From Dudresnaya verticillata (Eukaryota): a stretch of 64,000 nucleotides of DNA. Both the position numbers and the translations under genes were made by a program. The stretch is taken from assembly GCA_977862235.1 (NCBI GenBank), contig OZ374560.1, positions 806,001 to 870,000 of the forward strand, read 5' to 3'. How positions within the stretch are numbered: position 1 is the stretch's first letter; every line of letters begins with the position of its first letter. Below are positions 1-64,000 of the stretch, in pieces. The notes under the pieces were generated by a model. That model was not told the DNA's origin, did not search any database, and worked only from the letters and a program-made list of their open reading frames with translations.

Positions 1-2666
1 CACCACTCCTCTTCTTCTGTGTTCCTGTAGAGATCTTCACTTTGCTGTTGTGCCTATTTTCACCGCATCCTTCACTTCCGTAGACCCGGAAACATTTGCA
101 CGTCCTCCCGAGGGTCCACGTCCTGAGTATCCTCCCGAACGAGATGAGCTGGGAAGCACATCGAAATAGTCTCTCTCATCATGTAATTGTGGCGTAGAGG
201 TAGAACGGAGAGAGCTGGCTGAAGAGGAAGAATTGTTTCAATGCAAGGATTCCCGAACTGACTTCGGCAACTGAGGGTTCATGTCTTCGAACGACCGAGG
301 TGCAGGCGTATCTTCTCGGCTTTGCGATTTTACAACCGGCGAAGCGAAAGTCGGGGTTCTTGGAGATGCAAGTCTTTCGGACATTTGGATCTCTCCTTAC
401 GTCTCTGGATTTGTTCGGGTCTGGAATTTAATTGAGCCGTCGAGCTGGCGAGGTGGAGACTGTTTGTCCGTTACCAGTTATCAGCTGGCGGTGGGTCAGA
501 AGAGAGAGTTTAAGTACCCTTTGCAAGTCAAACCCCCTTTCCTTTCTTCTGGGTGTTTTGCATTAGAACTATTCCTGGCTCGGGCTCCACAGCCATTACA
601 CGGCCTTGAGACCTGTCCTGTCTCCATACAGACAGACAGAAAATGCTCGACTGCCGAAGAGATCAGAAAGGGAGATGTCTCTGACACCGTCTGCCTCGAA
701 GGACTCCTCTTGAGACACCGGTCTCTGTCAATGGTCGGATAGAAGCTTTCGGACCTTCTCGTCCTCGGACCATCACAATTGCAACATACAGGCAATCTGA
801 TACAGATGTTTGGTATACCGAAGGACAAAGCGAGTAGAAATTATTGTGAAGTTTGCACGAAACGAACCGGAAATGAAAGCCTGCCCTCGGTGCACTATTG
901 TTGGTGCGCTAATGGGTCTTTAGTTTCCTGTGCGGGATCACCCTAAACAATTAGTAAATGTTTACCACCAGTATTGGATCCTAAGAACTTGTTTTCAGGG
1001 CTGCGGTGTATATGTACGTGTATGTGTCGGCTGTGGGTCGTATATGGACCCAATGCACTGCCTGTCCTGTACGTGTCCGTTGCATGCCGTAAACAAGCTC
1101 TAGATAAGGTCACAGATGTTTTTGTGGACATCCTGAGTTGTGTAATTGAGAGATGCCCTGCGTGATTGAAGGCTACTTGCTAAAATAAGGTCACTGCTTG
1201 CTTCACTTTTCGCGAATCAGCAATAGGCAGCACATATCTACGGAACACAGCCGGTACCTTTACAAAATAGATCTCTCGGTAATGTTGCGATGCTGTGACG
1301 TGTACAGGTGGTACCGTATGGTGCGGGAAGTGGGAAGCACGCTGAAGGGATTTGCGCACATGCACTGCGTTTCGCAAGCGCATTTGGGATTTTCGTGCAC
1401 TGGAAATCAATGGCCTACAGTATGTTTCTGTGATACTTTTATTCATATTCTACTTAGTAGTTTGTGGAAAACTGTAAACATACCGGAAGAGGAGAACGAA
1501 GCATCTCTCACTCTTGGACAAAACTCTGAAAAAATAATAGCTCTAGGATGTGACTTCATTCCATATATTTCTTGTGTCTCGTTCGGCTAAGAGAATTCGA
1601 GATATGGCATTATTATTGACGTGTAACTCTCTACTTCCATTTCTGTGTATAGTTCTCCACCACTTCATGCCCAGGCGAATGCTCTCTGAATCGAGCTGAG
1701 TAAACGTTATCATCACTTCGCGCCCATTTTTTGCGGCAATAGGGCAGGGCCCGCTGTAACATTCATCGTTGGGATACCTCCATGTTGTGGTTTGTAGAAA
1801 ACTGCGCAGGTCAGAAATGGATCCTCCTAGCACTAACAAGAACCAAAAGAAAGATATGACAAAATGTGCGCTGGGTGTGATGGTACAACAGCCTTCAATA
1901 ATCAAAAGGGCAGCGATCAACCTCGTTGCCCAGGATCAAAATGGAGACCACGTTCGATGCACCCGAACGTGGGCTATAGTGTAAGGCAAAGCTAGCCAAA
2001 CTCTTGCGTAAGGACGGGCTACAATTCAGATTGTTAAGAGGTAATTCACGCGCAAAGACAAGTCGAGTGATGGCAACTTGCGTAATCTTGCACAAAGTCG
2101 CACGGCTCTGCGGTTTTCAAAGCGCAACAGCCTTGAAGAGAATGTTTCACAGAGCGTTTAGTAGTTTGAGTTGTCTTTTGTGCTCGACTTGAGGCGCTGT
2201 TGAACGTTATTCACTCTTGTCTTCGCAATTGGCCCAGAGACACTGTCCATACGATTAAAGCCTTTCTTGACAAATGAGTAGTCAAGTGCAGAAAGTAGGA
2301 AGCAGCATTGAAAACATGGTGCGCTATTAGTTGAGACGTCGTCCCTTCCAGAGCAGTGCATTGTTTACTTGTACTGCGGATACGAAAGCGAGATACATTA
2401 TCTCTTGGAGGCCTCCTCTGCAGTTGACAGAGGTGGTGGTACCCAATCTCAAAAGCCCTTGCTGCATCTTGTTGGCTGCAGTAATTGTTTCAGGTGCGTT
2501 CTCGCCCGTTTTGTATCTTTTGTAGTCAAAACTGTTAGTGCCTTCGTGAATCGTCCATGATCAGCTCCTTCTCATCTGCCTCTTACTGGTTAACATTCTT
2601 TAGGGATGTCTCATATTGAGTATTAAAGTGTTGTCTCCCGCGCCCCTTCCGTAATTTCTTGAAGAC

Positions 2667-5600
2667 TACTTGGAAGAGGAAATCCGAAAGAACCTTCGTA
2701 ACCCTGTATGGTCTTCGCCAGCGGAACGAGAGCTTCCTAGTAAATGTCTTCTCAGTGCTGCTTCTTAGTACAAAGTCTCCGATGTCGAAGTTGCACCTCC
2801 GCACTCGCGTGCGAGCATTGTGCTTGTCTACGCGCGCTTCACGAGCCTTTGTAGATCGATCGGTCACTTCTCGAGGCATGTGATCCAGGCCGCGCACCAA
2901 CTCCTCGATCAATGACTTGCTTAATTCGTATCTCTTCTATGTCCAGCATTTGGATCTCTCCCCTTCTGTCTTGATTGCTCTTAAGGGTGTATCCGCTGCC
3001 AGGCCAGTGAATGCCGTGAGCGGGCATCTGTCTCCAAGGCGGGCCAGAGGCGTGTTGTTTAGGACTGCCTGCACAAGTGGCAGCACGGACGGCCACGACT
3101 TGAAAGGTATTTGGAACTCAGACGTGAGGGCTCTAAGAACGCGCATAAGTTCCCGGCAAACCACCTCTATTGTACCATTAGTCCATGGACAGTATGGGAG
3201 TGTGAAGTGGTGAGAGCCTCGCAGCTTCTCGCTGAGTCCTGCTACGACTTCGTTCTTGAAATGGGGTCCCCGGTCGGATACCCACTGTTGGACGACCCCG
3301 AATGAGGAGAACCATTCCATCAGGGCGTCCACTGTCGACGAGGCGTCTGCGGCCTCGAAAGGGAAAAGCCAAACGAAGGAGCTAAAGTCGTCCTTCAGGA
3401 TCAGCACGTACAGAAATGCCTTATCGCTCTTGCCAATGTAGCAGAAGTCGAAGTGCAAGATCTTGTTAGGACCGTCGGAATGTAGACTGTGCCCCATGGG
3501 TCTCGGGATTGTCCTTCCTGACGCGGTGCAGAGGCAATGCAGGCACGTTTTGACGAATGCCTCCACGTCCTTAGCTATTGACGTCCAGCGGAAGTGTTCG
3601 CGCACGATTGCCTTAGTCGGTGCGATACCGCGATGTCCTCCTCGTCCGGTGTGTGCTGCGATGAGCACACGTAAGCGCAGCACACCACTGTCTACGGGAA
3701 GCCAGAAGACACCTCCATTGTCTTGGATGATTCCATCTTTCTCGCTGAAACCATGCGGCGGTTGTTCTGTTGTTTCCTTCTGAGCCTTAGCGAAGTCGTT
3801 ACGAGTTGGCCAGTCATACTCTTCGTTATTATTGGGAGTAATTGGGGCGTAGAACAGGCTGGTTAGCTTGACCGACTTCACTCTGTCTCTGGGCTTGACG
3901 GCCCAGCGCGTTAGTATTTCCGCCCATACGTTTTGCTCGGCAGGGAGGTGCTCGATGACGTATCGATAGACGCTCAGCTTGAGCGCCCATCGCATGAGCT
4001 TGTTCGCTGTGTGCCGGCTCATACCTGGGTTCCTTCCGTACGGGTCGAAGATGTACACCAGGTTGGCATGGTCCGTGAACAATGAGATCTCACCTGCCGC
4101 TGTGAAGTGGTCGAGTCTTGTCATAGATTCTACGACCGAGAATGCTTCCTTCTCTACTATACTCCAGTTGGCTGCAGCGCCTGTAAAGGATCCAGATAGG
4201 AAGGCTAAGGGCTCGTGATCCTGCTCATCGACGTCCAAATCCATCTGTTGCTGTGGTATCTACGTTAGTACAGACGCCCAATGGGTCTCAAGGGCGTCGG
4301 TGAAGAGGCAAAGCCTATGGCTTGACTTAGGATGTGCGAGCTTGATTGACTGGACTATGTGAGATTGAATCTGACTGAAGGCAGAGTTGTGTGTAGCCCC
4401 CCATAGTCCAGACAGTGATATGTTCTTCACTGCTTTCTTGGTTTGCTTCTTTGCCTTGCCGTAGCAAATCTCCATCAGGTCGTGAAGCGGTGCGATTGTC
4501 TTAGAGTACTCGGGGATACTCTTGTGTATCCAGTTTGTAGCGCACAAGAACTGTTGGAGGTCCGAAGCGAATTCTGGCTTTCGCATGCCTAGGATGGTGT
4601 CTAGTTCCCGTGGGCTATAGCGAACACCTGTATCATCTACTACACGCCCACAGAAGCTTGCTTCCTTCACGAAGAGTTCGCACTTCTTGGCATGCAGCTT
4701 GAGGTTGTACTTGCGACACTGCCTGAAGAACAACAGCAGGGCTTCCAATAGCTCCTTCTCGTGTTTGGCGTGGAGCAGGAAGTCGTCCAACCACTGAATG
4801 ATCTTCTTGATGCACTCGACAAAGATGTGAGATGTCACGCACTGGAAATGGTTTCCGGCGTCCGTCTGCCCTTGTAAGAGGCGAACGGGAGTGTGCACCC
4901 CGAGCGGTGTCTGGATAGACATGCATTCTTGTGACTCTTCGTGAAGCGGGATCTGCCAGTACGCATGGCACATGTCCAGCTTTGCGAAGCACTTGCTGCC
5001 TGCAGTTGTCTGTATCATGTGGTCGAGGTCAGGCATAGATGATACGATTGGGATCGTTTCCCGGTTGGGTGCCCGTAGGTCTACTGTGAAGCGGAACTTG
5101 TCGGACCCTGGCTTTGGAACCGCGAGGGCAGGGCTTGCCCATCTTGTTTGGGAGTTGCTACGAATGGCCCCCACGGATTTGAGCTCACGAACGGCTGTAG
5201 AGATGAAGGCGTGCTGTTTGGGAGTGTACCTTCGCTGCTTGGCTCTGACAGGTCGGTGGTTAGGCTTGAGCTTGATCCTGAGCGGCTCCACCTTGGCCGG
5301 TGGGTCTGCCCCCAGGTTAATCCGGAAGATGTCCCTGTACTCGTCGAGCATCCGTTTAGCTGTTGCTAGCCCTTCTGCTGACATCCCGTTGTCCTTCGCA
5401 GACGTCAGCATACTTCTAAATGCTTCCTGTATGTCTTCTTCCTTGTCTGTTCCGATGTTGGCCCCTGCAGAGGGCGGCAGTTCGATCGGATTTTCCTCAG
5501 CCTGGTCGTAACACAGGCCGGTGTATGGGGCGAACGTTGCGGTCTTGGCTGAGTTACTGAAGGCCTCGAAGTCGTCTTCAGTGCGGCTCATGAGATCTTT

Positions 5601-6938
5601 GATGTCCGCTTCGTCGTACTTGTCTCGTACCTTCTGCAAATGTGACTCTAAGTTGAAGCCTAGGCACTTGAGAAGCGGACGTCCTAGCAGGACCTCATCC
5701 ATGTCTTGGTCGATGATCAGGAACTCCACTTTGCGCAGTCGGAGCGGCCCACATGGCAAGCATACAGTGATGTTGAAAAGAGCCTTCGCAGACGCGGTGA
5801 TTGTACCTTGCTTCAGCTCGACTGCGGGAGATAAGTTGATTGGTGTGTCGAACGTCACAACCTCCACAGCCTTGCGAGCCTGCTGGAGCAGCTTCACGAT
5901 CCGTTTAGGGAGAGCAGACTTGTCTGCACCGTAGTCGCCTAGGGCAATCACTTCGACTGACTCGTGCAGCAAAGCCTTCCAGCGTCCATCTCCAAGTGCA
6001 CCCCTTGAGATGGCGGCTACCTTAGCCTTCTTCTTCTCATCGTAGAACGCATCCATCAGCCTTTTCATCTCTTCTGGGCTGGTCATGTCGCAGTCCATGA
6101 CTCGATGATGCTTGTGGCAGGCCTTGTTCAGGCACGGCTCTGACCACTCGGTGTTTTTGCGTTTCTTCTTCCTCTTCGAAGCGTCGCTTCTGTCTGCATC
6201 CTTGGAGGTGCTAGGGTTCTTTTCTCGGCTTTTGTCATTGCTGTTGCCGTGCTCGCTCTTGTCTTTTCGAGCCTTCTTCGGGTTGCTGTCTTTGCCCCGG
6301 CCTCCGTTGTTGCTCGGAGGGCTTTCTTTTTCTGCGTACGTAGCGATGTCGACGTACGTCGCAGTGACCTGTTCAAGGAAGTGGTGGAAGCTTCTCTTGT
6401 CCTCTTCCTTCCAGTACTTCATGCTCGACTTTACCTTGTCGCGCAGGAGTCGCGGCTCCAACTTCGGGACGAGCTGTTGGATGAGGGCTTTCGGTGCCTC
6501 GGTGATGACCTGTGCCGCTCGGTTCCTCTGCAGCTCGGTTGTCACTGACGTGAAGAACTGCTGTGCGGCACCTTGGGGGTCGGAGCTCTTCGGCTTGAAC
6601 TTTACCCGGTCCAGTGCGTTGGACACCTGGTTGTCGATGTCTTTGTGTGAGACACGGCAACGAGCCTCCAGCCATGTGTTCACTTGCTCGTCAGTGAGCG
6701 TTGCGGTAGAAGTGACGCCGGGGAAAGCCTGGCACAGGATCATCGATGTGAGTAGCTCGGGATCCGTGCACGACTTGAGGCCTGCCGGCGGTATGCGTTG
6801 CGCCGGTGTCCGAGAGCGGTTGAACTCCTCGAACTTGTCCTTGTAGGCGCGGTACTTTATCTTGAACGCGAGAAGCTCCTCTCCCATCACTGACTTGAGT
6901 TGCGGCGCCGTAATCGACGAAATAGTAGCGCCTGCCAT
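2667..6938 (-). pseudogene. gag-pol polyprotein pseudogene of Gypsy A
   Basis: Probable ATG at 6938. Motifs: CLNKACHKHHRVMDC knuckle, GDYGAD protease, QWLDD RT, FTDA/EKEA/TDH RNase H, H-H-CLHC and D-D-E integrase. An in-frame TAG at 4260-4262 sits where element B has Gln (TQVP). Two compensating frameshifts lie at ~2960 and ~2910. Confidence 0.9.
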
Positions 6939-7072
6939 GTTGTGGTGGGCGGTGCCCGCAGTACCACGCGCGTCGCTCAGTAGTGCTCTTCGAAGAACAA
7001 AGCGCTTTGATGGGTACTGTGCGGCGCGGCGATCGTGTGCGTGCCCTGTGGCGACCGGAGCCCGGTTGGCAC

Positions 7073-7359
7073 TGTAGGGATCTGGGAAGAGGCGCTCGGG
7101 CGCTGGCAAGTCTGGTGGGCACCGTGCTGGTTGCCCCCACTCCTCGACTGGAGTGGAGCAGGTTTATATAGGCCTTCTGTCAAGGCGGGAGCCGCTCGAA
7201 CCCGCCGTCGGCCCTCGTCCGCGCCGCGCTGGCGTGCAAACAGCTTCCCGCGATCATTGTCGCATAATTGCGCCAAATCATGCGTCCTATCTTGACTGAT
7301 GGGTTTGCTATCATACCAGATGATCTGACTGCCATCTAACGTTGTCTGCGTCAACTACA
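7073..7359 (-). repeat. Putative 5' LTR of Gypsy A (287 bp)
   Basis: The minus strand begins TGTAG and ends CTACA, contains TATATAAA (~7163-7170) and lies 134 nt upstream of the gag ATG. No second copy is present to confirm the boundaries. Confidence 0.6.
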
Positions 7360-10300
7360 GTGCCCGCTGTGTGCCACAGCGGGATAACAAAGACTGAGTT
7401 CATGACTTGTTGTTCATTATTCGATATGACCCAGATAAGATCATAAAAACATTCACCTTTGGATAGTGCTTAGAAGGGAACATATGTTCATCGCTTTGGG
7501 TATACTGCGGTAAGTCATTGTCATTGCAGGCTTTTTCTTTCACATCTCTATCGCAATGATTCCTGTTCAGACACTGCCAAACAATTATAACCAATACGAT
7601 GTATTTTGTACGAGCACCAATATTCTCCATCTAGCTTTCAGGGCAAATCTGTGTCATGTGCAAGATATTGGCACACACACGCATATGAACAATTGAGAAA
7701 GCAGTTTTTGAGCTCGCGGAGTACTGAATCCAGCGATTTTGTTCTCAGCGTGTAACGTCCCTCGATTATTAATCACGGGGGGACCTAGCGCCCGGCCCGC
7801 TCTTCTGAATAAAGTTCCTCTCTCTCGTTGGAACTCTTTCGAACAAGTTGCTGTGCTCCACAGAAACATCAGGCCATCACGTGACAGTCACGATGACGTG
7901 CTGAAGGATTCCGTCACGCTGTCGGAAACAGTTTCAAGTGGTTGGGAAGACATACTGTGTAGCATCGACAAAACTGTATCATTAGGTTGAGCTACCATTG
8001 CATAAAACAAGTACGTCATGGCTTACTGCTACACGGGCGAGCATCAACTTATCAGTTGTTCCTTAGATATTCCCAAATCGCCCATGTTCGTACAGTATGT
8101 AGAAATCCTGTGCGACTTCCCGGTACCATGCATATGTGTACGGTAGATGGTTGCGGTTACGCATCGTAACGAGCAGAGGTTGACAAACAACGAATGCTTG
8201 TAGAGAGCAACGGGCTTCAAGCTAGTGAAAGCCACATTGTTTTTTGTTTCGGATTTGCACGACCGGTTCCAGTGGGGTAGAGGGACGTTGTAGCTAACCG
8301 TTATGATTGCCATAGGTACGTTGCTACAGTGGGTTGCAACGCAATCCCGATCGTGCCTTGTCCCGAGGTCAACATACATTGCCTCGGTCAGCCGCCTCTG
8401 GGAGAAGACGGCAGAGATAATCCACACACTACAGCGAGTCCTTGTCATCATCCTTGTTGAGGCAGTCGGGCGTCTAGAGTACGCACCTCTAGGTTGGGGA
8501 ATATTGCAACCGCGGAATATCGCAACCGCATTCGAGTGCAGAATTTTCTCAGTCTCTTTTGGTGACTCATCTTTATCCTCAGAATGGTGAGACATCTGGG
8601 GTCGAAAAGCCCTTAATACCCAGCTAGTTTCACAAGTGTATCGCCGGTCTAGCTAGAACCACTCGTGAACGCGCCAAAATCATCGTGTTTGTGGAAGTCT
8701 GAACATGGAACCTCACCCCATGTTCATGGGCATCTACGGTTGCATTGTCACAGGATTATTGGTTGGCGTCCAAAGATTTGCAAACTTCATCGCTGTTAAG
8801 TTAACGCAGCTAGTTTCAAGGCTTACAATGGCCAGCAAGCACGAGACCTCTCCGTCTACGGAGAAACTTCGCCTCATTACTCGATTACTCTCTTTAGTTC
8901 TCCAATGCGTCGCCGTGAGCGTCAATCGCCACAATCTAGCTCCGCCTCCTCTTTACAATAGCACTGATTCCTAATGCCCCTTAAGGGGCTTCTCTCTTGC
9001 TCTTGAATAAAGGTCTCTCTCTCTCTGTTAAGAAGGGTACCTTCCCTGTCGCTTAGAAATTATCTCTGGATACGGCAGCCTTCTTACCGCCCTATTCATT
9101 CGGTCTATTGCGGTAGGCGTTAATCGTGGCCAACTTTCCAGTTGTCCTATCCTGCTTTCCTTTAGCTCTTTTGGGGGGTTGATCCCTGTTTTACAGCGTA
9201 AAGTTCCATATCTCTCTGTTTTTGACCTCGGCCCATATACTCCAGTGCATTCGCGCTGCTTTTCCTTTCAATAATCGACCCACTAATATCGTTGTTGTTA
9301 TGTCATGCCCTTAATGGTACGAATAGAAAAGGCTAATAGTTAGCAAGTGTTGATCACCCAATACACATTAGTTCAGTAGAGTTTGTCTATATTCATATCA
9401 CTCAATGAGTTCACAGATAATCTTGCAATCAACACTCATCCCTAACTGTCTATTAGAAAGCAGGATAAGTTTTAAAAGCAAGAGAAGCTTTGCCACAATT
9501 CCAACATTTCTGACTGCTGTGGCGAAGAATAGTGAGGCCATAGCGCAGCTAGTAGCAAGAGAATGTGTATGAGATCCCAGTACAAAGTCCTCGTGTTTGC
9601 GAGGCTTTGGGGCGCTGGTGTCTGTCCGCTATCAATACTAACCCTCTCCACAATGCCAATATTCAGAGTACCCCGAGAGAGCTCCTAGTCCTCTCCGATA
9701 TACAGTACAGTAGCAATAATCGTTGTCTGAAATAGTATATAGGCCAGCCAAGACTGTTCTGAAACAGTATATAGCCAGCCAAGACTGTTCTGCAATATTT
9801 CACGAGGAAGAGCCGCTTCTCTCGCTCTCCCTTTGAAGAAACAGATTCAGGAAGCTCAAATGGCATACATGGAACGACGGGGGTGGCCTTCTTGAGTGTT
9901 GGAGGGTTCTTGAGCTTCCGCATATCTTGATCTGGAGTTCAGTTATTCATGCTTCTCAAATTAGTGTCACCACGTCTCTGCGAAATCTTTCTCTTTCTGA
10001 GCCCCCTTACGGGGCTGTAGTCTTTCCTATGCATAAAGGTCTCCATCTCTTTCTGAGACACCTTGTTTCCGAGATGGGCTTGATGGAAACCTTCAGACGA
10101 CACAAGGCTTGGTTGAATCATAGGGAAAACTTAGATATCAATCTGTAGAAAGCTGCAATACTGAACGTGATGCGATGTGTGGACACACTGCAAGCACGCC
10201 CGTATTGTGACTCTACGCATTGCAAAAGTGCTGAGTAGAGTATGACAAGTCAAATTGTATATGCCAACAGATGGTACTTCGGCTGGTTCCGAGCCAGCTC

Positions 10301-11639
10301 AAAACAGAAAATGCATCCTATTCCAGAAGCGATGGCCTAGTCTCGAATTCGCCCATAGTCCCTAAACGCAGTGCTGAGCTATTTCGGAGAAATGGTACAG
10401 CCACATTGATTCTATTTGAGGTAGAGTGGAAGGTCCCTGACGGCGTTTCATATATCAATAGGCTTTTCGTCCACTGCACAAGAAGACTACTTTAAGAGGT
10501 GCGCATATCTGACTGCTGCAGAAATGAAAATACCTATTAAGATGCTCAAAGCATGCCTGCCGGCAGGCAGGAAGAGCTTCAAAGCATATGGATCTCCTAA
10601 GTGTTCCGGGCCAAAACTTTGACCGACTCGTTAGTAGGCGGAGAGCTATCGGAGCACAAATGGTTTAGGAGCCTAGAGCATTACATTGAAAGTAGCATGC
10701 AATGTATTACCAAGGCTGCTTCGCAAGAATTGCAGACTGGAAACTCAAACAGAGCTCTGTTAGTTAATATATGGTCTAGGCCCACCGAGCGTTTTTGACA
10801 AACGTGTTTTTGTCCTCTGCTATCACACAGTTGTCATTCCAGCGCTTATAGCAGGAATGCAAGCATCTTCAAGCGGGTATGTCCAACATAAATTGCAGTT
10901 GGCAGAATGGTCTTACAGGAAGCTAAATTGATAGCAAAAAGACACGAGTTAATACCTCTCGATTGTTTTTCTGATCTCAAGCGTACAACAAGCAAGGTGC
11001 AAAAAGTATACTTCTGCGGTTGGAAGCAGTTCAAGACAGGTTCAGCACAATCACAAGACCACGATAAACAAACATTAAAATCAAACATCACAATCTGTTG
11101 AACAAAAAAAGACTTTCGTTTGCTAGCACTATTCCAAGCATGTTACCATCAACAGCACTAAGATGACAACATCATCTTCCACGGACAAGCTCGTAGTGTA
11201 CAATCCGTTAACTGCAGTAACTACACGAACGGGCGAGAAAATGGAGGCAGATGATACCAGGATATAGATCCTGTGCGATCGCTCTGTACTGAACGGTTGC
11301 CAGTGCAGGTGGTTCTGTGGAACAAGGTGCTGCTGACACATGAAATGTGGATCTCAAAGCAATTGTAACTGTGTCATAGGGCCTGCAAGTTGTAGATTCT
11401 TGACTTGCCAAGGCGGAACATGGGTCTTCCCAATCGACGGGCACCCCGTTGGCTACCACTTGGGAACCAGCAGCACCAGCAGCGGACGTATATCGATCCT
11501 GTGGGCCTAGGTCTCCTGCGTGTTATAGGGAAAAATATGGGAGTGAACTAGAATGGCTTCATCTTCTCTCGCTTACCACTGACACATCCAGAGGATCCAA
11601 ACTGTCCACCCTGTCGGTTTTTTAAAACCTTTCGCTTAC

Positions 11640-12450
11640 TGCAGCAACTCCAAAGCCAAAAACCCGGGCTTCATACTCCGGGACCCTTGCAGACTTTGTA
11701 CGGGTGAACCCCTGGCTCCCTTCATCTGCAATTGAACTCGATCGGATTGTAACATAGCACACACAAAAACGCTTTGAGATCAACCCCACCCCTGCAGGAC
11801 GTCAAAACCTGAAATACTTACTCTGTTCCCCCAACTTCTCTGGCCATGTCTCAACTCAGAACTTGATTTGTCACGCCGATGCATCCTTGGACGGAAGAAA
11901 GTCCTCCCATCTCAGTCCGCGGATCTATTGACAAAGATTTTAATGCAAGCTTTTGTGATGCATCGGACCCAATTATATGAGTTCGAATGTTCTATGTCCC
12001 TCGACCTATCTCAGTCCTGCTATCTGCAGGCGAGTGAGGTTCTGGACTTGCACTGGAAAGACATCTCACTTCCAGGAAGCGTCTACCTTTGCTATAACTC
12101 GGACCACATTGCCGGTGTCATCATCCAAGACGCTGAAATTGGGCCCCAGTGGTTCGTACCAATTAGGCATTCCCAAGTGATACGCTGCCCGGTTAACTGT
12201 ACTATCCAGAGATGTGTTCAACTTAGACTATGGACTTTACTTGTCATCCGTCAAGCAGCACTGCAGAAGACCTAGGGCTCTCTGGTATCCCATTCTCAAC
12301 ACACTCCGCACGAATCAGCTCTGCCCTTCAAGATTTCTTTGATGGAATCCCGATAGAACAGCTCGCAATCCGGAAGATGGAAGAGCCTTTCTACTCTACG
12401 AAACTATCTCACGAATGGAAGAGGCTGGTTGATGAAACTTCAGGTAACAC
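11640..12450 (+). pseudogene. Degenerate tyrosine recombinase (DIRS/Ngaro/Crypton-type element relic)
   Basis: Pieces in three frames read CYL(Q)ASEVLDLHWKDI (catalytic Arg position is CAG at 12027), FSTHSARI (HxxR, 12302-12313) and GRWKSLSTLRNY (Trp at 12378, Tyr at 12405). Stops and frameshifts are present. Confidence 0.8.
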
Positions 12451-13659
12451 CTACTTGTCAGCATCTTATTGAAGACTAAGTTCGTAGCTTTGCGGGCCAG
12501 TTCGGACCGAACCGCACTGTAGACCGTGAACCTGAAGGACAAGAGTAAGAATCTAATTTGCATATCAGACCTGCAAGGCTTGCGGGTGGGAGTTATCGCT
12601 CGTAAGTCTGGAGCGACAGGACCTCAAACTAGAACAAGTGCTCCCAGGGTGATCTGGAAAGTATGGGTAGCTTTCCCCTAACAATATTGACAGCATTCAA
12701 TGGCTATTACATATAGTACACTCCCCTAGAAGAGTTTTTCGGAACGGGCCTGGGCATCGCGAAGGTCTTCCAGCTGGAGACTATCAAATAACGCAAGGTA
12801 TCCCCAGGCATTCAATTGATACAAAAGTTCGTGGGGGAAATTACGACTTCATTGGAGGGAACGGTGGGGGCAGGAAAGCCCTCCATGGTTCTAGGATGTG
12901 GAGCAACGGTCCAGCGACCTGCGGTTGATGGAAAGGGAGGTGACCTGGAGGACTTGGGAAGAAAGTTTGAATAGGAGGGATCGACAGATAGCAGGCGGGC
13001 ACGAGCCACATTAGCTGAGAGCGATTCGGTGCAGGCTAGTATCAAATTCCGGACCAGTGGCACCGCATTTTTCGAAGAACACAGGGTCAAAGTTGGTACC
13101 AGCGGCTGAGCGCAACGCCAAGTACTTTCAGATATTCTCCCGTTATTTGGAGATGAGGGTACCGAAAGACTCTCTATCCCGGCTGCTGCAAGGCATGGAG
13201 TGAGGGATAATGATGGTAAAGTCGAAGACCGGGGGACGCGAGGGCATCGAGGGGTCGTGAGTTTTGACGTCAGCACATTGCAGTTGAGCTTGGCTTTCCG
13301 TTCTCAATAAGGCCATAAAAAAACAAATCAGGAGGCGGTTTTATAGCCCTTTGTCAAGTCATCATTCTTTTTCTATCTCATGCTTGCCATTGAAATAAGT
13401 AAACACAGCGTTGTTTAAACTTCTTCAGATTCCTGCTCTGTAGCTTCAATATCAGTAAGACGCACATGTAGTACCCCAGTAGCAGTAATTCATTACTAAA
13501 AAGTCTGTCCGCATCATATGAAGAAACGTCCAATTTCAACTATAGAGAGATTTTACTTGGGAGAACTTCAAGCCCCGAACTGCCGTCGTTGAAGGAAGGC
13601 CTTTTCCTTTAAGCTCTGAAAACGAGCACTCATTTTGTAGAGTAATATCCGTTGCTGGG

Positions 13660-13850
13660 TTATACTTCTTGCACTGCATTGTTTGCTCTGCCGGGTACTA
13701 CCGCTTGTAGAGTATTGTTTACTTTGCGGAAGGAAATCGCTTGTAGAGCAATTTTACGCTTGCTGTGCGTTACTGCTTGCAGGGCACTGTTTGCTCCGCT
13801 GGGCGTTACCGTTTGCATAGCATTACGGTAGTTTGAATCTTGTAGAGTAC
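13660..13850 (-). repeat. Degenerate 36-nt tandem repeat (12-aa xxALQAV-like units on the minus strand)
   Basis: GCTTGTAGAG-like cores occur at 13703, 13739, 13775 and 13811. The translation reads NAMQTV/SALQAV/IALQAI/NTLQAV/NAVQEV. Confidence 0.7.
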
Positions 13851-15291
13851 TGTGTATGTTCCTATAGGCTTCTGTTCTAGAACTAGACACTAACGGTTCT
13901 ACTCCTGACCCTACCGCTCTGGGGAGGAGCACGAACACGGACTAGCATAAATACTGCTCCCTCTTGACGGAAGGTCGAGAAAGGGCAACACAGTTTTCAA
14001 GGAGAAAGAGTCTAGGAAACCTCGCGGAGTTTACATAACCCCTAGTTTTTACCAAACTCAACTGCATTACTGCTTTAAAACCCTGCGTTATCGTCACTAT
14101 ACTTCCTCTCGTTCTCAGAACAAATTCATATTCATATTGTATATATACATAAACCCTTTCTCAAAATGGCCATGCTCGAAGTACATGGAGAGTTTCATAT
14201 GGCATATATCTCTACGGGAGGGACGTCGAAACGGACAAGTTAAACCTTTAACTAAAGGAGTCCCTCGGGGACGGCCCTAGCGAATTCATTGGAAATTCGC
14301 GTTTGTACGCAGTTCCAATATTTGAAGAGCCAGTAGAGTCCCTTTTACACCTGTAGACTCTTGCATGTTTACCCCTCAACTCTGTCAAAAATCCTGGCCT
14401 CTCTCCTTCCTTACCATCAAAGGAGAGCCGGATTTGTTGTGGGAACTACTATTAGAAACTCTGCCTCACAAGTTTTCTGGGTGCTCTGGAGGGCGCAATG
14501 CCACCTTCAACTTCAAGCATCCAAGTAATATTCTTACTATCGAGGAATGTGCCCCTTATTCGTGAGCTGTTTTGCAGGTCACGGGGGTGACTTTTGGTTG
14601 ACTGAACCTGGGTACTTTTACACCAGACTATTGGAATGAAACCAAGATCCAGGGGTCAAGCACACACGCTGCACTACATGCTTGGGGTCAGCGCGCTGCA
14701 CTACATGCTTTCACTAACCTCCTCCCTTTTCATTCAATCGAATATCTTGTGGCAATGCGAAAAAGAAGTACCGTACACTTTATTGTTGCTGCGAAGCCAG
14801 GCGAAAAAGTTGAAACGATAGCATATTGTCCAACGACCCAATTTGTTTGTACGAACAAATTAGTTCCGGAAGCAAAAATATACTGTACAGCTCCATGCGC
14901 GGCAAATATATAGAAACGGCATGCACAGGCGTATGATTCGTACGGTAAGCGATCGGGGAACTTTGTAGAAGATGTAGAGGGGCACAATGAAGCCCTGACA
15001 ATTGTTTAGGAGCGCAACTGACCACACGGACCAGGGACCCTGCTCTTTTAGTGAGCCAAGTCCATGGTCCAAGGGTAGGATTTTTACCGGAAGTAGGAGT
15101 CACATGAAAATATTCGAAGAATGGCGGAGAATACGAGCAAAGGGTATGGAAAGAAGACGCCAGAGACGTGAGAGCTAAGGATTGCCCCAGAGATCAGTGG
15201 GGAGGATGGTGTGAAACGCTTGTGCTTTCCAGAAAAATGGAAAGGCGACAGGAATGTTACGCGAGAGTCGAAAATGGGGCAGTTCAAGAAG

Positions 15292-15507
15292 TATAGTCGC
15301 TAGCGGGACTATGAGGGTGGCCGTAGTCACTTCGATGACTCCGAGGGCTTTACGGTGAAAATCCGCTACGGAATAAATACTACCTACCAAGGGAGAGCTT
15401 GCCGACCGACGCCGGAGTCCAGGCCTGCGTGGCTACGTGTGTGGGACTCCTCAGAGAGGTACCGGACGGTGGCGTAGAAACTGCCCAGCAATGCAATGCG
15501 GGCTACA
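15292..15507 (-). repeat. 3' LTR of Gypsy B
   Basis: Identical by eye to 20412-20627. Minus-strand termini are TGTAG...CTATA. Confidence 0.97.
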
Positions 15508-15517
15508 CTCCCCCCTT
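15508..15517 (-). other. Polypurine tract of Gypsy B
   Basis: AAGGGGGGAG on the minus strand lies between the pol stop codon and the 3' LTR. Confidence 0.9.
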
Positions 15518-18500
15518 TCAAAGCGCAAGGGCACGACGAGCCTTCTCCGCCAAACCGGTCGGAGTGTTCTTGCGCGCGAGGAGACGGAGCAGCATCTGCG
15601 GAACGTCGTCAAACACGCGTTGCAGGGGCTCCATAGTATCTTCCGAATTCGGTAGGCCTTTCCAGCGGACGACGACTTGCAGGCCGTCGTCGTCCTCGAT
15701 GAGGCGCATCAGCCGAGCAACGGGCATTCCGGTTTCGGACGACAGCACGTGCGGCATGATTGCCGTCGTGTTCAGCGATGCGTCGCGGTAGAACTTCAGA
15801 CGCGTGCCGTGAATGTCCTCAACCATACCGTTCCGGAGATCCTCGACTTGAAACACATAGGCGTTGAGCGCTTTCACAATCCGTCGCGGACCGCGCCAGC
15901 GCAGGGCTAACTTCTCGCCCTTGAAAAAGTCCTCTCTTGCGACGAGGACAAAGTCGCCTTCCGTGAAGTTCGGAAGCGAGCCGCGCGAGGCTGCTTGGCG
16001 CTTGCGCTCGCGGGCAGACCGTACGGAATCGCGCACCACAGGGTGTAGCTCAGCGACCCGGGCCTTGAGTTCGGATACGTTCAGCATCCGTTCGGCTTGT
16101 AACTCCTCAACCGTTATCGGAGTAGCAGTAGATGTCCGTAGGAAAGACGATATAGGCGGTGTTGGTTGCCTGCCGGTAAATGCCGTGATCGGAGCAATGT
16201 TCTTCCGTCGCGGTGAGGGCGCATTGTTGAGCGCACTTTGCACGAGCGGCAGGATGTCGGGCCATTCCTTGAAGTGCATCTGAAGCTCAGACACAACCGA
16301 TCGGAAGACGCGAAGCAGCTCCTTTCCTAGGCGTTCAACGGCACCGTTGCTCCACGGACTGTACGGCAGCGTGAAGTGATGCGGAACGCGGAGGCCTTTC
16401 GCGAGCAACCGAAGGGTTTCGTTGCGGAAGTGCGTGGGGCCATCCGACATCCATTCGTTCGGAACTCCAAAAGAGGCACACCAGTCGGTAAGGGCGTGCG
16501 CGGCGTGTTCGGCAGCAGTATCCGCAGACGGAAAAAACCAGGCGTACTCGGAATGGTCGTCTCTGACCATGAGGACGTACTTTGCGCCATCCGTGCTCGG
16601 ACCGACCTCGATGTAATCGAACTGTACGAGGTCGTTGGGGCCAGTACCGTAAACGGAAGGTCCGAAGGGACGCGGTATCTTCCCCCCTCCAAGTGTCGAT
16701 AGACAGTGGATGCAGGCGCGTACAAAGGACCGGACGTCGGTTGACATTGTAGACCAGAAGTAATACTTCCGTAAAACCGTTTCGGTAGCGTTCTGTCCTC
16801 GATGACCGCTCGGACCCGTGTGCGCGATGATGCACAATCGAAGTTGCAAGTCCGAAGCGGAGTCGGGAATCCAAATTGCACCGGTCGGATTGCGCCAGAC
16901 GTCGTCTGTCTTGGCGAGATTCACTGGCCGAGCGGTGTCGTTAGCGAGTTGGGTGCCTACGATAGCCTGTAGCGAAGGCCAATTGAAGTCCGAATCGGAA
17001 GTAGATGGAAGTTCGGGAATACGGACGAGACGCCGAATTGTGCGGGGGGCCGACCATCGGCCCAGTAGATCCGCCCACACGTTGTCGGTTCCCTTGATGT
17101 GGAAGCACGTGTAGTTGTACATGCTCAACCGGACGGCCCAGCGAAGTACCTTACGGAGGGTTGTCTGCGAGAGATCAGGAACAACCGAAAGCGGATCAAA
17201 CAGGAAGATGAGGTTGTTGTGGTCGGTGAAAAGATCAAAACCGTCCGGAGTAGCGGCGAGCCAGTGCATGCGTTCGAGCGACGCGAGCACGGCGTAGGCT
17301 TCCTTCTCCAGGACTGACCAGCCCAACTGGGTGGTGTTGAACCGACCGGATAAAAACGCGAGCGGCTCGTGCCGTTGCTGCGCGTGCGGTTTCGACAGGT
17401 CCGTGCGGGGAACCTGGGTGACGATACCCGACCAAACCGTGTCGGATGCGTCGGTGTAGAAGCACAACCGCTTGCGGTCGTCGCGGTGCGACAGGGTAAC
17501 CTGGTGCGCGAGAGCGGTTTTGCACGCCTCGAAAGCGGCTTGCTCGGACTTGTCCCATCCGAGTGCGGAAAGTTTAACACGGGCCACAGCGCGTTTTGTG
17601 CGCTTACCGGCTCGGTGGTAGACCCTTTCCATAAAGTCATGGAGCGGTTGCACGAGCTCCGTAAACTGCGGAATTCCGTTTCGGACCCACTGAAGCGCAC
17701 AGATAAACTGTTGAAGATGCGCTCCGTTGGTCGGTGGTTCCATGTGCAGTAAACCGTCCAGCTGGCGGGGGTCGTAGCGGATTCCGTCTTCGGAGATCAG
17801 GCGACCGCACCACCGTACGGTTGTAGAAAAGAGCATGCACTTGGCGGGGTGCAGCTTGAGGTTGAGTGCAGCGCACAAGGCGAAGAACTTCCGAACGGCA
17901 TCGAGCAATCCGGCAACGGTCTTGTGGTGCAACAGCATGTCGTCCAACCAGTGGAGGATGAACTTGAGCAATCCGGGCGGAAGTAGCGTCGCCAGCGAAG
18001 ATTGCAGGTGGGTAACGGCATTTGTCGTGCCGTGTAGAACCCGTGTCGGAGAATAGATTCCGTCCGGAGTAATGAAGGACTGCAGCATCTGCGAGGCCTC
18101 ATCCAACTTGAGCTGCCAGTATCCGTGCGACAGGTCGAAAGTCGCGAAGAACCGAGATTCGGAGAGCTTGGTTAGCTCGTGCTCCAAGTTCGGCATCGGA
18201 TACTGGTGCTTGACGGTAAACTTGTTCACCGGGCGGAGGTCAACCGTGAATCGGAATCGGGCAGGACCAGGCTTCGGCACGAGAAGCGGCGCACAAGCCC
18301 ACGGCGAAGTTGGGTTCGGGTACGCCATTCCGTTTCGGACGAGCTGCTCGACGAATGCAGCCAGAAATTCGCGCTGTTCACGCGAATAATTCCGGAGTCG
18401 GACCTTGACTGGTTTGGCGTCCGGGGTGAGCTCGATCTTGAGCGGCGTGATTTCTGCCGGAGGTCCAGCGGAAAATCCGGTTCGGAATATGTTGACGTGG

Positions 18501-20323
18501 CTCTCGACGAGCTCAGTCAGCTCCTTTGCAGATTCCGACGGTAGACCGTTGTTCCGTGCGGTTTGTAGCATCCCATCGATCCCGGCGCGGATGTCTTCTT
18601 CCTGAGCGGTATCCACGGGATCGAGGAGAGATTGATCCGGGAACGGGTCTTCTTCATTCCGAGCGGTGTAGTAATTGACGCGAGGCCTTTCTGCAGCCTG
18701 CGGTCCACTTTTCGTTTCGGTTTCCGTTTCCGGTCCGCGAATGCGGTTGAGGCGAGCGATCATCATGCGACTGATAGCTCCGCCTCGGTTGAGTGTAGTC
18801 GGGTTTCCGATGTGCGAACAGTCGGACCCGTCCAGTACCGCTCGGTTGTGTTCGAGCAGCGTGCGCGTGTCGACCTGTAGATGCTGTAAGACCGGGAGGC
18901 CTATCAGCAGGTCTTCACAGGCCAAGTCATTGTCCGCGACGAGGAACGCGACGTTGGCGAGGGCCAGCTGGCCGCTTGAAAGATGTAAAACCGTTCTCGG
19001 AGCAGTCCACTGACGCGAAAATGAAAACGTCTGCGGGTCCGTTCCGGCTTTGAGCGCGACGCTCAACCGTACCGGAGCGATGGCGGTTATCTTTCCGATT
19101 CCGCGGATGACGGCGCGCTCAGCGAGAGCAGGCGCAACGATGCTATCGTCGCTTCCGTCATCACAGCGGCCAGTAGCTTCCAGCGATGTTTGTCCGTCGG
19201 AAACCGTAATCGGACAGGAGGGTTTCACCTCCGAGTCGGTGTCCGATGCGGATGCGGCCTTCTTCTTACTGTGCAGTCTGCCAGTAATTCCGTCTTCGGT
19301 TCCTTTATCCCTTCCGGTCTCGGGGCTTGCAGAGGAGCTGTAACTCCCCTTTCTGCTGCGCGTAGACCGTGCAGGGCCGTCGGAAGCCTTTTTGGTGGCA
19401 CGTTCGGCCAGCATCTTGTCCTTTTCCTCCTTGGTGGAGTCTGGACAGTCCTTGATAAGGTGCTTGCGCCCCTTGGACTTGCAAGGACCGTACGGACAAT
19501 CGGGAAACGGGCGCGAAGCGCCGCCTCCCTTGCTGTGTTTGGTTGTTCCGGATCCGGGCGGTGTAGACTTGTCGGTCTTACTTCCGGATCGGTTCTTGTT
19601 TCCCTTATTACCGTCGCGGTTGCCGGCCCGGTTCTTGTTGGGCCGCGGACCGCTGTCCACCAGCTGAAAAGCTTCGGACAACCGAACGGCGTGTTTCATG
19701 AACTTCTTGAAGTCCTTCTTCAGATCATGCTTGGAAAAATCCAGATCGGATTGTAAGCGATCTTTGAGCGAAACCGGTCGGATTGCAGCCATGATATGAC
19801 CAACAGCGACCTTCTGGTTGCTGTTAAGTAGCCAAGAAATCCCGTTTCGGCGTAGAAGGGCGTGATAGGACACGAACAGTGTCTCCATCCGAGAGCGGGC
19901 GTTCTTGTCGCTCATATCCATGAGGATCTCTCGAGCCACGATAGCGTCCAGCGTCTCGAGCGTAACCGTCTCGGTGGATTCTTCGGCCTTCTTGTCTAGG
20001 TAGTCGCGGAGAACCGAATCGGATAAATCTTCATAACTGTCGACTCCCTCGAGGAGATCGAGAGCGATGGCCGATTCGAGGTACTCGGGGTCAACGCAAA
20101 ACTTGAGGTTGACCGGACGGACAGCTTCCGTCGTGGTTGACTCGGCAGCGGTGATCTGCTGCGCACGGGCCGTAACTTCCTTGCTGTACTGATCGTACAG
20201 GCGGAGGAATACGCGGATCGACTCCGCATCCGTACGGAGTAGTCGCGGGTGATCTACCGATGTAGCCACGAATGACGCGCCTTGCGTCGCGATTCCCGGC
20301 GGCGTGGTTGAAGCCTCCGTCAT
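15518..20323 (-). CDS. Gag-Pol polyprotein (gag, Zn knuckle, protease, RT, RNase H, integrase, chromodomain), 1601 aa
   Basis: Motifs: CPYGPC..H...DC, CDDGSDDS protease, FTVDLRPVN and HWLDD RT, YTDAS/EKEAY/TDHNNL RNase H, HHCC and DDE integrase, RWRGPRR GPY/F-like motif, and a C-terminal VRWKGLPNSEDTMEP chromodomain. Confidence 0.97.
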   Translation of the reverse strand: MTEASTTPPGIATQGASFVATSVDHPRLLRTDAESIRVFLRLYDQYSKEVTARAQQITAAESTTTEAVRPVNLKFCVDPEYLESAIALDLLEGVDSYEDLSDSVLRDYLDKKAEESTETVTLETLDAIVAREILMDMSDKNARSRMETLFVSYHALLRRNGISWLLNSNQKVAVGHIMAAIRPVSLKDRLQSDLDFSKHDLKKDFKKFMKHAVRLSEAFQLVDSGPRPNKNRAGNRDGNKGNKNRSGSKTDKSTPPGSGTTKHSKGGGASRPFPDCPYGPCKSKGRKHLIKDCPDSTKEEKDKMLAERATKKASDGPARSTRSRKGSYSSSASPETGRDKGTEDGITGRLHSKKKAASASDTDSEVKPSCPITVSDGQTSLEATGRCDDGSDDSIVAPALAERAVIRGIGKITAIAPVRLSVALKAGTDPQTFSFSRQWTAPRTVLHLSSGQLALANVAFLVADNDLACEDLLIGLPVLQHLQVDTRTLLEHNRAVLDGSDCSHIGNPTTLNRGGAISRMMIARLNRIRGPETETETKSGPQAAERPRVNYYTARNEEDPFPDQSLLDPVDTAQEEDIRAGIDGMLQTARNNGLPSESAKELTELVESHVNIFRTGFSAGPPAEITPLKIELTPDAKPVKVRLRNYSREQREFLAAFVEQLVRNGMAYPNPTSPWACAPLLVPKPGPARFRFTVDLRPVNKFTVKHQYPMPNLEHELTKLSESRFFATFDLSHGYWQLKLDEASQMLQSFITPDGIYSPTRVLHGTTNAVTHLQSSLATLLPPGLLKFILHWLDDMLLHHKTVAGLLDAVRKFFALCAALNLKLHPAKCMLFSTTVRWCGRLISEDGIRYDPRQLDGLLHMEPPTNGAHLQQFICALQWVRNGIPQFTELVQPLHDFMERVYHRAGKRTKRAVARVKLSALGWDKSEQAAFEACKTALAHQVTLSHRDDRKRLCFYTDASDTVWSGIVTQVPRTDLSKPHAQQRHEPLAFLSGRFNTTQLGWSVLEKEAYAVLASLERMHWLAATPDGFDLFTDHNNLIFLFDPLSVVPDLSQTTLRKVLRWAVRLSMYNYTCFHIKGTDNVWADLLGRWSAPRTIRRLVRIPELPSTSDSDFNWPSLQAIVGTQLANDTARPVNLAKTDDVWRNPTGAIWIPDSASDLQLRLCIIAHTGPSGHRGQNATETVLRKYYFWSTMSTDVRSFVRACIHCLSTLGGGKIPRPFGPSVYGTGPNDLVQFDYIEVGPSTDGAKYVLMVRDDHSEYAWFFPSADTAAEHAAHALTDWCASFGVPNEWMSDGPTHFRNETLRLLAKGLRVPHHFTLPYSPWSNGAVERLGKELLRVFRSVVSELQMHFKEWPDILPLVQSALNNAPSPRRKNIAPITAFTGRQPTPPISSFLRTSTATPITVEELQAERMLNVSELKARVAELHPVVRDSVRSARERKRQAASRGSLPNFTEGDFVLVAREDFFKGEKLALRWRGPRRIVKALNAYVFQVEDLRNGMVEDIHGTRLKFYRDASLNTTAIMPHVLSSETGMPVARLMRLIEDDDGLQVVVRWKGLPNSEDTMEPLQRVFDDVPQMLLRLLARKNTPTGLAEKARRALAL

Positions 20324-20411
20324 GTCGGTATGACGTTCCGTTCGGAATCCGAGATCGATGGTGTTGGGCGATCGGCGGGTGATCGAAGAACTAGCTTAAA
20401 CTAGTGATCAC

Positions 20412-20627
20412 TATAGTCGCTAGCGGGACTATGAGGGTGGCCGTAGTCACTTCGATGACTCCGAGGGCTTTACGGTGAAAATCCGCTACGGAATAAATAC
20501 TACCTACCAAGGGAGAGCTTGCCGACCGACGCCGGAGTCCAGGCCTGCGTGGCTACGTGTGTGGGACTCCTCAGAGAGGTACCGGACGGTGGCGTAGAAA
20601 CTGCCCAGCAATGCAATGCGGGCTACA
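20412..20627 (-). repeat. 5' LTR of Gypsy B
   Basis: Identical copy of 15292-15507, 88 nt upstream of the gag ATG. Confidence 0.97.
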
Positions 20628-21711
20628 AGAAGGAATGCCGTAGAAAAGTTGTTCTCGTTTTGGGTGTTCAACTGCAAGGAGGCGTCCGAATCAGTAAAAA
20701 TAAAAGATACAGTGCGATCTCGTCACCTGGCTCCCAGAGTGCAACTACCAAGAAAGAACCTAGTGTATTAAGCATAGCTAATAGTGCTTCTTTGACTAAT
20801 ATGAGCTGTGTGTCCAATGTATTGAGAAACAAGACCAACTGCTCTTGGAAATCTTCGATTCAGTGGTGTTGAAGCCAAAAGAATATCCACTGGATGTTCC
20901 CACTGCGCTGGATTACAGGTAAACGTCTCTCTCTCGCTCTCTCTGGATTACAGGAAAATTGATAGCTGTATGCCTGAGATAACATTTGATTACACAAGCC
21001 GGGACGAGCTACAGTGCGCCGACAACAGCATAGGGCCTATGTGGGAGGAGTGTTGCATCGGTCGCAATTGAGCTGGAATTCCTTGCTGGATGGTCACACA
21101 GCTACGGAGGGTAAGGAAACAGCCCTTTTCTGATTACGTCTTATTGCGAGTGCGTCACTCAAACTCTTGTTTCGACCCGATTATCAGTGATCGTATTACG
21201 AAGTCATTTACTCAAACAAATACAAGGTAGGAAATGTGAGGGGCTCTACAGTGCCCACAGAAGCATCATTGAAACCATATCAACAGCAATACCTTCATGT
21301 TTGGAAATGCATTCGTAGCTTGTCGGGGTATTGTCACAGTGTAGAGTTTGGAACAACTGTACTTGCAAAGGAATGTCAACAGCGTGCTGAGTGATGTATG
21401 ACAATTGGAGTCACTTTTGAACGCCACCGTCAACACAGTCATAGAATGCAGACAACAAGATAGCAAGGCCAAAGTGGCTGTCCCACAAAACTAAGAGTGA
21501 ATGGTACAGGCTGAAAGAAAGGCTGAAAGAAAATGGCCAGGCCTGAGTGAGAACGAGAGAGGTAGCACAAGCTCAATCTGCACAGAAGTAGGAGCGTAAA
21601 CAAGGCAAACAAAAGAGGAAAACAATAGCGAGTGCAGCTTAAAGGCTCCGTTGTGAGCACAAGCGAAAGGTGGTGGGACCCCGCAGCATGCTAAGCTTGA
21701 CAGGGACGAAT

Positions 21712-22248
21712 CTAGCCTCCCGTATCTGGCGGTGGAGACGGTGTTGTTGAACGGCCGGCTTCACCACCTGCTGAATGATTAGGGGTCGGAGGAACAGAAC
21801 TACCTCGCGCACTGTTGTCATCCGCAAAAGGGCCCAACAGCCTTTCAAGGCTTTCGGAAGCCGCGCGCTCCAAGTTCCCATCGTGGCGATCGTTCGGAGC
21901 TGGGGCTGCGGCCCCGTTAGCCAAGGAAGGGTTGCAGGCGTTGTCGTCTGTTGACAGAAGAGACTTGTTCGAGGAACTCTCTTCCTCCTGGATCGTCGCC
22001 GGCAGCTCAACAGGCGGGGGGCTGGAATGGTCAGGAGGATCCTGTTGGGATGCCGGGTTATCGCCCACGGCGGGGACCGGGGCATGGGCACCCGCACTGG
22101 GCCCTCCTAGTTCCGTCTGGGGGTCTTGGGCAACTGCTTGCGGGAGTGTTAGCGGTGGAAGCATGCCGGCGGTAGTTGCCTGAGTGGTGACAGGCGCACC
22201 AGGCGTTCCCTGGTCGATAGGCTGGTTTTTGGGGGTGTGTTCGCTCAT
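21712..22248 (-). CDS. Pro/Ser-rich hypothetical ORF, possibly the N-terminal remnant of a degraded gene or TE
   Basis: ATG-initiated 178-aa low-complexity ORF downstream of a C-rich leader. No recognisable domain. Confidence 0.25.
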   Translation of the reverse strand: MSEHTPKNQPIDQGTPGAPVTTQATTAGMLPPLTLPQAVAQDPQTELGGPSAGAHAPVPAVGDNPASQQDPPDHSSPPPVELPATIQEEESSSNKSLLSTDDNACNPSLANGAAAPAPNDRHDGNLERAASESLERLLGPFADDNSARGSSVPPTPNHSAGGEAGRSTTPSPPPDTGG

Positions 22249-22560
22249 CCCGGTTTGCTACGGAGCGGGAGATAGGTTGGATGTCACCAGAGGGCGGGGG
22301 AGGCGGCGCTGCAGCGGGACGGGGGAGCGCGCAGCGCGTGAAACCGGGGAAGCAGGGGAAGCAGGGGACAAGAAAGGGGGAGGTGGGGAAGTGGGGCGCC
22401 ACTTGAGGTCGTCGGCTATGTTTGTACGCAAACGCAAGGGGCCTTTAGCCGCGTTTGTCCCATCGAGTTGTTGGCGACGGGGGCACGCAACTGTCACGGA
22501 CAGCCATTACGTTTTAGAGAGCAGTGCCTGACACTGACGAAGTTACTGAAAATTTTCAAG

Positions 22561-22648
22561 TTTCTGGTTTTGGGGATGTAGAGTGCTAGAGTGACATAAG
22601 TGCTATGGACGTAGAGTGCTAGAGTTGTACATCCTCCAAAAACAGAAA
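22561..22648. repeat. Mini foldback: ~20-bp imperfect inverted repeats around a duplicated 15-mer
   Basis: TTTCTGGTTTTGGGGATGTA pairs with TACATCCTCCAAAAACAGAAA. The core contains GTAGAGTGCTAGAGT twice. Confidence 0.75.
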
Positions 22649-23627
22649 GCACTTTATCAGGCGGCCATCCTGCCGAACAGCAAGTAGCCGCCGGCGGTTA
22701 CGCTCGCTGTGCAGCAGACGGCTAGTCCTGTGACATGTGGGACAAAACTAATCAATATATATATCTAGGAGCCCGACTTCGGTTAAGCTACGATACAAAT
22801 TGAGATTGCCAGTGTGCTGACACGACAGCTCACAATCATATTTGTTCTCCCGAGACCAGAAAGAGCGTGCATGACGTTCGTGGAATGGGTCCGCCCCTCG
22901 CTAAGACCAAGTCTGCAGAGACGATCAGGAGCGTGATGAGCAAAAATTCCTACTAATACTTTGTGTAAAAGTTCACCTCCTCATTCTCTTCCAAACAGCA
23001 AGAATAAAACGCATTGCAAGCACTAACAGAAGTCTCCAACCACTCTTTTTCCTGGATCAACTCGAATGCAATCGAGGTGGTCCTCCCCGATAGTGTCACG
23101 ATGCTTCCTGGCCGGTCAGCAAAATATTATATGGTTCGTAGCTTTCCAATGGGCATTTAGATCGAAACATTCGGAGCGCCGACTGTCCAGGGACTACTCA
23201 GCGAAGGCTTGCTCTGAAGAAGACAAGTGGGCATTTTTGCTTGACGCTGTTGGAGAAGCATGTTTGATGTTTCTATATTTCTACTCTTACATTGTGTAGC
23301 GTACAATTGTCACTATTGCAGCTGTACTCGTTCCACTTTTCTCCAACATGATGTAGTCGCGAGAGAACTTCGGATGAAGTCACAGGTTGGAGCACAGCGT
23401 GCTTGAGCACACGCACAGAACTAGTGTCACTCGAGGTACAGATCTTTGCTGTTGCAGGGTATTGTGTAGCCTTTTTGACTGAATGTAACGTGTCTGCTGA
23501 GGTACGCTTCATTGTGCATTCAGGAGGTTTTTTTGTAAGTGAACGTGTCGCACAGAGACACGGCTAAAGCGGAAAGCACCTTTGACTTCACCACGCACGT
23601 GGTGGCCACACATTTGAAAAGGGGATA

Positions 23628-23822
23628 TCCAAGAGAGTTTTGTGTGGATTTTACGAAGTTCCGGTTTGCGAAAGTGAGCTGAGGGTTGTAGTGCTGAATC
23701 TAGGGGTTGTCGCCTAAGATAATTGTTGTGTATCCAAGAGAGAGTTTGTGTATTTTACGAAGTGCCTATCTTTGGAGGTCCAAGAGAGTTTGTGGATTTT
23801 ACGAAGTCCCTGTCTATGGAGG
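23628..23822. repeat. Three degenerate direct repeats (TCCAAGAGAG...ATTTTACGAAGT)
   Basis: Copies start at 23628, 23733 and 23779. The last two form a ~45-bp tandem. Confidence 0.85.
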
Positions 23823-24806
23823 TTTGCCGAGAATTTGATAGTAATACTGCGACAAATGCTAACGGGAGATCGCGTCTAACCGGCTATGGGTGACAGCAAG
23901 TGGCTTCAGCTGTAGCAGCGGGTCACGAGCAGTGAAGCGAGGGAATTGAATTGGATAGAAAGATTGCTGCCGCGGCGGGAGCATCCAAGTCGTGCGTGGT
24001 TGTTCATTGTCGAACGAGAGCACTGTGATAGACAATCCTTTTCAAGGTGGTACCAATGGCACATTTATATGGCGCCTGTAAAGCACAGCGGCAGCATACA
24101 GCCCACCTTGTAGAGCTCCTGTGGGGGGAACGGCACGGGCAAAGCTTTGGAATTACACTAATGTCTTCCGTAGAGATCGGGGCAACGGTTTTACGGTGCG
24201 GAAGAAAAGAAAACTCAATGTGGCCTGGTCGATGCTGTGATTTGCTGGCGACTTGCGTTCGGAAATGCTTTCCCGGCTAAGTGGAACAACTCTGAAACCA
24301 GCAAGCATCCCTTTGCTCTCAAAGTGGAGAGTAAGCCGCTTAAGGGGACTCAATATGCCCTGTTTCTAACACGGTGGTCAACAAGCTTACGCCTGTTAAC
24401 TGAGACCGCGAAACAAAACAACGTGGCGGAGGCCTCCGCGGAGCGCTCTTGGGAGGGGATGAGGTCCCAGCGGCAAGACGCAGTGTGGGTGTTACTATAG
24501 ATACAGGTGGCTGCTTTGTCTATTAGCCCCAGGCAAGCTTATAAATTTGCTACGACATCCCAACGGGACATTCCAGCAACACCGTCGGACGCAGACGCAA
24601 AAGTATGCCTTCGACAGTCAAGGAGACCTCTCGGTGCGGCAGTTTTGTCATAAATTGATAAATTCTGGCTTGCACTTCCCCACTCGAATCATTCCATCAT
24701 TTTCGATTCCGCACGTTCCCCTTCAACACGAAGGTGCGCACAAATGCAGCCCTTTTTTAGACATCAGTTGCTTCCTATCAGAATTTTCCGCTGACATAGA
24801 GACCAC

Positions 24807-25936
24807 GTGCTTTTTTTCAACAGGGAGAACAGCCAGGGCTGCTGTAACGTGCTGCGCTACCAGCCACCTCGCGACCAAGGCTCCACGACATGGCAGACCT
24901 ACCCTTCGCCGCATCTATCGCTCGCCGTCCGGGGTGAGAAGACCAAGAGGGCGGCCAACACGCAGAAGCGGGACTCATGCGCGGCGGTACGCGCGCCGGT
25001 AGGCTGGGCTCAAATGCGCGCGCACCTTGAACTGAGCCGCGACAAGCCTGGAGCCACATGCAGCCCGCTTCCCATTCTTCGATCAGCCGTCTGCACGTCA
25101 GCCTCGCTTCCTGAAAACACACCGCGTGCCAGGCGCTCGCTGCACACTTGCGCCCTAGACATCGCTAGCGCCAAAGATGATGAAGCGGTGACGTAATATT
25201 GACGGTTCCAATGTGCCCTCACATAAGTATTGTCGACCAGCAAGCGAGCCGCTCGGAGCGGACCGCTCCCTGTCGAGTGCGCATTGAGCTCTCTGGTGCC
25301 CAGCGTCGCTATGTGCGTCCAGCGCCGTCTAGCAGAAATCTCACCCACTCGCGTATATCTCCGTAGCGCCACGTCTCGCTGACGCTTTTGTGGAAGTCTA
25401 TTGTGGTCGTGTAGGAAGTCCATATCAAAGTTTTTCTCTCCTTTCACGGAGGCAGCGTTCCATTTCCACCACGCCTGGCATAACATTTTCGGGCGCACTT
25501 TCGAAGTGAATGCCCAGCAGGATGTGACAAGGGCGGCGCCGCCCAGTTTTTCTGAACCTATTCGGAAGCGATGTGAAAGTATTTCAATTCCTGTTCAACG
25601 ATTACGGGACAGATGAACGTACAGTATGTATTGTTGGATTCGTCATATCCATCAGGCCGCAGGCCGCTTGATACCGCCTGAATCCGGCTGACACTGTCTG
25701 TCGCGGCTCTGTTCAAAGTGCGCGCGCATTTGAGCCCGGCCTACCGGCTCGCATATCGCCGTGCGTCAGTCCCGCTTCTGCGTCATGGCCGCCATCTTGG
25801 TCTTCTCACCCCGGGCGGCGAGCGATAGATGCGGCGAAGGGTAGGTCTGCCATGTCGTGGAGCCTTGGTCGCGAGGTGGCTGGTAGCGCAGCACGTTACA
25901 GCAGCCCTTGCTGTTCTCCCTGTTGAATAAAAGCAC
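24807..25936. repeat. Long inverted repeat (foldback/MULE-like), ~238-bp arms with a ~655-bp spacer
   Basis: 24807-25044 is the reverse complement of 25699-25936 at roughly 90% identity by eye. ORFs 24807+ and 25766- translate to near-identical peptides. No TSD was identified. Confidence 0.92.
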
Positions 25937-26229
25937 CCCTGAGGTGGTGTCTTCCAAGATAAACCAAAAACAACGATTGCGGAACACATGGACGTATTGC
26001 TGGATTCATTGAATCCTTCAGGCGGTGTTGGTGCAGTGTCAGCGCAGATAAACCAAAAAATCAAGCGTCCAGATTCAAGCCACTCATATCAACTCAACAC
26101 CAATTCTCGAAAGATAGCGATGACGTTTTTCCAATATTGAAGCGTGTCGCGGTAAATGTTAATAGACTCAAGCTTGTTGACCACCGCGTTAGCAACCGTG
26201 CGTATTACTTCATACAGAATAAAAAAAGT

Positions 26230-26832
26230 CAGGGTCGTATTTGTGACTACCGAAAACAGAGGTTTGGAAAGTCATAGTCATGCCCTTTTTATACCAAGTC
26301 AGTCATATTCAGTCAAATAGCAGTCATCTTTACATATCTACAACTTTCGCGGCAACTTTATGCACTAAACGCTTAAAGTTGGCTGCGTGCGGGTGCAACA
26401 ACCCCTCTTGAGGTAATCTGATCTCCTGCAGCTCGCTTTTCACGAACACGCGAATCATCTCAGACATTTCCAGCGTACTTGTTAGCAAAGACTGGCTCTG
26501 ATTTCCTTCACGTCTTCCCAGATCACTGAAGAGACGCTCGGCTGGGGCTAAAGTATCGTTGCTAAAGTCGAGGGCGATACTTTGTTCAGTGCTCACATCC
26601 CAGCAGATCGTAGATTGGCTTGACGCGGCATGCTCTCCGCCGGCGGCGGCTGGGGACGACCGGCGGCGGCCGCCAGCACATGCTCTCCACGTTGTACACC
26701 GGGGACACATGTACAGATCACCACGTGTCTTTTGTGTATCCAGCGTTTAGTCAGTCAGCGAAAAAGGGAGAGTCAGTCAGTCAAAAGTCACCTAAATTTT
26801 ATGCCAGTCAGTCAGTCACAAATACGGCCCTG
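26230..26832 (-). mobile_element. Internally deleted non-autonomous hAT DNA transposon (603 bp)
   Basis: 19-bp TIRs CAGGG(T/C)CGTATTTGTGACT with one mismatch. 8-bp flanks AAAAAAGT and CAAAAAGT give a 7/8 TSD. Subterminal AGTCA repeats are present, and the minus-strand remnant APAERLFSDLG...SLLTSTLEM resembles the hAT C-terminal dimerisation domain. Confidence 0.88.
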
Positions 26833-28148
26833 CAAAAAGTCCCGTTACGGGGTCTACTCTGAATCTTGCGATTAAAGGGATGCTTACTTGCTTGCTCAAT
26901 AGGATTTGAGTGTGTTTACTTCTGCGTCTCGGGTTCATGGAAAACACACTACGTATCTTGGTCTGGAAATATGTGTATTGAGGGCGCGAACGGGCTGACG
27001 CAGAATAGACCCGTATGGCGGATCTGGCCCGTTGCGTGGGCAATGAGAGCGAACGGGGCTGGTGACGGGTTGAAATGGACTAGAATGATCAAAATGGAGC
27101 GTATACGAGTAAGCGCGCTCTGGGTGTGGCACACAGAGATCAGACTTGAGAGAGGGACAGTACGGAAGGTGGCCAAGTGCCATCAAACTATCAGCATACA
27201 AAGGGTGAAGCACTGGGATTCTAGTAGGGCAGGCGTATAACGTAGCGGGGATTACAGAAATCTGCCCAAGCCATTTCGGCATTGCTGCGCGGAGGGAAAT
27301 GTCACAGGTAGCGTGCTAGAGTTGGCTGAATCTGAAGCCGTTTGAAGATGTGATTTTGGATGCGAAAGAGGGTTCGTTGCTTGCGGAGTCTGCGCGAGGC
27401 ATATTGGTCGTTCCCTGTTCGAAATCCTGCACGCTGTCCAATTTTAATGGCGTTCCGTGGGGGCGGGGTCACGGCTAGTGTATAACCGACGTGGACCACC
27501 TTAAAACAATCAACAAAAATGAACAATCACATAATTCAAGAACGAAAAAACAATATGGAAATGAAGGCGTGCTGGAATCAAGGGGAAGGGGACTAGATTC
27601 TTTTAATCTGTGCGCTCATGCAGTGAGTCACCAGAGGTTCTTTTGGGCTTTTGCCCGCTTGGATGTACAAATCGACGGCTTTTCACCTCTCAGTTGTTCG
27701 ATTTAGTCGCAGCTTTACATCCGACTCCGCCTGTGAGTTCAATAATCCTGCAGAATGGGGTATTGGAGACTTCCTAGCCACTCACCAAAATATTTTACTT
27801 ATCAATTTCACCATAGAATCTGAACATCACGAAACGAATGGCTCTAATTTTTGTTTCCAGTTCTCAACAACTACCCAACTGGGAAAGGAATTCTGTTTAC
27901 TGATTGTTCATAGTAGCATAGTTTGCTTTTCACTTGGAGATCATGTCAACTGAAACATTTAATGAACTATCAGCAAGAACGAAACCCTGTTATGGCAGTG
28001 AAAGGATGCTAGTACTAAAAAGAGCGGGGATATCTAAATGGAAAGAGATGATGTTTGAATGCAGGGTTGGTCGACGAAGCGGATTTGATATTTGCTTCCA
28101 AAGCTGTGCTTCATGTCCTTTGCGTATGGATACGGTGTTACACTTTTC

Positions 28149-28442
28149 TTAGTAACAGCACTGCCAGTTCAGGAATCCCTTCCTGACAACCCTACAGTCA
28201 CCGATGAAGTTGATACAATCCAGGCTAGCTAGCACGGGGTCTGGCCAGCGGAAGCAAGGACACCACGCAGCTCGGGAAGCGTTAGGAACGCTTTTTTCAT
28301 CCAGATCCGAGGTCGCATCCATGTCTGAAGAAATTTCCAGTTTGGTCCTCTCTGCCTTACTCTTCGAGATAGAGGGTGCTGCAAGAACAAATGTTGAAAA
28401 TGATAGTAAGACACTTAGCAAGAATAGGGTGCAAAACTTCAT
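28149..28442 (-). CDS. Secreted cysteine-rich prepropeptide, defensin-like (97 aa)
   Basis: Signal peptide MKFCTLFLLSVLLSFSTFVLA, an acidic pro-region, and a C-terminal CxC-x12-C-x6-C-x11-CC module containing GxC. Confidence 0.8.
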   Translation of the reverse strand: MKFCTLFLLSVLLSFSTFVLAAPSISKSKAERTKLEISSDMDATSDLDEKSVPNASRAAWCPCFRWPDPVLASLDCINFIGDCRVVRKGFLNWQCCY

Positions 28443-29477
28443 TGCGAGGGTTGCTTGTTTGGTAAAATGTTGAAGTGGTCTTTGGCTTGTAAAAGAAGGT
28501 ATCAGGACTCATTTGACTCTTTCGCACACATTGCAAGCTCTTAAGTACCCCTCTTGAAGACATATCTTGTCTTCCTATTTTCGGAACGGGCTTTCTTGAT
28601 GACATTGACTTCAGAGTTGGTAACCGGAAAACAAGGCATGGTTTGACATTCTCTTGCCAGGACAAGTCGTGGAGGCCTGGAAATGTACAAAGTGTAATTT
28701 GTATGCGAGCAGTGATGGGTAAAGAAGGCTTCAATGGCAAGAATGATTTGCCAAAGTTGTGGAATGTTGGAGTTCATGATAAAGAGGCAACAACTTAAAG
28801 CGGAATGACAATATCCAGGCTAGTTCCACTTCAATCTTTGTCTTTAGCCCATGTTTCGTTGCTCTTCAAAGTTGGGTTTCAACTTTGGTCACGCAACGTC
28901 AATGGAGAATGGGTGCAACTACTCAGAACAAACTATACAAACAGACCACTACCTCTAGAAACAATGTTTTCCATGCCTCATGAGGACGGACAAATTCAAT
29001 GCTCTCGGTCCAGACGACAACCCTCTAAATGCATGTCACAGTTCCTGATTTTCAGTCTACCTCAGATCAGATCTCCGTGGCGAGATGACTCCTCACAGAT
29101 AAGGCTACAGATATCAAATAGAAGTAGTCCCATTGGTGCGGCTGCGATGCTTGTGCCAATTCGCAAAGTGGTTGTTCATTCCTCATGGTAGCAACAATAG
29201 ACTCAACACTAGGCTCTTCAGAAAAATGTCTCATCAGCGCGGCAAAAATTCTTTCCCCAATGACACACAGGCGATAAAACAAGGTACGAATGAGGGCAAT
29301 GTCTGGATGTCGAAAACGATACTGGGGCTTTAGTATTAGCAATTCTCTGTTGGTCAGAATGGTATTAATGAGTATACACATAACGGATTGACTCGGGAAC
29401 GAACACATCCCAATTCGACCACAAGTGGCGCGGCTTCAGAAAGAAACTTCGGGACCACTCGTCCTCTACGTACTTTC

Positions 29478-29800
29478 AAAAAAAATGCGGCTCCTGACTG
29501 CACCCCGCACATCCCCTCCGCCCCGTTTGCGCTTCGTCGCCCGCCCGCACGCACTCGTGTGCGTGTGCGTGTGCCACACGCGGTAGGTGCGGTCTCCATC
29601 GCGACATGCACCGCACCGACTTTCGCAGGGCGGTGGCCACACTCGAAACACACTTCCGTTGTGTGTTTGGAGCTGCGAGAAAGCTATGTTCACTTCCAGA
29701 ATCCACTAGAGCTTTTCGCATGGAATGTCGGATACCGAGCGTAGGATGGAAAGTAGAAGTATTGCGGCAACGTGTGGGAGCGACTGACCCTCCACACGAC
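29478..29800 (-). ncRNA. Candidate structured non-coding RNA, class unknown
   Basis: Several closely spaced hairpins plus a long-range stem, ending in T8 on the minus strand. No credible ORF. No diagnostic motif of a known RNA family was recognised. Confidence 0.3.
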
Positions 29801-32800
29801 GCAGTACGTGGATTCAAGAACTGACACGCTGTCACTCTGGTGGCGATTCAAAAACAACAGTTGATACCACACCTGAAACACCACGATGACGGTACTTGTC
29901 AGTCAGTGCGTTGAGGCTGCTGTTAACGATGCCCTCCGTGCCCAAACACTGGTCAAATGCTCTAGGAATGGTGGTGGTGCGGTACCCGTTCCCACAGGCT
30001 TTGATGCGCAACTCGGTTATGCTGCAACGGCTCGTGCTGCTCAGCACACGAGCATGGTCACAGACGATTTGCGATTGGGCATCGTCATCTGCCAAGCTTT
30101 CGCTTCACCCAATGCCGGATACCGAAGGTGAGATTATGTAGCAACTAGGAGTCAAATGGTAAAGCGTGGAGGGGTCTGCTGAACATCCACGCTTGACCGC
30201 AGGTTGTCATTGCTCCCGCTACTTTAAAGTTTTCTCACTGACCAAGAGTGGTCGATTGTCAATTCCTGAATCCGCCCATTATGAGAGGCTGCCCCTCAAA
30301 TAAGTCTGCGCCCCAAGCCGAGACCAGACTGGTCAGGTCGGGCTGATAATAGCAAGGGAACTCATATCGTCACGACGCGTAGCTCTGCTGCTATTTAGCG
30401 GGGCTATAACGCCAGGATGAACGCCCGCATTGCTCTAATAAGAACCAGCCTTCCCTTCAAGTCCGTCCACCGATCCGGTTCCTTTGAAATCAGTCAGAGG
30501 CCTTCAAGAATGTGGGATATGAGAATACAAAACCCGAAAGTCACCCGCCGCGGCCCGCAAAACAGCTCGCTTATGAGGGCCACATTCCTCGATAGTAAGA
30601 ATATGACTTGGATGCTTGAAGTTGATGGTGGCATTGCGCCCTTCAGAGCACCTAGTAAAGTTGTGAGACAGAGATTGCATTAGTAGCTCTCGTGAGGGCT
30701 ATTGCATTGAAACACTGGGGAGGCCACTAACAAGAACAACACATCGCTATAAAACATGTCAACTGGAGAGAAGCTGAATGCATCTCTGTTGCGAAATGGG
30801 CTCCTGGATGACTGTGAAGGCATCCCTTCACCAGCCGATGTTACGTTAGCCGCGTTCAGCAGTCTCTGAAGCACCAGAGAAATCAGAAGATGTCCCAGGC
30901 GACGATAGAGCATTTCTTTAGCAAATAGAACTTCTTTCTCGGTGTTTTGAAAGAGTGCTCAAGTACTTCGTCGATATATTCCCGATGCGATAAAGGAATA
31001 TGAAGCCGTCCACACTGATTATTCCTATAACAAGGATTGTCTGCACCATACCGTATTGCATATTGCGGTGTCGGCTGCCCGACGAGTGCGCGACGACGCT
31101 AAGGCAAAAACCAGTTTTGGCACTAGCGAATCACTTCGCAACGGTGCAGGAAACAATTGACAGAAAACAGGCCAAGTGGTCCAATCCTCGCCAAAATGGA
31201 TGCGGGCATTTGGTGGCCTTCACATTGTACTGCAAGAGCTTCACTCTCATGGGGCACGGTCCACCCAACCACAAACTGACAGGACACGGGCCGGGGCAAC
31301 ATGAAAGGGTCCTGGTCGCCACGAGAAGCGCATCAGGACCCGCGTTGCTGACGGTCTGGCAGACCCTCCGCACTTGACCGAAAGTAGTCCCAGCCGCTAC
31401 CGCAACGGCTTTTCATTCGCCGAGAGTGGTATAGTAGTGGAGTGGTAACCCCAGAATCCGCATTGCGCCTTCCTGTCCGAAGCTCACTCGGTCGCAAGCC
31501 AGCACGACTGTTCGGGCTCAGCTAAAGGCTCCAGCGCTGAGTACCATTCCTGAGTCGTTGTTGAAAACACCAGCGGCGCAGGTGCATGCGGCAGATGGCA
31601 TGTGGCACGGACACAGACTGAGCGAGATGTGTTTTCTATCCAAAAAGCTGCGATGCGATGGCAACCTTTCCGAGCTTCCCACTGGACCCACGTAGGACAT
31701 CATCGTTGCTTCGCTTCGATGATTCTCCTCTCACACTTAACTGCAATGTTGTCGGCTGGAGGGAAATTGCGTACCGCGCCCCGCGTTACATGCGCACTGC
31801 AGCAGCACGCATAGAAGCTCACGACAGGTTTCGAAGTCAGGTGCTCCTGCTCTCGTAAAATCCAACGTCGCCCATGACTCTCAAACGGATGGCACAACTG
31901 GCAGCAGCAAGGCTCAACACACTCTCGCCCTCCTTTTACCAACAACTTCGTCGACATGAGGCTTCTGATAACGCGCCAGGTAATAGCCTGACTTCACACA
32001 TCCTCGCCAACCCTTTTGTCCAGTCATCGACGGTGAAAAAGCCTTTCCAGTATACGAAAGCAGCAGCAATTCAGCATGTAAGGAGTCTACCGAGATGGCC
32101 CTTCCAACGACCGAAATGGTTGGCGTATTGAGCTTGGAATACCAACTGATGCTAATTGCCGTTTTTGCCAGTAGTATTGCATGCAGGTACTTCCACCGCG
32201 AACAATCCGGCAACGGATCAGGGTGTTGCTAGCGAATACAACAAAGCACAGGGCCAGTGCTGAACTTTGGACCTTCGCCAACTTCCTAGCCAACTTGCGG
32301 AGAACCATGTGGTTCCCGTGCATCACGAACGAATAGCTCACCACGCGTATGGCAGGTACACCAAGAGTGACGTGTGGTCATACTAACAAGAAGACTATCA
32401 GCTTGATATAGCGGAGAATAGCATGCGACGTCTTCATCACGAGCAATTCAAATTCGGTGGGTATGTCGCTTTGCGATTGTATGCTTGCCCATGCGACCCA
32501 GCTCGTCAACAAGGCTGCCTATCGAGAGCCATGACTTGAGGAATATTGCGCTTTGTAGGGCATTCCAAAGACCACGGCAGCCGCATCGTTTTGCCATCGC
32601 GCCCAAATATTCTTAACTTATCGCAGAATACCATGGTCGTCCAGTACGCTCCAGGCCCGAAGCGGCTGGGCACAAGGATGTGCTGTGTTCGGGGGCATCA
32701 CGAAGAGCTCTTGTCGTTTCAAACCTGTTGGGTCCGTCGTGACAAACGCATGGTAAGACACCATGGGCATTGACGACCTTGGATTATTGGTTGGAAGTCC

Positions 32801-32849
32801 AGCACCGACGCCTCTGCTTCTCGAAGAACGCCAACAAGATTCACGATAG

Positions 32850-33330
32850 ACCTACTTCACGAAGCCTGACACCAAAACTACGAGAGAATGAATGCCAGCC
32901 AATCTTGCTAGCGTGAAGAACTTAGCGCCAGGCCTCACACCAACCATGGTAGCCACAAACCGGAGCCATACACGGAAAGTGGCACATCAGGAAAGTTGTA
33001 GCTTGTCAGAATCCAAAGCCAGTCCTAGATTATTAAGCAGATGTAGAAGCAACCTAGACTCAAGAGACAGGAATAACTTATGAGAGCTGGATACTGCAGA
33101 AGCGAGATTATCGTCCCCCGTCAAGCCTTGCAGAATGGCACTAGTGACGGGCCACAGCGGACCGCGACCTGAGGATGATGCTTGCAGTCATATTCTCGGC
33201 GTGGCAGCCCCGGCAATCATGGGGCATATTTCGTAGATGTTGAGAGCAACGGGCTGTTCGAGTGAACCAACTTTATGAGTTTTCCAGAAGGCAATCAAGA
33301 AGCGGGGCCGCAATACGAGAAGATGTGACA
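32850..33330 (-). pseudogene. Possible second, highly degraded tyrosine-recombinase relic
   Basis: Fragments FWKTHKVG...EICPMIA, ATFRVWLRFVATMVGV and IGWHSFSRSFG occur in the expected order, with stops and a frameshift. Confidence 0.3.
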
Positions 33331-33863
33331 TGCGCAGAAAAGATCTCTTCAGCTTTGCCAAGAGCCCATCGTCCTTAACGGAGAAACAGAACAGAATCGA
33401 TTCCAGAGCATGGCCCAATCCGTGATTCAAGGGGCTAACGAAGTGTGGAGATGGGCCTGAGCCAAGACCAGGCTCCCGTCGTACAACGGGTATGGAGCCA
33501 GCAGCTGCTGCGACAGCCAGCCAGCCGAATAGTTGTTCTTTCCGGAGAAGCAAAGGCAATACTGGGACTGAGGCATACAGCACGACACGGATGATGACCC
33601 AACACTCCTGATGAACGTCTGTGAGGTGCTCACCTGGAATACTGAAGCGTTGAACATGATTGCGCAAGTATCCAGATCTTGCGCAGGAAATCATCTCACC
33701 CGTCGATGTGGAAGCTGCCCTGAGGCGCACACTTTGAACTCGGCAATTCGGGTAGAACTCGCCGCTCATCAAGTTCTCACTCGTAGACGTGACTTTCACC
33801 CAGAACGGCTCGATGGATGCACCACGCAGCCCTCACGCAGAAGTCCTCCAGCAAAAAAAAGCC

Positions 33864-34352
33864 CTAGGCGATCTCCTTTGCCTGCTTGACAAGCGCGCGG
33901 AATAGCTTCTGGTCTCTCTGCGAGTCCTTCAAGCTAGCAATATAAAGCCTGGCGTCCTCATCCGCAACGGCTGCGCTATCGAGGGGACCATACGAGTCAT
34001 CAGAAGCACCAACAGCACCAATCTCCTGCTCGGCACGATTGTACGCCTCCTCCTCCGCCAAGCCTTGCTCCATGAGGCGCATCTGGATCTGTACAAAACG
34101 GTCCGAGATGTGCCGCTCGGCCAGCGACGGCGCCTTGAGATCGACGGGGACGTGGCGCGCGGACGGGTTGCGACGCAGATACTCGGTGCGTAGCCGGTCC
34201 TCCGGATACTCGATCGCGGTCGGGCGCGTCGCCTTAACTGGCACGAACGGCGGGCGCGTCGCTTGCACACTTGAGAACCAGGTGGGACGCGGGACCACGC
34301 CAGCCGAGACCAAGCGCTGCAACGGCTGCTTGAACGGCTTGCCACGCCCCAT
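33864..34352 (-). CDS. MRPS23: Mitochondrial small-subunit ribosomal protein mS23 (Rsm25/MRPS23-like), 162 aa
   Basis: The RPTWF...RPP...IEYPEDRLR...RRNP and FVQIQMRLMEQGLAEEEAY patterns match this family. ATG is at 34352. Confidence 0.8.
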   Translation of the reverse strand: MGRGKPFKQPLQRLVSAGVVPRPTWFSSVQATRPPFVPVKATRPTAIEYPEDRLRTEYLRRNPSARHVPVDLKAPSLAERHISDRFVQIQMRLMEQGLAEEEAYNRAEQEIGAVGASDDSYGPLDSAAVADEDARLYIASLKDSQRDQKLFRALVKQAKEIA

Positions 34353-34827
34353 TGCAAAGGGATTTTCAGCCGCGGGGGAGCAGGCGGGTGTGACGCGTGG
34401 GTGGTTGTCGGGAGGCGCCGGTACGTCGGTGCGATGATGCCAGGTCGTGTTCGGGAGGAGTGCTTGATCGTAGGGAGTGCGTGGGCGGGAGGATCGAAAG
34501 AAACGCAGGAGCACGATCTGGGGCGGCCAGAAATTGGGAAAAAAGTGGAAAAAACCGTGCCCTTGTTCACAGTTTTACTTCAATGGCAGCACGACAGGAT
34601 ACGCTTCGGATGGCGAAGCAACGTCAACCCGCCGTCGTCCAGATCGACCGTGGTCTCCAACAGCACGCGTGCTGCTGCGGTTCTGGAGGCAAGCATCAGC
34701 GTCCGCAGCTCGGCTCACCGCAACGAAAGAAAGCCAGGCTAGAACATAGGCGGCGCCACGCAACGCGCGCGGAGCAAAGCGGCATCATCGGCGCGGCTTT
34801 TGACGATCAGTTGCAGCGGGGATAAAC

Positions 34828-35094
34828 TCACGTTGCCGGAGGTTTCTCAATGACGATGGGGTCTGCCTTGTACATCTGACTGATGGTACTTTGGCGCTTG
34901 ACGACGGCGAGGTTGTTAAGTCCGTCGTGGTACAGCTCGTTAACGCGCTGCGGGTCCTTCTCGGCCATGTGCTGCCGGAACGCGTCCCGCGTCCGGCGCA
35001 CCGCGTACTCGCGGAAGTTGTAGTCTGAAAAGCGCGCGCCGTGCCGTAGCAGCGCGCGGTACAGCTTGAGCACGTCGCTTGCGTGGACGCTCAT
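34828..35094 (-). CDS. ISD11: LYR-motif Fe-S cluster biogenesis protein ISD11/LYRM4, 88 aa
   Basis: VLKLYRALLR...FSDYNFREYAVRRTRDAFR...LAVVKRQSTISQMY is the ISD11 signature. ATG is at 35094. Confidence 0.93.
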   Translation of the reverse strand: MSVHASDVLKLYRALLRHGARFSDYNFREYAVRRTRDAFRQHMAEKDPQRVNELYHDGLNNLAVVKRQSTISQMYKADPIVIEKPPAT

Positions 35095-38051
35095 TGCGAA
35101 GCGAGTTGTGCGGTCGGGCGGGCAGGTGCGGTCGTAGGATGAAGGCGACAACGGAGGATTCAGAATTCTCCGCGGAAGGTGCGCGCCGGTGAAGTATGCC
35201 CAGCCGTCCGTGATGGAATGGAATCGCTGGAGAAGATGCTTTTTGCATATTTTCGAGACATTTTTTCTGTCCCACATTTTCTTGTCTTGCTGCTTGCTGG
35301 TAGCTCTCCTGAAGTCCACACGCCCATGTTGGCACAAATGGTCAACTCGGCAGGAGTACGCATCAATTCTTCAGCGACCTAGCGGAGTACATTGCCGCGG
35401 AACGCGCCACCTCTCCCGCAATTGAGCTATTCTTCCTCAAGACACGGGGTTGTAACAGTCCCCTCGCAGCCATTCTAAAAGTCCCCCATTCTCTCGTGAA
35501 ACATCGCAACACGTCCGGTTACTTTGGACTTCGACAACAACTCTGCAACCCGGGGCCTAACCTACAATGCTGGTGAATCCCTGAGCAATGCATTACCCCC
35601 AAACCGTGCCATAATGGAAAGGAAATAAACGAGGGCCACGCAGATCAGCAGAAGAGTATATAAGTAAGGTAGCAATGGTTTTAGAGCCATACAGTTCTTT
35701 AGACCCTTCAATATGCTTTTCCAAAGTAATCCTACCAATGTATTCGGCCGCGTTTACTGATGAAGCAATGGGACCAGAGCCAATTCCTGCAGCAAAAGCG
35801 TCCTGTTGACAACATCTGGATCTGCTCAATAGTTCTTAGTTCAAACTTTGCGAGCTTTTTTTTCGCGACAAGCCATAACAAGCCGCAACGAGAGGGAGTT
35901 AGGGTTCTGCTGAGGATTACGATGATACGAAAGAACACAATTCAAAGATTGCAATCCTTTCCCGCCTCATGAATTGCAGCGAATACGATGCTTCGCAACT
36001 GGGATATGATAAGAACCGATTGGATTAACTAAGGCACGAAGACTTGTTCTGAAATTCAATGTCGGGTGTTGCATTCCTGCAAATGCCCCTGGCTTCCGGT
36101 CTTGTTTTCGACATTAATGGCCGCATCGGTTCTGGGTTGTATTTGCTTTTATTTCTTTCAGAAGGGGTTCCAATACTACATGAACGCCGTGGTTCTGGGT
36201 TTGATGTAGTGTAGATTCCTACTGAAGGTAGGACCTTAAGTAGGAAGCATCACAGCACTAAGCACAAGCAAAGCCACAAGGAAGCGGCAATAGCGTAGTG
36301 GTTTCTTTTTCCTTTGTCCGCCATGGAGGTCGTCCGATCGAGTCCTGCGGGTACGTGCTCGGGCGAAGTTGGAGAGCAGTCTACAGTAGGCATTCAACGC
36401 ATTGAGTTTCTCATCCAGATATGAAGGGTACATTACCAGTATAAGAAAAACTCTCAGTTACCACCCACCTGCTACCATTAGCTCAGCAATTCTTTGCGGT
36501 ACAGTATGTGCCAATCGCCGCAAGAACTCCCCTCCCCCTTTTTTTATACATAGTGTTACATAGTTCCCAAGCCCCGTTGAAGTGGCGTACTGATTGGAGT
36601 ACCCATAAAGGTCCTTCCGCCGGTCAGAAACGCTGCAATTATTTTGGACACCGGTTGTCGTACACCGGTGTACTGTGCTACCCAGGATCACGGACCAGCC
36701 CACCGGTAGCTACATCCCAACGGAACGAATAGGGCCTCTACAATGCGCTCTCCTATGAGGACTTGAGTTTGAGGGATACATCTCCCAGCTCCAAAAGAGT
36801 TCACAGATTACACATGTATTGCCAACAAGTCAGACGACTTCACCCGAAACTTGTTGGAGAAGAGCACAAGTGTCTGTTGTCCAACGATGCGGCATTTGGG
36901 TCGATAGCCAAAAGCTTCTTTCCATTGTGGCCACCACATTGTCCTCATGGTGGGCCTCATTTTCGAGGGGCACCCAAGGGAACATCATCAAATCTTCACA
37001 GCGTTCTCGGTCTCTGAAGTATTTCTGGGCCACATGGCAGTATTTCCATGGCTAGACGAATAGTCAGGAGAGAGGTCCTATCCAAACTAGGACAGAGAAG
37101 GATGGGAGATCCAAATGCGAAATGCCACACAGAAAAGACGCTTCCAGCAAGACAACACCCTTGCAGCTTCTGCAGCGGATCGGGTCGCCTTGTCGCTTTG
37201 TGCAGACTTGAACAAACTAAACTTCAATCTAGAGAGCAGAAGGCCTCGTTCCGGCAGGAAATCGAGTCAGGCAAAGAGGCTTTCAAACATGAATCTCTAA
37301 GGTTCCGCTTCACTGTTGCTCACTGCAGACAGGCTCGCCTCATCAAGCAGTACCGAAGGGCACCCTTGAACGGAACTGCACCCGCACTGACGAATATCTA
37401 AGGTATGGGGGAATTGGCCATGCTGTCATCAGAAGAAGACCGGATATTTTTGTATCACAACGGGGTAATTAACCGTCCGGGGTAAAGGGCTGATTCAAGG
37501 CCCTGTACGAAAACAAGCTGTAACCTAAACAGTAGGCACCTTCAGAGGGACTCAGAAAGAACTAGATGGCATAGGAGGGACCTCCGCCTATGTCGCCTAG
37601 AGTTCTCCCTACGTTTGTTCGAAACTCGTAAGCAACGCAGGTAGGCGAGCAAGTAGATGCCGATTGATTCTTACTTCGACGAATTGAAGGGCGAGAGAGA
37701 TGAGAGAACTGCATGAGGAAACAAAGGCGATAAGCTCTGCACTCTTCCTCTTCACCTGTTGAGCGGAAAGTCCGGCTAAGAATGACCGCAGTAGCGGCAC
37801 AAATTCAGTTTACTGCGACCATAGTCACAATATTTCCTCGGTCCAAGGCCCGTCTCCTAGGAGCAATGATGTCGTTATCTTTCTGGGTCTTGACTGGCAA
37901 GAGCTGACTCCCGATGGGAAGTTTGACTGAGCTCGATTGCTGCTCGTGTGATTCCAAGTCCATGGAACATTCCTTACTCAACGTATAATACCACTTGGTC
38001 GCCTCCATGCGAGTTCAGAGCAATAGCTGCCTGCTTGGTTTTGCGGTGCTG

Positions 38052-40079
38052 TTAGGAGTTCGTCGAAAACTCCGCTCCGGCCTTTTTAATCCAACGAATG
38101 AAAGCAGACACCCGTGTGAATATCATCGGAAACTTCCAATCCCCGCACCTCACCCCGAAGGATGTCAGTCCCACTAATATGGGTTCTCCTCCTTCGTAAT
38201 ATATCAGAGGTCCGCCACTATCACCAGAGCTGTGTTTGGAAACGCAAGAGCAACAAAAAAAGCAATAAAACAAAAAGTAGTGTGAAGTCAGATCGAAGTG
38301 CCGTCACGTTGGGATTGTACCGTATCTTGTTTCGTATTTAAGTGGAAGAACTTACCAGGTCCCACATCCTCCTCTGGGCAGCACGCCAGCACATATCTGT
38401 AGCGAGTCGGAAATTAATGTACCACGAAGAGTCTCAGTTCCATGAATATGGGCACACGGTTTGTGCGGTACAACTTCAATGTCAACCTGCCGAAGCTTAA
38501 TATCTGCTCGTGCGCCGTACAGGAAGCGCCCATATCCTGCAGCCCTGACATGAGATCCGTCAGAAGGAATACCAAGGCGTGCGTTCACCTTCATGAACTT
38601 TGCAGACTTCGGAGCATCTGATTCAAGCTCGACTAGAGCAATATCGTTGACCGAGGCTGGATCAAACGGATACCTGGGATGGGTAAATACTCGAGTTATT
38701 CCAATCCGAGACCCCCCAGCGCAGTTCGAAGAAGCTTTCGTAGCACCTAGACAGGCAAAATAGTCCCCATCAGCTGCAATTCTGCAGTGTGCAGCAGTGA
38801 GAAGCCAACGACTCGAAATGAGAACTCCCGAACAGCGGAAGAAAGGAGGCATTACAAGGGCCACCATGTAGGGGGAGAGGTTTTCTGAAATGCTTCGACC
38901 TCCAACAATGCTTACTGACGTCTGCAAATCCGAATCGTATCTTGTGTTTCCTGATAAGCCTTTTGCAGAGGGAGCACTCTTCTCGCCGGAGGACCTCTCT
39001 GCAATGACTTGCCCGCCTGGACGTTGTAGAGGAGAAAATTGCCTGGTCGCAATTGGTGGACCGGGCAGGTCGGCATTGATTCGCACAGGACAGATCGTTT
39101 CTGCGTTGACAGTGTTGATACCGATACCAGATCCTCTCGCATCCACTGAAACACAAAAGGTGTTCCTGAAGTACTCCGTCGTCGCACAAATTTCTTCTTG
39201 CACACAGTCATCGGATGAAGTACACGTACGTATGGTCGATGGAAAACATGCGCACAACGGTCCACCACTGCAGGCGCTCAAAGGTGCGTCGAGTGTAAAA
39301 CAGTTCCAGTTCCTGGCGCAGTCGGAATTCTTTCGGCACGGGTCAAGAGTGTATCCATTGGTGTTCTGTATTGTGGAAGTTGTTTTTTGAACCGCGAACA
39401 GACCCTCCTCTGTCTTCATCGAAACGCAAAGAGGAACTTTCCCAATCGGTGTATTTGCACACACCTCTCCCTTCTCGCAGTCTGCATCAATCAAGCAGCG
39501 ATCCAGAAAATCGTCTAAACAGAAGCAGGGGCTTCTTCCGTAGCAATTCGTAACAAACGGAGAGCCATACAGGAATTTGCATCGTCTGGCTCCCTTGCAC
39601 TGTGAATCTTTAGAGCACGGACTGAGCCAAAGACCATCACCCGGCGGTTTTAGGGGCTTTTTCTTAGTGAAGGCAGCAAAGTTCTTGGCTGCAGGAGAAA
39701 CACAGATGGGACGAAGGACGTAGTCGGCAGCGAGGCAAACTTCACCACGAGGGCAGTCAGACTTGGATTCGCAGAATTTCTGTTGCGGAGGTCGACAGTA
39801 GCAGGTTGTTGTTCTCCTGCAAGGGTCACGGCTTGAAGTTAAGCATCTTCGTGGTGCGTTGCAATCTCTGTTTGACTTGCAAATATCGAAAGTCAGGCCT
39901 GCATATGATTGAGCGTCTGGCGAAAATGGGCTGTCCACCTGAAAGTCCAGGCGCTCTTGGTTGGCAGGATGCGGCGCGGGAAGAACATGATAAGATAGCT
40001 TTTCCGGTTGTTGAGCCGCAGAAAAGTTATTTCTGTGCACGCAGATGACGAGTAGAAGCAACACAGCTGCTTTCTCCAT
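38052..40079 (-). CDS. Secreted S1 (chymotrypsin-fold) serine protease with three N-terminal Cys-rich repeats; 2 exons (40079-38356, 38229-38052), 633 aa
   Basis: Signal-like N-terminus, IVGG activation site, LTAAHC and NDIAL. Splicing restores GTCSGDSGGP. Confidence 0.93.
38230..38355 (-). other. Spliceosomal intron (126 nt, phase 2)
   Basis: GTAAGT donor, CTGAC branch site and ACAG acceptor. Removal joins TG+C into the conserved Cys before GDSGG. Confidence 0.92.
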
Positions 40080-42024
40080 TGCAAGGGGGGCTGATTAATC
40101 TTTCTTGAGGTAATGAGCAAGCCGTTTCTGGGAACCACTTCCGCCGGGCCGCACAAAAGGTAAAGATGCAAGAGGGAGGGTTTGAGAGACCAGCGGTTCG
40201 TATCCACATTCACCCACACCCCCTGCGTGAGCGAGAACAAAGGTAACGATGTAGCGCCGACAACATCCCGTATAAGAAGTGTCATCAGGGTATTAGCATG
40301 TTTGTTCAGAGATTGTGGAGCGAGTTGGCATCAAGCAATTCGTCAGAAGCAATGGCATTGTCTTTGTATTCTCAACAATGCTAGTCTAGGGATATCGCCC
40401 TTCATTGTCACTCCGGCCACATCGGCGGCGCTATCAGAACGGTTTTGAAACGAGACGTCAGCAACCAAATAGACCAATAGCACCCACATTGGTCGGCACT
40501 TGCTGGCCACCACCCTATAAATGATATCCGGACTGGAAAGATGAAGACGGCGGATTAGAATGGGTGGGTGGGATTTTATTGAGATCGAGCGATATCTTAA
40601 AAAGTCAAGGAATGTACGTGTACATGGCCCTTTGCGACCCAGGACTGAATATTTTCTCTGATCCACCCAGACTCAATCCGAATCAGCTCGTCAAGGCATC
40701 CCGTTGCCGCGCACACTACATCTTTGTGTCGACTTGAGAGTCAGAACAAGATGCAGTTCTGACAGGTTCGGAAAATCTCTCAATCATATAGTGATTTTCA
40801 CACAAAACGAGTTTTTCCAACTTGGTTCTTGATTTGCAAAAAGCCCTGAGACGTCGTTTTCCACTATGGCATCGGGACAGGGTATAATGATGATTGAAGG
40901 TATACAGCGCATGCTGTACACATGCGACTGTTGTGAGAAATGCTTGTTGTAAAGAAAACACCTGGCCTAACCTGTCCTGACCTCTTCGCGCACGAGGAAG
41001 TGAATCCCAGGGACGTGAGTTTCATCCTGCATGCAGTGCAGAGTATCTCTGAGAAGACTGCTGAAGCGGGATTCATTTAGACCTGGCTGGGTGGCAGACT
41101 TCTAAGTGCGCCCAGCATTGGTCTCGTAGAAGACAAACAGAATCTGGTTCAGAACAACACTCACCTTTTCCGGGACAGAATAATGCAATAATTTTAACCC
41201 TCTATACATAGAAAAACATCCCTGAGGCTGTTGTGAGGATTACAAGTGAAACGATTGGGAGTATATCAAAAAGTCGCGAGCAACTGGGAATTTTCCGTCC
41301 CATTTAGAACAACCTTTAGTATGACAATTGACGAGAGGAGCTGTCTGAGCTCTACTTGCACACAGCTGATGGCAAGGTAACGTTTCATTCTCGATTTTAA
41401 CAACAATGTATTCACTTCAGGGTGGACTCAGCGCAGAAACAGGTCTATGATGAACCGATGCACTTTTCACAGCCCCGTTCTTTCCTTTTCAAGAAGCTGC
41501 TGCAGATGTATGCAACGTACCAGCAGCTAATGGAAGGTGGTATGGTATGGTATACGTATGCTCGTCACCGCACATGGGACGCTGCGTTTTTGAAGAGCAC
41601 ACCGGAATCCTATCTGCCTTAGAGAGGTCAGATTCTGTGCCTTTCTCCATCTTGATGGTTTCGATATAGTGTCTGGAATAGTTCTGTATGCGTGTCTCCT
41701 ACTGTTGGAGAGGGTTTCGTTAGTTTTGCAAAGGCCACTTGGGATGTAGAAAATTTGCCAGCCTTAAACATTAGAAAAGTTGCAATTACCCCATGTAAGA
41801 GAACCTTACTCTCCCAAAATGGAACACTCGACAAGTTGGGGGTCTCGAAAACTTCTACGAAAGCAATCAAGTCTGTATAAAAGGGTAATATAGGATGAGA
41901 GTATGGAAAGACATTCGCGAACGAGATCTTCTTCAGCAGCCAAAGTAACTTGAACGAAGGTATTCTTGCGAGGACCTGTTGAGGATCAGAAGAACGCATT
42001 TTTTTTTGCTCACCGCCGTGTGAC

Positions 42025-42579
42025 ATGAAGTTTAACATTTTCAGGCGAAGGGACAAATCCTGTAGCAGTCATGATCATGAAGGATGTAGTTGCAAAGGGA
42101 TATCAAAACAACGTTTCCACATCTCATTTCGAGCCAGAAATATAACTATCAATGGAACTGTTGATGTCGACGACGTACTCCGGATGCTCACTGGACAGGG
42201 CTCGCAGTACTTTACGGCGAATAGTTCATCACCTCGAAACCAAAGAGCGAACTCGCCACCTGATGCGCTTGATCCGTCGGGCAATCAGCACCCTGCAGGT
42301 TCCCACCGAAATATAGAAAGCGTTTCAGCTCAGGCGCATCCAGCAGAAGAATGGCAGATGCAGTTTCAGGATCAGTTTGATTATCAAACTGAACAGAATC
42401 GGATTGCCGTTGAAGAGCTTGGGACTCTCGTCCGTGGTCTACAGCGTGATATCCATAACTTTGGAGGATCAAGTCAAGAGCACGGCATTGTCCAGCTTGA
42501 GCAAGACACAGAGGCTGAGAGTTACATTCCGTCCACTACCAACGAAGAGAATTCGACAGGCTACGAAAGAAGGAATTGA
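42025..42579 (+). CDS. Hypothetical protein (184 aa)
   Basis: ATG-initiated ORF with protein-like composition and a short coiled-coil-like segment. TATAAA lies at 41876. No domain recognised. Confidence 0.45.
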   Translation: MKFNIFRRRDKSCSSHDHEGCSCKGISKQRFHISFRARNITINGTVDVDDVLRMLTGQGSQYFTANSSSPRNQRANSPPDALDPSGNQHPAGSHRNIESVSAQAHPAEEWQMQFQDQFDYQTEQNRIAVEELGTLVRGLQRDIHNFGGSSQEHGIVQLEQDTEAESYIPSTTNEENSTGYERRN

Positions 42580-43792
42580 TCGTCTGGAAAGATTCTCGCC
42601 GAGGAAATGGATCCTCTTAACCGTAATTCAGCCCTAGTATCTTCAAGCCTGCTTCCATTTTGCGTGGGACGCACTAAACTTACACAATGAAGATGGGGAA
42701 GTCGGCTGGCTTATGTGATCAAAAGTTTGGCTAATGCTTGCTAAAGCATTTTCCTGCAGTCATGTAGATGAACCGCAGGCAACCTGCAGTCTCAAGACAA
42801 GAAGTGCAACTCTAGATCATGTCCTATTGTTGTAAAAGACTACCTGCGAACAATTGCCTATTGTTGGATGCCAGCGAGCAACCCACACGCAGAACCGAGA
42901 CTGCCCGTGCCCTTCGTAGACCTACTCGCGAGAAGTCGCAGGCAGCGATTGATGAGGTCAAGGGCAGCATTCATGAACGACAGATGCACCGAGTTCTCTT
43001 CAATGGTTCTCCACTTCTGGTGATGACGGCTATGGTAAACTATTGTCTCCGCGTTTGACATGCATTTTGGCAGAAGGGATCGAGCTAGACAACATTGGCG
43101 GCCGCTAACGCATACGACAGCAACACGACAACAGCGCGTAGAGCAGAAAATTCCAAAGGTGCAGTAGACGGTAGACGCCCCATTCCCATGGGGCGTCTAC
43201 CTTTCAGAATAGATTGTTCGGGAAGATGCCTAGAACATACGACGCGGAATGAGGAGGCTGATTTAGGTGGGTTCTACTACCAGACATTTCGAAGCTGTCG
43301 TTGACTGGTTATAGCAGGAGGACAGTTGAGTTGGCAGTATTATATGGTTGCCTATATACATAGTAAGCAGGGGGCGCTTTCTACAAAAGGCTGGTGTAAG
43401 ATGAGCATCTTCGGAGGTTGGAATACGTCATTGTGTTGCATGTAGTGTTGAGAACAGGCTTGATGGGGAGAGCGACTCGCCCAAATGCAAAATGGTTGCG
43501 ACACATGGGAACAGTGCTGTAGCGTGACCTGCAAGGATCGCACCCGAGCAGGAAGCAAGTGCGCAATAGGACGACAAAAGCACGATCAGCCCAAAGGCAC
43601 AGGCCGGCACCAGACTGTGCAAATTGAGCGACTGTTGCAGAGACAGAATATGCTTCCACGTCCCACGCGGAGATCGCATGTGCAAAAATATCCGCGCCAA
43701 AGACCAAGTTGCAAAGCTCACACACACCGGAAGCGGCGGCGCGCAATGATGCAGCAAGCCGGCAAAGGCGGGCAGGGCATCCACAGGCGCAA

Positions 43793-44929
43793 TCAAGCGT
43801 CGTGTTCGCTGGGTTGTCCACCCTCTACGCCTTGCTTTCTGGCCGCTTGCTCAGGTCCCGCAATGGAGTAGAAGTACAGCTCGTTCCACGTCTCAATGAT
43901 CATCCCGGGGGTGCCCTCATCCCACCCAACAAAGGTAACCCGGTGGGGCTCATGGCGCCCGTCGACCGGCAGCTCCTTGAGCGGAAAGCCGCCGCGCTCC
44001 GCGTCCCAGAAGCTGACGGCGTAGTCCTTCGCAACGCCCGCCACCACACCACCAGACGGGCCGGTCTCGACGTCAAAGCTCAGGCCCTGCCAGCACCGGT
44101 TGCGCTCAAACTCGACGACGGGGGCCGTGGCGCGGCGCAGGTCCCAGCGCGTCAGCGCGTTCCTCGCGCGGCGCACGCCGCAGAACAGGCGCGTCGCGCC
44201 GCGCGCCACAACCTGCGCGACCGACCCCGGCGCGCCGGCCGGGCGGAAGTGGCCCACGCGGTCCGGCCCTGCGCGCGCGTCGAACAGGTGCACCACGCCC
44301 GCAGAGTCGCCCGCGGCCAGCAGGGGCGCGTGGTCATCATCGTGCACAAAGGCCAGCGCGCGCACCGTGCGCGACGTCGGCAGGCGGTGCGTGGCAACGT
44401 CGTCCAGACGGTGGTCGTCCGCGCGCGCCTCGAAGACCGAGACGGCTCCGCATTGCCCCGCCGCCACCACGTGCGTCCACGCGGCGTGCGCGGTGCAGAA
44501 CACGCGCGGCAGCAGCGACGCCGTGGCCACGGCCGGCGGCTCGCCGGGCGCCGCGAAGTAGGCCAGGCGCACCGACGACACGGCGTGCCGCGGCTCCGTG
44601 CTCAGCGCGAGCACGCCCGACGCGGCGTGGTACGAGTGCGACGTGACGTGCGGCAGGCGGCGCAGGCTGGCGCACACGTGGCCGGCGCGGTGGTGCAGCA
44701 GGTCGACCACGCGGTGGTCGTCCGCGTCCGAGTGCGGCAGCGCAAACGCGTGCGACAGCGGCGCGCGCTCGCGCGGCGGCGGCGGGGCCGGCGGCGCGGC
44801 GTAGGGCAGCTGCGCGCGCGGCGCGCGCGCGGTCAGCAGCGCGATGGACAGCGCCGCGCGCGACGACGCGCGGCCCAGCGACGTGTCGTGCAGTGCGGAC
44901 AGCGCGGAGCGCGGGCGGCGCGGCGGCAT
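43793..44929 (-). CDS. WD40-repeat protein with DxR motifs (DCAF-like), 378 aa
   Basis: Repeats VSVFEAR, VHLFDAR, LTRWDLRR and VSFWDAE. ATG at 44929 is in gccATG context after a poly-C leader. Confidence 0.8.
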   Translation of the reverse strand: MPPRRPRSALSALHDTSLGRASSRAALSIALLTARAPRAQLPYAAPPAPPPPRERAPLSHAFALPHSDADDHRVVDLLHHRAGHVCASLRRLPHVTSHSYHAASGVLALSTEPRHAVSSVRLAYFAAPGEPPAVATASLLPRVFCTAHAAWTHVVAAGQCGAVSVFEARADDHRLDDVATHRLPTSRTVRALAFVHDDDHAPLLAAGDSAGVVHLFDARAGPDRVGHFRPAGAPGSVAQVVARGATRLFCGVRRARNALTRWDLRRATAPVVEFERNRCWQGLSFDVETGPSGGVVAGVAKDYAVSFWDAERGGFPLKELPVDGRHEPHRVTFVGWDEGTPGMIIETWNELYFYSIAGPEQAARKQGVEGGQPSEHDA

Positions 44930-44955
44930 GGCGTGGCGCGTGGTGGGTCGGGGTC

Positions 44956-44980
44956 GGGGGGGGGGGGGGGGGGGGGGGGG
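44956..44980. repeat. G25 homopolymer
   Basis: 25 consecutive G immediately upstream of the WD40 start codon (poly-C on the coding strand). Confidence 0.9.
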
Positions 44981-45620
44981 TGGGGGTCGGGGGCGGGGGG
45001 TGGGGGTTGGGGAAAGGGTTAAGCCGCGGCGCGAGAGGGGCGGCGCGGGCGCGCGCGGCGGCGCGGCGGGTGGAGGCGGCGTCACGGCGGGTGGAGGCGG
45101 AGGGTTGAGGCGGCGGCGCGACGTCTTCTCTCTTCGAAGGCGACGCTGCGACTGGAGAGTCGGAGCGCGTCGGCGCGTCGGTCCGTCCGGCGCGTCGGTC
45201 CGTCCGGCGCGTCCGTCCGTCCGCCGCGGCATCGGGTGCTTACAGCGCGACAGCCTCCTTACACCGTCGCGTCGCTCGTTTGGGAACAGCCAACCGGACG
45301 GCGCCATTCTGGAAGGCACTGTACTTCCCTCGCAACAACAAAGCCGTGACTGAGCTCTGCCATTCTGACTGGAACTAACGTCACCTAACGATCGAACAGA
45401 GCATGCACTTCATTCAAGACTCAGACTCAAGACCGGAGCAGGGCTTCACGTGTTCAGACAGAACCGCAGGTTCCCGTCCAGAGCCCGACCCATTGGCCAC
45501 TGCGCCAGCGCTGCGTAGACGCCGACTACGTAGTAGTACGTAATGTGAATCCATCCTTTTGCTCCGCCTGTTCACAGCCCTACCCGTATGTACAACAACA
45601 CCACCAACACCAATCCACCC

Positions 45621-46957
45621 CTAAAGATCACAAATCCGCTTCACAATGTCCGTCTGGCAGAACCGGTTCCCGCGGCTCTCCGTACACAGCTCGCAGCAAG
45701 CCTGCTTGCACGCATCACTCTGCCCCCACCCCGTCTTGCCCCTCTCACATCTCCCGCCGCTGCGCTCCGCAAGCATCCTCCAGCACCGCGTCCCGACAGC
45801 GATGCACTTGCACGCCTTCCGCCTCTGCGTCACCTCATCGCTAGGAGGCCCGCCCTGCCCGCTCGTTGTCGTCATCGTCGTCGCCGTCGTCGCAGCCCCG
45901 CTGGTCGTCGACGAACGCGTCGTGCTGGGCGCGCTTGTCCCCTCGCCACCGCCCGGCGACACCCCGCCAAAGTGCTCCGGCGTCAGCGCCGCAGGCACCT
46001 TGCCGTTCTTGAACTCGCGCGGCTTCTGGTACTCGGCCGTCACCTTGCACGGCTCGTTCGTGCACACGCCGGGCGCGTCGTTGGCCGACATGCAGCCCTC
46101 GCTGGACCACCGCGTCATGTCGTTGTTGAACACCGGCACATGCTCGCGCTGCAGCGCGGCCCCGCCCTGGATGCGCACGTACGAGCACGACCAGTAGTCC
46201 CCAAAGTACCCCCACGGCTTGGGCTCCTGTTGCTGCTCGGACTCGATGGACGAGCCGCACCCGCCGTACCACACCCACCCCAGCACATAGTCGCCGTCGG
46301 CCACGACGGGAGGGATCGTCACGTCGAACGTGTAGTACCCAGGCGCGAAATCGTGCTGCTCGGCGTCGGACCCGATCAGCCCAAAGCCGAACCGGTCGCG
46401 GCCTAGCTCGGACTGCGCGGCGCGCCGCGGGTTGGCGCCCCAGCAGGTGTAGTAGAACGCGTTGCGCCGGTGCGCTGCCTTGTCCATCATGTCGGACGGC
46501 TTGACCAGCGTCAGCCGCACAAACCCGCCAGGCCCGTGGTTGTTGCGCTGGTACTTGATGGTGACCTTCTCGCCGCGGCCGTACGTGGCCGCCGGGTTGG
46601 ACGGGTCGCCATGGTTGGCGTAGCCGCCCTTGATGGCGCGCAGGTCGCACGGGCCTGGGCAGTTGTCCACACCGAACTGCGGCTCACCGCCCATGCGACA
46701 GGTCTGGGAGTGGGGAGATGGAGGTTGGGAAGGGGCATTGGTTAGCTCAATACTGGGACCGGTGGTGGCGGTGGTGGCGGTGGTGGCGCGGCTACTGCTG
46801 CTACTGGTGCAGCTTGCTGATGCGGCAGGTGGGAGCGGCTTACCATTGGGGCAGTGGACTCCGGATCGGACATCTGCGAGTGGGCCGCGGCAACGGCAAG
46901 AACGGCAGCGACGAGCGCCGCGGCGGCCGGCGGCGGGTAGCGGGGCGCGGCGTGCAT
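45621..46957 (-). CDS. Secreted His-brace LPMO-like copper protein with S/T linker and C-terminal 10-Cys module; 2 exons (46957-46844, 46703-45621), 398 aa
   Basis: A 25-aa signal peptide ends AAA|H. Further motifs are RNNHGPGGF (second His), GDYVLGWVW and DYWSCSYVRIQGG (axial Tyr-like). Confidence 0.85.
46704..46843 (-). other. Spliceosomal intron (140 nt, phase 0)
   Basis: GTAAGC donor, GCTAAC branch point, pyrimidine tract and CCAG acceptor. Removal fuses the signal-peptide exon in frame. Confidence 0.9.
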
Positions 46958-47070
46958 GGCGGGTGCGGATCGGTGGGGAAGCGTCGGTGCGAAGCGTGTG
47001 CTTGGAGCAGTCTGTGCACGGTGGTGGTGGTGAGCGGCGCGGGACAACTTCGAGGCAGGCCCGCGCCGCC

Positions 47071-47076
47071 TTTATA
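47071..47076 (-). promoter_or_regulatory. TATA box of the LPMO-like gene
   Basis: An isolated TATAAA in very GC-rich DNA ~115 nt upstream of the ATG. Confidence 0.65.
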
Positions 47077-47720
47077 CGCCGCGCGCATCCCGGTGCAGGC
47101 CGGCCGCGGCGGCGGAGACGGCGCGCACGGCGCCGGTGTTGCACTGGGCTGCGCCGCGGCAGTGGCACTGGCCGCGCGTTTGCGACGGCGCGACGGCGCG
47201 ACGGCGCGAAGGCGAGACGGCGATCCGTGCGCGCTACGTGGACGGGCGCGGCATGGCGCGGAGCTGGGCTGCGCGGCGGGGATGCAATTGATCGGAGAGA
47301 GCGGGTGGTCAGCGTTCGAGCCGCGGTAGCGTGGGACGACGGGGAGCGGGCGAGCACTGGGCGACGAGCACTGGCAGCGCGTGGCGCGGCGACGCGGGGG
47401 CCGGGGACGGCGCAGTCAGTGTTGACTCATTGAGTCTGCCGCGTGGCATCAGTCAGTGGTTTTGCGCGCGGCGAGGAGGCCGCGCAGCGCCGACTTCGGA
47501 GACCGAATCTGCGCGTGTAACGCACCGAATCTCAACGTCGGCGCCGCCAACGGGCGCCACACGCGCGCGCCACGCTCCGCGCTCGCGCGCCACCATTGGC
47601 GCGCGCGCGCGCCGAGCGCGCCGCGTGCCGCCCGCGCGCCGAGCGCGCAACTCGCGCGCGCTCCGCGTCTCCGTCCACGTCCGTCGTCCCTCTCAACCGC
47701 CCGCCCGCCCGCCCGCCCGC

Positions 47721-47769
<49 letters not shown>

Positions 47770-47781
47770 GCCCGCGCCGCC

Positions 47782-48451
47782 ATGGCGCCACGCCGCCCGC
47801 GCGGCCCGCGCGCGCCCGCGCCGCGCGCGCCCACGCCGCCGTCGCCCGCGCTGCAGGCCGCGCTGGTGGGGCTGGCGCGCACGCGCGTGTACAACGACGA
47901 CGACCTGCCCGCGCAGCGCCGCGAGCTGCGCCGCGTCGCGGCCGCGGCCGCGCTCTCCGACCACCTGCCGGCGCTGCTGCCGCAGCTGCACGCGCACGCC
48001 CCGCACCCGGAGGTGGGCCACGCGCGCCGCGCAAACCTGCTGCTGGCGCGCAGACACGCCGCGCCCGCGCTCGCGCCGCAGCTCGCAGACCTCGGCGCGG
48101 AGCTGCTCGCCGCCGTGTCCTCCGGCGCCGCCGCCGCGCTCCGAGTCTCTGTCGACGCGCATGCCCCGCCCGCACCGCCCGCGCGCTTTGCCGTTGTCGT
48201 GCTCGCCTCGCTCTCCGCAGATGACAACGCCGCACGCCTCGTCCAGCTCTTCGCCTCCGTCGCCGCGCACGTCCGCGACGCAAAGCCCCCGACTGCCCCG
48301 CCCCGTCCCGCCCTCACCGTCGAGCTCTGTCGCGGCGGCTCCGCCCGCTCCCCCGACCTCGCAGACCGAGTCCGACATAGGCTCAAGCTCCGCCTCACGG
48401 CCGTCCTCCTGTCTCACCTCGGCTGGGACCCCGCCGCCGCAACCCCGACCT

Positions 48452-48492
<41 letters not shown>

Positions 48493-49995
48493 TCGACCTC
48501 GACCTCGTCCTCGACCACCCCGACTCCGACTCCGGCCCCGACCCGGACCCCGACTCCGACTCTGACCCCGATCCGCGGGGCCCGCGCCCGCCCCACGACC
48601 CGCAGCCCGCGCGACGCGCGCCGGCCGCGCTTTGTCACCAGCGTGCGCACCGCCGACGTGTCGTGCACGGTAGCCCGCAACGTCGCGCACGGCGTGCTGT
48701 CCCGGCTGTTCCTGCTCAAGGTCGGCGACGTCCTCAAGCACGCCATCGACGCGTGCATCTCCACCGTGCGCGTCCTGGTGCTCTCCTGCGGCTCGTGGAT
48801 CCACCTGCGGCCGGACGCGGCCCCGGTGCACGCTACCCCGCAGATCCGCACATTTGTGTCGAGCTCCGGCGTCAAGACCCTGGAGGCCCGTGTCGACCTC
48901 CTGCAGGAGTGGGACGGGGCCAGGCTCGCCGAGGCGCTGCTGCACGGGGTCTCCGCCGCGGTGCTCGTCTTTCGTTTCGACTCGCTGTCGACGCTTGCGG
49001 GCGTGGTTGGGCGCAGCAAGGCCATTACCGACCGGTTCCCGGGCCTGACCGCGGACGTCGAGCGCGTGATGTACGTCGACACGGCCTCGGACTCGGGTTT
49101 TGACGACATGACCGACGACGTCCGCGAGCTCGCCGTCGACCGGCGGCTGCTCGAGCCGCGCGACGTCGACGTGCTGTTTGAGCAAGAGCGCGGGCCACAC
49201 GGCACGCCCGGTATCGACACGGTCTCCGGGGCCATTGCCGCGCGCGTCTCCGCGGTCAGCAGCATTTTGCACGCTGAGCTGTCCGGGCCGGCACGGCCGC
49301 ATCTGGAAACCGTTGTGCACGCGCTGAACGGCGAGATCGCGAAAGATGTGGCAAGAAAGGAGAGCGAGGACGTGATGCACTTTCTGCAGCGGCTGCGGTC
49401 TGGGATTCACACCAAAGTGACCGTGCGACGCGACCCGGGGCTGGTCTCTGTGGCGCGCGGCGACGCCACGGGGTACTCGCTGGCGGGTGGCGGGCTGGGC
49501 AAGTTTATGGGCTTTGGCGAGTACAAGGACTTTCGGGACGTGAGCGAGCGGTCGCCGTTCACGGCCGAGGCGCGCGTGCAGGTGGGCAAGGAGGCGGCCG
49601 CGGCGGTGTGCGACACCGGGCGGTTTGGCGGGCGGTGGAAGGTGGTGGCGCGCATGGAGGCGATGGTGCGCAACGACGAGCTGCTGCTGTGCGTGGCGGA
49701 CGAGCGCAAGGTGGTGCTGCAGAAGGGAGGGCGGCGGTTTGTGACCGGCGTGTACGTGACGGTGCTCGGCGGCGGCATGCACGACTTTTTGTACGGAAAG
49801 GTGCTCCGCGAGTGCGTCGAGGCCGTGCGCGCAGACCAGGGCAGCGAGGAGCAGATGGCCGTGCGCACGCTGCTCAGACTCATGCCCGACTTTGCTAGCG
49901 CGGCGTACGCGGCCAGGGGGCAGAATAGCACGCCTTGGACCGGGCGCACGGGGACGTCTACGTCGTCTTCGTCGTCGTATACGTCGTCTGGCTGA
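47782..49995 (+). CDS. Hypothetical protein (737 aa) with an internal Thr-Pro linker
   Basis: gccATGg start after a (CCG)n tract and strong third-position GC bias. (ACCCCG)n at ~48441-48570 separates two globular-looking parts. Confidence 0.85.
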
Positions 49996-51163
49996 GGGAT
50001 TGGCGGTGGTGGAAGGGGGTGGTGTATGGGATGATGGGGGGATGGGGTGTGTTTGATGTTTGCTGCTGCTGGTGGGGCTATTGTAGGTGGGGGTCGGGTC
50101 GGTAGCGTGTATGTATTTGTGTTGTACGGAGTAGGGGATTGTTTTTGCGAGTTGTGTGAGTGTTTGTACACTTTGTACAAGTTGAAGCGTGCTTCTATTT
50201 ATGTTGTGCTGTTGCGCAACAGGGTCCCGATGTAGCTTGTAGCGTGGACTTGAAGAAAGCGAAGATGTGCAAGAAGAAAAGCACAGACCGACGGGTCGCA
50301 GCACGGTTCAACGGTACTCGTTGCAGAGAAAATATGGCGGAGCTATCTGCGTCGAGCGGAGCTACCAGAAACTCGCGATGATGGCGACCGCGCTTGCAGA
50401 TAACATGTTCCGTGAGGTGATCAGAGATAGATACAAGTGGTGCAAGCACGCAGCAGCGAAGCGCATGGCCATAGCTTTAAAGAACAGCAGCTCCGTGACA
50501 TCGGCGCTAGCTCGATGCGACGAAGCGGGTCATCATCTGCGTCATTAATCGCTGACCCGGTATCGATCACGCGCAGCCTTGCCAAGTCGGAAGCTGTTGC
50601 AGCCTAAATGTTTTACCGCCGCTGCAGGGCGCTATCCGCTCACTGCAAGCGCTCATCCCCTGTGATCCGCGAGTCTATAAAGCGCTGCCACACAACACCG
50701 CGCCGGTCGAACCACCCATTTGGCCGCAAGAGCAGCCAAGCGCCAACACGCCAAAACGCGGCGTGACCGCCCGCCCGCACCGGTCCAACTTCCCCCCCCC
50801 CCGCAGCACCGTGGCCTCCGCCAAAACGCAGTCGCCGCTACAAACCGCGAAGCTGGAGCGCGTCTGTGGGGCTCTGCGAGAGAGGGGGAGAGCACCGCGC
50901 GACTTGATCAAGCGCAGGCAGGGGAGGGTGTCTTCGCGAGCTTTTCTGGCTCCCTGCGCTGGTGGTCTTTCTTGAACTCTGTCTTCGTCGTTGTCATCGT
51001 CGTCGTTCATGGGAAACGGGCGTTGCGCGTGGTCAGGTCTCCACAGAGTCTCCAATCACAGCTTGACGGACGTTATACATGTACAACAGTATATCAAACG
51101 GGATGATCGACTTGGTGTGTAGCGATTGCAATCATAAAGCGCGTTTTGGTGTGTTTGACTGTT

Positions 51164-51451
51164 TCAGACTTTGCGGTTGCGCAATTGCTTTATACAAAAG
51201 CATTTGCGCTCTTCGGTGGCTATGACGGCAGCCGCAACGATGGCAGTGGCGCGGTGTTTCCGTAATGCTGTCCGCGTCCGTAGCGCCTGCAGACGGGCCG
51301 CACGGCCCATGTCGTGCAGCGCGGCCTCCGCGCGGAAGAACGCCGCCACGCTCTCCTTCCACGCCGCCGCCGCCTCCTCCTCGGCTTTTTGCTGCACCAC
51401 GCGGCGCCACCGCAGGTCTGACAGCCGTTCCTGAGACGCGCGCGACGCCAT
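51164..51451 (-). CDS. Small basic, helical hypothetical protein (95 aa)
   Basis: ATG at 51451 and an Ala/Arg-rich helical sequence. TATAA lies ~135 nt upstream. Confidence 0.3.
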   Translation of the reverse strand: MASRASQERLSDLRWRRVVQQKAEEEAAAAWKESVAAFFRAEAALHDMGRAARLQALRTRTALRKHRATAIVAAAVIATEERKCFCIKQLRNRKV

Positions 51452-51965
51452 TGCGAGAGTGCACGGCTCTCGAACACGCGCCGGAGCACTGTAGCGTCGC
51501 TGTGTAGCTGGCAACGCACACGCCAGTGTGTGGACAGGTGTGCAGACGTGCGGGAATTATCAGCGGTCTATACCCTAGCGCATTATAAAGGGAGAGTCGA
51601 GTAAGTGCAACACTCAATGTGGGCGAGAGCTGGAGCTCACCTCTACAAACTATCTCTCTCTCTCTCTCTCCGTAAAATGGACAAACGGTCTCTCGACATT
51701 ATTCGTCTTTGCCATACCGCACTTTCCGCGTATCTCGCAAGTGCGCGCGTGAGTGAAAGGGTCTGGAGACGCGTGACAGAGGTTGGCACTGGCTGCTGCG
51801 CAGCGGCAGCGGCGGCTTTCACGGCCGTAGGCGCGTTGTAAACGCGGTGGCGAGAGAGATAAGATACGAGATCAACGGCGATGCGGCACAGCGACGCGCG
51901 CACTCTTTTTATCCGGCGGTGACAGTGACAGGCGCAATCACGCGCACACCGCGTTGCAAAGGACT

Positions 51966-53603
51966 TTATTGAAACGCCTCATCCGCGTCATCGAGCAGGC
52001 GCGAGATAAACACGCGCACGTCCATAGAATCGAGGCGTGGGACACGGCCGTGCAGACAGCGCAGCGCCGCGAGCAGCCGCCTTCCCTTCCGCGCCTGCCT
52101 GGGCACGTCACGCGCGGCCTCGTCGGGCCACCCGCGGTCGTCGACGGCAAAGCGTTGCAGCTGCGAGTTGCTCGCCACGGCCGCCAGCAGCAGCCGCTCG
52201 AGCCGCTCCGCCGCCGGCTCGCGCTGGTGGCGCAGGCTGGTGGCAAACGCGCGCAGACGCGCGCCCACGTGCGCCAGAATGCGCTCCAGGTCGCACGCGC
52301 CGATCGTCGCGTGCAGCAGCGCGATGTCCGACAGCGCCGGCGCGCTCTGCACAAGGCGCAGCAGCGCGCGCCCGCTCGCTGCGCCGTAGCACAGCTCGTC
52401 GTTGTTGTCGTCGTTGTTGTCGTTGTCGGCGGAGGAAGAGGAAGAGGAAGAGGAGGAGTCGCACTGGGGCGCGTGGCGGTGCGGCGACGGCGGAGGCGGC
52501 TTGGCCGTGGGGTTCCACCGCAGGTGCAGCTTTTGCAGCGACGCAAAGCACGGTGGTGGGGGTGGTGGCGGTGTTGCTGCGCGGGCCCACTCGCACTCGG
52601 TGCCCGGCAAGAGCTGCACGTCCAGCGCACGCAGGCCCGGGAGCAGGTGCGGCAGGTGGCGGGCGTGGCGCGGGTGCAGGACGGTCCTCTGCGCGAGGTG
52701 CGTGACGGGGTGTCCGACGAGCAGGGCCAGACGCGCGGCGTTGGAGGTGAACGAGATTGCGACAGACTCGAGGCGCCGCAGCAGGCGGAGCGACTGCTGC
52801 GTGTGCGTGGTGCCAAACGAGTCGTTGGCGTCTTCGTTGAGACTGACGTGCTTTAGGTGCGGCAGCGCCGGCGCCACTCTCCAGATGGGGTGGCAGCACC
52901 GGCGCGACGTTGCGCAGTCGCAGTAGATGTGCAGCGACTGCAGCCGCGGGCAAGCGCGCGCTAGCGCGTTGGTGGTGGCGCTGAACAGCGCGCCGTCCAG
53001 AAACGGGCAGCGCTCGCAAAAGCACGACAGCGACAGCTTGCACAGCTTGTCCAGTGTCGCGAGCGCGCCGAACAACACGCCGTGCGGCGCGCCGTCGTAC
53101 ACGTCCACCTGCAGCTCCCGCAGCGCCGGCGCGCGCGCCACGGCCGCCAGAAACGCCGCGTCGTTGAACACTCGCGCCGACCGGAGCGTGCGCGCGGCGA
53201 GCAGGCGCAGCACGGCGCCGCGCGGTGCGGCGCGGCGGCCGCGGCGCGCGCGCGCAAGCGCGCGGCACGCGGGCGCGCGCGCGCGCGGCCGCGGCGGCGC
53301 GCGCTGCAGCGCCACGTGCGCCGCGCCGCGCCCGAACGCCGCGGCCCACCGCGCGGCCTCGGGCGACCGCGCGCCCGCGCTCAGGTGCACGCGGCCCGAC
53401 AGCGCCGACACCACGGCCGCGCGCTGGCGCGCGCCGGTCTCGGACAGGTGCAGCGCGCACGCGGTCTGGCCGTACGACGCGGCGTGCGCGGCGACCGTGC
53501 GCAGCACGTCGGGCGGCGCGGCGTCGAACCAGAGCGCGCGCGAGCGGCGCGGCGGCGGCTTGGTCACGGGCTTGGAGGCGGGCGGCGTGCGGCGCGGCGG
53601 CAT
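51966..53603 (-). CDS. F-box-like / leucine-rich-repeat (RNI-like) protein, 545 aa
   Basis: N-terminal APPDVLRTVA (F-box-like) and repeated LxxLxL units (PALRELQV, PRLQSLHI, PHLKHVSL, PGLRALDV, ASLQKLHL). Confidence 0.8.
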   Translation of the reverse strand: MPPRRTPPASKPVTKPPPRRSRALWFDAAPPDVLRTVAAHAASYGQTACALHLSETGARQRAAVVSALSGRVHLSAGARSPEAARWAAAFGRGAAHVALQRAPPRPRARAPACRALARARRGRRAAPRGAVLRLLAARTLRSARVFNDAAFLAAVARAPALRELQVDVYDGAPHGVLFGALATLDKLCKLSLSCFCERCPFLDGALFSATTNALARACPRLQSLHIYCDCATSRRCCHPIWRVAPALPHLKHVSLNEDANDSFGTTHTQQSLRLLRRLESVAISFTSNAARLALLVGHPVTHLAQRTVLHPRHARHLPHLLPGLRALDVQLLPGTECEWARAATPPPPPPPCFASLQKLHLRWNPTAKPPPPSPHRHAPQCDSSSSSSSSSADNDNNDDNNDELCYGAASGRALLRLVQSAPALSDIALLHATIGACDLERILAHVGARLRAFATSLRHQREPAAERLERLLLAAVASNSQLQRFAVDDRGWPDEAARDVPRQARKGRRLLAALRCLHGRVPRLDSMDVRVFISRLLDDADEAFQ

Positions 53604-54404
53604 GGCGGCGGGGCGGGCGCGGCGGGCGTGGGGAGCGGCGATGGGGACGGCGGGTTGTTGGGCGTTTGGACGACTTGTAGTAGTAGCGGCGGTGACGTGT
53701 GCGGCGCTCTCCGTGCACGAACAGAGTGAGCCGCGTTGCGCGTGCGCGCGCTACAGGTGTAGATGTGCGCGAAACAAGTGGTGCGCGGGAAACATCAGGC
53801 GGCGGAGCATCGGCTGCTGCTGCGCCAGTGCCGACTGTCACCAACGCGCGCGCCTGCGGCGGCTGTTGTCGCGCTTGTGCAAGCGGCGCAGCGGCGCAGC
53901 GGACAGCGCATGTTGCAGGCGCCGGCGCTGCCGCTCAGGGAGTGAGCGCGCGCTGTGAGCGGCAACGGCAGGCGGACGCACGCCGCCGCGAAGCCGCGCC
54001 GCCGCCGCCAGTCGGCCAACACTGCGCACCGGCGCCGTCAACCAACGCGCGCCGCCACTGCCATCAACGGAAAACACATTTCTGCCACCCACCGCGCGCC
54101 CCGCGCCGCCCCGCCGCTTCAAGCCGCGCGCCCGTTGCGCTCGTGATCGTGATCCGCGCCGCCCCGAAGCGCCCATTCCAATTCCACGCGCCGCGCACCC
54201 CGTCACCACAGGCGCCGCGCTCGCCCGCCCGCCGCATCGCCGCCGCTCCCGGTGCCAACCCCGTCATCTCCGCCGCCGCTCCCGGTGCCAACCCCGTCAT
54301 CTCCGCCACCCCCCGCGCTGCGCTCGCGCCCGCCCGCCCGCCCGCCCGCCCGCCCGCCCGCCCGCCCGCCCGCCCGCCCGTCGGCAGCAACGACACCGCG
54401 CACC

Positions 54405-54953
54405 ACGGCCCGCCCGGCGCGCGGCTGCAGCAGCGCCGCGTGCGCGCGCGGCGCGGCGCGCACGGTCGCCGCGGCGGCCGCGGCCGCGCGCGACGCGCGG
54501 CGCGGCGCGCTGCTGGCCGCGCGCGCGCGCGCGGCCGTGGCGCGCGCGCGCGACGCGCTGCGGCGCGCGCAGCTGGACAACCGCGCGCACGCCGCCAACG
54601 GCCCGCAGACCGGGCGCGCGCGCCGCCGCCACCACCTCGCCGAGCGCTGGATTGCGCGCCAGCGCGCCGAGCTGGCAGCGTGCGACGCGCGGCTGGCCGA
54701 CGTTTGGCGCGCGCTTTGTGCGCGAGGGGGCGGGGAGGAGGGCGGCGAGGGGGAGGGGGAGGCGTGCGAGGAGGGGGGGCTTGATATTGGTGCCCAGGGT
54801 GCCCAGGGTGTCCAGGGTGCCCAGCGTGGCCAGCGTGAGCGTGGCGATGCCGCGCTTCGAGCCGTGCAGCCTGCGCAGAAGGACACGCCCGAGGTGGAGC
54901 CTGCGTCGGACGACGACGAAGATCAACACGCCGCCCGTTGTCTCGTTATGTGA
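54405..54953 (+). CDS. Helical protein ending in a CaaX motif (CLVM); no in-frame upstream ATG, putative ACG start
   Basis: Coding-like GC3 bias, acidic tail and CLVM-stop. An in-frame accACGg lies at 54405 just after a (CCCG)n tract. Confidence 0.55.
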   Translation, partial: TARPARGCSSAACARGAARTVAAAAAAARDARRGALLAARARAAVARARDALRRAQLDNRAHAANGPQTGRARRRHHLAERWIARQRAELAACDARLADVWRALCARGGGEEGGEGEGEACEEGGLDIGAQGAQGVQGAQRGQRERGDAALRAVQPAQKDTPEVEPASDDDEDQHAARCLVM

Positions 54954-54986
54954 ACGCCCCCCAAAGTGGATGGAAGAAGACCATTG

Positions 54987-54987
<1 letters not shown>

Positions 54988-55017
<30 letters not shown>
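54988..55017. repeat. (ACT)10 microsatellite
   Basis: Directly visible in the sequence. Confidence 0.9.
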
Positions 55018-55018
<1 letters not shown>

Positions 55019-55712
55019 ACACACACACCCAAAGGCTGCCCCGCCGCAACATTGCAACATGTACATACGCATAGCTTGGCATCTCTCCCTTCCCTTCTAC
55101 CCCAACTACCGACCTACCGAGCCGACAACACACAACTCACCACGGTAAAAACAACAAACTCATGCCGCTCGTCCGGCCCCCCGATCGCAAAAGCCTCCCC
55201 GCGCAGGTCTCCTGGTGCATGCGAGTAGTGTCATGACCTGCAGCGCATTTGCAAACATGCCTTTTGGAACAAGGCTGCTCAGGTGCTCGCTCACCCTCTC
55301 GCTTGCTTCTCCGCAGACGCAAAACGCACTGCGCACTCTCTCTCATTCGATCACAACACGCCCGGCATCGAGCAGGGTACAACAGAGTATAGCTCTTTCT
55401 CGCAATAGAGCGTGCGTGCGCTTCTTGCGTGCTCACCCGCTCCCCGCCTTCGCGCCTTGTCGTCGCCCCCGTCCTGACCCCGACTTCAGACCGCCTGCTC
55501 TCCCGCAATAATATCGCGGCGCGAGCACCACGCCGCGCCCACTGCTACAGCTGCTGCACTTGTCCGCGACGCTTGACTACCCTCTCCTCCGCGCTCCCGC
55601 TCCCGCTCCCGCTCCCGCCGCGCGATAATCAAAACAATGCAACCTTCCGCCGCGCCCACACCCCGCCGCGCCCGCCGCGGGGAGGCCCCACCTTTCCGTC
55701 GCCCCTCTCCGG

Positions 55713-55718
55713 TATAAA
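55713..55718 (+). promoter_or_regulatory. TATA box of the GDDGT-repeat gene
   Basis: TATAAA in GC-rich DNA ~120 nt upstream of the ATG, followed by a CA-rich leader. Confidence 0.65.
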
Positions 55719-55834
55719 GAGCCGCCGCGCCGCGCCGGTGTAGCGCTTGCTTCCTTCAAGCGCACACCCACACACTCACACAACACACACACACACACAC
55801 ACACAACTCGCAACAACACAACCTCAACAAGACC

Positions 55835-56611
55835 ATGAACACAAACGTGTCCTGCCGCGCCGTCAGCGCCGCCGCCGTGCTGCTGCTGCTTTGCTCGCAT
55901 CTCGTGTCGTACACGCTGTCGCCGTCGCACGACTTTCTGCTGCGCTTCCCCGCGGCTGACGCCACGGTCGTCCCGCCCAAGCCCGCACGCAACCCGGTGT
56001 CGGCCGCCGCCGCGTCTCTGCCGCGCGCGGTACGCGCCGACGTCTCCGCCGCTGCCGATGCCGGTGGCGCGTACGAAGACGCTGGCGGAGTAGCAGAAGA
56101 GGGTGATGGCGGTGCAGGTGACGATGGTGCCGAGGGAGGTGATGGCGGCGAGGGCAACGGAGAAGGTGAAGCCGGTGACGGGACCGGCGATGACGGAACT
56201 GGCGGCGATGACGGAACTGGCGGCGATGACGGGACTGGCAGCGACGGGACTGGTGACGATGGGACTGGCGACGATGGGACTGGCGGCGATGGGACTGCCG
56301 ACGATGGGACTGGTGACGATGGGACTGGCGATGATGGGACTGGCGACGATGGGAGTGGCGACGATGGGAGTGGCGACGATGGGACTGGCGACGATGGGAG
56401 TGGCGACGATGGGGCTGGCGACGATGGGGCTGGCGACGACGGCACGGACGGCACCGACGCTGGCACAGATGACGACGGGTCGGGCGGCGGCGGCGTGGTG
56501 ATCATTAACATGGGCAGCGATGACGGGGCCGCGACGCAGATCACCGGCGACGCGGACGGCACGGCCGCGGACGTCAGTCGGCCAGTGGTGGCGCCCCAGT
56601 CGAAGGCGTAG
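55835..56611 (+). CDS. Secreted or membrane-anchored Gly/Asp-rich protein with GDDG(T/S/A) repeats (258 aa)
   Basis: accATG start, hydrophobic N-terminal segment, ~15-nt tandem repeats at ~56170-56470 and an upstream TATA box. Confidence 0.8.
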
Positions 56612-57262
56612 TGAGAGTGTCCCGCTGCGCGTGGACCGCGCGAGCAGTTGATGATGTTGTTGTTGCTGTACCGAACTTTTTTTGTTTTTCCTTCTTGAGA
56701 CTAGTAGCAAACGTAAACGGATGAGATGATGCTGACACGCCCGGACGCAGTGCTGCGCTGCGTGTATCGCCCGCCGCGCCGCGGGCCCGCTCCTAGTCTC
56801 TCTCTCTCTCTAGCGGTGCACGATAGCGCTTTAGCGGGCGCGGCACGGGCGCGCAGGGCCCGAGCGGTCGCGTGGTGCAGCGGCACCGCGCATTGGCAGC
56901 GGGCGCGGGCTGTGCGTGCGCATGACATGACAGCGGGGCGGCGGGCGCAGGCGCGGATGAGGGCAAGGCCCGGCAGAGCGCGCAGCGGGTGCGGGCTTGG
57001 GCCACCGCTGGTGGTACTCGTGCTGAGGGCACAGACCGAGAAGTGCACAGGCGCGGCGGTGCAGTGCGGCGCGCACTGCGATATACTCGGTCGAGTCGGG
57101 CAGGCACCACGGCAAGGCCGGAACGGTTGGTGGCTCGGTGGCTGGCTGGCGTCTTTGAAAGACGTGGCGGACAGACTCTCTCTCTCTCTCTCTCTCTCTC
57201 TCGTTTCACGACTTGGGTTGCTTGGGCGACAAAAGTGTAGGTTTGACAAGTGTGGGTCGGCG

Positions 57263-57922
57263 ATGACGGTGGGGCGGTTCGAGGTGGGCGGGGACCGGAG
57301 TGTGGCAGGAGGAGGCGGGCAGGGCAAGTCGAAGACAGGAGGAGGAGGAGGAGGAGGAGGAGGAGCGGGCAAGACTCAGACTCTGCCCAAGGCGGTACCC
57401 GGGTGGGAGCTGCACCTGGGCGACGCGCAAAGGCTGCTGGAGGCGGGCACACGTGCGGCAACGGCAGACGCGCTGCGACTACTCGACCTCGCCGTCGGGC
57501 TGGTGGGCGGCGCGCGCGGGGTGCGCGGCGCGACGATCACGGCCGCGGCCGGCGTGCGGTGCCTGCCGGAGTACGTGGTGCGGCGCGTGGAGTACGAGAG
57601 CGCCATGCGGCGCATGAACTGGTCGGAGATGGAGATTGCGCGCGTGCACGCGCTGTTTGGCGAGTGCTGGTACTATGGCGACGTGCGCGACGCGGCGCGC
57701 GCAGAGGAGTACCTCATGCGCGCGGCCGCGTGCGGCAACCGCTTTGCGCTGCGCGCGCTGCGCTGGCTGGCGCCGCGCGCCGCGCAGGGGCTCGGCGGCG
57801 GCGCCGACGAGGCGCGGCGCGAGCTGCTCCGCGCCGTCGTGGCGCGCGACCGCGAGCGGGCCGTGGCGCTGGCGCGGCTGGGCATGGGGCTGGGCGGCGG
57901 GCTGGGCGGCGGCGGCGGGCTG

Positions 57923-57954
<32 letters not shown>

Positions 57955-58534
57955 GGGCGGCGCGCTGCGGCCCGACGCCACCGTGGTGATGTGCATGCGC
58001 GGCGCAGAGCAGAAGGGCGTGAGCGCGAACAACGTCGGGTACGCGCTCGCGCACGGCGCGCGCGGCGTGGCGCGCGACGTGCGCGAGGCGATGGAGTACT
58101 ACGAGCTGGCGCGCGGGTGGGGCAGCGCGGCGGCCGCGGTCAACCTGGCGCTGGTGTGGCACTACGGCGGCGACGGCGCCGTGCGGCGCGACGGCGCGCG
58201 CGCGCGCGCGCTCTACGAGGAGGCGCTCGCGCGCGGCGAGCGCGACTACGCGCCGCGCAACCTCGGCATTCTGCTGCAGCACGGGCTGCGCGGCGTGCGC
58301 GCCGACGTGTGCGCCGCGGCGCGGTGCTACCTGCTCGGGCTGCGCGAGGGCGGCGCCGCGGCGAGGGCCAAGTGCGCGCGCAGCTTGCGCGCGGTGCTGC
58401 GGTCGTGGAGGTTCAAGCTTGGCGCGGGCGCGCTGCGGCACGAGTGCGCGGTGGCGCTCGCGGCGGTGGAGGTGGGCGGCGGCGGCGGCGGCGACTTTGT
58501 GGCGGGAGAGAGCGTTGGGCCGTACGGCATGTAG
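57263..58534 (+). CDS. SEL1-like repeat protein (~423 aa)
   Basis: SEL1 motifs NNVGYALAHGARGVARD, AAVNLALVWHYG and PRNLGILLQHGLRGVRAD. The start is uncertain: the ORF is open from 56726, but that extension crosses CT microsatellites. Confidence 0.88.
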
Positions 58535-58983
58535 CAATGTTTGAGTATAAAACGTATGCTCTGCGCGGTGCTTGTTTTGCCGCGGTGCGTGCGCTCTCAT
58601 GGTCGCCGGTGCGTGCGCCTCACCTCGCGCCAGCCCTAAGTGCGTGACGCGCGCGAAATTCAGCGGAAAACCACTAACAACAGCGCCGCTGGACGCGCGC
58701 TGCGGCCGTAACCGCGCCGCGCCGCGCCACGTGGCCACGGCGGACCGCGGAAAGCGCGCGCCGGTCTGGTCACACTGTCACTTCCAACGTCCCGTAATCG
58801 TATATCCCGCCGCCACAGAGTCCGCACCGCACACACACACCCTCTCACCCCGCGCTTCCCGCTTTTGCAAATTCGCCCCGCGCCCCCACACACGCACCCC
58901 ACACACACCCACACACACACACACCACCACCCACCCACCCCCCCGCCCCGCCCCGCCCCGCCCCGCCCCGCGCCACGCCCGAC

Positions 58984-61900
58984 ATGTCCCTCCCCGCCCC
59001 GCCCGACCTGCCGTACCAGGCGCGCGCGGTGCACGCCGCGCTGCAGCCGTACCTGCCGTCGCCCGGCGCCGCCGCCCGCCACAGCCGCGAGCTGCGCGCG
59101 GCCGACGCCGCGCTGGTGCGCCTGCAGGCCGCGCTGTCGCTGGCCGCGTCGTCGCCGCCGGCCGCGCCCGTCGCGCTGCTCGACCCGGGCGCCGCGGCCG
59201 ACGTGCGCCACGCGCTGCGCGACCTGCGCGAGGTTGCGGCGCGCGCCGCCGCCGTGCGCTCGCTGGCGCGCCCGCGCATCCGCCCCAACGAGGCCGTGCC
59301 GGCCGCCCCGCCGCACCTGCACCGCTCCGCCAAGCACCACCACCACCACCACCACGCTGCGCCGCCGCCGCCGCCCGCGCGCCCCGCCGCGCTCTCCAGC
59401 CACGACAAGCGCCGGCTGGAGCACGCTGCGAACACCATTGACAATGTCGTGCAGGTCGCCCTGTGGAAGAACCGCGACGCCCTGGCCGCAGTCGCCGCTG
59501 CCCCGCACCATGCCCCCGCAGTCGCCGCCGCGCGCCTCCCGGACGTCCCCGCCCCGCCCCCGCTCGCACCCGCCGCCGTCGCCGCAGCCGCACACCACCA
59601 CCACCACCACCACCACCACCAACAACAACATCCCTCACTCGTCACCGCTGCAAACACGCCCCCAGGCGCAGGCGTCCCTGTCGTCCGAAAACCAAAGGTG
59701 GCACTCGTGCGCCACCGCATGGGCCGCAAGGGCCGCCTCTTCAGCCACGGCGACATGCCCACCGTCCATCGCACCGCGTCACGCCATCACAACAGCGCCG
59801 CAGACCTCAACAACCCCTTGCGCCGCCCTGCCCCCTGGGCCGCAGCCGCCGTCCGCAAATTCCCTTCCGCCGCCGCCGCCGCCGCCGCTGCTGCAGAGCA
59901 GCCCGCCCACGACGTTGTCGTCGTCGTCCAGGAAAAGGGTCCCAAGCCCTCGCTCCCCACCACGTTTGGCCCTTCCTTCAAAACTGCTGCGCCTGGTGCT
60001 GCTGCTGCTGCCTCGCCAATGCCGTCGTTTCACCAGCGCCCCACGGACGCCACCGCCCGCCGCGTCGACAGCACCATGCGCGCAGACGTCCTGCGCCGCC
60101 TCGACTCCAACCGCTTGCCAAACAACCCGCCCGCCCCCAACGCCCGTCCGTGGGAGTTTTCGCTCATCGAGAGCCCCATCACCCCACTCCGCTCGCGCAC
60201 TCTCGAGGCCGCAGAGGATGGCAAGGTTGTCATGGCCATGTGGCGCGGCCTGCGCGTCTCGGTCAAGATCATTCGCCGAGATCGCGCACGCTTTTATCGC
60301 GAGGGCGATTACTTGTACGCCCTGGGTCAGAGCCCCAACATCCCCTCGCTGCTCGGTGGACATTGGGAGGATTCGCCGAAGAAACCCGCCAAACATTCCC
60401 GCCATTCCAAAGTCAGGGCCAAAGTCTCCAAGCGTTCCTCTTCCTCCTCCTCTTCCGCCTCTGCCACAGCTGCTGCCGCTGCTACTGCCGCCGCCTCCGC
60501 TGCAGCTGCAAACGGATCCCATGCCCCAGACCATGGCGACGGCAATGTCGGCTATCTCGTCATGGAGGTTGCCAATGGCGTTAGCTTGGACAAGCTCGTG
60601 CGTGATGGAAAGCTTCCAGATCTCGTGAGCCAAATTCGCGTCCTGGACCGCGTCGTTGCCGCATTGGTCTATGCGCAGAAGATTGATCGTTCCATATCGC
60701 ATCAGGACATTCACCCAGGAAACATCCTACTCGTCCCGTCCACAGCCACAGTCCATGTCCAGAAACCCGGCAGTGGTCGCGGTGTGGCCGGCGGCAGCGG
60801 CACTGTTTTTTCCAACGCTGGCGTTGCAAACGGCAGTTATGTTGCCTCCTTGTCGTCAGCACCATCATCTCCATCTCCATCTTCAGCTCCTTCAGCGGCA
60901 GCAGCAGCATCGCTACCATCATCATCACCTTCCTCTTCCTCCTCCTCACCCTCCTCTTCTTCTCCTCCCTCTTCATCGCCTTCCCTTTCATCGACATCAC
61001 CGCTCATCCCGAGGAAGAGATCAAATCTGTCCACCAAACCCCTCACATCACCTTCAACGGCTGACCCGAGCGATTCAACAATGGATGACAGCTCGACTGC
61101 TGTCAACGTTGTCGATCCACGGCGCTTGTCTGTTCCTCTGCCAAACACGGAGCCTGAACGAGACATTATCATCGACGAGTTTGGTTCCATGCAAAAGAAG
61201 GGCGAGCTAGGAGCGCCCACCTTTGTCCCTCATGTCCCCTTGAAACCAGGCACTGGACCCCGCCAAAAGAGAGTCGCTTCGGATCGGCCTCAAATACCCA
61301 AAGTCGAAGAGGTCGAGGAAGCGTTGACCGTTTTGCAGCGAGTCGCATTGCACAACAAACTGGACGCCGCCGCAATTTCCGAAGCCGACGTCGGCCATGC
61401 TCGAAGGCAAGAGCCTGGTAACAACAGTAACATGCACCATCATAATAATAGTAGCGGCAATCAGAACGACGACAAGGACAAGAACGACAACAACAAGAGC
61501 AAGAACAACAAGGCCGTGGCACCGGCAACAACTCCTTCTCCCCACGTCATTGTCGAGTCAGCCAAGGCCGCACCTCAAGGAAGGCTCTCGCGTTCGTCGA
61601 CCATTGCAGCTTCAATAGGCACGACCACAAGTTCACTCACAAGCACGGATGACCGCCACAAGGGTGGCTCCAGATCCAACGGCTTGCTCACTTCGACAGT
61701 CTCTTCATACACTGTCAAGGTCATGGACTTTGCTCCGGCCTTTGAAGCAGACGGTACAAGGAGGGTGTCGTCTTGGACAATGAACGAGGCAGTCTCGGGT
61801 TATTGTGCACCAGAAAAGGCAACGTCAAACATGTGGCGAAAGATGCAGTACGCCAAAGAAAAGGAGCGTGAGCGTGAAAGAGAGCGAGAACGGGATCGTG

Positions 61901-63765
61901 AGCGCCGTGCCATGATGTCAAGAGGAGTGACAAATGGAAGACATAGCCCAAGACCAGCGTCTTCAAGACGGCGCAGCAGCAATGGCGTCGGCGGAGCCAC
62001 CGTCGCTGTACCTGGATCTCGATCGGGTTCCGGCAGCAGCCACCCTAGGAGAACCTTTGATTCAGAAACGTATGCTCTGTTTGGCGATGACAACCTTGTT
62101 GACATCCCTGAAGCAGATGAGGACGTTGGCGCAGAAACATCAGCACCAACATCACCATCTTCAAATCGGTCTGGGAAGCGGCGGGGGGGCCACCAAGCGA
62201 AAGGAACAGACGCGCCCCGAGAAGAGTTGTTAGCGCGAGATAGACCAGACCGAAACGAAACGGCATGGAATGGCGGCGGTGGCGGCGGATTGAACATAAC
62301 TCCGGAATTCGTTGCTGCAGACCAAGCTGCAATGCTGCATATCAAGCGACCCTCGGATATGTCCAACGGCTCAAGCGGGAAGGATGCAGCCAACGACCGT
62401 CTTTCCAAGATTGATGTGTGGAGCATTGGCTGGTTGCTGTATTACATGACCACGGGCAAGCACCCACCGCGAGACTCTTGGGCTCGGCTGTCGATGACTG
62501 ACTTGAAGGAATTGCGCAACGTGCCCACTGAGCTGCGGGAAATTATTGAGATGTGCATTCAACGAGATGTCAACCAACGCGCATGTATGCGCGACGTGAA
62601 GAGGCAGATTGACAGCATTCTGCAAGGGCTGATGTTTGCAAAGGGATTGGCGCTGCTGGAGACTGAGCGTGAAGCAGCCTTTGTGCTTCTCGACAAGGCT
62701 GTGGGCATCCGGTCGACTCGTACTCGCGGCGTGGCAAGATCTCGTGCGACTTCAACATCAGCGTCCATTTCCGGGGGCGTGGGTGGAGGTTCTGAGGGTC
62801 GCTCGTTGGAAGGGCCATTACACAACAGTGGAGGCTTGGACCAGCTGTCGGAACGGCAAGTATTCGGGCTAAACCAAAAGACGCGGATGGCCCTTGCGTG
62901 CTTGCCTCTTCCCGTTGTGCGGCGTGTAGAGTGGGAAGCAGCTGCGAGATATATGAAGCGGTCGGAGGAAGAACTTGTGCTGTTGCGGAAAGCGCTTGTG
63001 AACGAACGGTGGAGCCGGTCAGACGTGGTGAACGGAGAAGCAGCTGTGGCATACCTTGAGCGACGAAGCAAGGAGGGCGTTGCGTCGGCGCAATCTGCGC
63101 TGGGTTGGATACACCGTTCGGGAGCAGGAGGGATTCGAAAAGACGTGAACGAAGCAGTACGGCTCTGGGAACAGGCCGAGAGTCTCGGCGACGCAGAAGC
63201 TGCCAATGGGTTAGGGTTAGTGTATCATCACGGTCGCGAGGGTCTGAAAGCAGATGGCGAGAAGGCGAAGCGATATTACGAACGTGCGGTGGAAATGGGG
63301 TCGGTATCTGCAGCAGTTAATCTTGGAGTAATGCTGCACAACGGAGCGGCGGGTACGCGAGTGGACGGCGTGGCTGCAAGGCGTCTGTATGAAATGGCGG
63401 TGAAGGGCGGAGACGCGCTCGCTGCAAACAACCTCGGGCTGCTACTGCAGCATGGCGGGCGCGGCGTGCCGCGCAACGCAGCGCGTGGAGTGGAGATGTA
63501 CGAGCTGGCCATCGGGCGCGGCGAGCGACACCACGCTTGTCGCAACCTGGCAGAGCTGCTTTGGGACGGAGCGGACGGCGTGCCGCGCAGCCGCGCCAAC
63601 GCTGTGGAATACTTTCGACAGGCTGTGGAATGCGGCGATACGACGTCGAAGCGCGTGGCCAAGGACAAGCTGCAAAGGCTCGTCGAGAGGGCCGAGCGAA
63701 GTGGTGTCGAGGGCGTCGACCGCGTGCTCTTGGACCGGTGTTGGGGCCTGCTTGAGAAGAGCTGA
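58984..63765 (+). CDS. Atypical protein kinase (TKL-like, split by low-complexity inserts) with C-terminal SEL1 repeats, 1593 aa
   Basis: WRGLRVSVK, YLVME, HQDIHPGNILL, VKVMDFA, YCAPE and DVWSIG, followed by about five SEL1 repeats. Confidence 0.93.
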   Translation: MSLPAPPDLPYQARAVHAALQPYLPSPGAAARHSRELRAADAALVRLQAALSLAASSPPAAPVALLDPGAAADVRHALRDLREVAARAAAVRSLARPRIRPNEAVPAAPPHLHRSAKHHHHHHHAAPPPPPARPAALSSHDKRRLEHAANTIDNVVQVALWKNRDALAAVAAAPHHAPAVAAARLPDVPAPPPLAPAAVAAAAHHHHHHHHHQQQHPSLVTAANTPPGAGVPVVRKPKVALVRHRMGRKGRLFSHGDMPTVHRTASRHHNSAADLNNPLRRPAPWAAAAVRKFPSAAAAAAAAAEQPAHDVVVVVQEKGPKPSLPTTFGPSFKTAAPGAAAAASPMPSFHQRPTDATARRVDSTMRADVLRRLDSNRLPNNPPAPNARPWEFSLIESPITPLRSRTLEAAEDGKVVMAMWRGLRVSVKIIRRDRARFYREGDYLYALGQSPNIPSLLGGHWEDSPKKPAKHSRHSKVRAKVSKRSSSSSSSASATAAAAATAAASAAAANGSHAPDHGDGNVGYLVMEVANGVSLDKLVRDGKLPDLVSQIRVLDRVVAALVYAQKIDRSISHQDIHPGNILLVPSTATVHVQKPGSGRGVAGGSGTVFSNAGVANGSYVASLSSAPSSPSPSSAPSAAAAASLPSSSPSSSSSSPSSSSPPSSSPSLSSTSPLIPRKRSNLSTKPLTSPSTADPSDSTMDDSSTAVNVVDPRRLSVPLPNTEPERDIIIDEFGSMQKKGELGAPTFVPHVPLKPGTGPRQKRVASDRPQIPKVEEVEEALTVLQRVALHNKLDAAAISEADVGHARRQEPGNNSNMHHHNNSSGNQNDDKDKNDNNKSKNNKAVAPATTPSPHVIVESAKAAPQGRLSRSSTIAASIGTTTSSLTSTDDRHKGGSRSNGLLTSTVSSYTVKVMDFAPAFEADGTRRVSSWTMNEAVSGYCAPEKATSNMWRKMQYAKEKERERERERERDRERRAMMSRGVTNGRHSPRPASSRRRSSNGVGGATVAVPGSRSGSGSSHPRRTFDSETYALFGDDNLVDIPEADEDVGAETSAPTSPSSNRSGKRRGGHQAKGTDAPREELLARDRPDRNETAWNGGGGGGLNITPEFVAADQAAMLHIKRPSDMSNGSSGKDAANDRLSKIDVWSIGWLLYYMTTGKHPPRDSWARLSMTDLKELRNVPTELREIIEMCIQRDVNQRACMRDVKRQIDSILQGLMFAKGLALLETEREAAFVLLDKAVGIRSTRTRGVARSRATSTSASISGGVGGGSEGRSLEGPLHNSGGLDQLSERQVFGLNQKTRMALACLPLPVVRRVEWEAAARYMKRSEEELVLLRKALVNERWSRSDVVNGEAAVAYLERRSKEGVASAQSALGWIHRSGAGGIRKDVNEAVRLWEQAESLGDAEAANGLGLVYHHGREGLKADGEKAKRYYERAVEMGSVSAAVNLGVMLHNGAAGTRVDGVAARRLYEMAVKGGDALAANNLGLLLQHGGRGVPRNAARGVEMYELAIGRGERHHACRNLAELLWDGADGVPRSRANAVEYFRQAVECGDTTSKRVAKDKLQRLVERAERSGVEGVDRVLLDRCWGLLEKS

Positions 63766-64000
63766 GAGCAGAGCATTTGGTGTAGATTTCTTGCCGTCTC
63801 GCTTTCTCTCTCTCTCTCTCTCTCGCTCGCTCGCTCTCTCTTCCTCGCTTTTTGTTTTGGAATCGTCTCGTCGGGTTCGCGGCGTGGTGATGGGTATGGT
63901 AATAAAGGAGTTTGTACTTTGTAAGGTTATATAACTGCTGTTTGGGGCTGCACTTTGCATCGCGAGGGACGGTGCAGGCGAGATACACTCGAGAGCGCAT

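Follow-up and report, generated by a model that had tools for sequence, protein, structure and literature searches.

A probable orphan gene for a predicted secreted cysteine-rich peptide with a defensin-like layout in the red alga Dudresnaya verticillata

The locus and its genomic surroundings

The window analysed here is the whole stretch of 64,000 nucleotides covering positions 806,001 to 870,000 of contig OZ374560.1 in the D. verticillata assembly GCA_977862235.1, and it has no N gaps. Translation of the window yields, on the minus strand at 28149-28442, an uninterrupted single-exon open reading frame (ORF) of 97 aa followed by a TAA stop, and the 40-aa C-terminal tail quoted in an earlier sequence-only reading of this DNA is reproduced in it. 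Upstream lies a G-poor, A/C-rich leader (28443-28482, minus strand) that may serve as 5' UTR and start context, with YYGCA directly 5' of the ATG. The product can be divided into a predicted signal peptide of residues 1-21 with cleavage after A21 (28380-28442), delimited by our own heuristic and by a helix at residues 3-19 in the signal region of the AlphaFold (AF2) precursor model; a polar, Cys-free spacer or putative pro-piece of residues 22-57 (28272-28379), recognised by its composition and by low pLDDT at residues 49-60 of the same model; and a putative mature peptide of residues 58-97 (28152-28271) with the framework CxC-x12-C-x6-C-x11-CC, placed by composition, motif positions and two structure models.

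The ORF at 33864-34352 encodes, according to Pfam, mitochondrial ribosomal protein S23 (mS23), which returned 21 matches at 47-62% identity, the named one coming from Gracilaria domingensis (52%). This neighbour points to a florideophyte red-algal host that, judging from these identities, is without a close relative in the protein collection. A secreted trypsin-like protease is encoded about 10 kb from the peptide gene (38052-40079, minus strand). It carries several Cys-rich repeats at its N-terminus, and a GT-AG intron of 126 bp is inferred directly before its catalytic Ser motif. At about 43500-64000 the GC content jumps sharply from ~0.48 to 0.70-0.75 at the start of a block dense in genes of WD-like, Sel1-repeat and kinase-Sel1 type; start contexts are gcc/gac-ATG in this GC-rich block versus gcaATG in the lower-GC genes. 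A 357-aa GC-rich frame at 45621-46694 (minus strand), in which a Thr/Ser-rich linker is followed by a Cys-rich C-terminal module with no Pfam match above cut-off, could belong, as its 3' part, to a gene for a secreted multi-domain protein.

The window also contains two Ty3/gypsy elements. One of them, at 15292-20627 and 7.5 kb from the peptide gene, is intact and very young, with identical 216-bp LTRs, a 5-bp target-site duplication and a single 1601-aa gag-pol frame whose C-terminal chromodomain-like match lies under the Pfam cut-off. Nested inverted-repeat elements occupy 24295-26893, ending 1.25 kb beyond the stop codon of the peptide gene: 238-nt arms of 94% identity (24807-25936) sit inside older 63-nt and 56-nt arms, and an element with 19-nt arms and CAGT-type subterminal repeats lies at 26230-26832. 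No transposase was detected for these elements. The surroundings had been called TE-rich, which is a fair description.

No convincing repeat flanks the peptide gene on both sides. A 26-nt inverted pair (73%; 28083-28108 and 29094-29119) encloses the gene together with 680 bp of upstream DNA, and is probably a chance occurrence; capture by a transposon was rejected because no target-site duplication accompanies the pair and 49 pairs of this kind occur in total. Between 20.7 and 33.8 kb there are 33 long stop-to-stop frames, and the 32 screened (one LTR frame was omitted) had no Pfam match that would make the ORF part of a transposon protein; at 20-38 kb no Rfam family was found that would indicate an RNA gene.

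Evidence for a real gene

We compared the window with 73.5 Mb of order-4 Markov sequence trained on its low-GC part, in which 146,211 ORF starts of 70-130 aa were scored. A signal combined with at least six Cys in the tail occurred at 8 of these starts, at 3 when a Cys-free middle was also demanded, and the combination of a signal with a CxC...CC motif did not occur at all. In the real window one of 178 such ORF starts passes, namely that of the peptide ORF. According to the simulation the looser layout should turn up 0.003-0.007 times in 64 kb, a figure to be read with the layout criteria being post hoc, set with the sequence already known, and the scan spanning very many windows.

The start context is a second line of gene evidence, since it is independent of the protein. 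The YYGCA found before the peptide ATG also precedes the starts of mS23, LYR and the trypsin-like protease, the three nearest Pfam-supported genes, and is present at 8 of 882 background ATGs, the peptide's own ATG counted in; of 13 further starts inspected, just 3 have it. Equally G-poor stretches as the 40-nt leader made up 147 of 10,706 background 40-mers. Furthermore, the GC3 of the peptide ORF (0.54) is near that of the trypsin-like neighbour (0.47). Codon usage is weakly gene-like, as 5 of 38 background ORFs score equally high and the test is too weak to decide. Taken at 28149-28442 on the minus strand, this is very probably a real gene.

Anatomy of the precursor

The precursor has the make-up of a secreted Cys-rich protein, being short, with a signal recognised by heuristic and an even number of Cys limited to its C-terminal part. 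Residues 1-21 pass our signal heuristic, which is not SignalP, with a basic n-region, a hydropathy of 2.7 and a V-x-A cleavage site after A21, in agreement with the signal peptide proposed previously. The six Cys lie at positions 61, 63, 76, 83, 95 and 96 (spacing 1/12/6/11/0), and Gly81-Asp82-Cys83 places a Gly two residues ahead of Cys4 (GxC); the 40-aa tail with its CxC...C...GxC...CC order and 12/6/11 spacing, as first noted, was recovered by translation. The putative mature part has a net charge of +1, a pI of 7.8 and 7 aromatics in 40 residues, with an average mass of 4661 Da and a monoisotopic mass of 4658.1 Da provided that three disulfides form.

The pro-piece contains 6 K/R and 7 D/E. 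It had been described as acidic, which holds for a patch confined to residues 35-50 (net -5); the pro-piece as a whole is merely net -1. It carries an N-glycosylation sequon at N54 and ends in a single Arg57. The precursor has no dibasic or RxxR site ahead of the mature part, which makes R57 a guess as the cleavage point. In the trypsin-like neighbour, a count from the catalytic Ser through the inferred intron puts a Gly at the S1 specificity position, which we take to be the position of Asp189 in Arg-specific trypsins, and for this reason the protease is not favoured as the processing enzyme. Overall, the signal heuristic, the composition and the start context support the suggestion of a secreted disulfide-rich algal peptide that is probably processed.

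Searches for homologues

A 5.8-billion word search gave two candidates, none with E ≤ 10, and a further round confined to longer proteins gave none. With phmmer there was no match at E ≤ 0.001 among 1.84 billion representatives, and exact look-up in the protein collection found none of seven window proteins. Metagenome tblastn returned 397 pattern matches, none of which was confirmed, and phmmer against PDB sequences gave one chance match (E 0.85) in one search and none in another, with no defensin. Pfam assigned no family to the whole protein, to the pro-piece plus mature part or to the mature part alone, with the reservation that Pfam and PDB sequence filters can miss short divergent peptides. 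The best Atlas neighbour of the peptide protein scored 0.81, where shuffled proteins reach 0.8 a third of the time, and the mature part gave no usable match.

Scans with degenerate DNA patterns of the exact Cys spacing found at least 120, at least 120 and at least 118 loci in viral, prokaryote and metagenome contigs, respectively. The 378 matches listed were all unrelated (best non-Cys score 3 versus 168 for the peptide itself), tblastn over them gave none at E ≤ 0.05, and an open frame close to a stop was seen in 27 and a signal in one, with no match combining the two. The homologue check by tBLASTn and similar means that the sequence-only reading had called for, run here on public collections, brought up no relative that could show conserved Cys or purifying selection. 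These blank searches weigh less than usual, because even the conserved mS23 has no relative above 62% and because a 40-residue domain needs high identity to reach an E of 0.001 in 1.84 billion sequences. The Cys framework and the host lineage are unmatched by anything found, while the secreted cysteine-rich prepropeptide is as a kind already known.

Predicted fold

Structure models were single-sequence AF2 predictions of low confidence. The precursor model (pLDDT 60, pTM 0.26) has a strand at 63-65, a helix at 69-79 and strands at 83-88 and 91-96, and the model of the tail alone (pLDDT 68, pTM 0.42) has strands at 59-65, 71-76, 83-88 and 91-96 in precursor numbering. The models conflict at residues 69-79, helical in the precursor but a strand in the tail alone, and they concur in a first strand bearing CxC and a C-terminal hairpin (83-88/91-96) ending in CC; at pLDDT 60-68, both have at least three strands with the CC on the last one. 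The predicted strand order would be compatible with C1-C6, C2-C4 and C3-C5 pairing.

Foldseek found no match for the models at E ≤ 0.001. For the precursor model the best VIA-align match was the plant defensin-like PDFL2.1 (Z 3.1, rmsd 3.4 over 44 aligned residues), a score shared by unrelated and designed mini-proteins, and a further VIA-align search had a ribosomal chain as its best match (Z 3.5). None of the fold searches reached a Z of 5 or more, an additional search gave none at Z 2, and among the fold matches listed (50 of 154 and 50 of 77) there was no alpha- or beta-defensin, an absence that carries no weight. Structure prediction, proposed earlier as a check, returned in both models the hairpin and the first strand, which are predicted to pack together, but no significant fold match.

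Comparison with known defensins

Alpha-defensins have six Cys paired 1-6, 2-4 and 3-5, an Arg5-Glu13 bridge and Gly17, and typically their propiece is anionic and the mature part cationic (excerpts of PMC2803202 and PMC11858525). With the mammalian members (HNP-1, HD5/HD6, equine DEFA) the algal precursor shares the signal, pro-piece and six-Cys tail, the CxC...C...C...CC order with its terminal CC, and the GxC, Gly81 occupying the place of the conserved beta-bulge Gly two before Cys4. However, its spacing does not fit CxC-x3-5-C-x9-C-x6-11-CC, a pattern of our own making for alpha-defensins; the mature part has no Glu and carries Phe after Cys2, leaving no Arg-Glu bridge; and neither the -1 of the pro-piece nor the +1 of the mature part corresponds to the anionic-cationic pairing. 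The equine DEFA20-29 peptides (Cys 66, 68, 74, 84, 96 and 97, Gly82, spacing 1/5/9/11/0; excerpt of PMC2803202) have precursors of similar length and a last loop of 11 identical in length to the algal one, and they likewise lack the Arg-Glu bridge, so that its absence is not decisive alone. The two differ in the Cys2-Cys3 loop (5 versus 12) and the Cys3-Cys4 loop (9 versus 6), there is no sequence or profile match, and the algal host is not a mammal. Because both middle loops differ, Glu is absent and the charge is near-neutral, the algal peptide is, by the sequence features tested, not an alpha-defensin. The earlier link to alpha-defensins stands as far as CxC, GxC, the last loop and CC are concerned, and falls with spacing, the Arg-Glu bridge, charge and Pfam.

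Sea-anemone peptides of the BDS/APETx type begin with CxC and have a long Cys2-Cys3 loop. Four single Cys followed by CC near the C-terminus is the general pattern of the beta-defensin fold, sea-anemone peptides included (excerpt of PMC6627431), and the term 'alpha-style' is too narrow because this layout, together with a signal and a polar propart, is common to beta-defensins and anemone BDS/APETx peptides. In BDS precursors a leader of 19 aa is accompanied by a polar, negatively charged propart, a Lys-Arg site and a 43-aa mature peptide (excerpt of PMC3853724), and APETx-like peptides form four-stranded sheets and are strongly basic, with pI 9.2-9.5 (excerpt of PMC7232172). As far as these excerpts go, the algal peptide shares with the beta-defensin fold, BDS, APETx and the C-terminal domain of big defensins the Cys order, with BDS a polar, partly acidic propart, and a mature size of 40-43 aa; its predicted tail-alone model would resemble the APETx-like four-stranded sheet. 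It differs from BDS/APETx in the missing Lys-Arg site and basic charge and shows no sequence match.

The order of trans-defensins in general, four single Cys and then CC near the C-terminus, is present in the peptide, and also in 29,763 of 500,000 shuffles. Members of that superfamily further have a triple-stranded antiparallel sheet whose last strand sends its two disulfides in opposite directions. Given six Cys, the general order arises in 6.0% of shuffles; requiring CxC at the start lowers this to 0.75%, and requiring GxC as well to 0.033% (165 of 500,000, a post hoc figure). The likeness exceeds accident, but such motifs are reused by small disulfide-held sheets. It is established that defensin-like folds have arisen independently (excerpts of PMC7203481 and PMC9604261). 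Aphid BCR peptides, from another lineage and with no sequence match, offer by description, not by structure, a precedent for orphan disulfide-rich defence peptides reaching a defensin-like architecture independently (excerpt of PMC9604261). The sequence-only reading had left the choice between convergence and distant relationship open; judging from the frameworks compared, convergence on animal trans-defensins is the better reading, and distant homology is unsupported by any sequence or profile match.

In cis-defensins a helix CxxxC is bridged to a CxC of the last strand (excerpt of PMC5234102). The algal peptide has no CxxxC, its CxC is N-terminal and its last strand bears CC, which places it outside the cis-defensins. 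The precursor model would share the strand-helix-strand-strand topology of the plant cis-defensins PDFL2.1, PsDef2, brazzein and Ah-AMP1 (VIA-align Z 2.4-3.1, rmsd 2.8-3.4 over 40-44 residues), a likeness that we take as a mere common arrangement because the Z values tie with those of unrelated and designed mini-proteins.

Possible roles and alternative explanations

We propose a lineage-specific secreted three-disulfide peptide that converged on the trans-defensin layout and would be defensive through hydrophobic binding instead of cationic lysis, a reading by analogy that falls a little short of being probable. The predicted signal peptide would direct the precursor to the ER, where a small, beta-rich fold could form together with three disulfides; the polar spacer would be removed at or near R57, leaving a peptide of about 40 residues, and this would be released into the wall or onto the thallus surface, where its hydrophobic, aromatic face may bind or clump microbes. 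Electrostatic lysis seems unlikely because of the net charge of +1 in seawater. Marine big defensins, HD6 and hBD1 act by hydrophobicity-driven, salt-stable 'nanonets' (excerpt of PMC7203481), and the aromatic-rich (7 of 40), near-neutral algal peptide may be a parallel. The same near-neutral charge is unlike that of most antimicrobial peptides, which counts against defence.

Near-neutral charge and an aromatic-rich surface would also suit binding to a protein partner, and the anatomy that speaks for defence speaks equally for a real secreted disulfide-rich peptide that is a signalling or recognition ligand (in development or gamete and spore recognition) or an enzyme inhibitor, not an antimicrobial. 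The orphan status of the algal peptide is consistent with a fast-evolving recognition peptide. The Cys order with GxC is nearer to host-defence and venom peptides than expected by chance; we regard such a role as the strongest of the alternatives, though a somewhat unlikely one.

If the frame were open by chance, or were that of a gene fallen silent and decayed in intergenic DNA, this would account for the lack of a homologue or family in every search and for an Atlas recognition score of 2104, below the 2300 reached by 91 of 100 known-family proteins. Moreover, the pattern came from a scan of some 250,000 windows, which at the simulated rate per 64 kb will encounter chance cases. Against this, the ORF combines a signal, a polar spacer devoid of Cys, an even number of Cys with their framework order and terminal position, and the start context, and a fast-evolving peptide would escape the searches in a lineage where conserved mS23 itself lacks close relatives. 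We therefore consider this explanation improbable.

A peptide deterring grazers or fouling animals, with an anemone-like four-stranded beta-defensin-type fold acting on animal ion channels or receptors, is slightly less probable still. The four-stranded tail-alone model resembles APETx-like peptides (excerpt of PMC7232172), the anatomy of BDS precursors is similar in its leader, polar acidic propart and mature length, and spider and cone-snail venom precursors are among its feature neighbours in Atlas. The latter score only 0.75-0.78, short of the 0.8 that one in three shuffled proteins attains; there is no Pfam or PDB sequence match and no Lys-Arg site, and the pI of the algal peptide is far from the APETx-like range given in the excerpt.

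A true trans-defensin homologue, whether inherited from deep ancestry, acquired from an epibiotic animal by gene transfer or present in the assembly as foreign DNA, is very improbable: the CxC start, GxC, 11-residue last loop, terminal CC and precursor length agree with equine DEFA20-29 as given in the excerpt, but two of four spacings differ, the Arg-Glu bridge is missing and neither Pfam nor PDB sequences show any similarity, an origin in animals only is described for trans-defensins (excerpt of PMC7203481), and GC content and start context agree with host genes in a gap-free window.

Significance

In the open-licence literature we found no gene-encoded red-algal defensin, bearing in mind that subscription papers and secretome supplements (such as File S1f of PMC12115072) may hold some, and the word 'defensin' has no occurrence in the macroalgal-immunity review PMC8307928. 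Taken as a whole, the locus is probably an orphan gene for a putative defence peptide, defensin-like in its layout but not an alpha-defensin. At 40 residues, the mature peptide is short enough for direct synthesis and testing.

Returning to the putative secreted defence peptide, a bolder version would give it a true trans-defensin fold, with a triple-stranded sheet, opposed disulfides from the terminal CC and a GxC bulge. The processed host-defence peptide of a red seaweed would then be the first such case outside animals and would stand for a whole family of small immune peptides in algae that gene annotation overlooks; we consider this version unlikely. If the fold proves trans-defensin-like, the peptide would be an exception in a superfamily described as animal-only. 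If confirmed, it would mean that seaweed immunity has a peptide arm as well, and that the defensin layout had one more independent origin.

Follow-up and report, generated by a model that had tools for sequence, protein, structure and literature searches.

An intron-split LPMO-like protein from a red alga and its unclassified, AA11-adjacent family

The minus-strand gene at 45621..46957 of the window (the whole analysed stretch of 64,000 nucleotides) raises the question whether an LPMO-like copper protein lies hidden behind an intron in a red alga and, if so, whether such a protein would cut polysaccharide or only hold its metal. Any answer depends on the gene model. Read without splicing, the frame that starts at the ATG ends at a stop after 71 codons; the spliced frame gives a 398-residue precursor with one stop and a predicted mature chain of 373 residues. 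Within the 64-kb window the gene is present as a single copy, with these features:

47071..47076, minus strand: TATAAA, candidate TATA box, 114 nt upstream of the ATG; seen in the sequence, with a putative role
46957, minus strand: ATG of the LPMO-like gene, seen in the sequence
46844..46957, minus strand: coding part of exon 1 (114 nt, 38 codons), made up of a 25-residue signal-like peptide and mature residues 1–13; aligns with the N-termini of 21 homologues
46880..46882, minus strand: codon of His26, the predicted mature His1 and candidate copper ligand, from conservation and model alignment
46704..46843, minus strand: intron of 140 nt, phase 0, at a site common to the homologues
46745-46741, minus strand: CTAAC branch site, 42 nt before the intron end
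45621..46703, minus strand: coding part of exon 2 (360 codons plus TAG), GC3 0.89

The predicted removal of the 140-nt intron, which had been proposed in the earlier note as the step joining the leader to the mature chain, is strongly supported. The intron has a GTAAGC donor, a pyrimidine tract and a CCCAG acceptor. It should be noted that 47 GT-AG pairs keep the frame open, so that the open frame by itself cannot fix the junction; it is the homologues that pick the pair. For example, the spacing from His1 to the CxGPC motif is 27 in the window protein and likewise 27 in 11 of the 23 His1-keeping hits of the first search, and it lies between 19 and 29 in 21 of these 23. Two homologue hits carry 30–45 additional residues exactly at the junction site, and among the called proteins that run past this site without a normally spaced His1 segment 13 of 17 have a Gln there (counted by eye), as compared with none of the 21 intact homologues. 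Such a Gln is what read-through of the CAG acceptor would give. The transcript-derived protein from Gracilaria changii (P0022) has no interruption at the site. Together with the 398-residue frame, the spacing and the read-through pattern bear the proposed intron out.

In the translation of the spliced frame the leader is hydrophobic and ends in three Ala, directly followed by His26. Cleavage after Ala25, by which His1 would be freed, is suggested by conservation. Residue counts given here and below for the family outside its sister clade refer to an alignment of 265 proteins (270 domain rows, among them fragments), and for His1 the position was counted backwards from the conserved Pro7 in 130 rows, two of which are truncated and one of which has Arg. 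His1 is thus found in 127 of the 128 rows reaching the site, the residue preceding it is small in 126 of 126 (A, S, G, C or T), and a hydrophobic stretch is present in 119 of 119. A His directly behind a signal-like peptide, as the earlier note had it, is therefore what both the precursor and the family show, and the motifs quoted there were all found again, namely RNNH (with His69 of the mature chain), GDYVLGWVWYGG and GDYWSC (Gly181, Asp182, Tyr183 and Cys186).

A search of 3,359 candidates with the exon-2 protein yielded 89 relatives, with identities that reach 66% (64–66% for full-length relatives); profile searching gave 192 relatives among 1,945 candidates, and 600 clusters at 50% identity, 455 of them with E up to 1e-10 (150 of the 600 clusters were listed). 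Members with a species name are from Agarophyton chilense (at least five paralogues), Gracilaria domingensis (three), Gracilariopsis chorda and Gracilaria changii, and, within the Bangiales, from Porphyra umbilicalis, P. purpurea and Neoporphyra haitanensis. All of these are annotated as hypothetical or unnamed or carry bare gene ids, and in 66 of the 89 first hits the gene call lacks the His1 exon. When 57 chosen domains were placed in a quick tree, the window protein fell with the Gracilariales rows into a 16-row clade (SH-aLRT 100), in agreement with the red-algal origin that had been presumed from the letters; the Bangiales rows are in other clades. The host is accordingly likely to be a florideophyte. 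The cluster of P0275 contains PhM00069.1 and PhF00066.1 of N. haitanensis, names that hint at a pair, one male and one female, belonging to a sex-linked region.

The family extends beyond the red algae. By way of a distant hit, P0278 (E 6e-11, with a profile match of probability 99.8 over 206 columns), 76 metagenome loci (L002-L077) of 1.0–1.9 kb were reached. Almost all of them contain a long frame free of interruptions, one ends in poly(A), and they look like eukaryotic transcripts. They form a separate, long-branched sister clade (support 100, with 11 rows sampled in the quick tree), in which RNNH and DYYSC are near-invariant. Its C-termini are diverse and comprise a CBM2-like sandwich, Cys-rich modules of small size and hydrophobic tails that resemble anchors. 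Few binding modules were recognised, and these sit outside the subclade of the window protein: CBM_2 scored above cut-off in 1 of 22 scanned sister-clade loci, and a fusion of the family domain with a ricin-B lectin was found in 1 of 105 distant members (P0257). The latter, a JGI record, branches outside the named red-algal rows. GTDB genomes, searched with P0257, contained a match to its lectin part alone, at one locus, and no relative of the LPMO domain; viral contigs gave none either (0 of 9 pattern matches), both being weak tests with few exact patterns. Two unnamed viral models match the fold at E 1e-4 to 5e-4. By Atlas feature match, which gives leads only, the nearest cluster is unnamed and mostly from Zoopagomycota (0.94), followed by an SCE4755-type monooxygenase-like cluster, a giant-virus cluster, DUF7492 and LPMO_10.

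The fold was examined with a homologue, P0013 (66% identical, His1 at residue 7), and not with the window protein itself. From an 81-row alignment P0013 was modelled with a pLDDT of 94.3 and a pTM of 0.92. Foldseek with this model returned 24 matches at E up to 0.001 and 12–17% identity, with AA11 first, then AA15, AA10, AA9, AA13 and AA16. When the model was compared with 48,161 representative chains, ranks 1–24 were all LPMOs, X325 or the same-fold NIS1. The best match is AA11 (Z 10.4, rmsd 4.2, 163 aligned residues, about 20% identity); the other Z scores are 9.3 for AA13, 9.2 for AA10, 9.0 for AA15, 8.5 (up to 8.8) for AA9, 7.5 for AA14, 7.4–7.7 for X325 and 6.9 for AA16, and the first unrelated chain follows at 5.8. 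The LPMO-like fold is in this way supported by the P0013 model.

Three further features describe the domain layout:

45969..46703, minus strand: remainder of the LPMO-fold domain, mature residues 14 to about 258, from the family profile (E 1.5e-118), the homologue model and the fold searches
45831..45968, minus strand: Ser/Thr/Gly-rich linker, boundaries approximate, seen in the translation
45624..45830, minus strand: C-terminal module with 10 Cys, of no known family, from the Cys positions

The 10-Cys pattern occurs in 67 of 269 family proteins examined; it has no Pfam match and no usable Atlas match. A single-sequence model of exon 2 (pLDDT 37) gave nothing in Foldseek at E <=0.001, which leaves the C-terminal module without a fold assignment. 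The window protein has no hydrophobic tail at its C-terminus (judged by eye). A catalytic domain followed by a Ser/Thr linker and a small module is the usual layout of modular CAZymes (PMC8615602), and the layout is for this reason counted in favour of an LPMO-like enzyme.

The residues from which a copper site would be built are the following, in addition to His1:

46536..46544, minus strand: Asn67-Asn68-His69 (218/220, 207/220 and 217/220 rows); His69 is the predicted second brace histidine
46470..46472, minus strand: His91, a third conserved His confined to the algal branches (252/259 rows; Phe in 74/75 sister-clade rows)
46194..46202, minus strand: Gly181-Asp182-Tyr183, with Tyr183 as predicted axial residue and Asp182 as the conserved acid of the family

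The structural register agrees with such a site. Residue 7 of the model (His1) opens the alignment at the first residue of the matched chain in nearly all LPMO rows. In the last strand (189-200), if taken as ungapped, the Tyr of the family falls on Tyr184 of TdAA15A, Tyr158 of MtAA16A and Phe185 of ScAA10C, which are axial or active-site aromatics (PMC5823890, PMC10088020, PMC12186267). Asn67-Asn68-His69 aligns with Ala-Thr-His of the AA11 structure 7p3u, in a weak stretch of the alignment, and in the profile alignment to AfAA11B Gly-Asp-Tyr stands opposite Glu139-Met140-Tyr141 (described in PMC12186267). Position 183 is occupied by Tyr in 233 and by Phe in 15 rows, i.e., by an aromatic in 248 of 258, so that the set of His1, His69 and Tyr183 put forward in the earlier note (127/128, 217/220 and 248/258) is conserved and in register with solved LPMOs. 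Asp126 (227/235 rows) and Trp158 (260/262) are conserved as well. In the sister clade His1 is present in all 70 occupied rows, His69 in 73 of 73, and Asp182 and Tyr183 in 75 of 75.

The second sphere differs from the usual one, and here too what had been noticed in the single sequence, a Gly at the usual Glu/Gln site with an Asp adjacent to it, held up. In the family, position 181, two residues before the Tyr, is variable: of 260 rows, 247 have one of the residues Gly, Ala, Ser and Pro, two have Gln and none has Glu, and Asp182 is found in 244 of 260. In AA9, AA10 and AA11 the Glu/Gln positions H2O2 (PMC12186267). When this Glu was changed in AfAA11B, Asp retained more activity than did Gln or Asn (PMC12186267), which indicates that an Asp can serve, although Asp182 sits at another sequence position. 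It may be speculated that Asp182 and Asn67/Asn68 are the replacements for the missing Glu/Gln.

On this basis the gene product is predicted to be a secreted LPMO-fold copper protein, and it seems to us somewhat probable that it cleaves beta-1,4-linked wall polysaccharide, the most plausible target being cellulose, or fibrils like it, of the alga itself in the course of wall remodelling. After removal of the intron, signal peptidase would cut behind Ala25 and free His1. One copper would then be held by the amine and ring of His1 and by His69, with Tyr183 beneath, as the register of the homologue model suggests. The reduced copper and H2O2 or O2 would, by analogy with LPMO chemistry, oxidise a glycosidic carbon, with Asp182 and Asn67/Asn68 speculatively doing the job of the absent Glu/Gln, and the linker and the 10-Cys module might, to go by the architecture, tether the enzyme to the wall.

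Red seaweed walls have fibrils of cellulose, xylan or mannan. The preferred putative substrate is a fibrillar polysaccharide with beta-1,4 linkage because the same active-site motifs recur in the non-algal-looking sister clade, the hosts of which are unlikely to make agar and one member of which has a CBM2; agar or carrageenan is less likely. A bolder version holds that the family is a new catalytic LPMO family with a second sphere of its own (Asn-Asn-His, Asp-Tyr and the algal third His), that it has multiplied hugely in red seaweeds, where it would be the main oxidase for remodelling the wall, and that some of its branches act on sulfated galactans (agar, porphyran, carrageenan). This we consider rather unlikely; the literature search found no LPMO report for sulfated galactans. 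Counting against any lytic reading are the missing Glu/Gln at Tyr-2, the conserved Asp beside the site, which recalls X325, and the AA16 enzymes, which have a normal brace and are described as H2O2-producing oxidoreductases (PMC10088020).

The GC content rises from about 0.50 (window positions 1-44000) to about 0.72 (44001-60000), where a gene island starts. The ORF at 47782-49995 (+), which is divergent from the LPMO-like gene and 825 nt apart from it, and that at 51966-53603 (-) are long, with a GC3 of about 0.9 and no Pfam match. Two Sel1-repeat genes adjoin each other at 56726-58534 (+) and 58984-63765 (+), the second of which also carries a kinase-like domain. At 38352-40079 (-), where the GC of the window is lower, lies an ORF of 575 residues that starts with a hydrophobic stretch and has a trypsin domain at its C-terminus. 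ORFs of LTR retrotransposons, with reverse transcriptase, RNase H and integrase, are found at 15518-20323 (-), there also with a chromodomain, and at 2937-6938 (-), where they are split over two frames.

The main rival to polysaccharide cleavage is a non-lytic copper binder like X325/Bim1, in which Asp182 would be the fourth ligand and which would store, shuttle or buffer copper in the wall. It is possible but unlikely. Asp182 (244/260 rows in the algal branches, 75/75 in the sister clade) lies in the P0013 model in a coil just before the Tyr strand, from where it could reach the metal, and the fold match to LaX325 (Z 7.4–7.7), the Tyr-2 position with no Glu and 2 Gln in 260 rows, and the hydrophobic tails of several sister-clade members fit a copper binder, too. 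However, the axial Tyr/Phe is retained (248/258), and the lytic families outscore X325 in the fold search. X325 proteins are described as GPI-anchored and without CBMs (PMC13353379), whereas the C-terminus of the window protein is a Cys module lacking any hydrophobic tail, and sugar-binding domains occur in two relatives. Hundreds of diverged clusters would, in addition, suit substrate diversification better than a chaperone. The binding-module fusions, since they point to a polymer, also speak against an AA16-like oxidase, the brace of which would make H2O2 or oxidise small wall molecules and thereby feed peroxidases or cross-linking, with no cutting of polysaccharide. For such an oxidase there is precedent in MtAA16A and AnAA16A (PMC10088020), an acidic second-sphere residue raises the oxidase activity of AfAA11B (PMC12186267), and AA16 is matched in fold (Z 6.9). 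Nevertheless we find it improbable: the scanned neighbours (a weak WD40-like ORF, the Sel1 proteins, the trypsin-like ORF and the retrotransposon ORFs) include no partner gene.

A lytic enzyme could also be directed against the cellulose or chitin in the walls of other organisms (oomycetes, fungi or epiphytes) and not against the wall of the alga. AA11, the nearest solved family, is chitin-active, the family is expanded into multiple copies, and the Atlas feature match names Zoopagomycota relatives (0.94, a lead only); but the intron and domain layout conserved across the Florideophyceae and the occurrence in Bangiales would suit a housekeeping role just as well, and defence appears quite improbable to us. 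That the gene is mis-modelled or a relic is very improbable indeed in view of the intact frame with its GC3 of 0.89, the canonical splice signals, the intactness of all key residues and the 64–66% identity to full-length relatives. Cleavage of a polysaccharide of the alga's own wall is the reading that we prefer.

LPMOs in red algae have precedent in AA15, which has been reported in Rhodophyta (PMC5823890, Fig. 2 legend); the supplementary files of that paper (n=8) yielded no red-algal names. The literature search, for which most subscription journals were out of reach, found no paper on the family and no assay of a member, and a term search in the available text of a preprint on the red-algal cuticle proteome (bioRxiv 10.64898/2026.01.12.698930) did not return LPMO. 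The family is, nevertheless, large and unannotated, and gene callers often truncate its members by missing the His1 exon. If the proteins are active, red seaweeds have a multi-gene oxidative toolkit for wall remodelling and there is a testable handle on growth and on agar/carrageenan processing; LPMO chemistry could then run without the Glu/Gln thought to be central to the handling of H2O2. If they are inactive, they are a second Asp-containing His-brace copper family beside X325.

The sequence comparisons agree with the earlier suggestion of an unassigned family: by the Pfam and PDB comparisons made, the protein does not fall into AA9, AA10, AA11 or AA15. The window protein matched no Pfam LPMO model at E up to 10, and at the same limit PDB sequences yielded no LPMO for either the protein or the first profile. 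Matches to light-harvesting proteins among the PDB sequences were discarded as a short chance motif, and Pfam matches of relatives to Orthopox_B11R, Nis1 and the ML domain were below cut-off. Pfam LPMO_10 was matched by 0 of 81 close relatives, 0 of 105 distant members and none of the sister-clade loci scanned.

Of the known systems, AA13, AA14 and AA16 are matched in fold only (Z 9.3, 7.5 and 6.9), with no sequence match at E up to 10, and no row named AA17 appeared in the result lists of the fold and PDB-sequence searches. For AA13–AA18, PMC13431639 cites Santos 2025, the main text of which describes CelOCE, a jelly-roll without N-terminal His, and does not contain the term AA18; if AA18 is CelOCE, as we infer, its fold differs from that of the family. 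X325/Bim1 (LaX325, 6ibh/6ibi) has a His brace on the same fold (Z 7.4–7.7) and, like the family, a conserved Asp near the site, which in X325 fills the fourth copper position of proteins described as having no known activity (PMC10952591, PMC13353379). It differs in that its domain has about 150 residues as compared with about 258 in the family, which retains the Tyr; the window protein has no GPI-like tail and no Pfam match of the X325/Bim1 kind.

AA9 is similar in fold (Z up to 8.8), and its Pfam model (PF03443) is matched by 1 of 81 close relatives (E 0.08) and, at E up to 0.001, by 13 of the 105 more distant ones, of which four pass the cut-off, over profile positions of about 50–190 of 207. 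Unlike these, the window protein has no AA9 match, and the family is without Gln-x-Tyr (Gln at Tyr-2 in 2/260). AA15 (TdAA15A, 5msz) shares the fold (Z 9.0), has His1 and the axial Tyr in register, and has a signal peptide that exposes His1 (PMC5823890). However, the sequence search gave 11 hits at E up to 10, none of them 5msz, LPMO_10 is not matched, and the Ala two residues before the second His is Asn in the family.

Closest of all is AA11 (AfAA11A 7p3u, AfAA11B 9exj/9hdg, AoAA11 4mah/4mai). The identity is only 17–21%, and the 52-row profile reaches AA11 at E 0.004–0.012 over only about 60 residues (AA9 at 0.05 or weaker). The Glu-x-Tyr second sphere described for AA11 (PMC12186267) has no counterpart in the 260 family rows, which have no Glu at Tyr-2: Glu139 is replaced by Gly, Met140 by the conserved Asp, and the Ala before the second His by Asn. 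The family has, moreover, the CxGPC motif and additional cysteines, and the host range is not the same. On the other hand, AA11 gives the best fold match (Z 10.1–10.4, 160–167 residues, rmsd 3.7–4.2), its His1, its second His of the His-Gly-Gly type, its W-x-W strand and its Tyr-x-x-Cys align with the family, and like the family it extends past the core with a C-terminal meander. Judged by Pfam, PDB-sequence and fold comparison, the family is an unclassified, AA11-adjacent, LPMO-like one that is expanded in red seaweeds.
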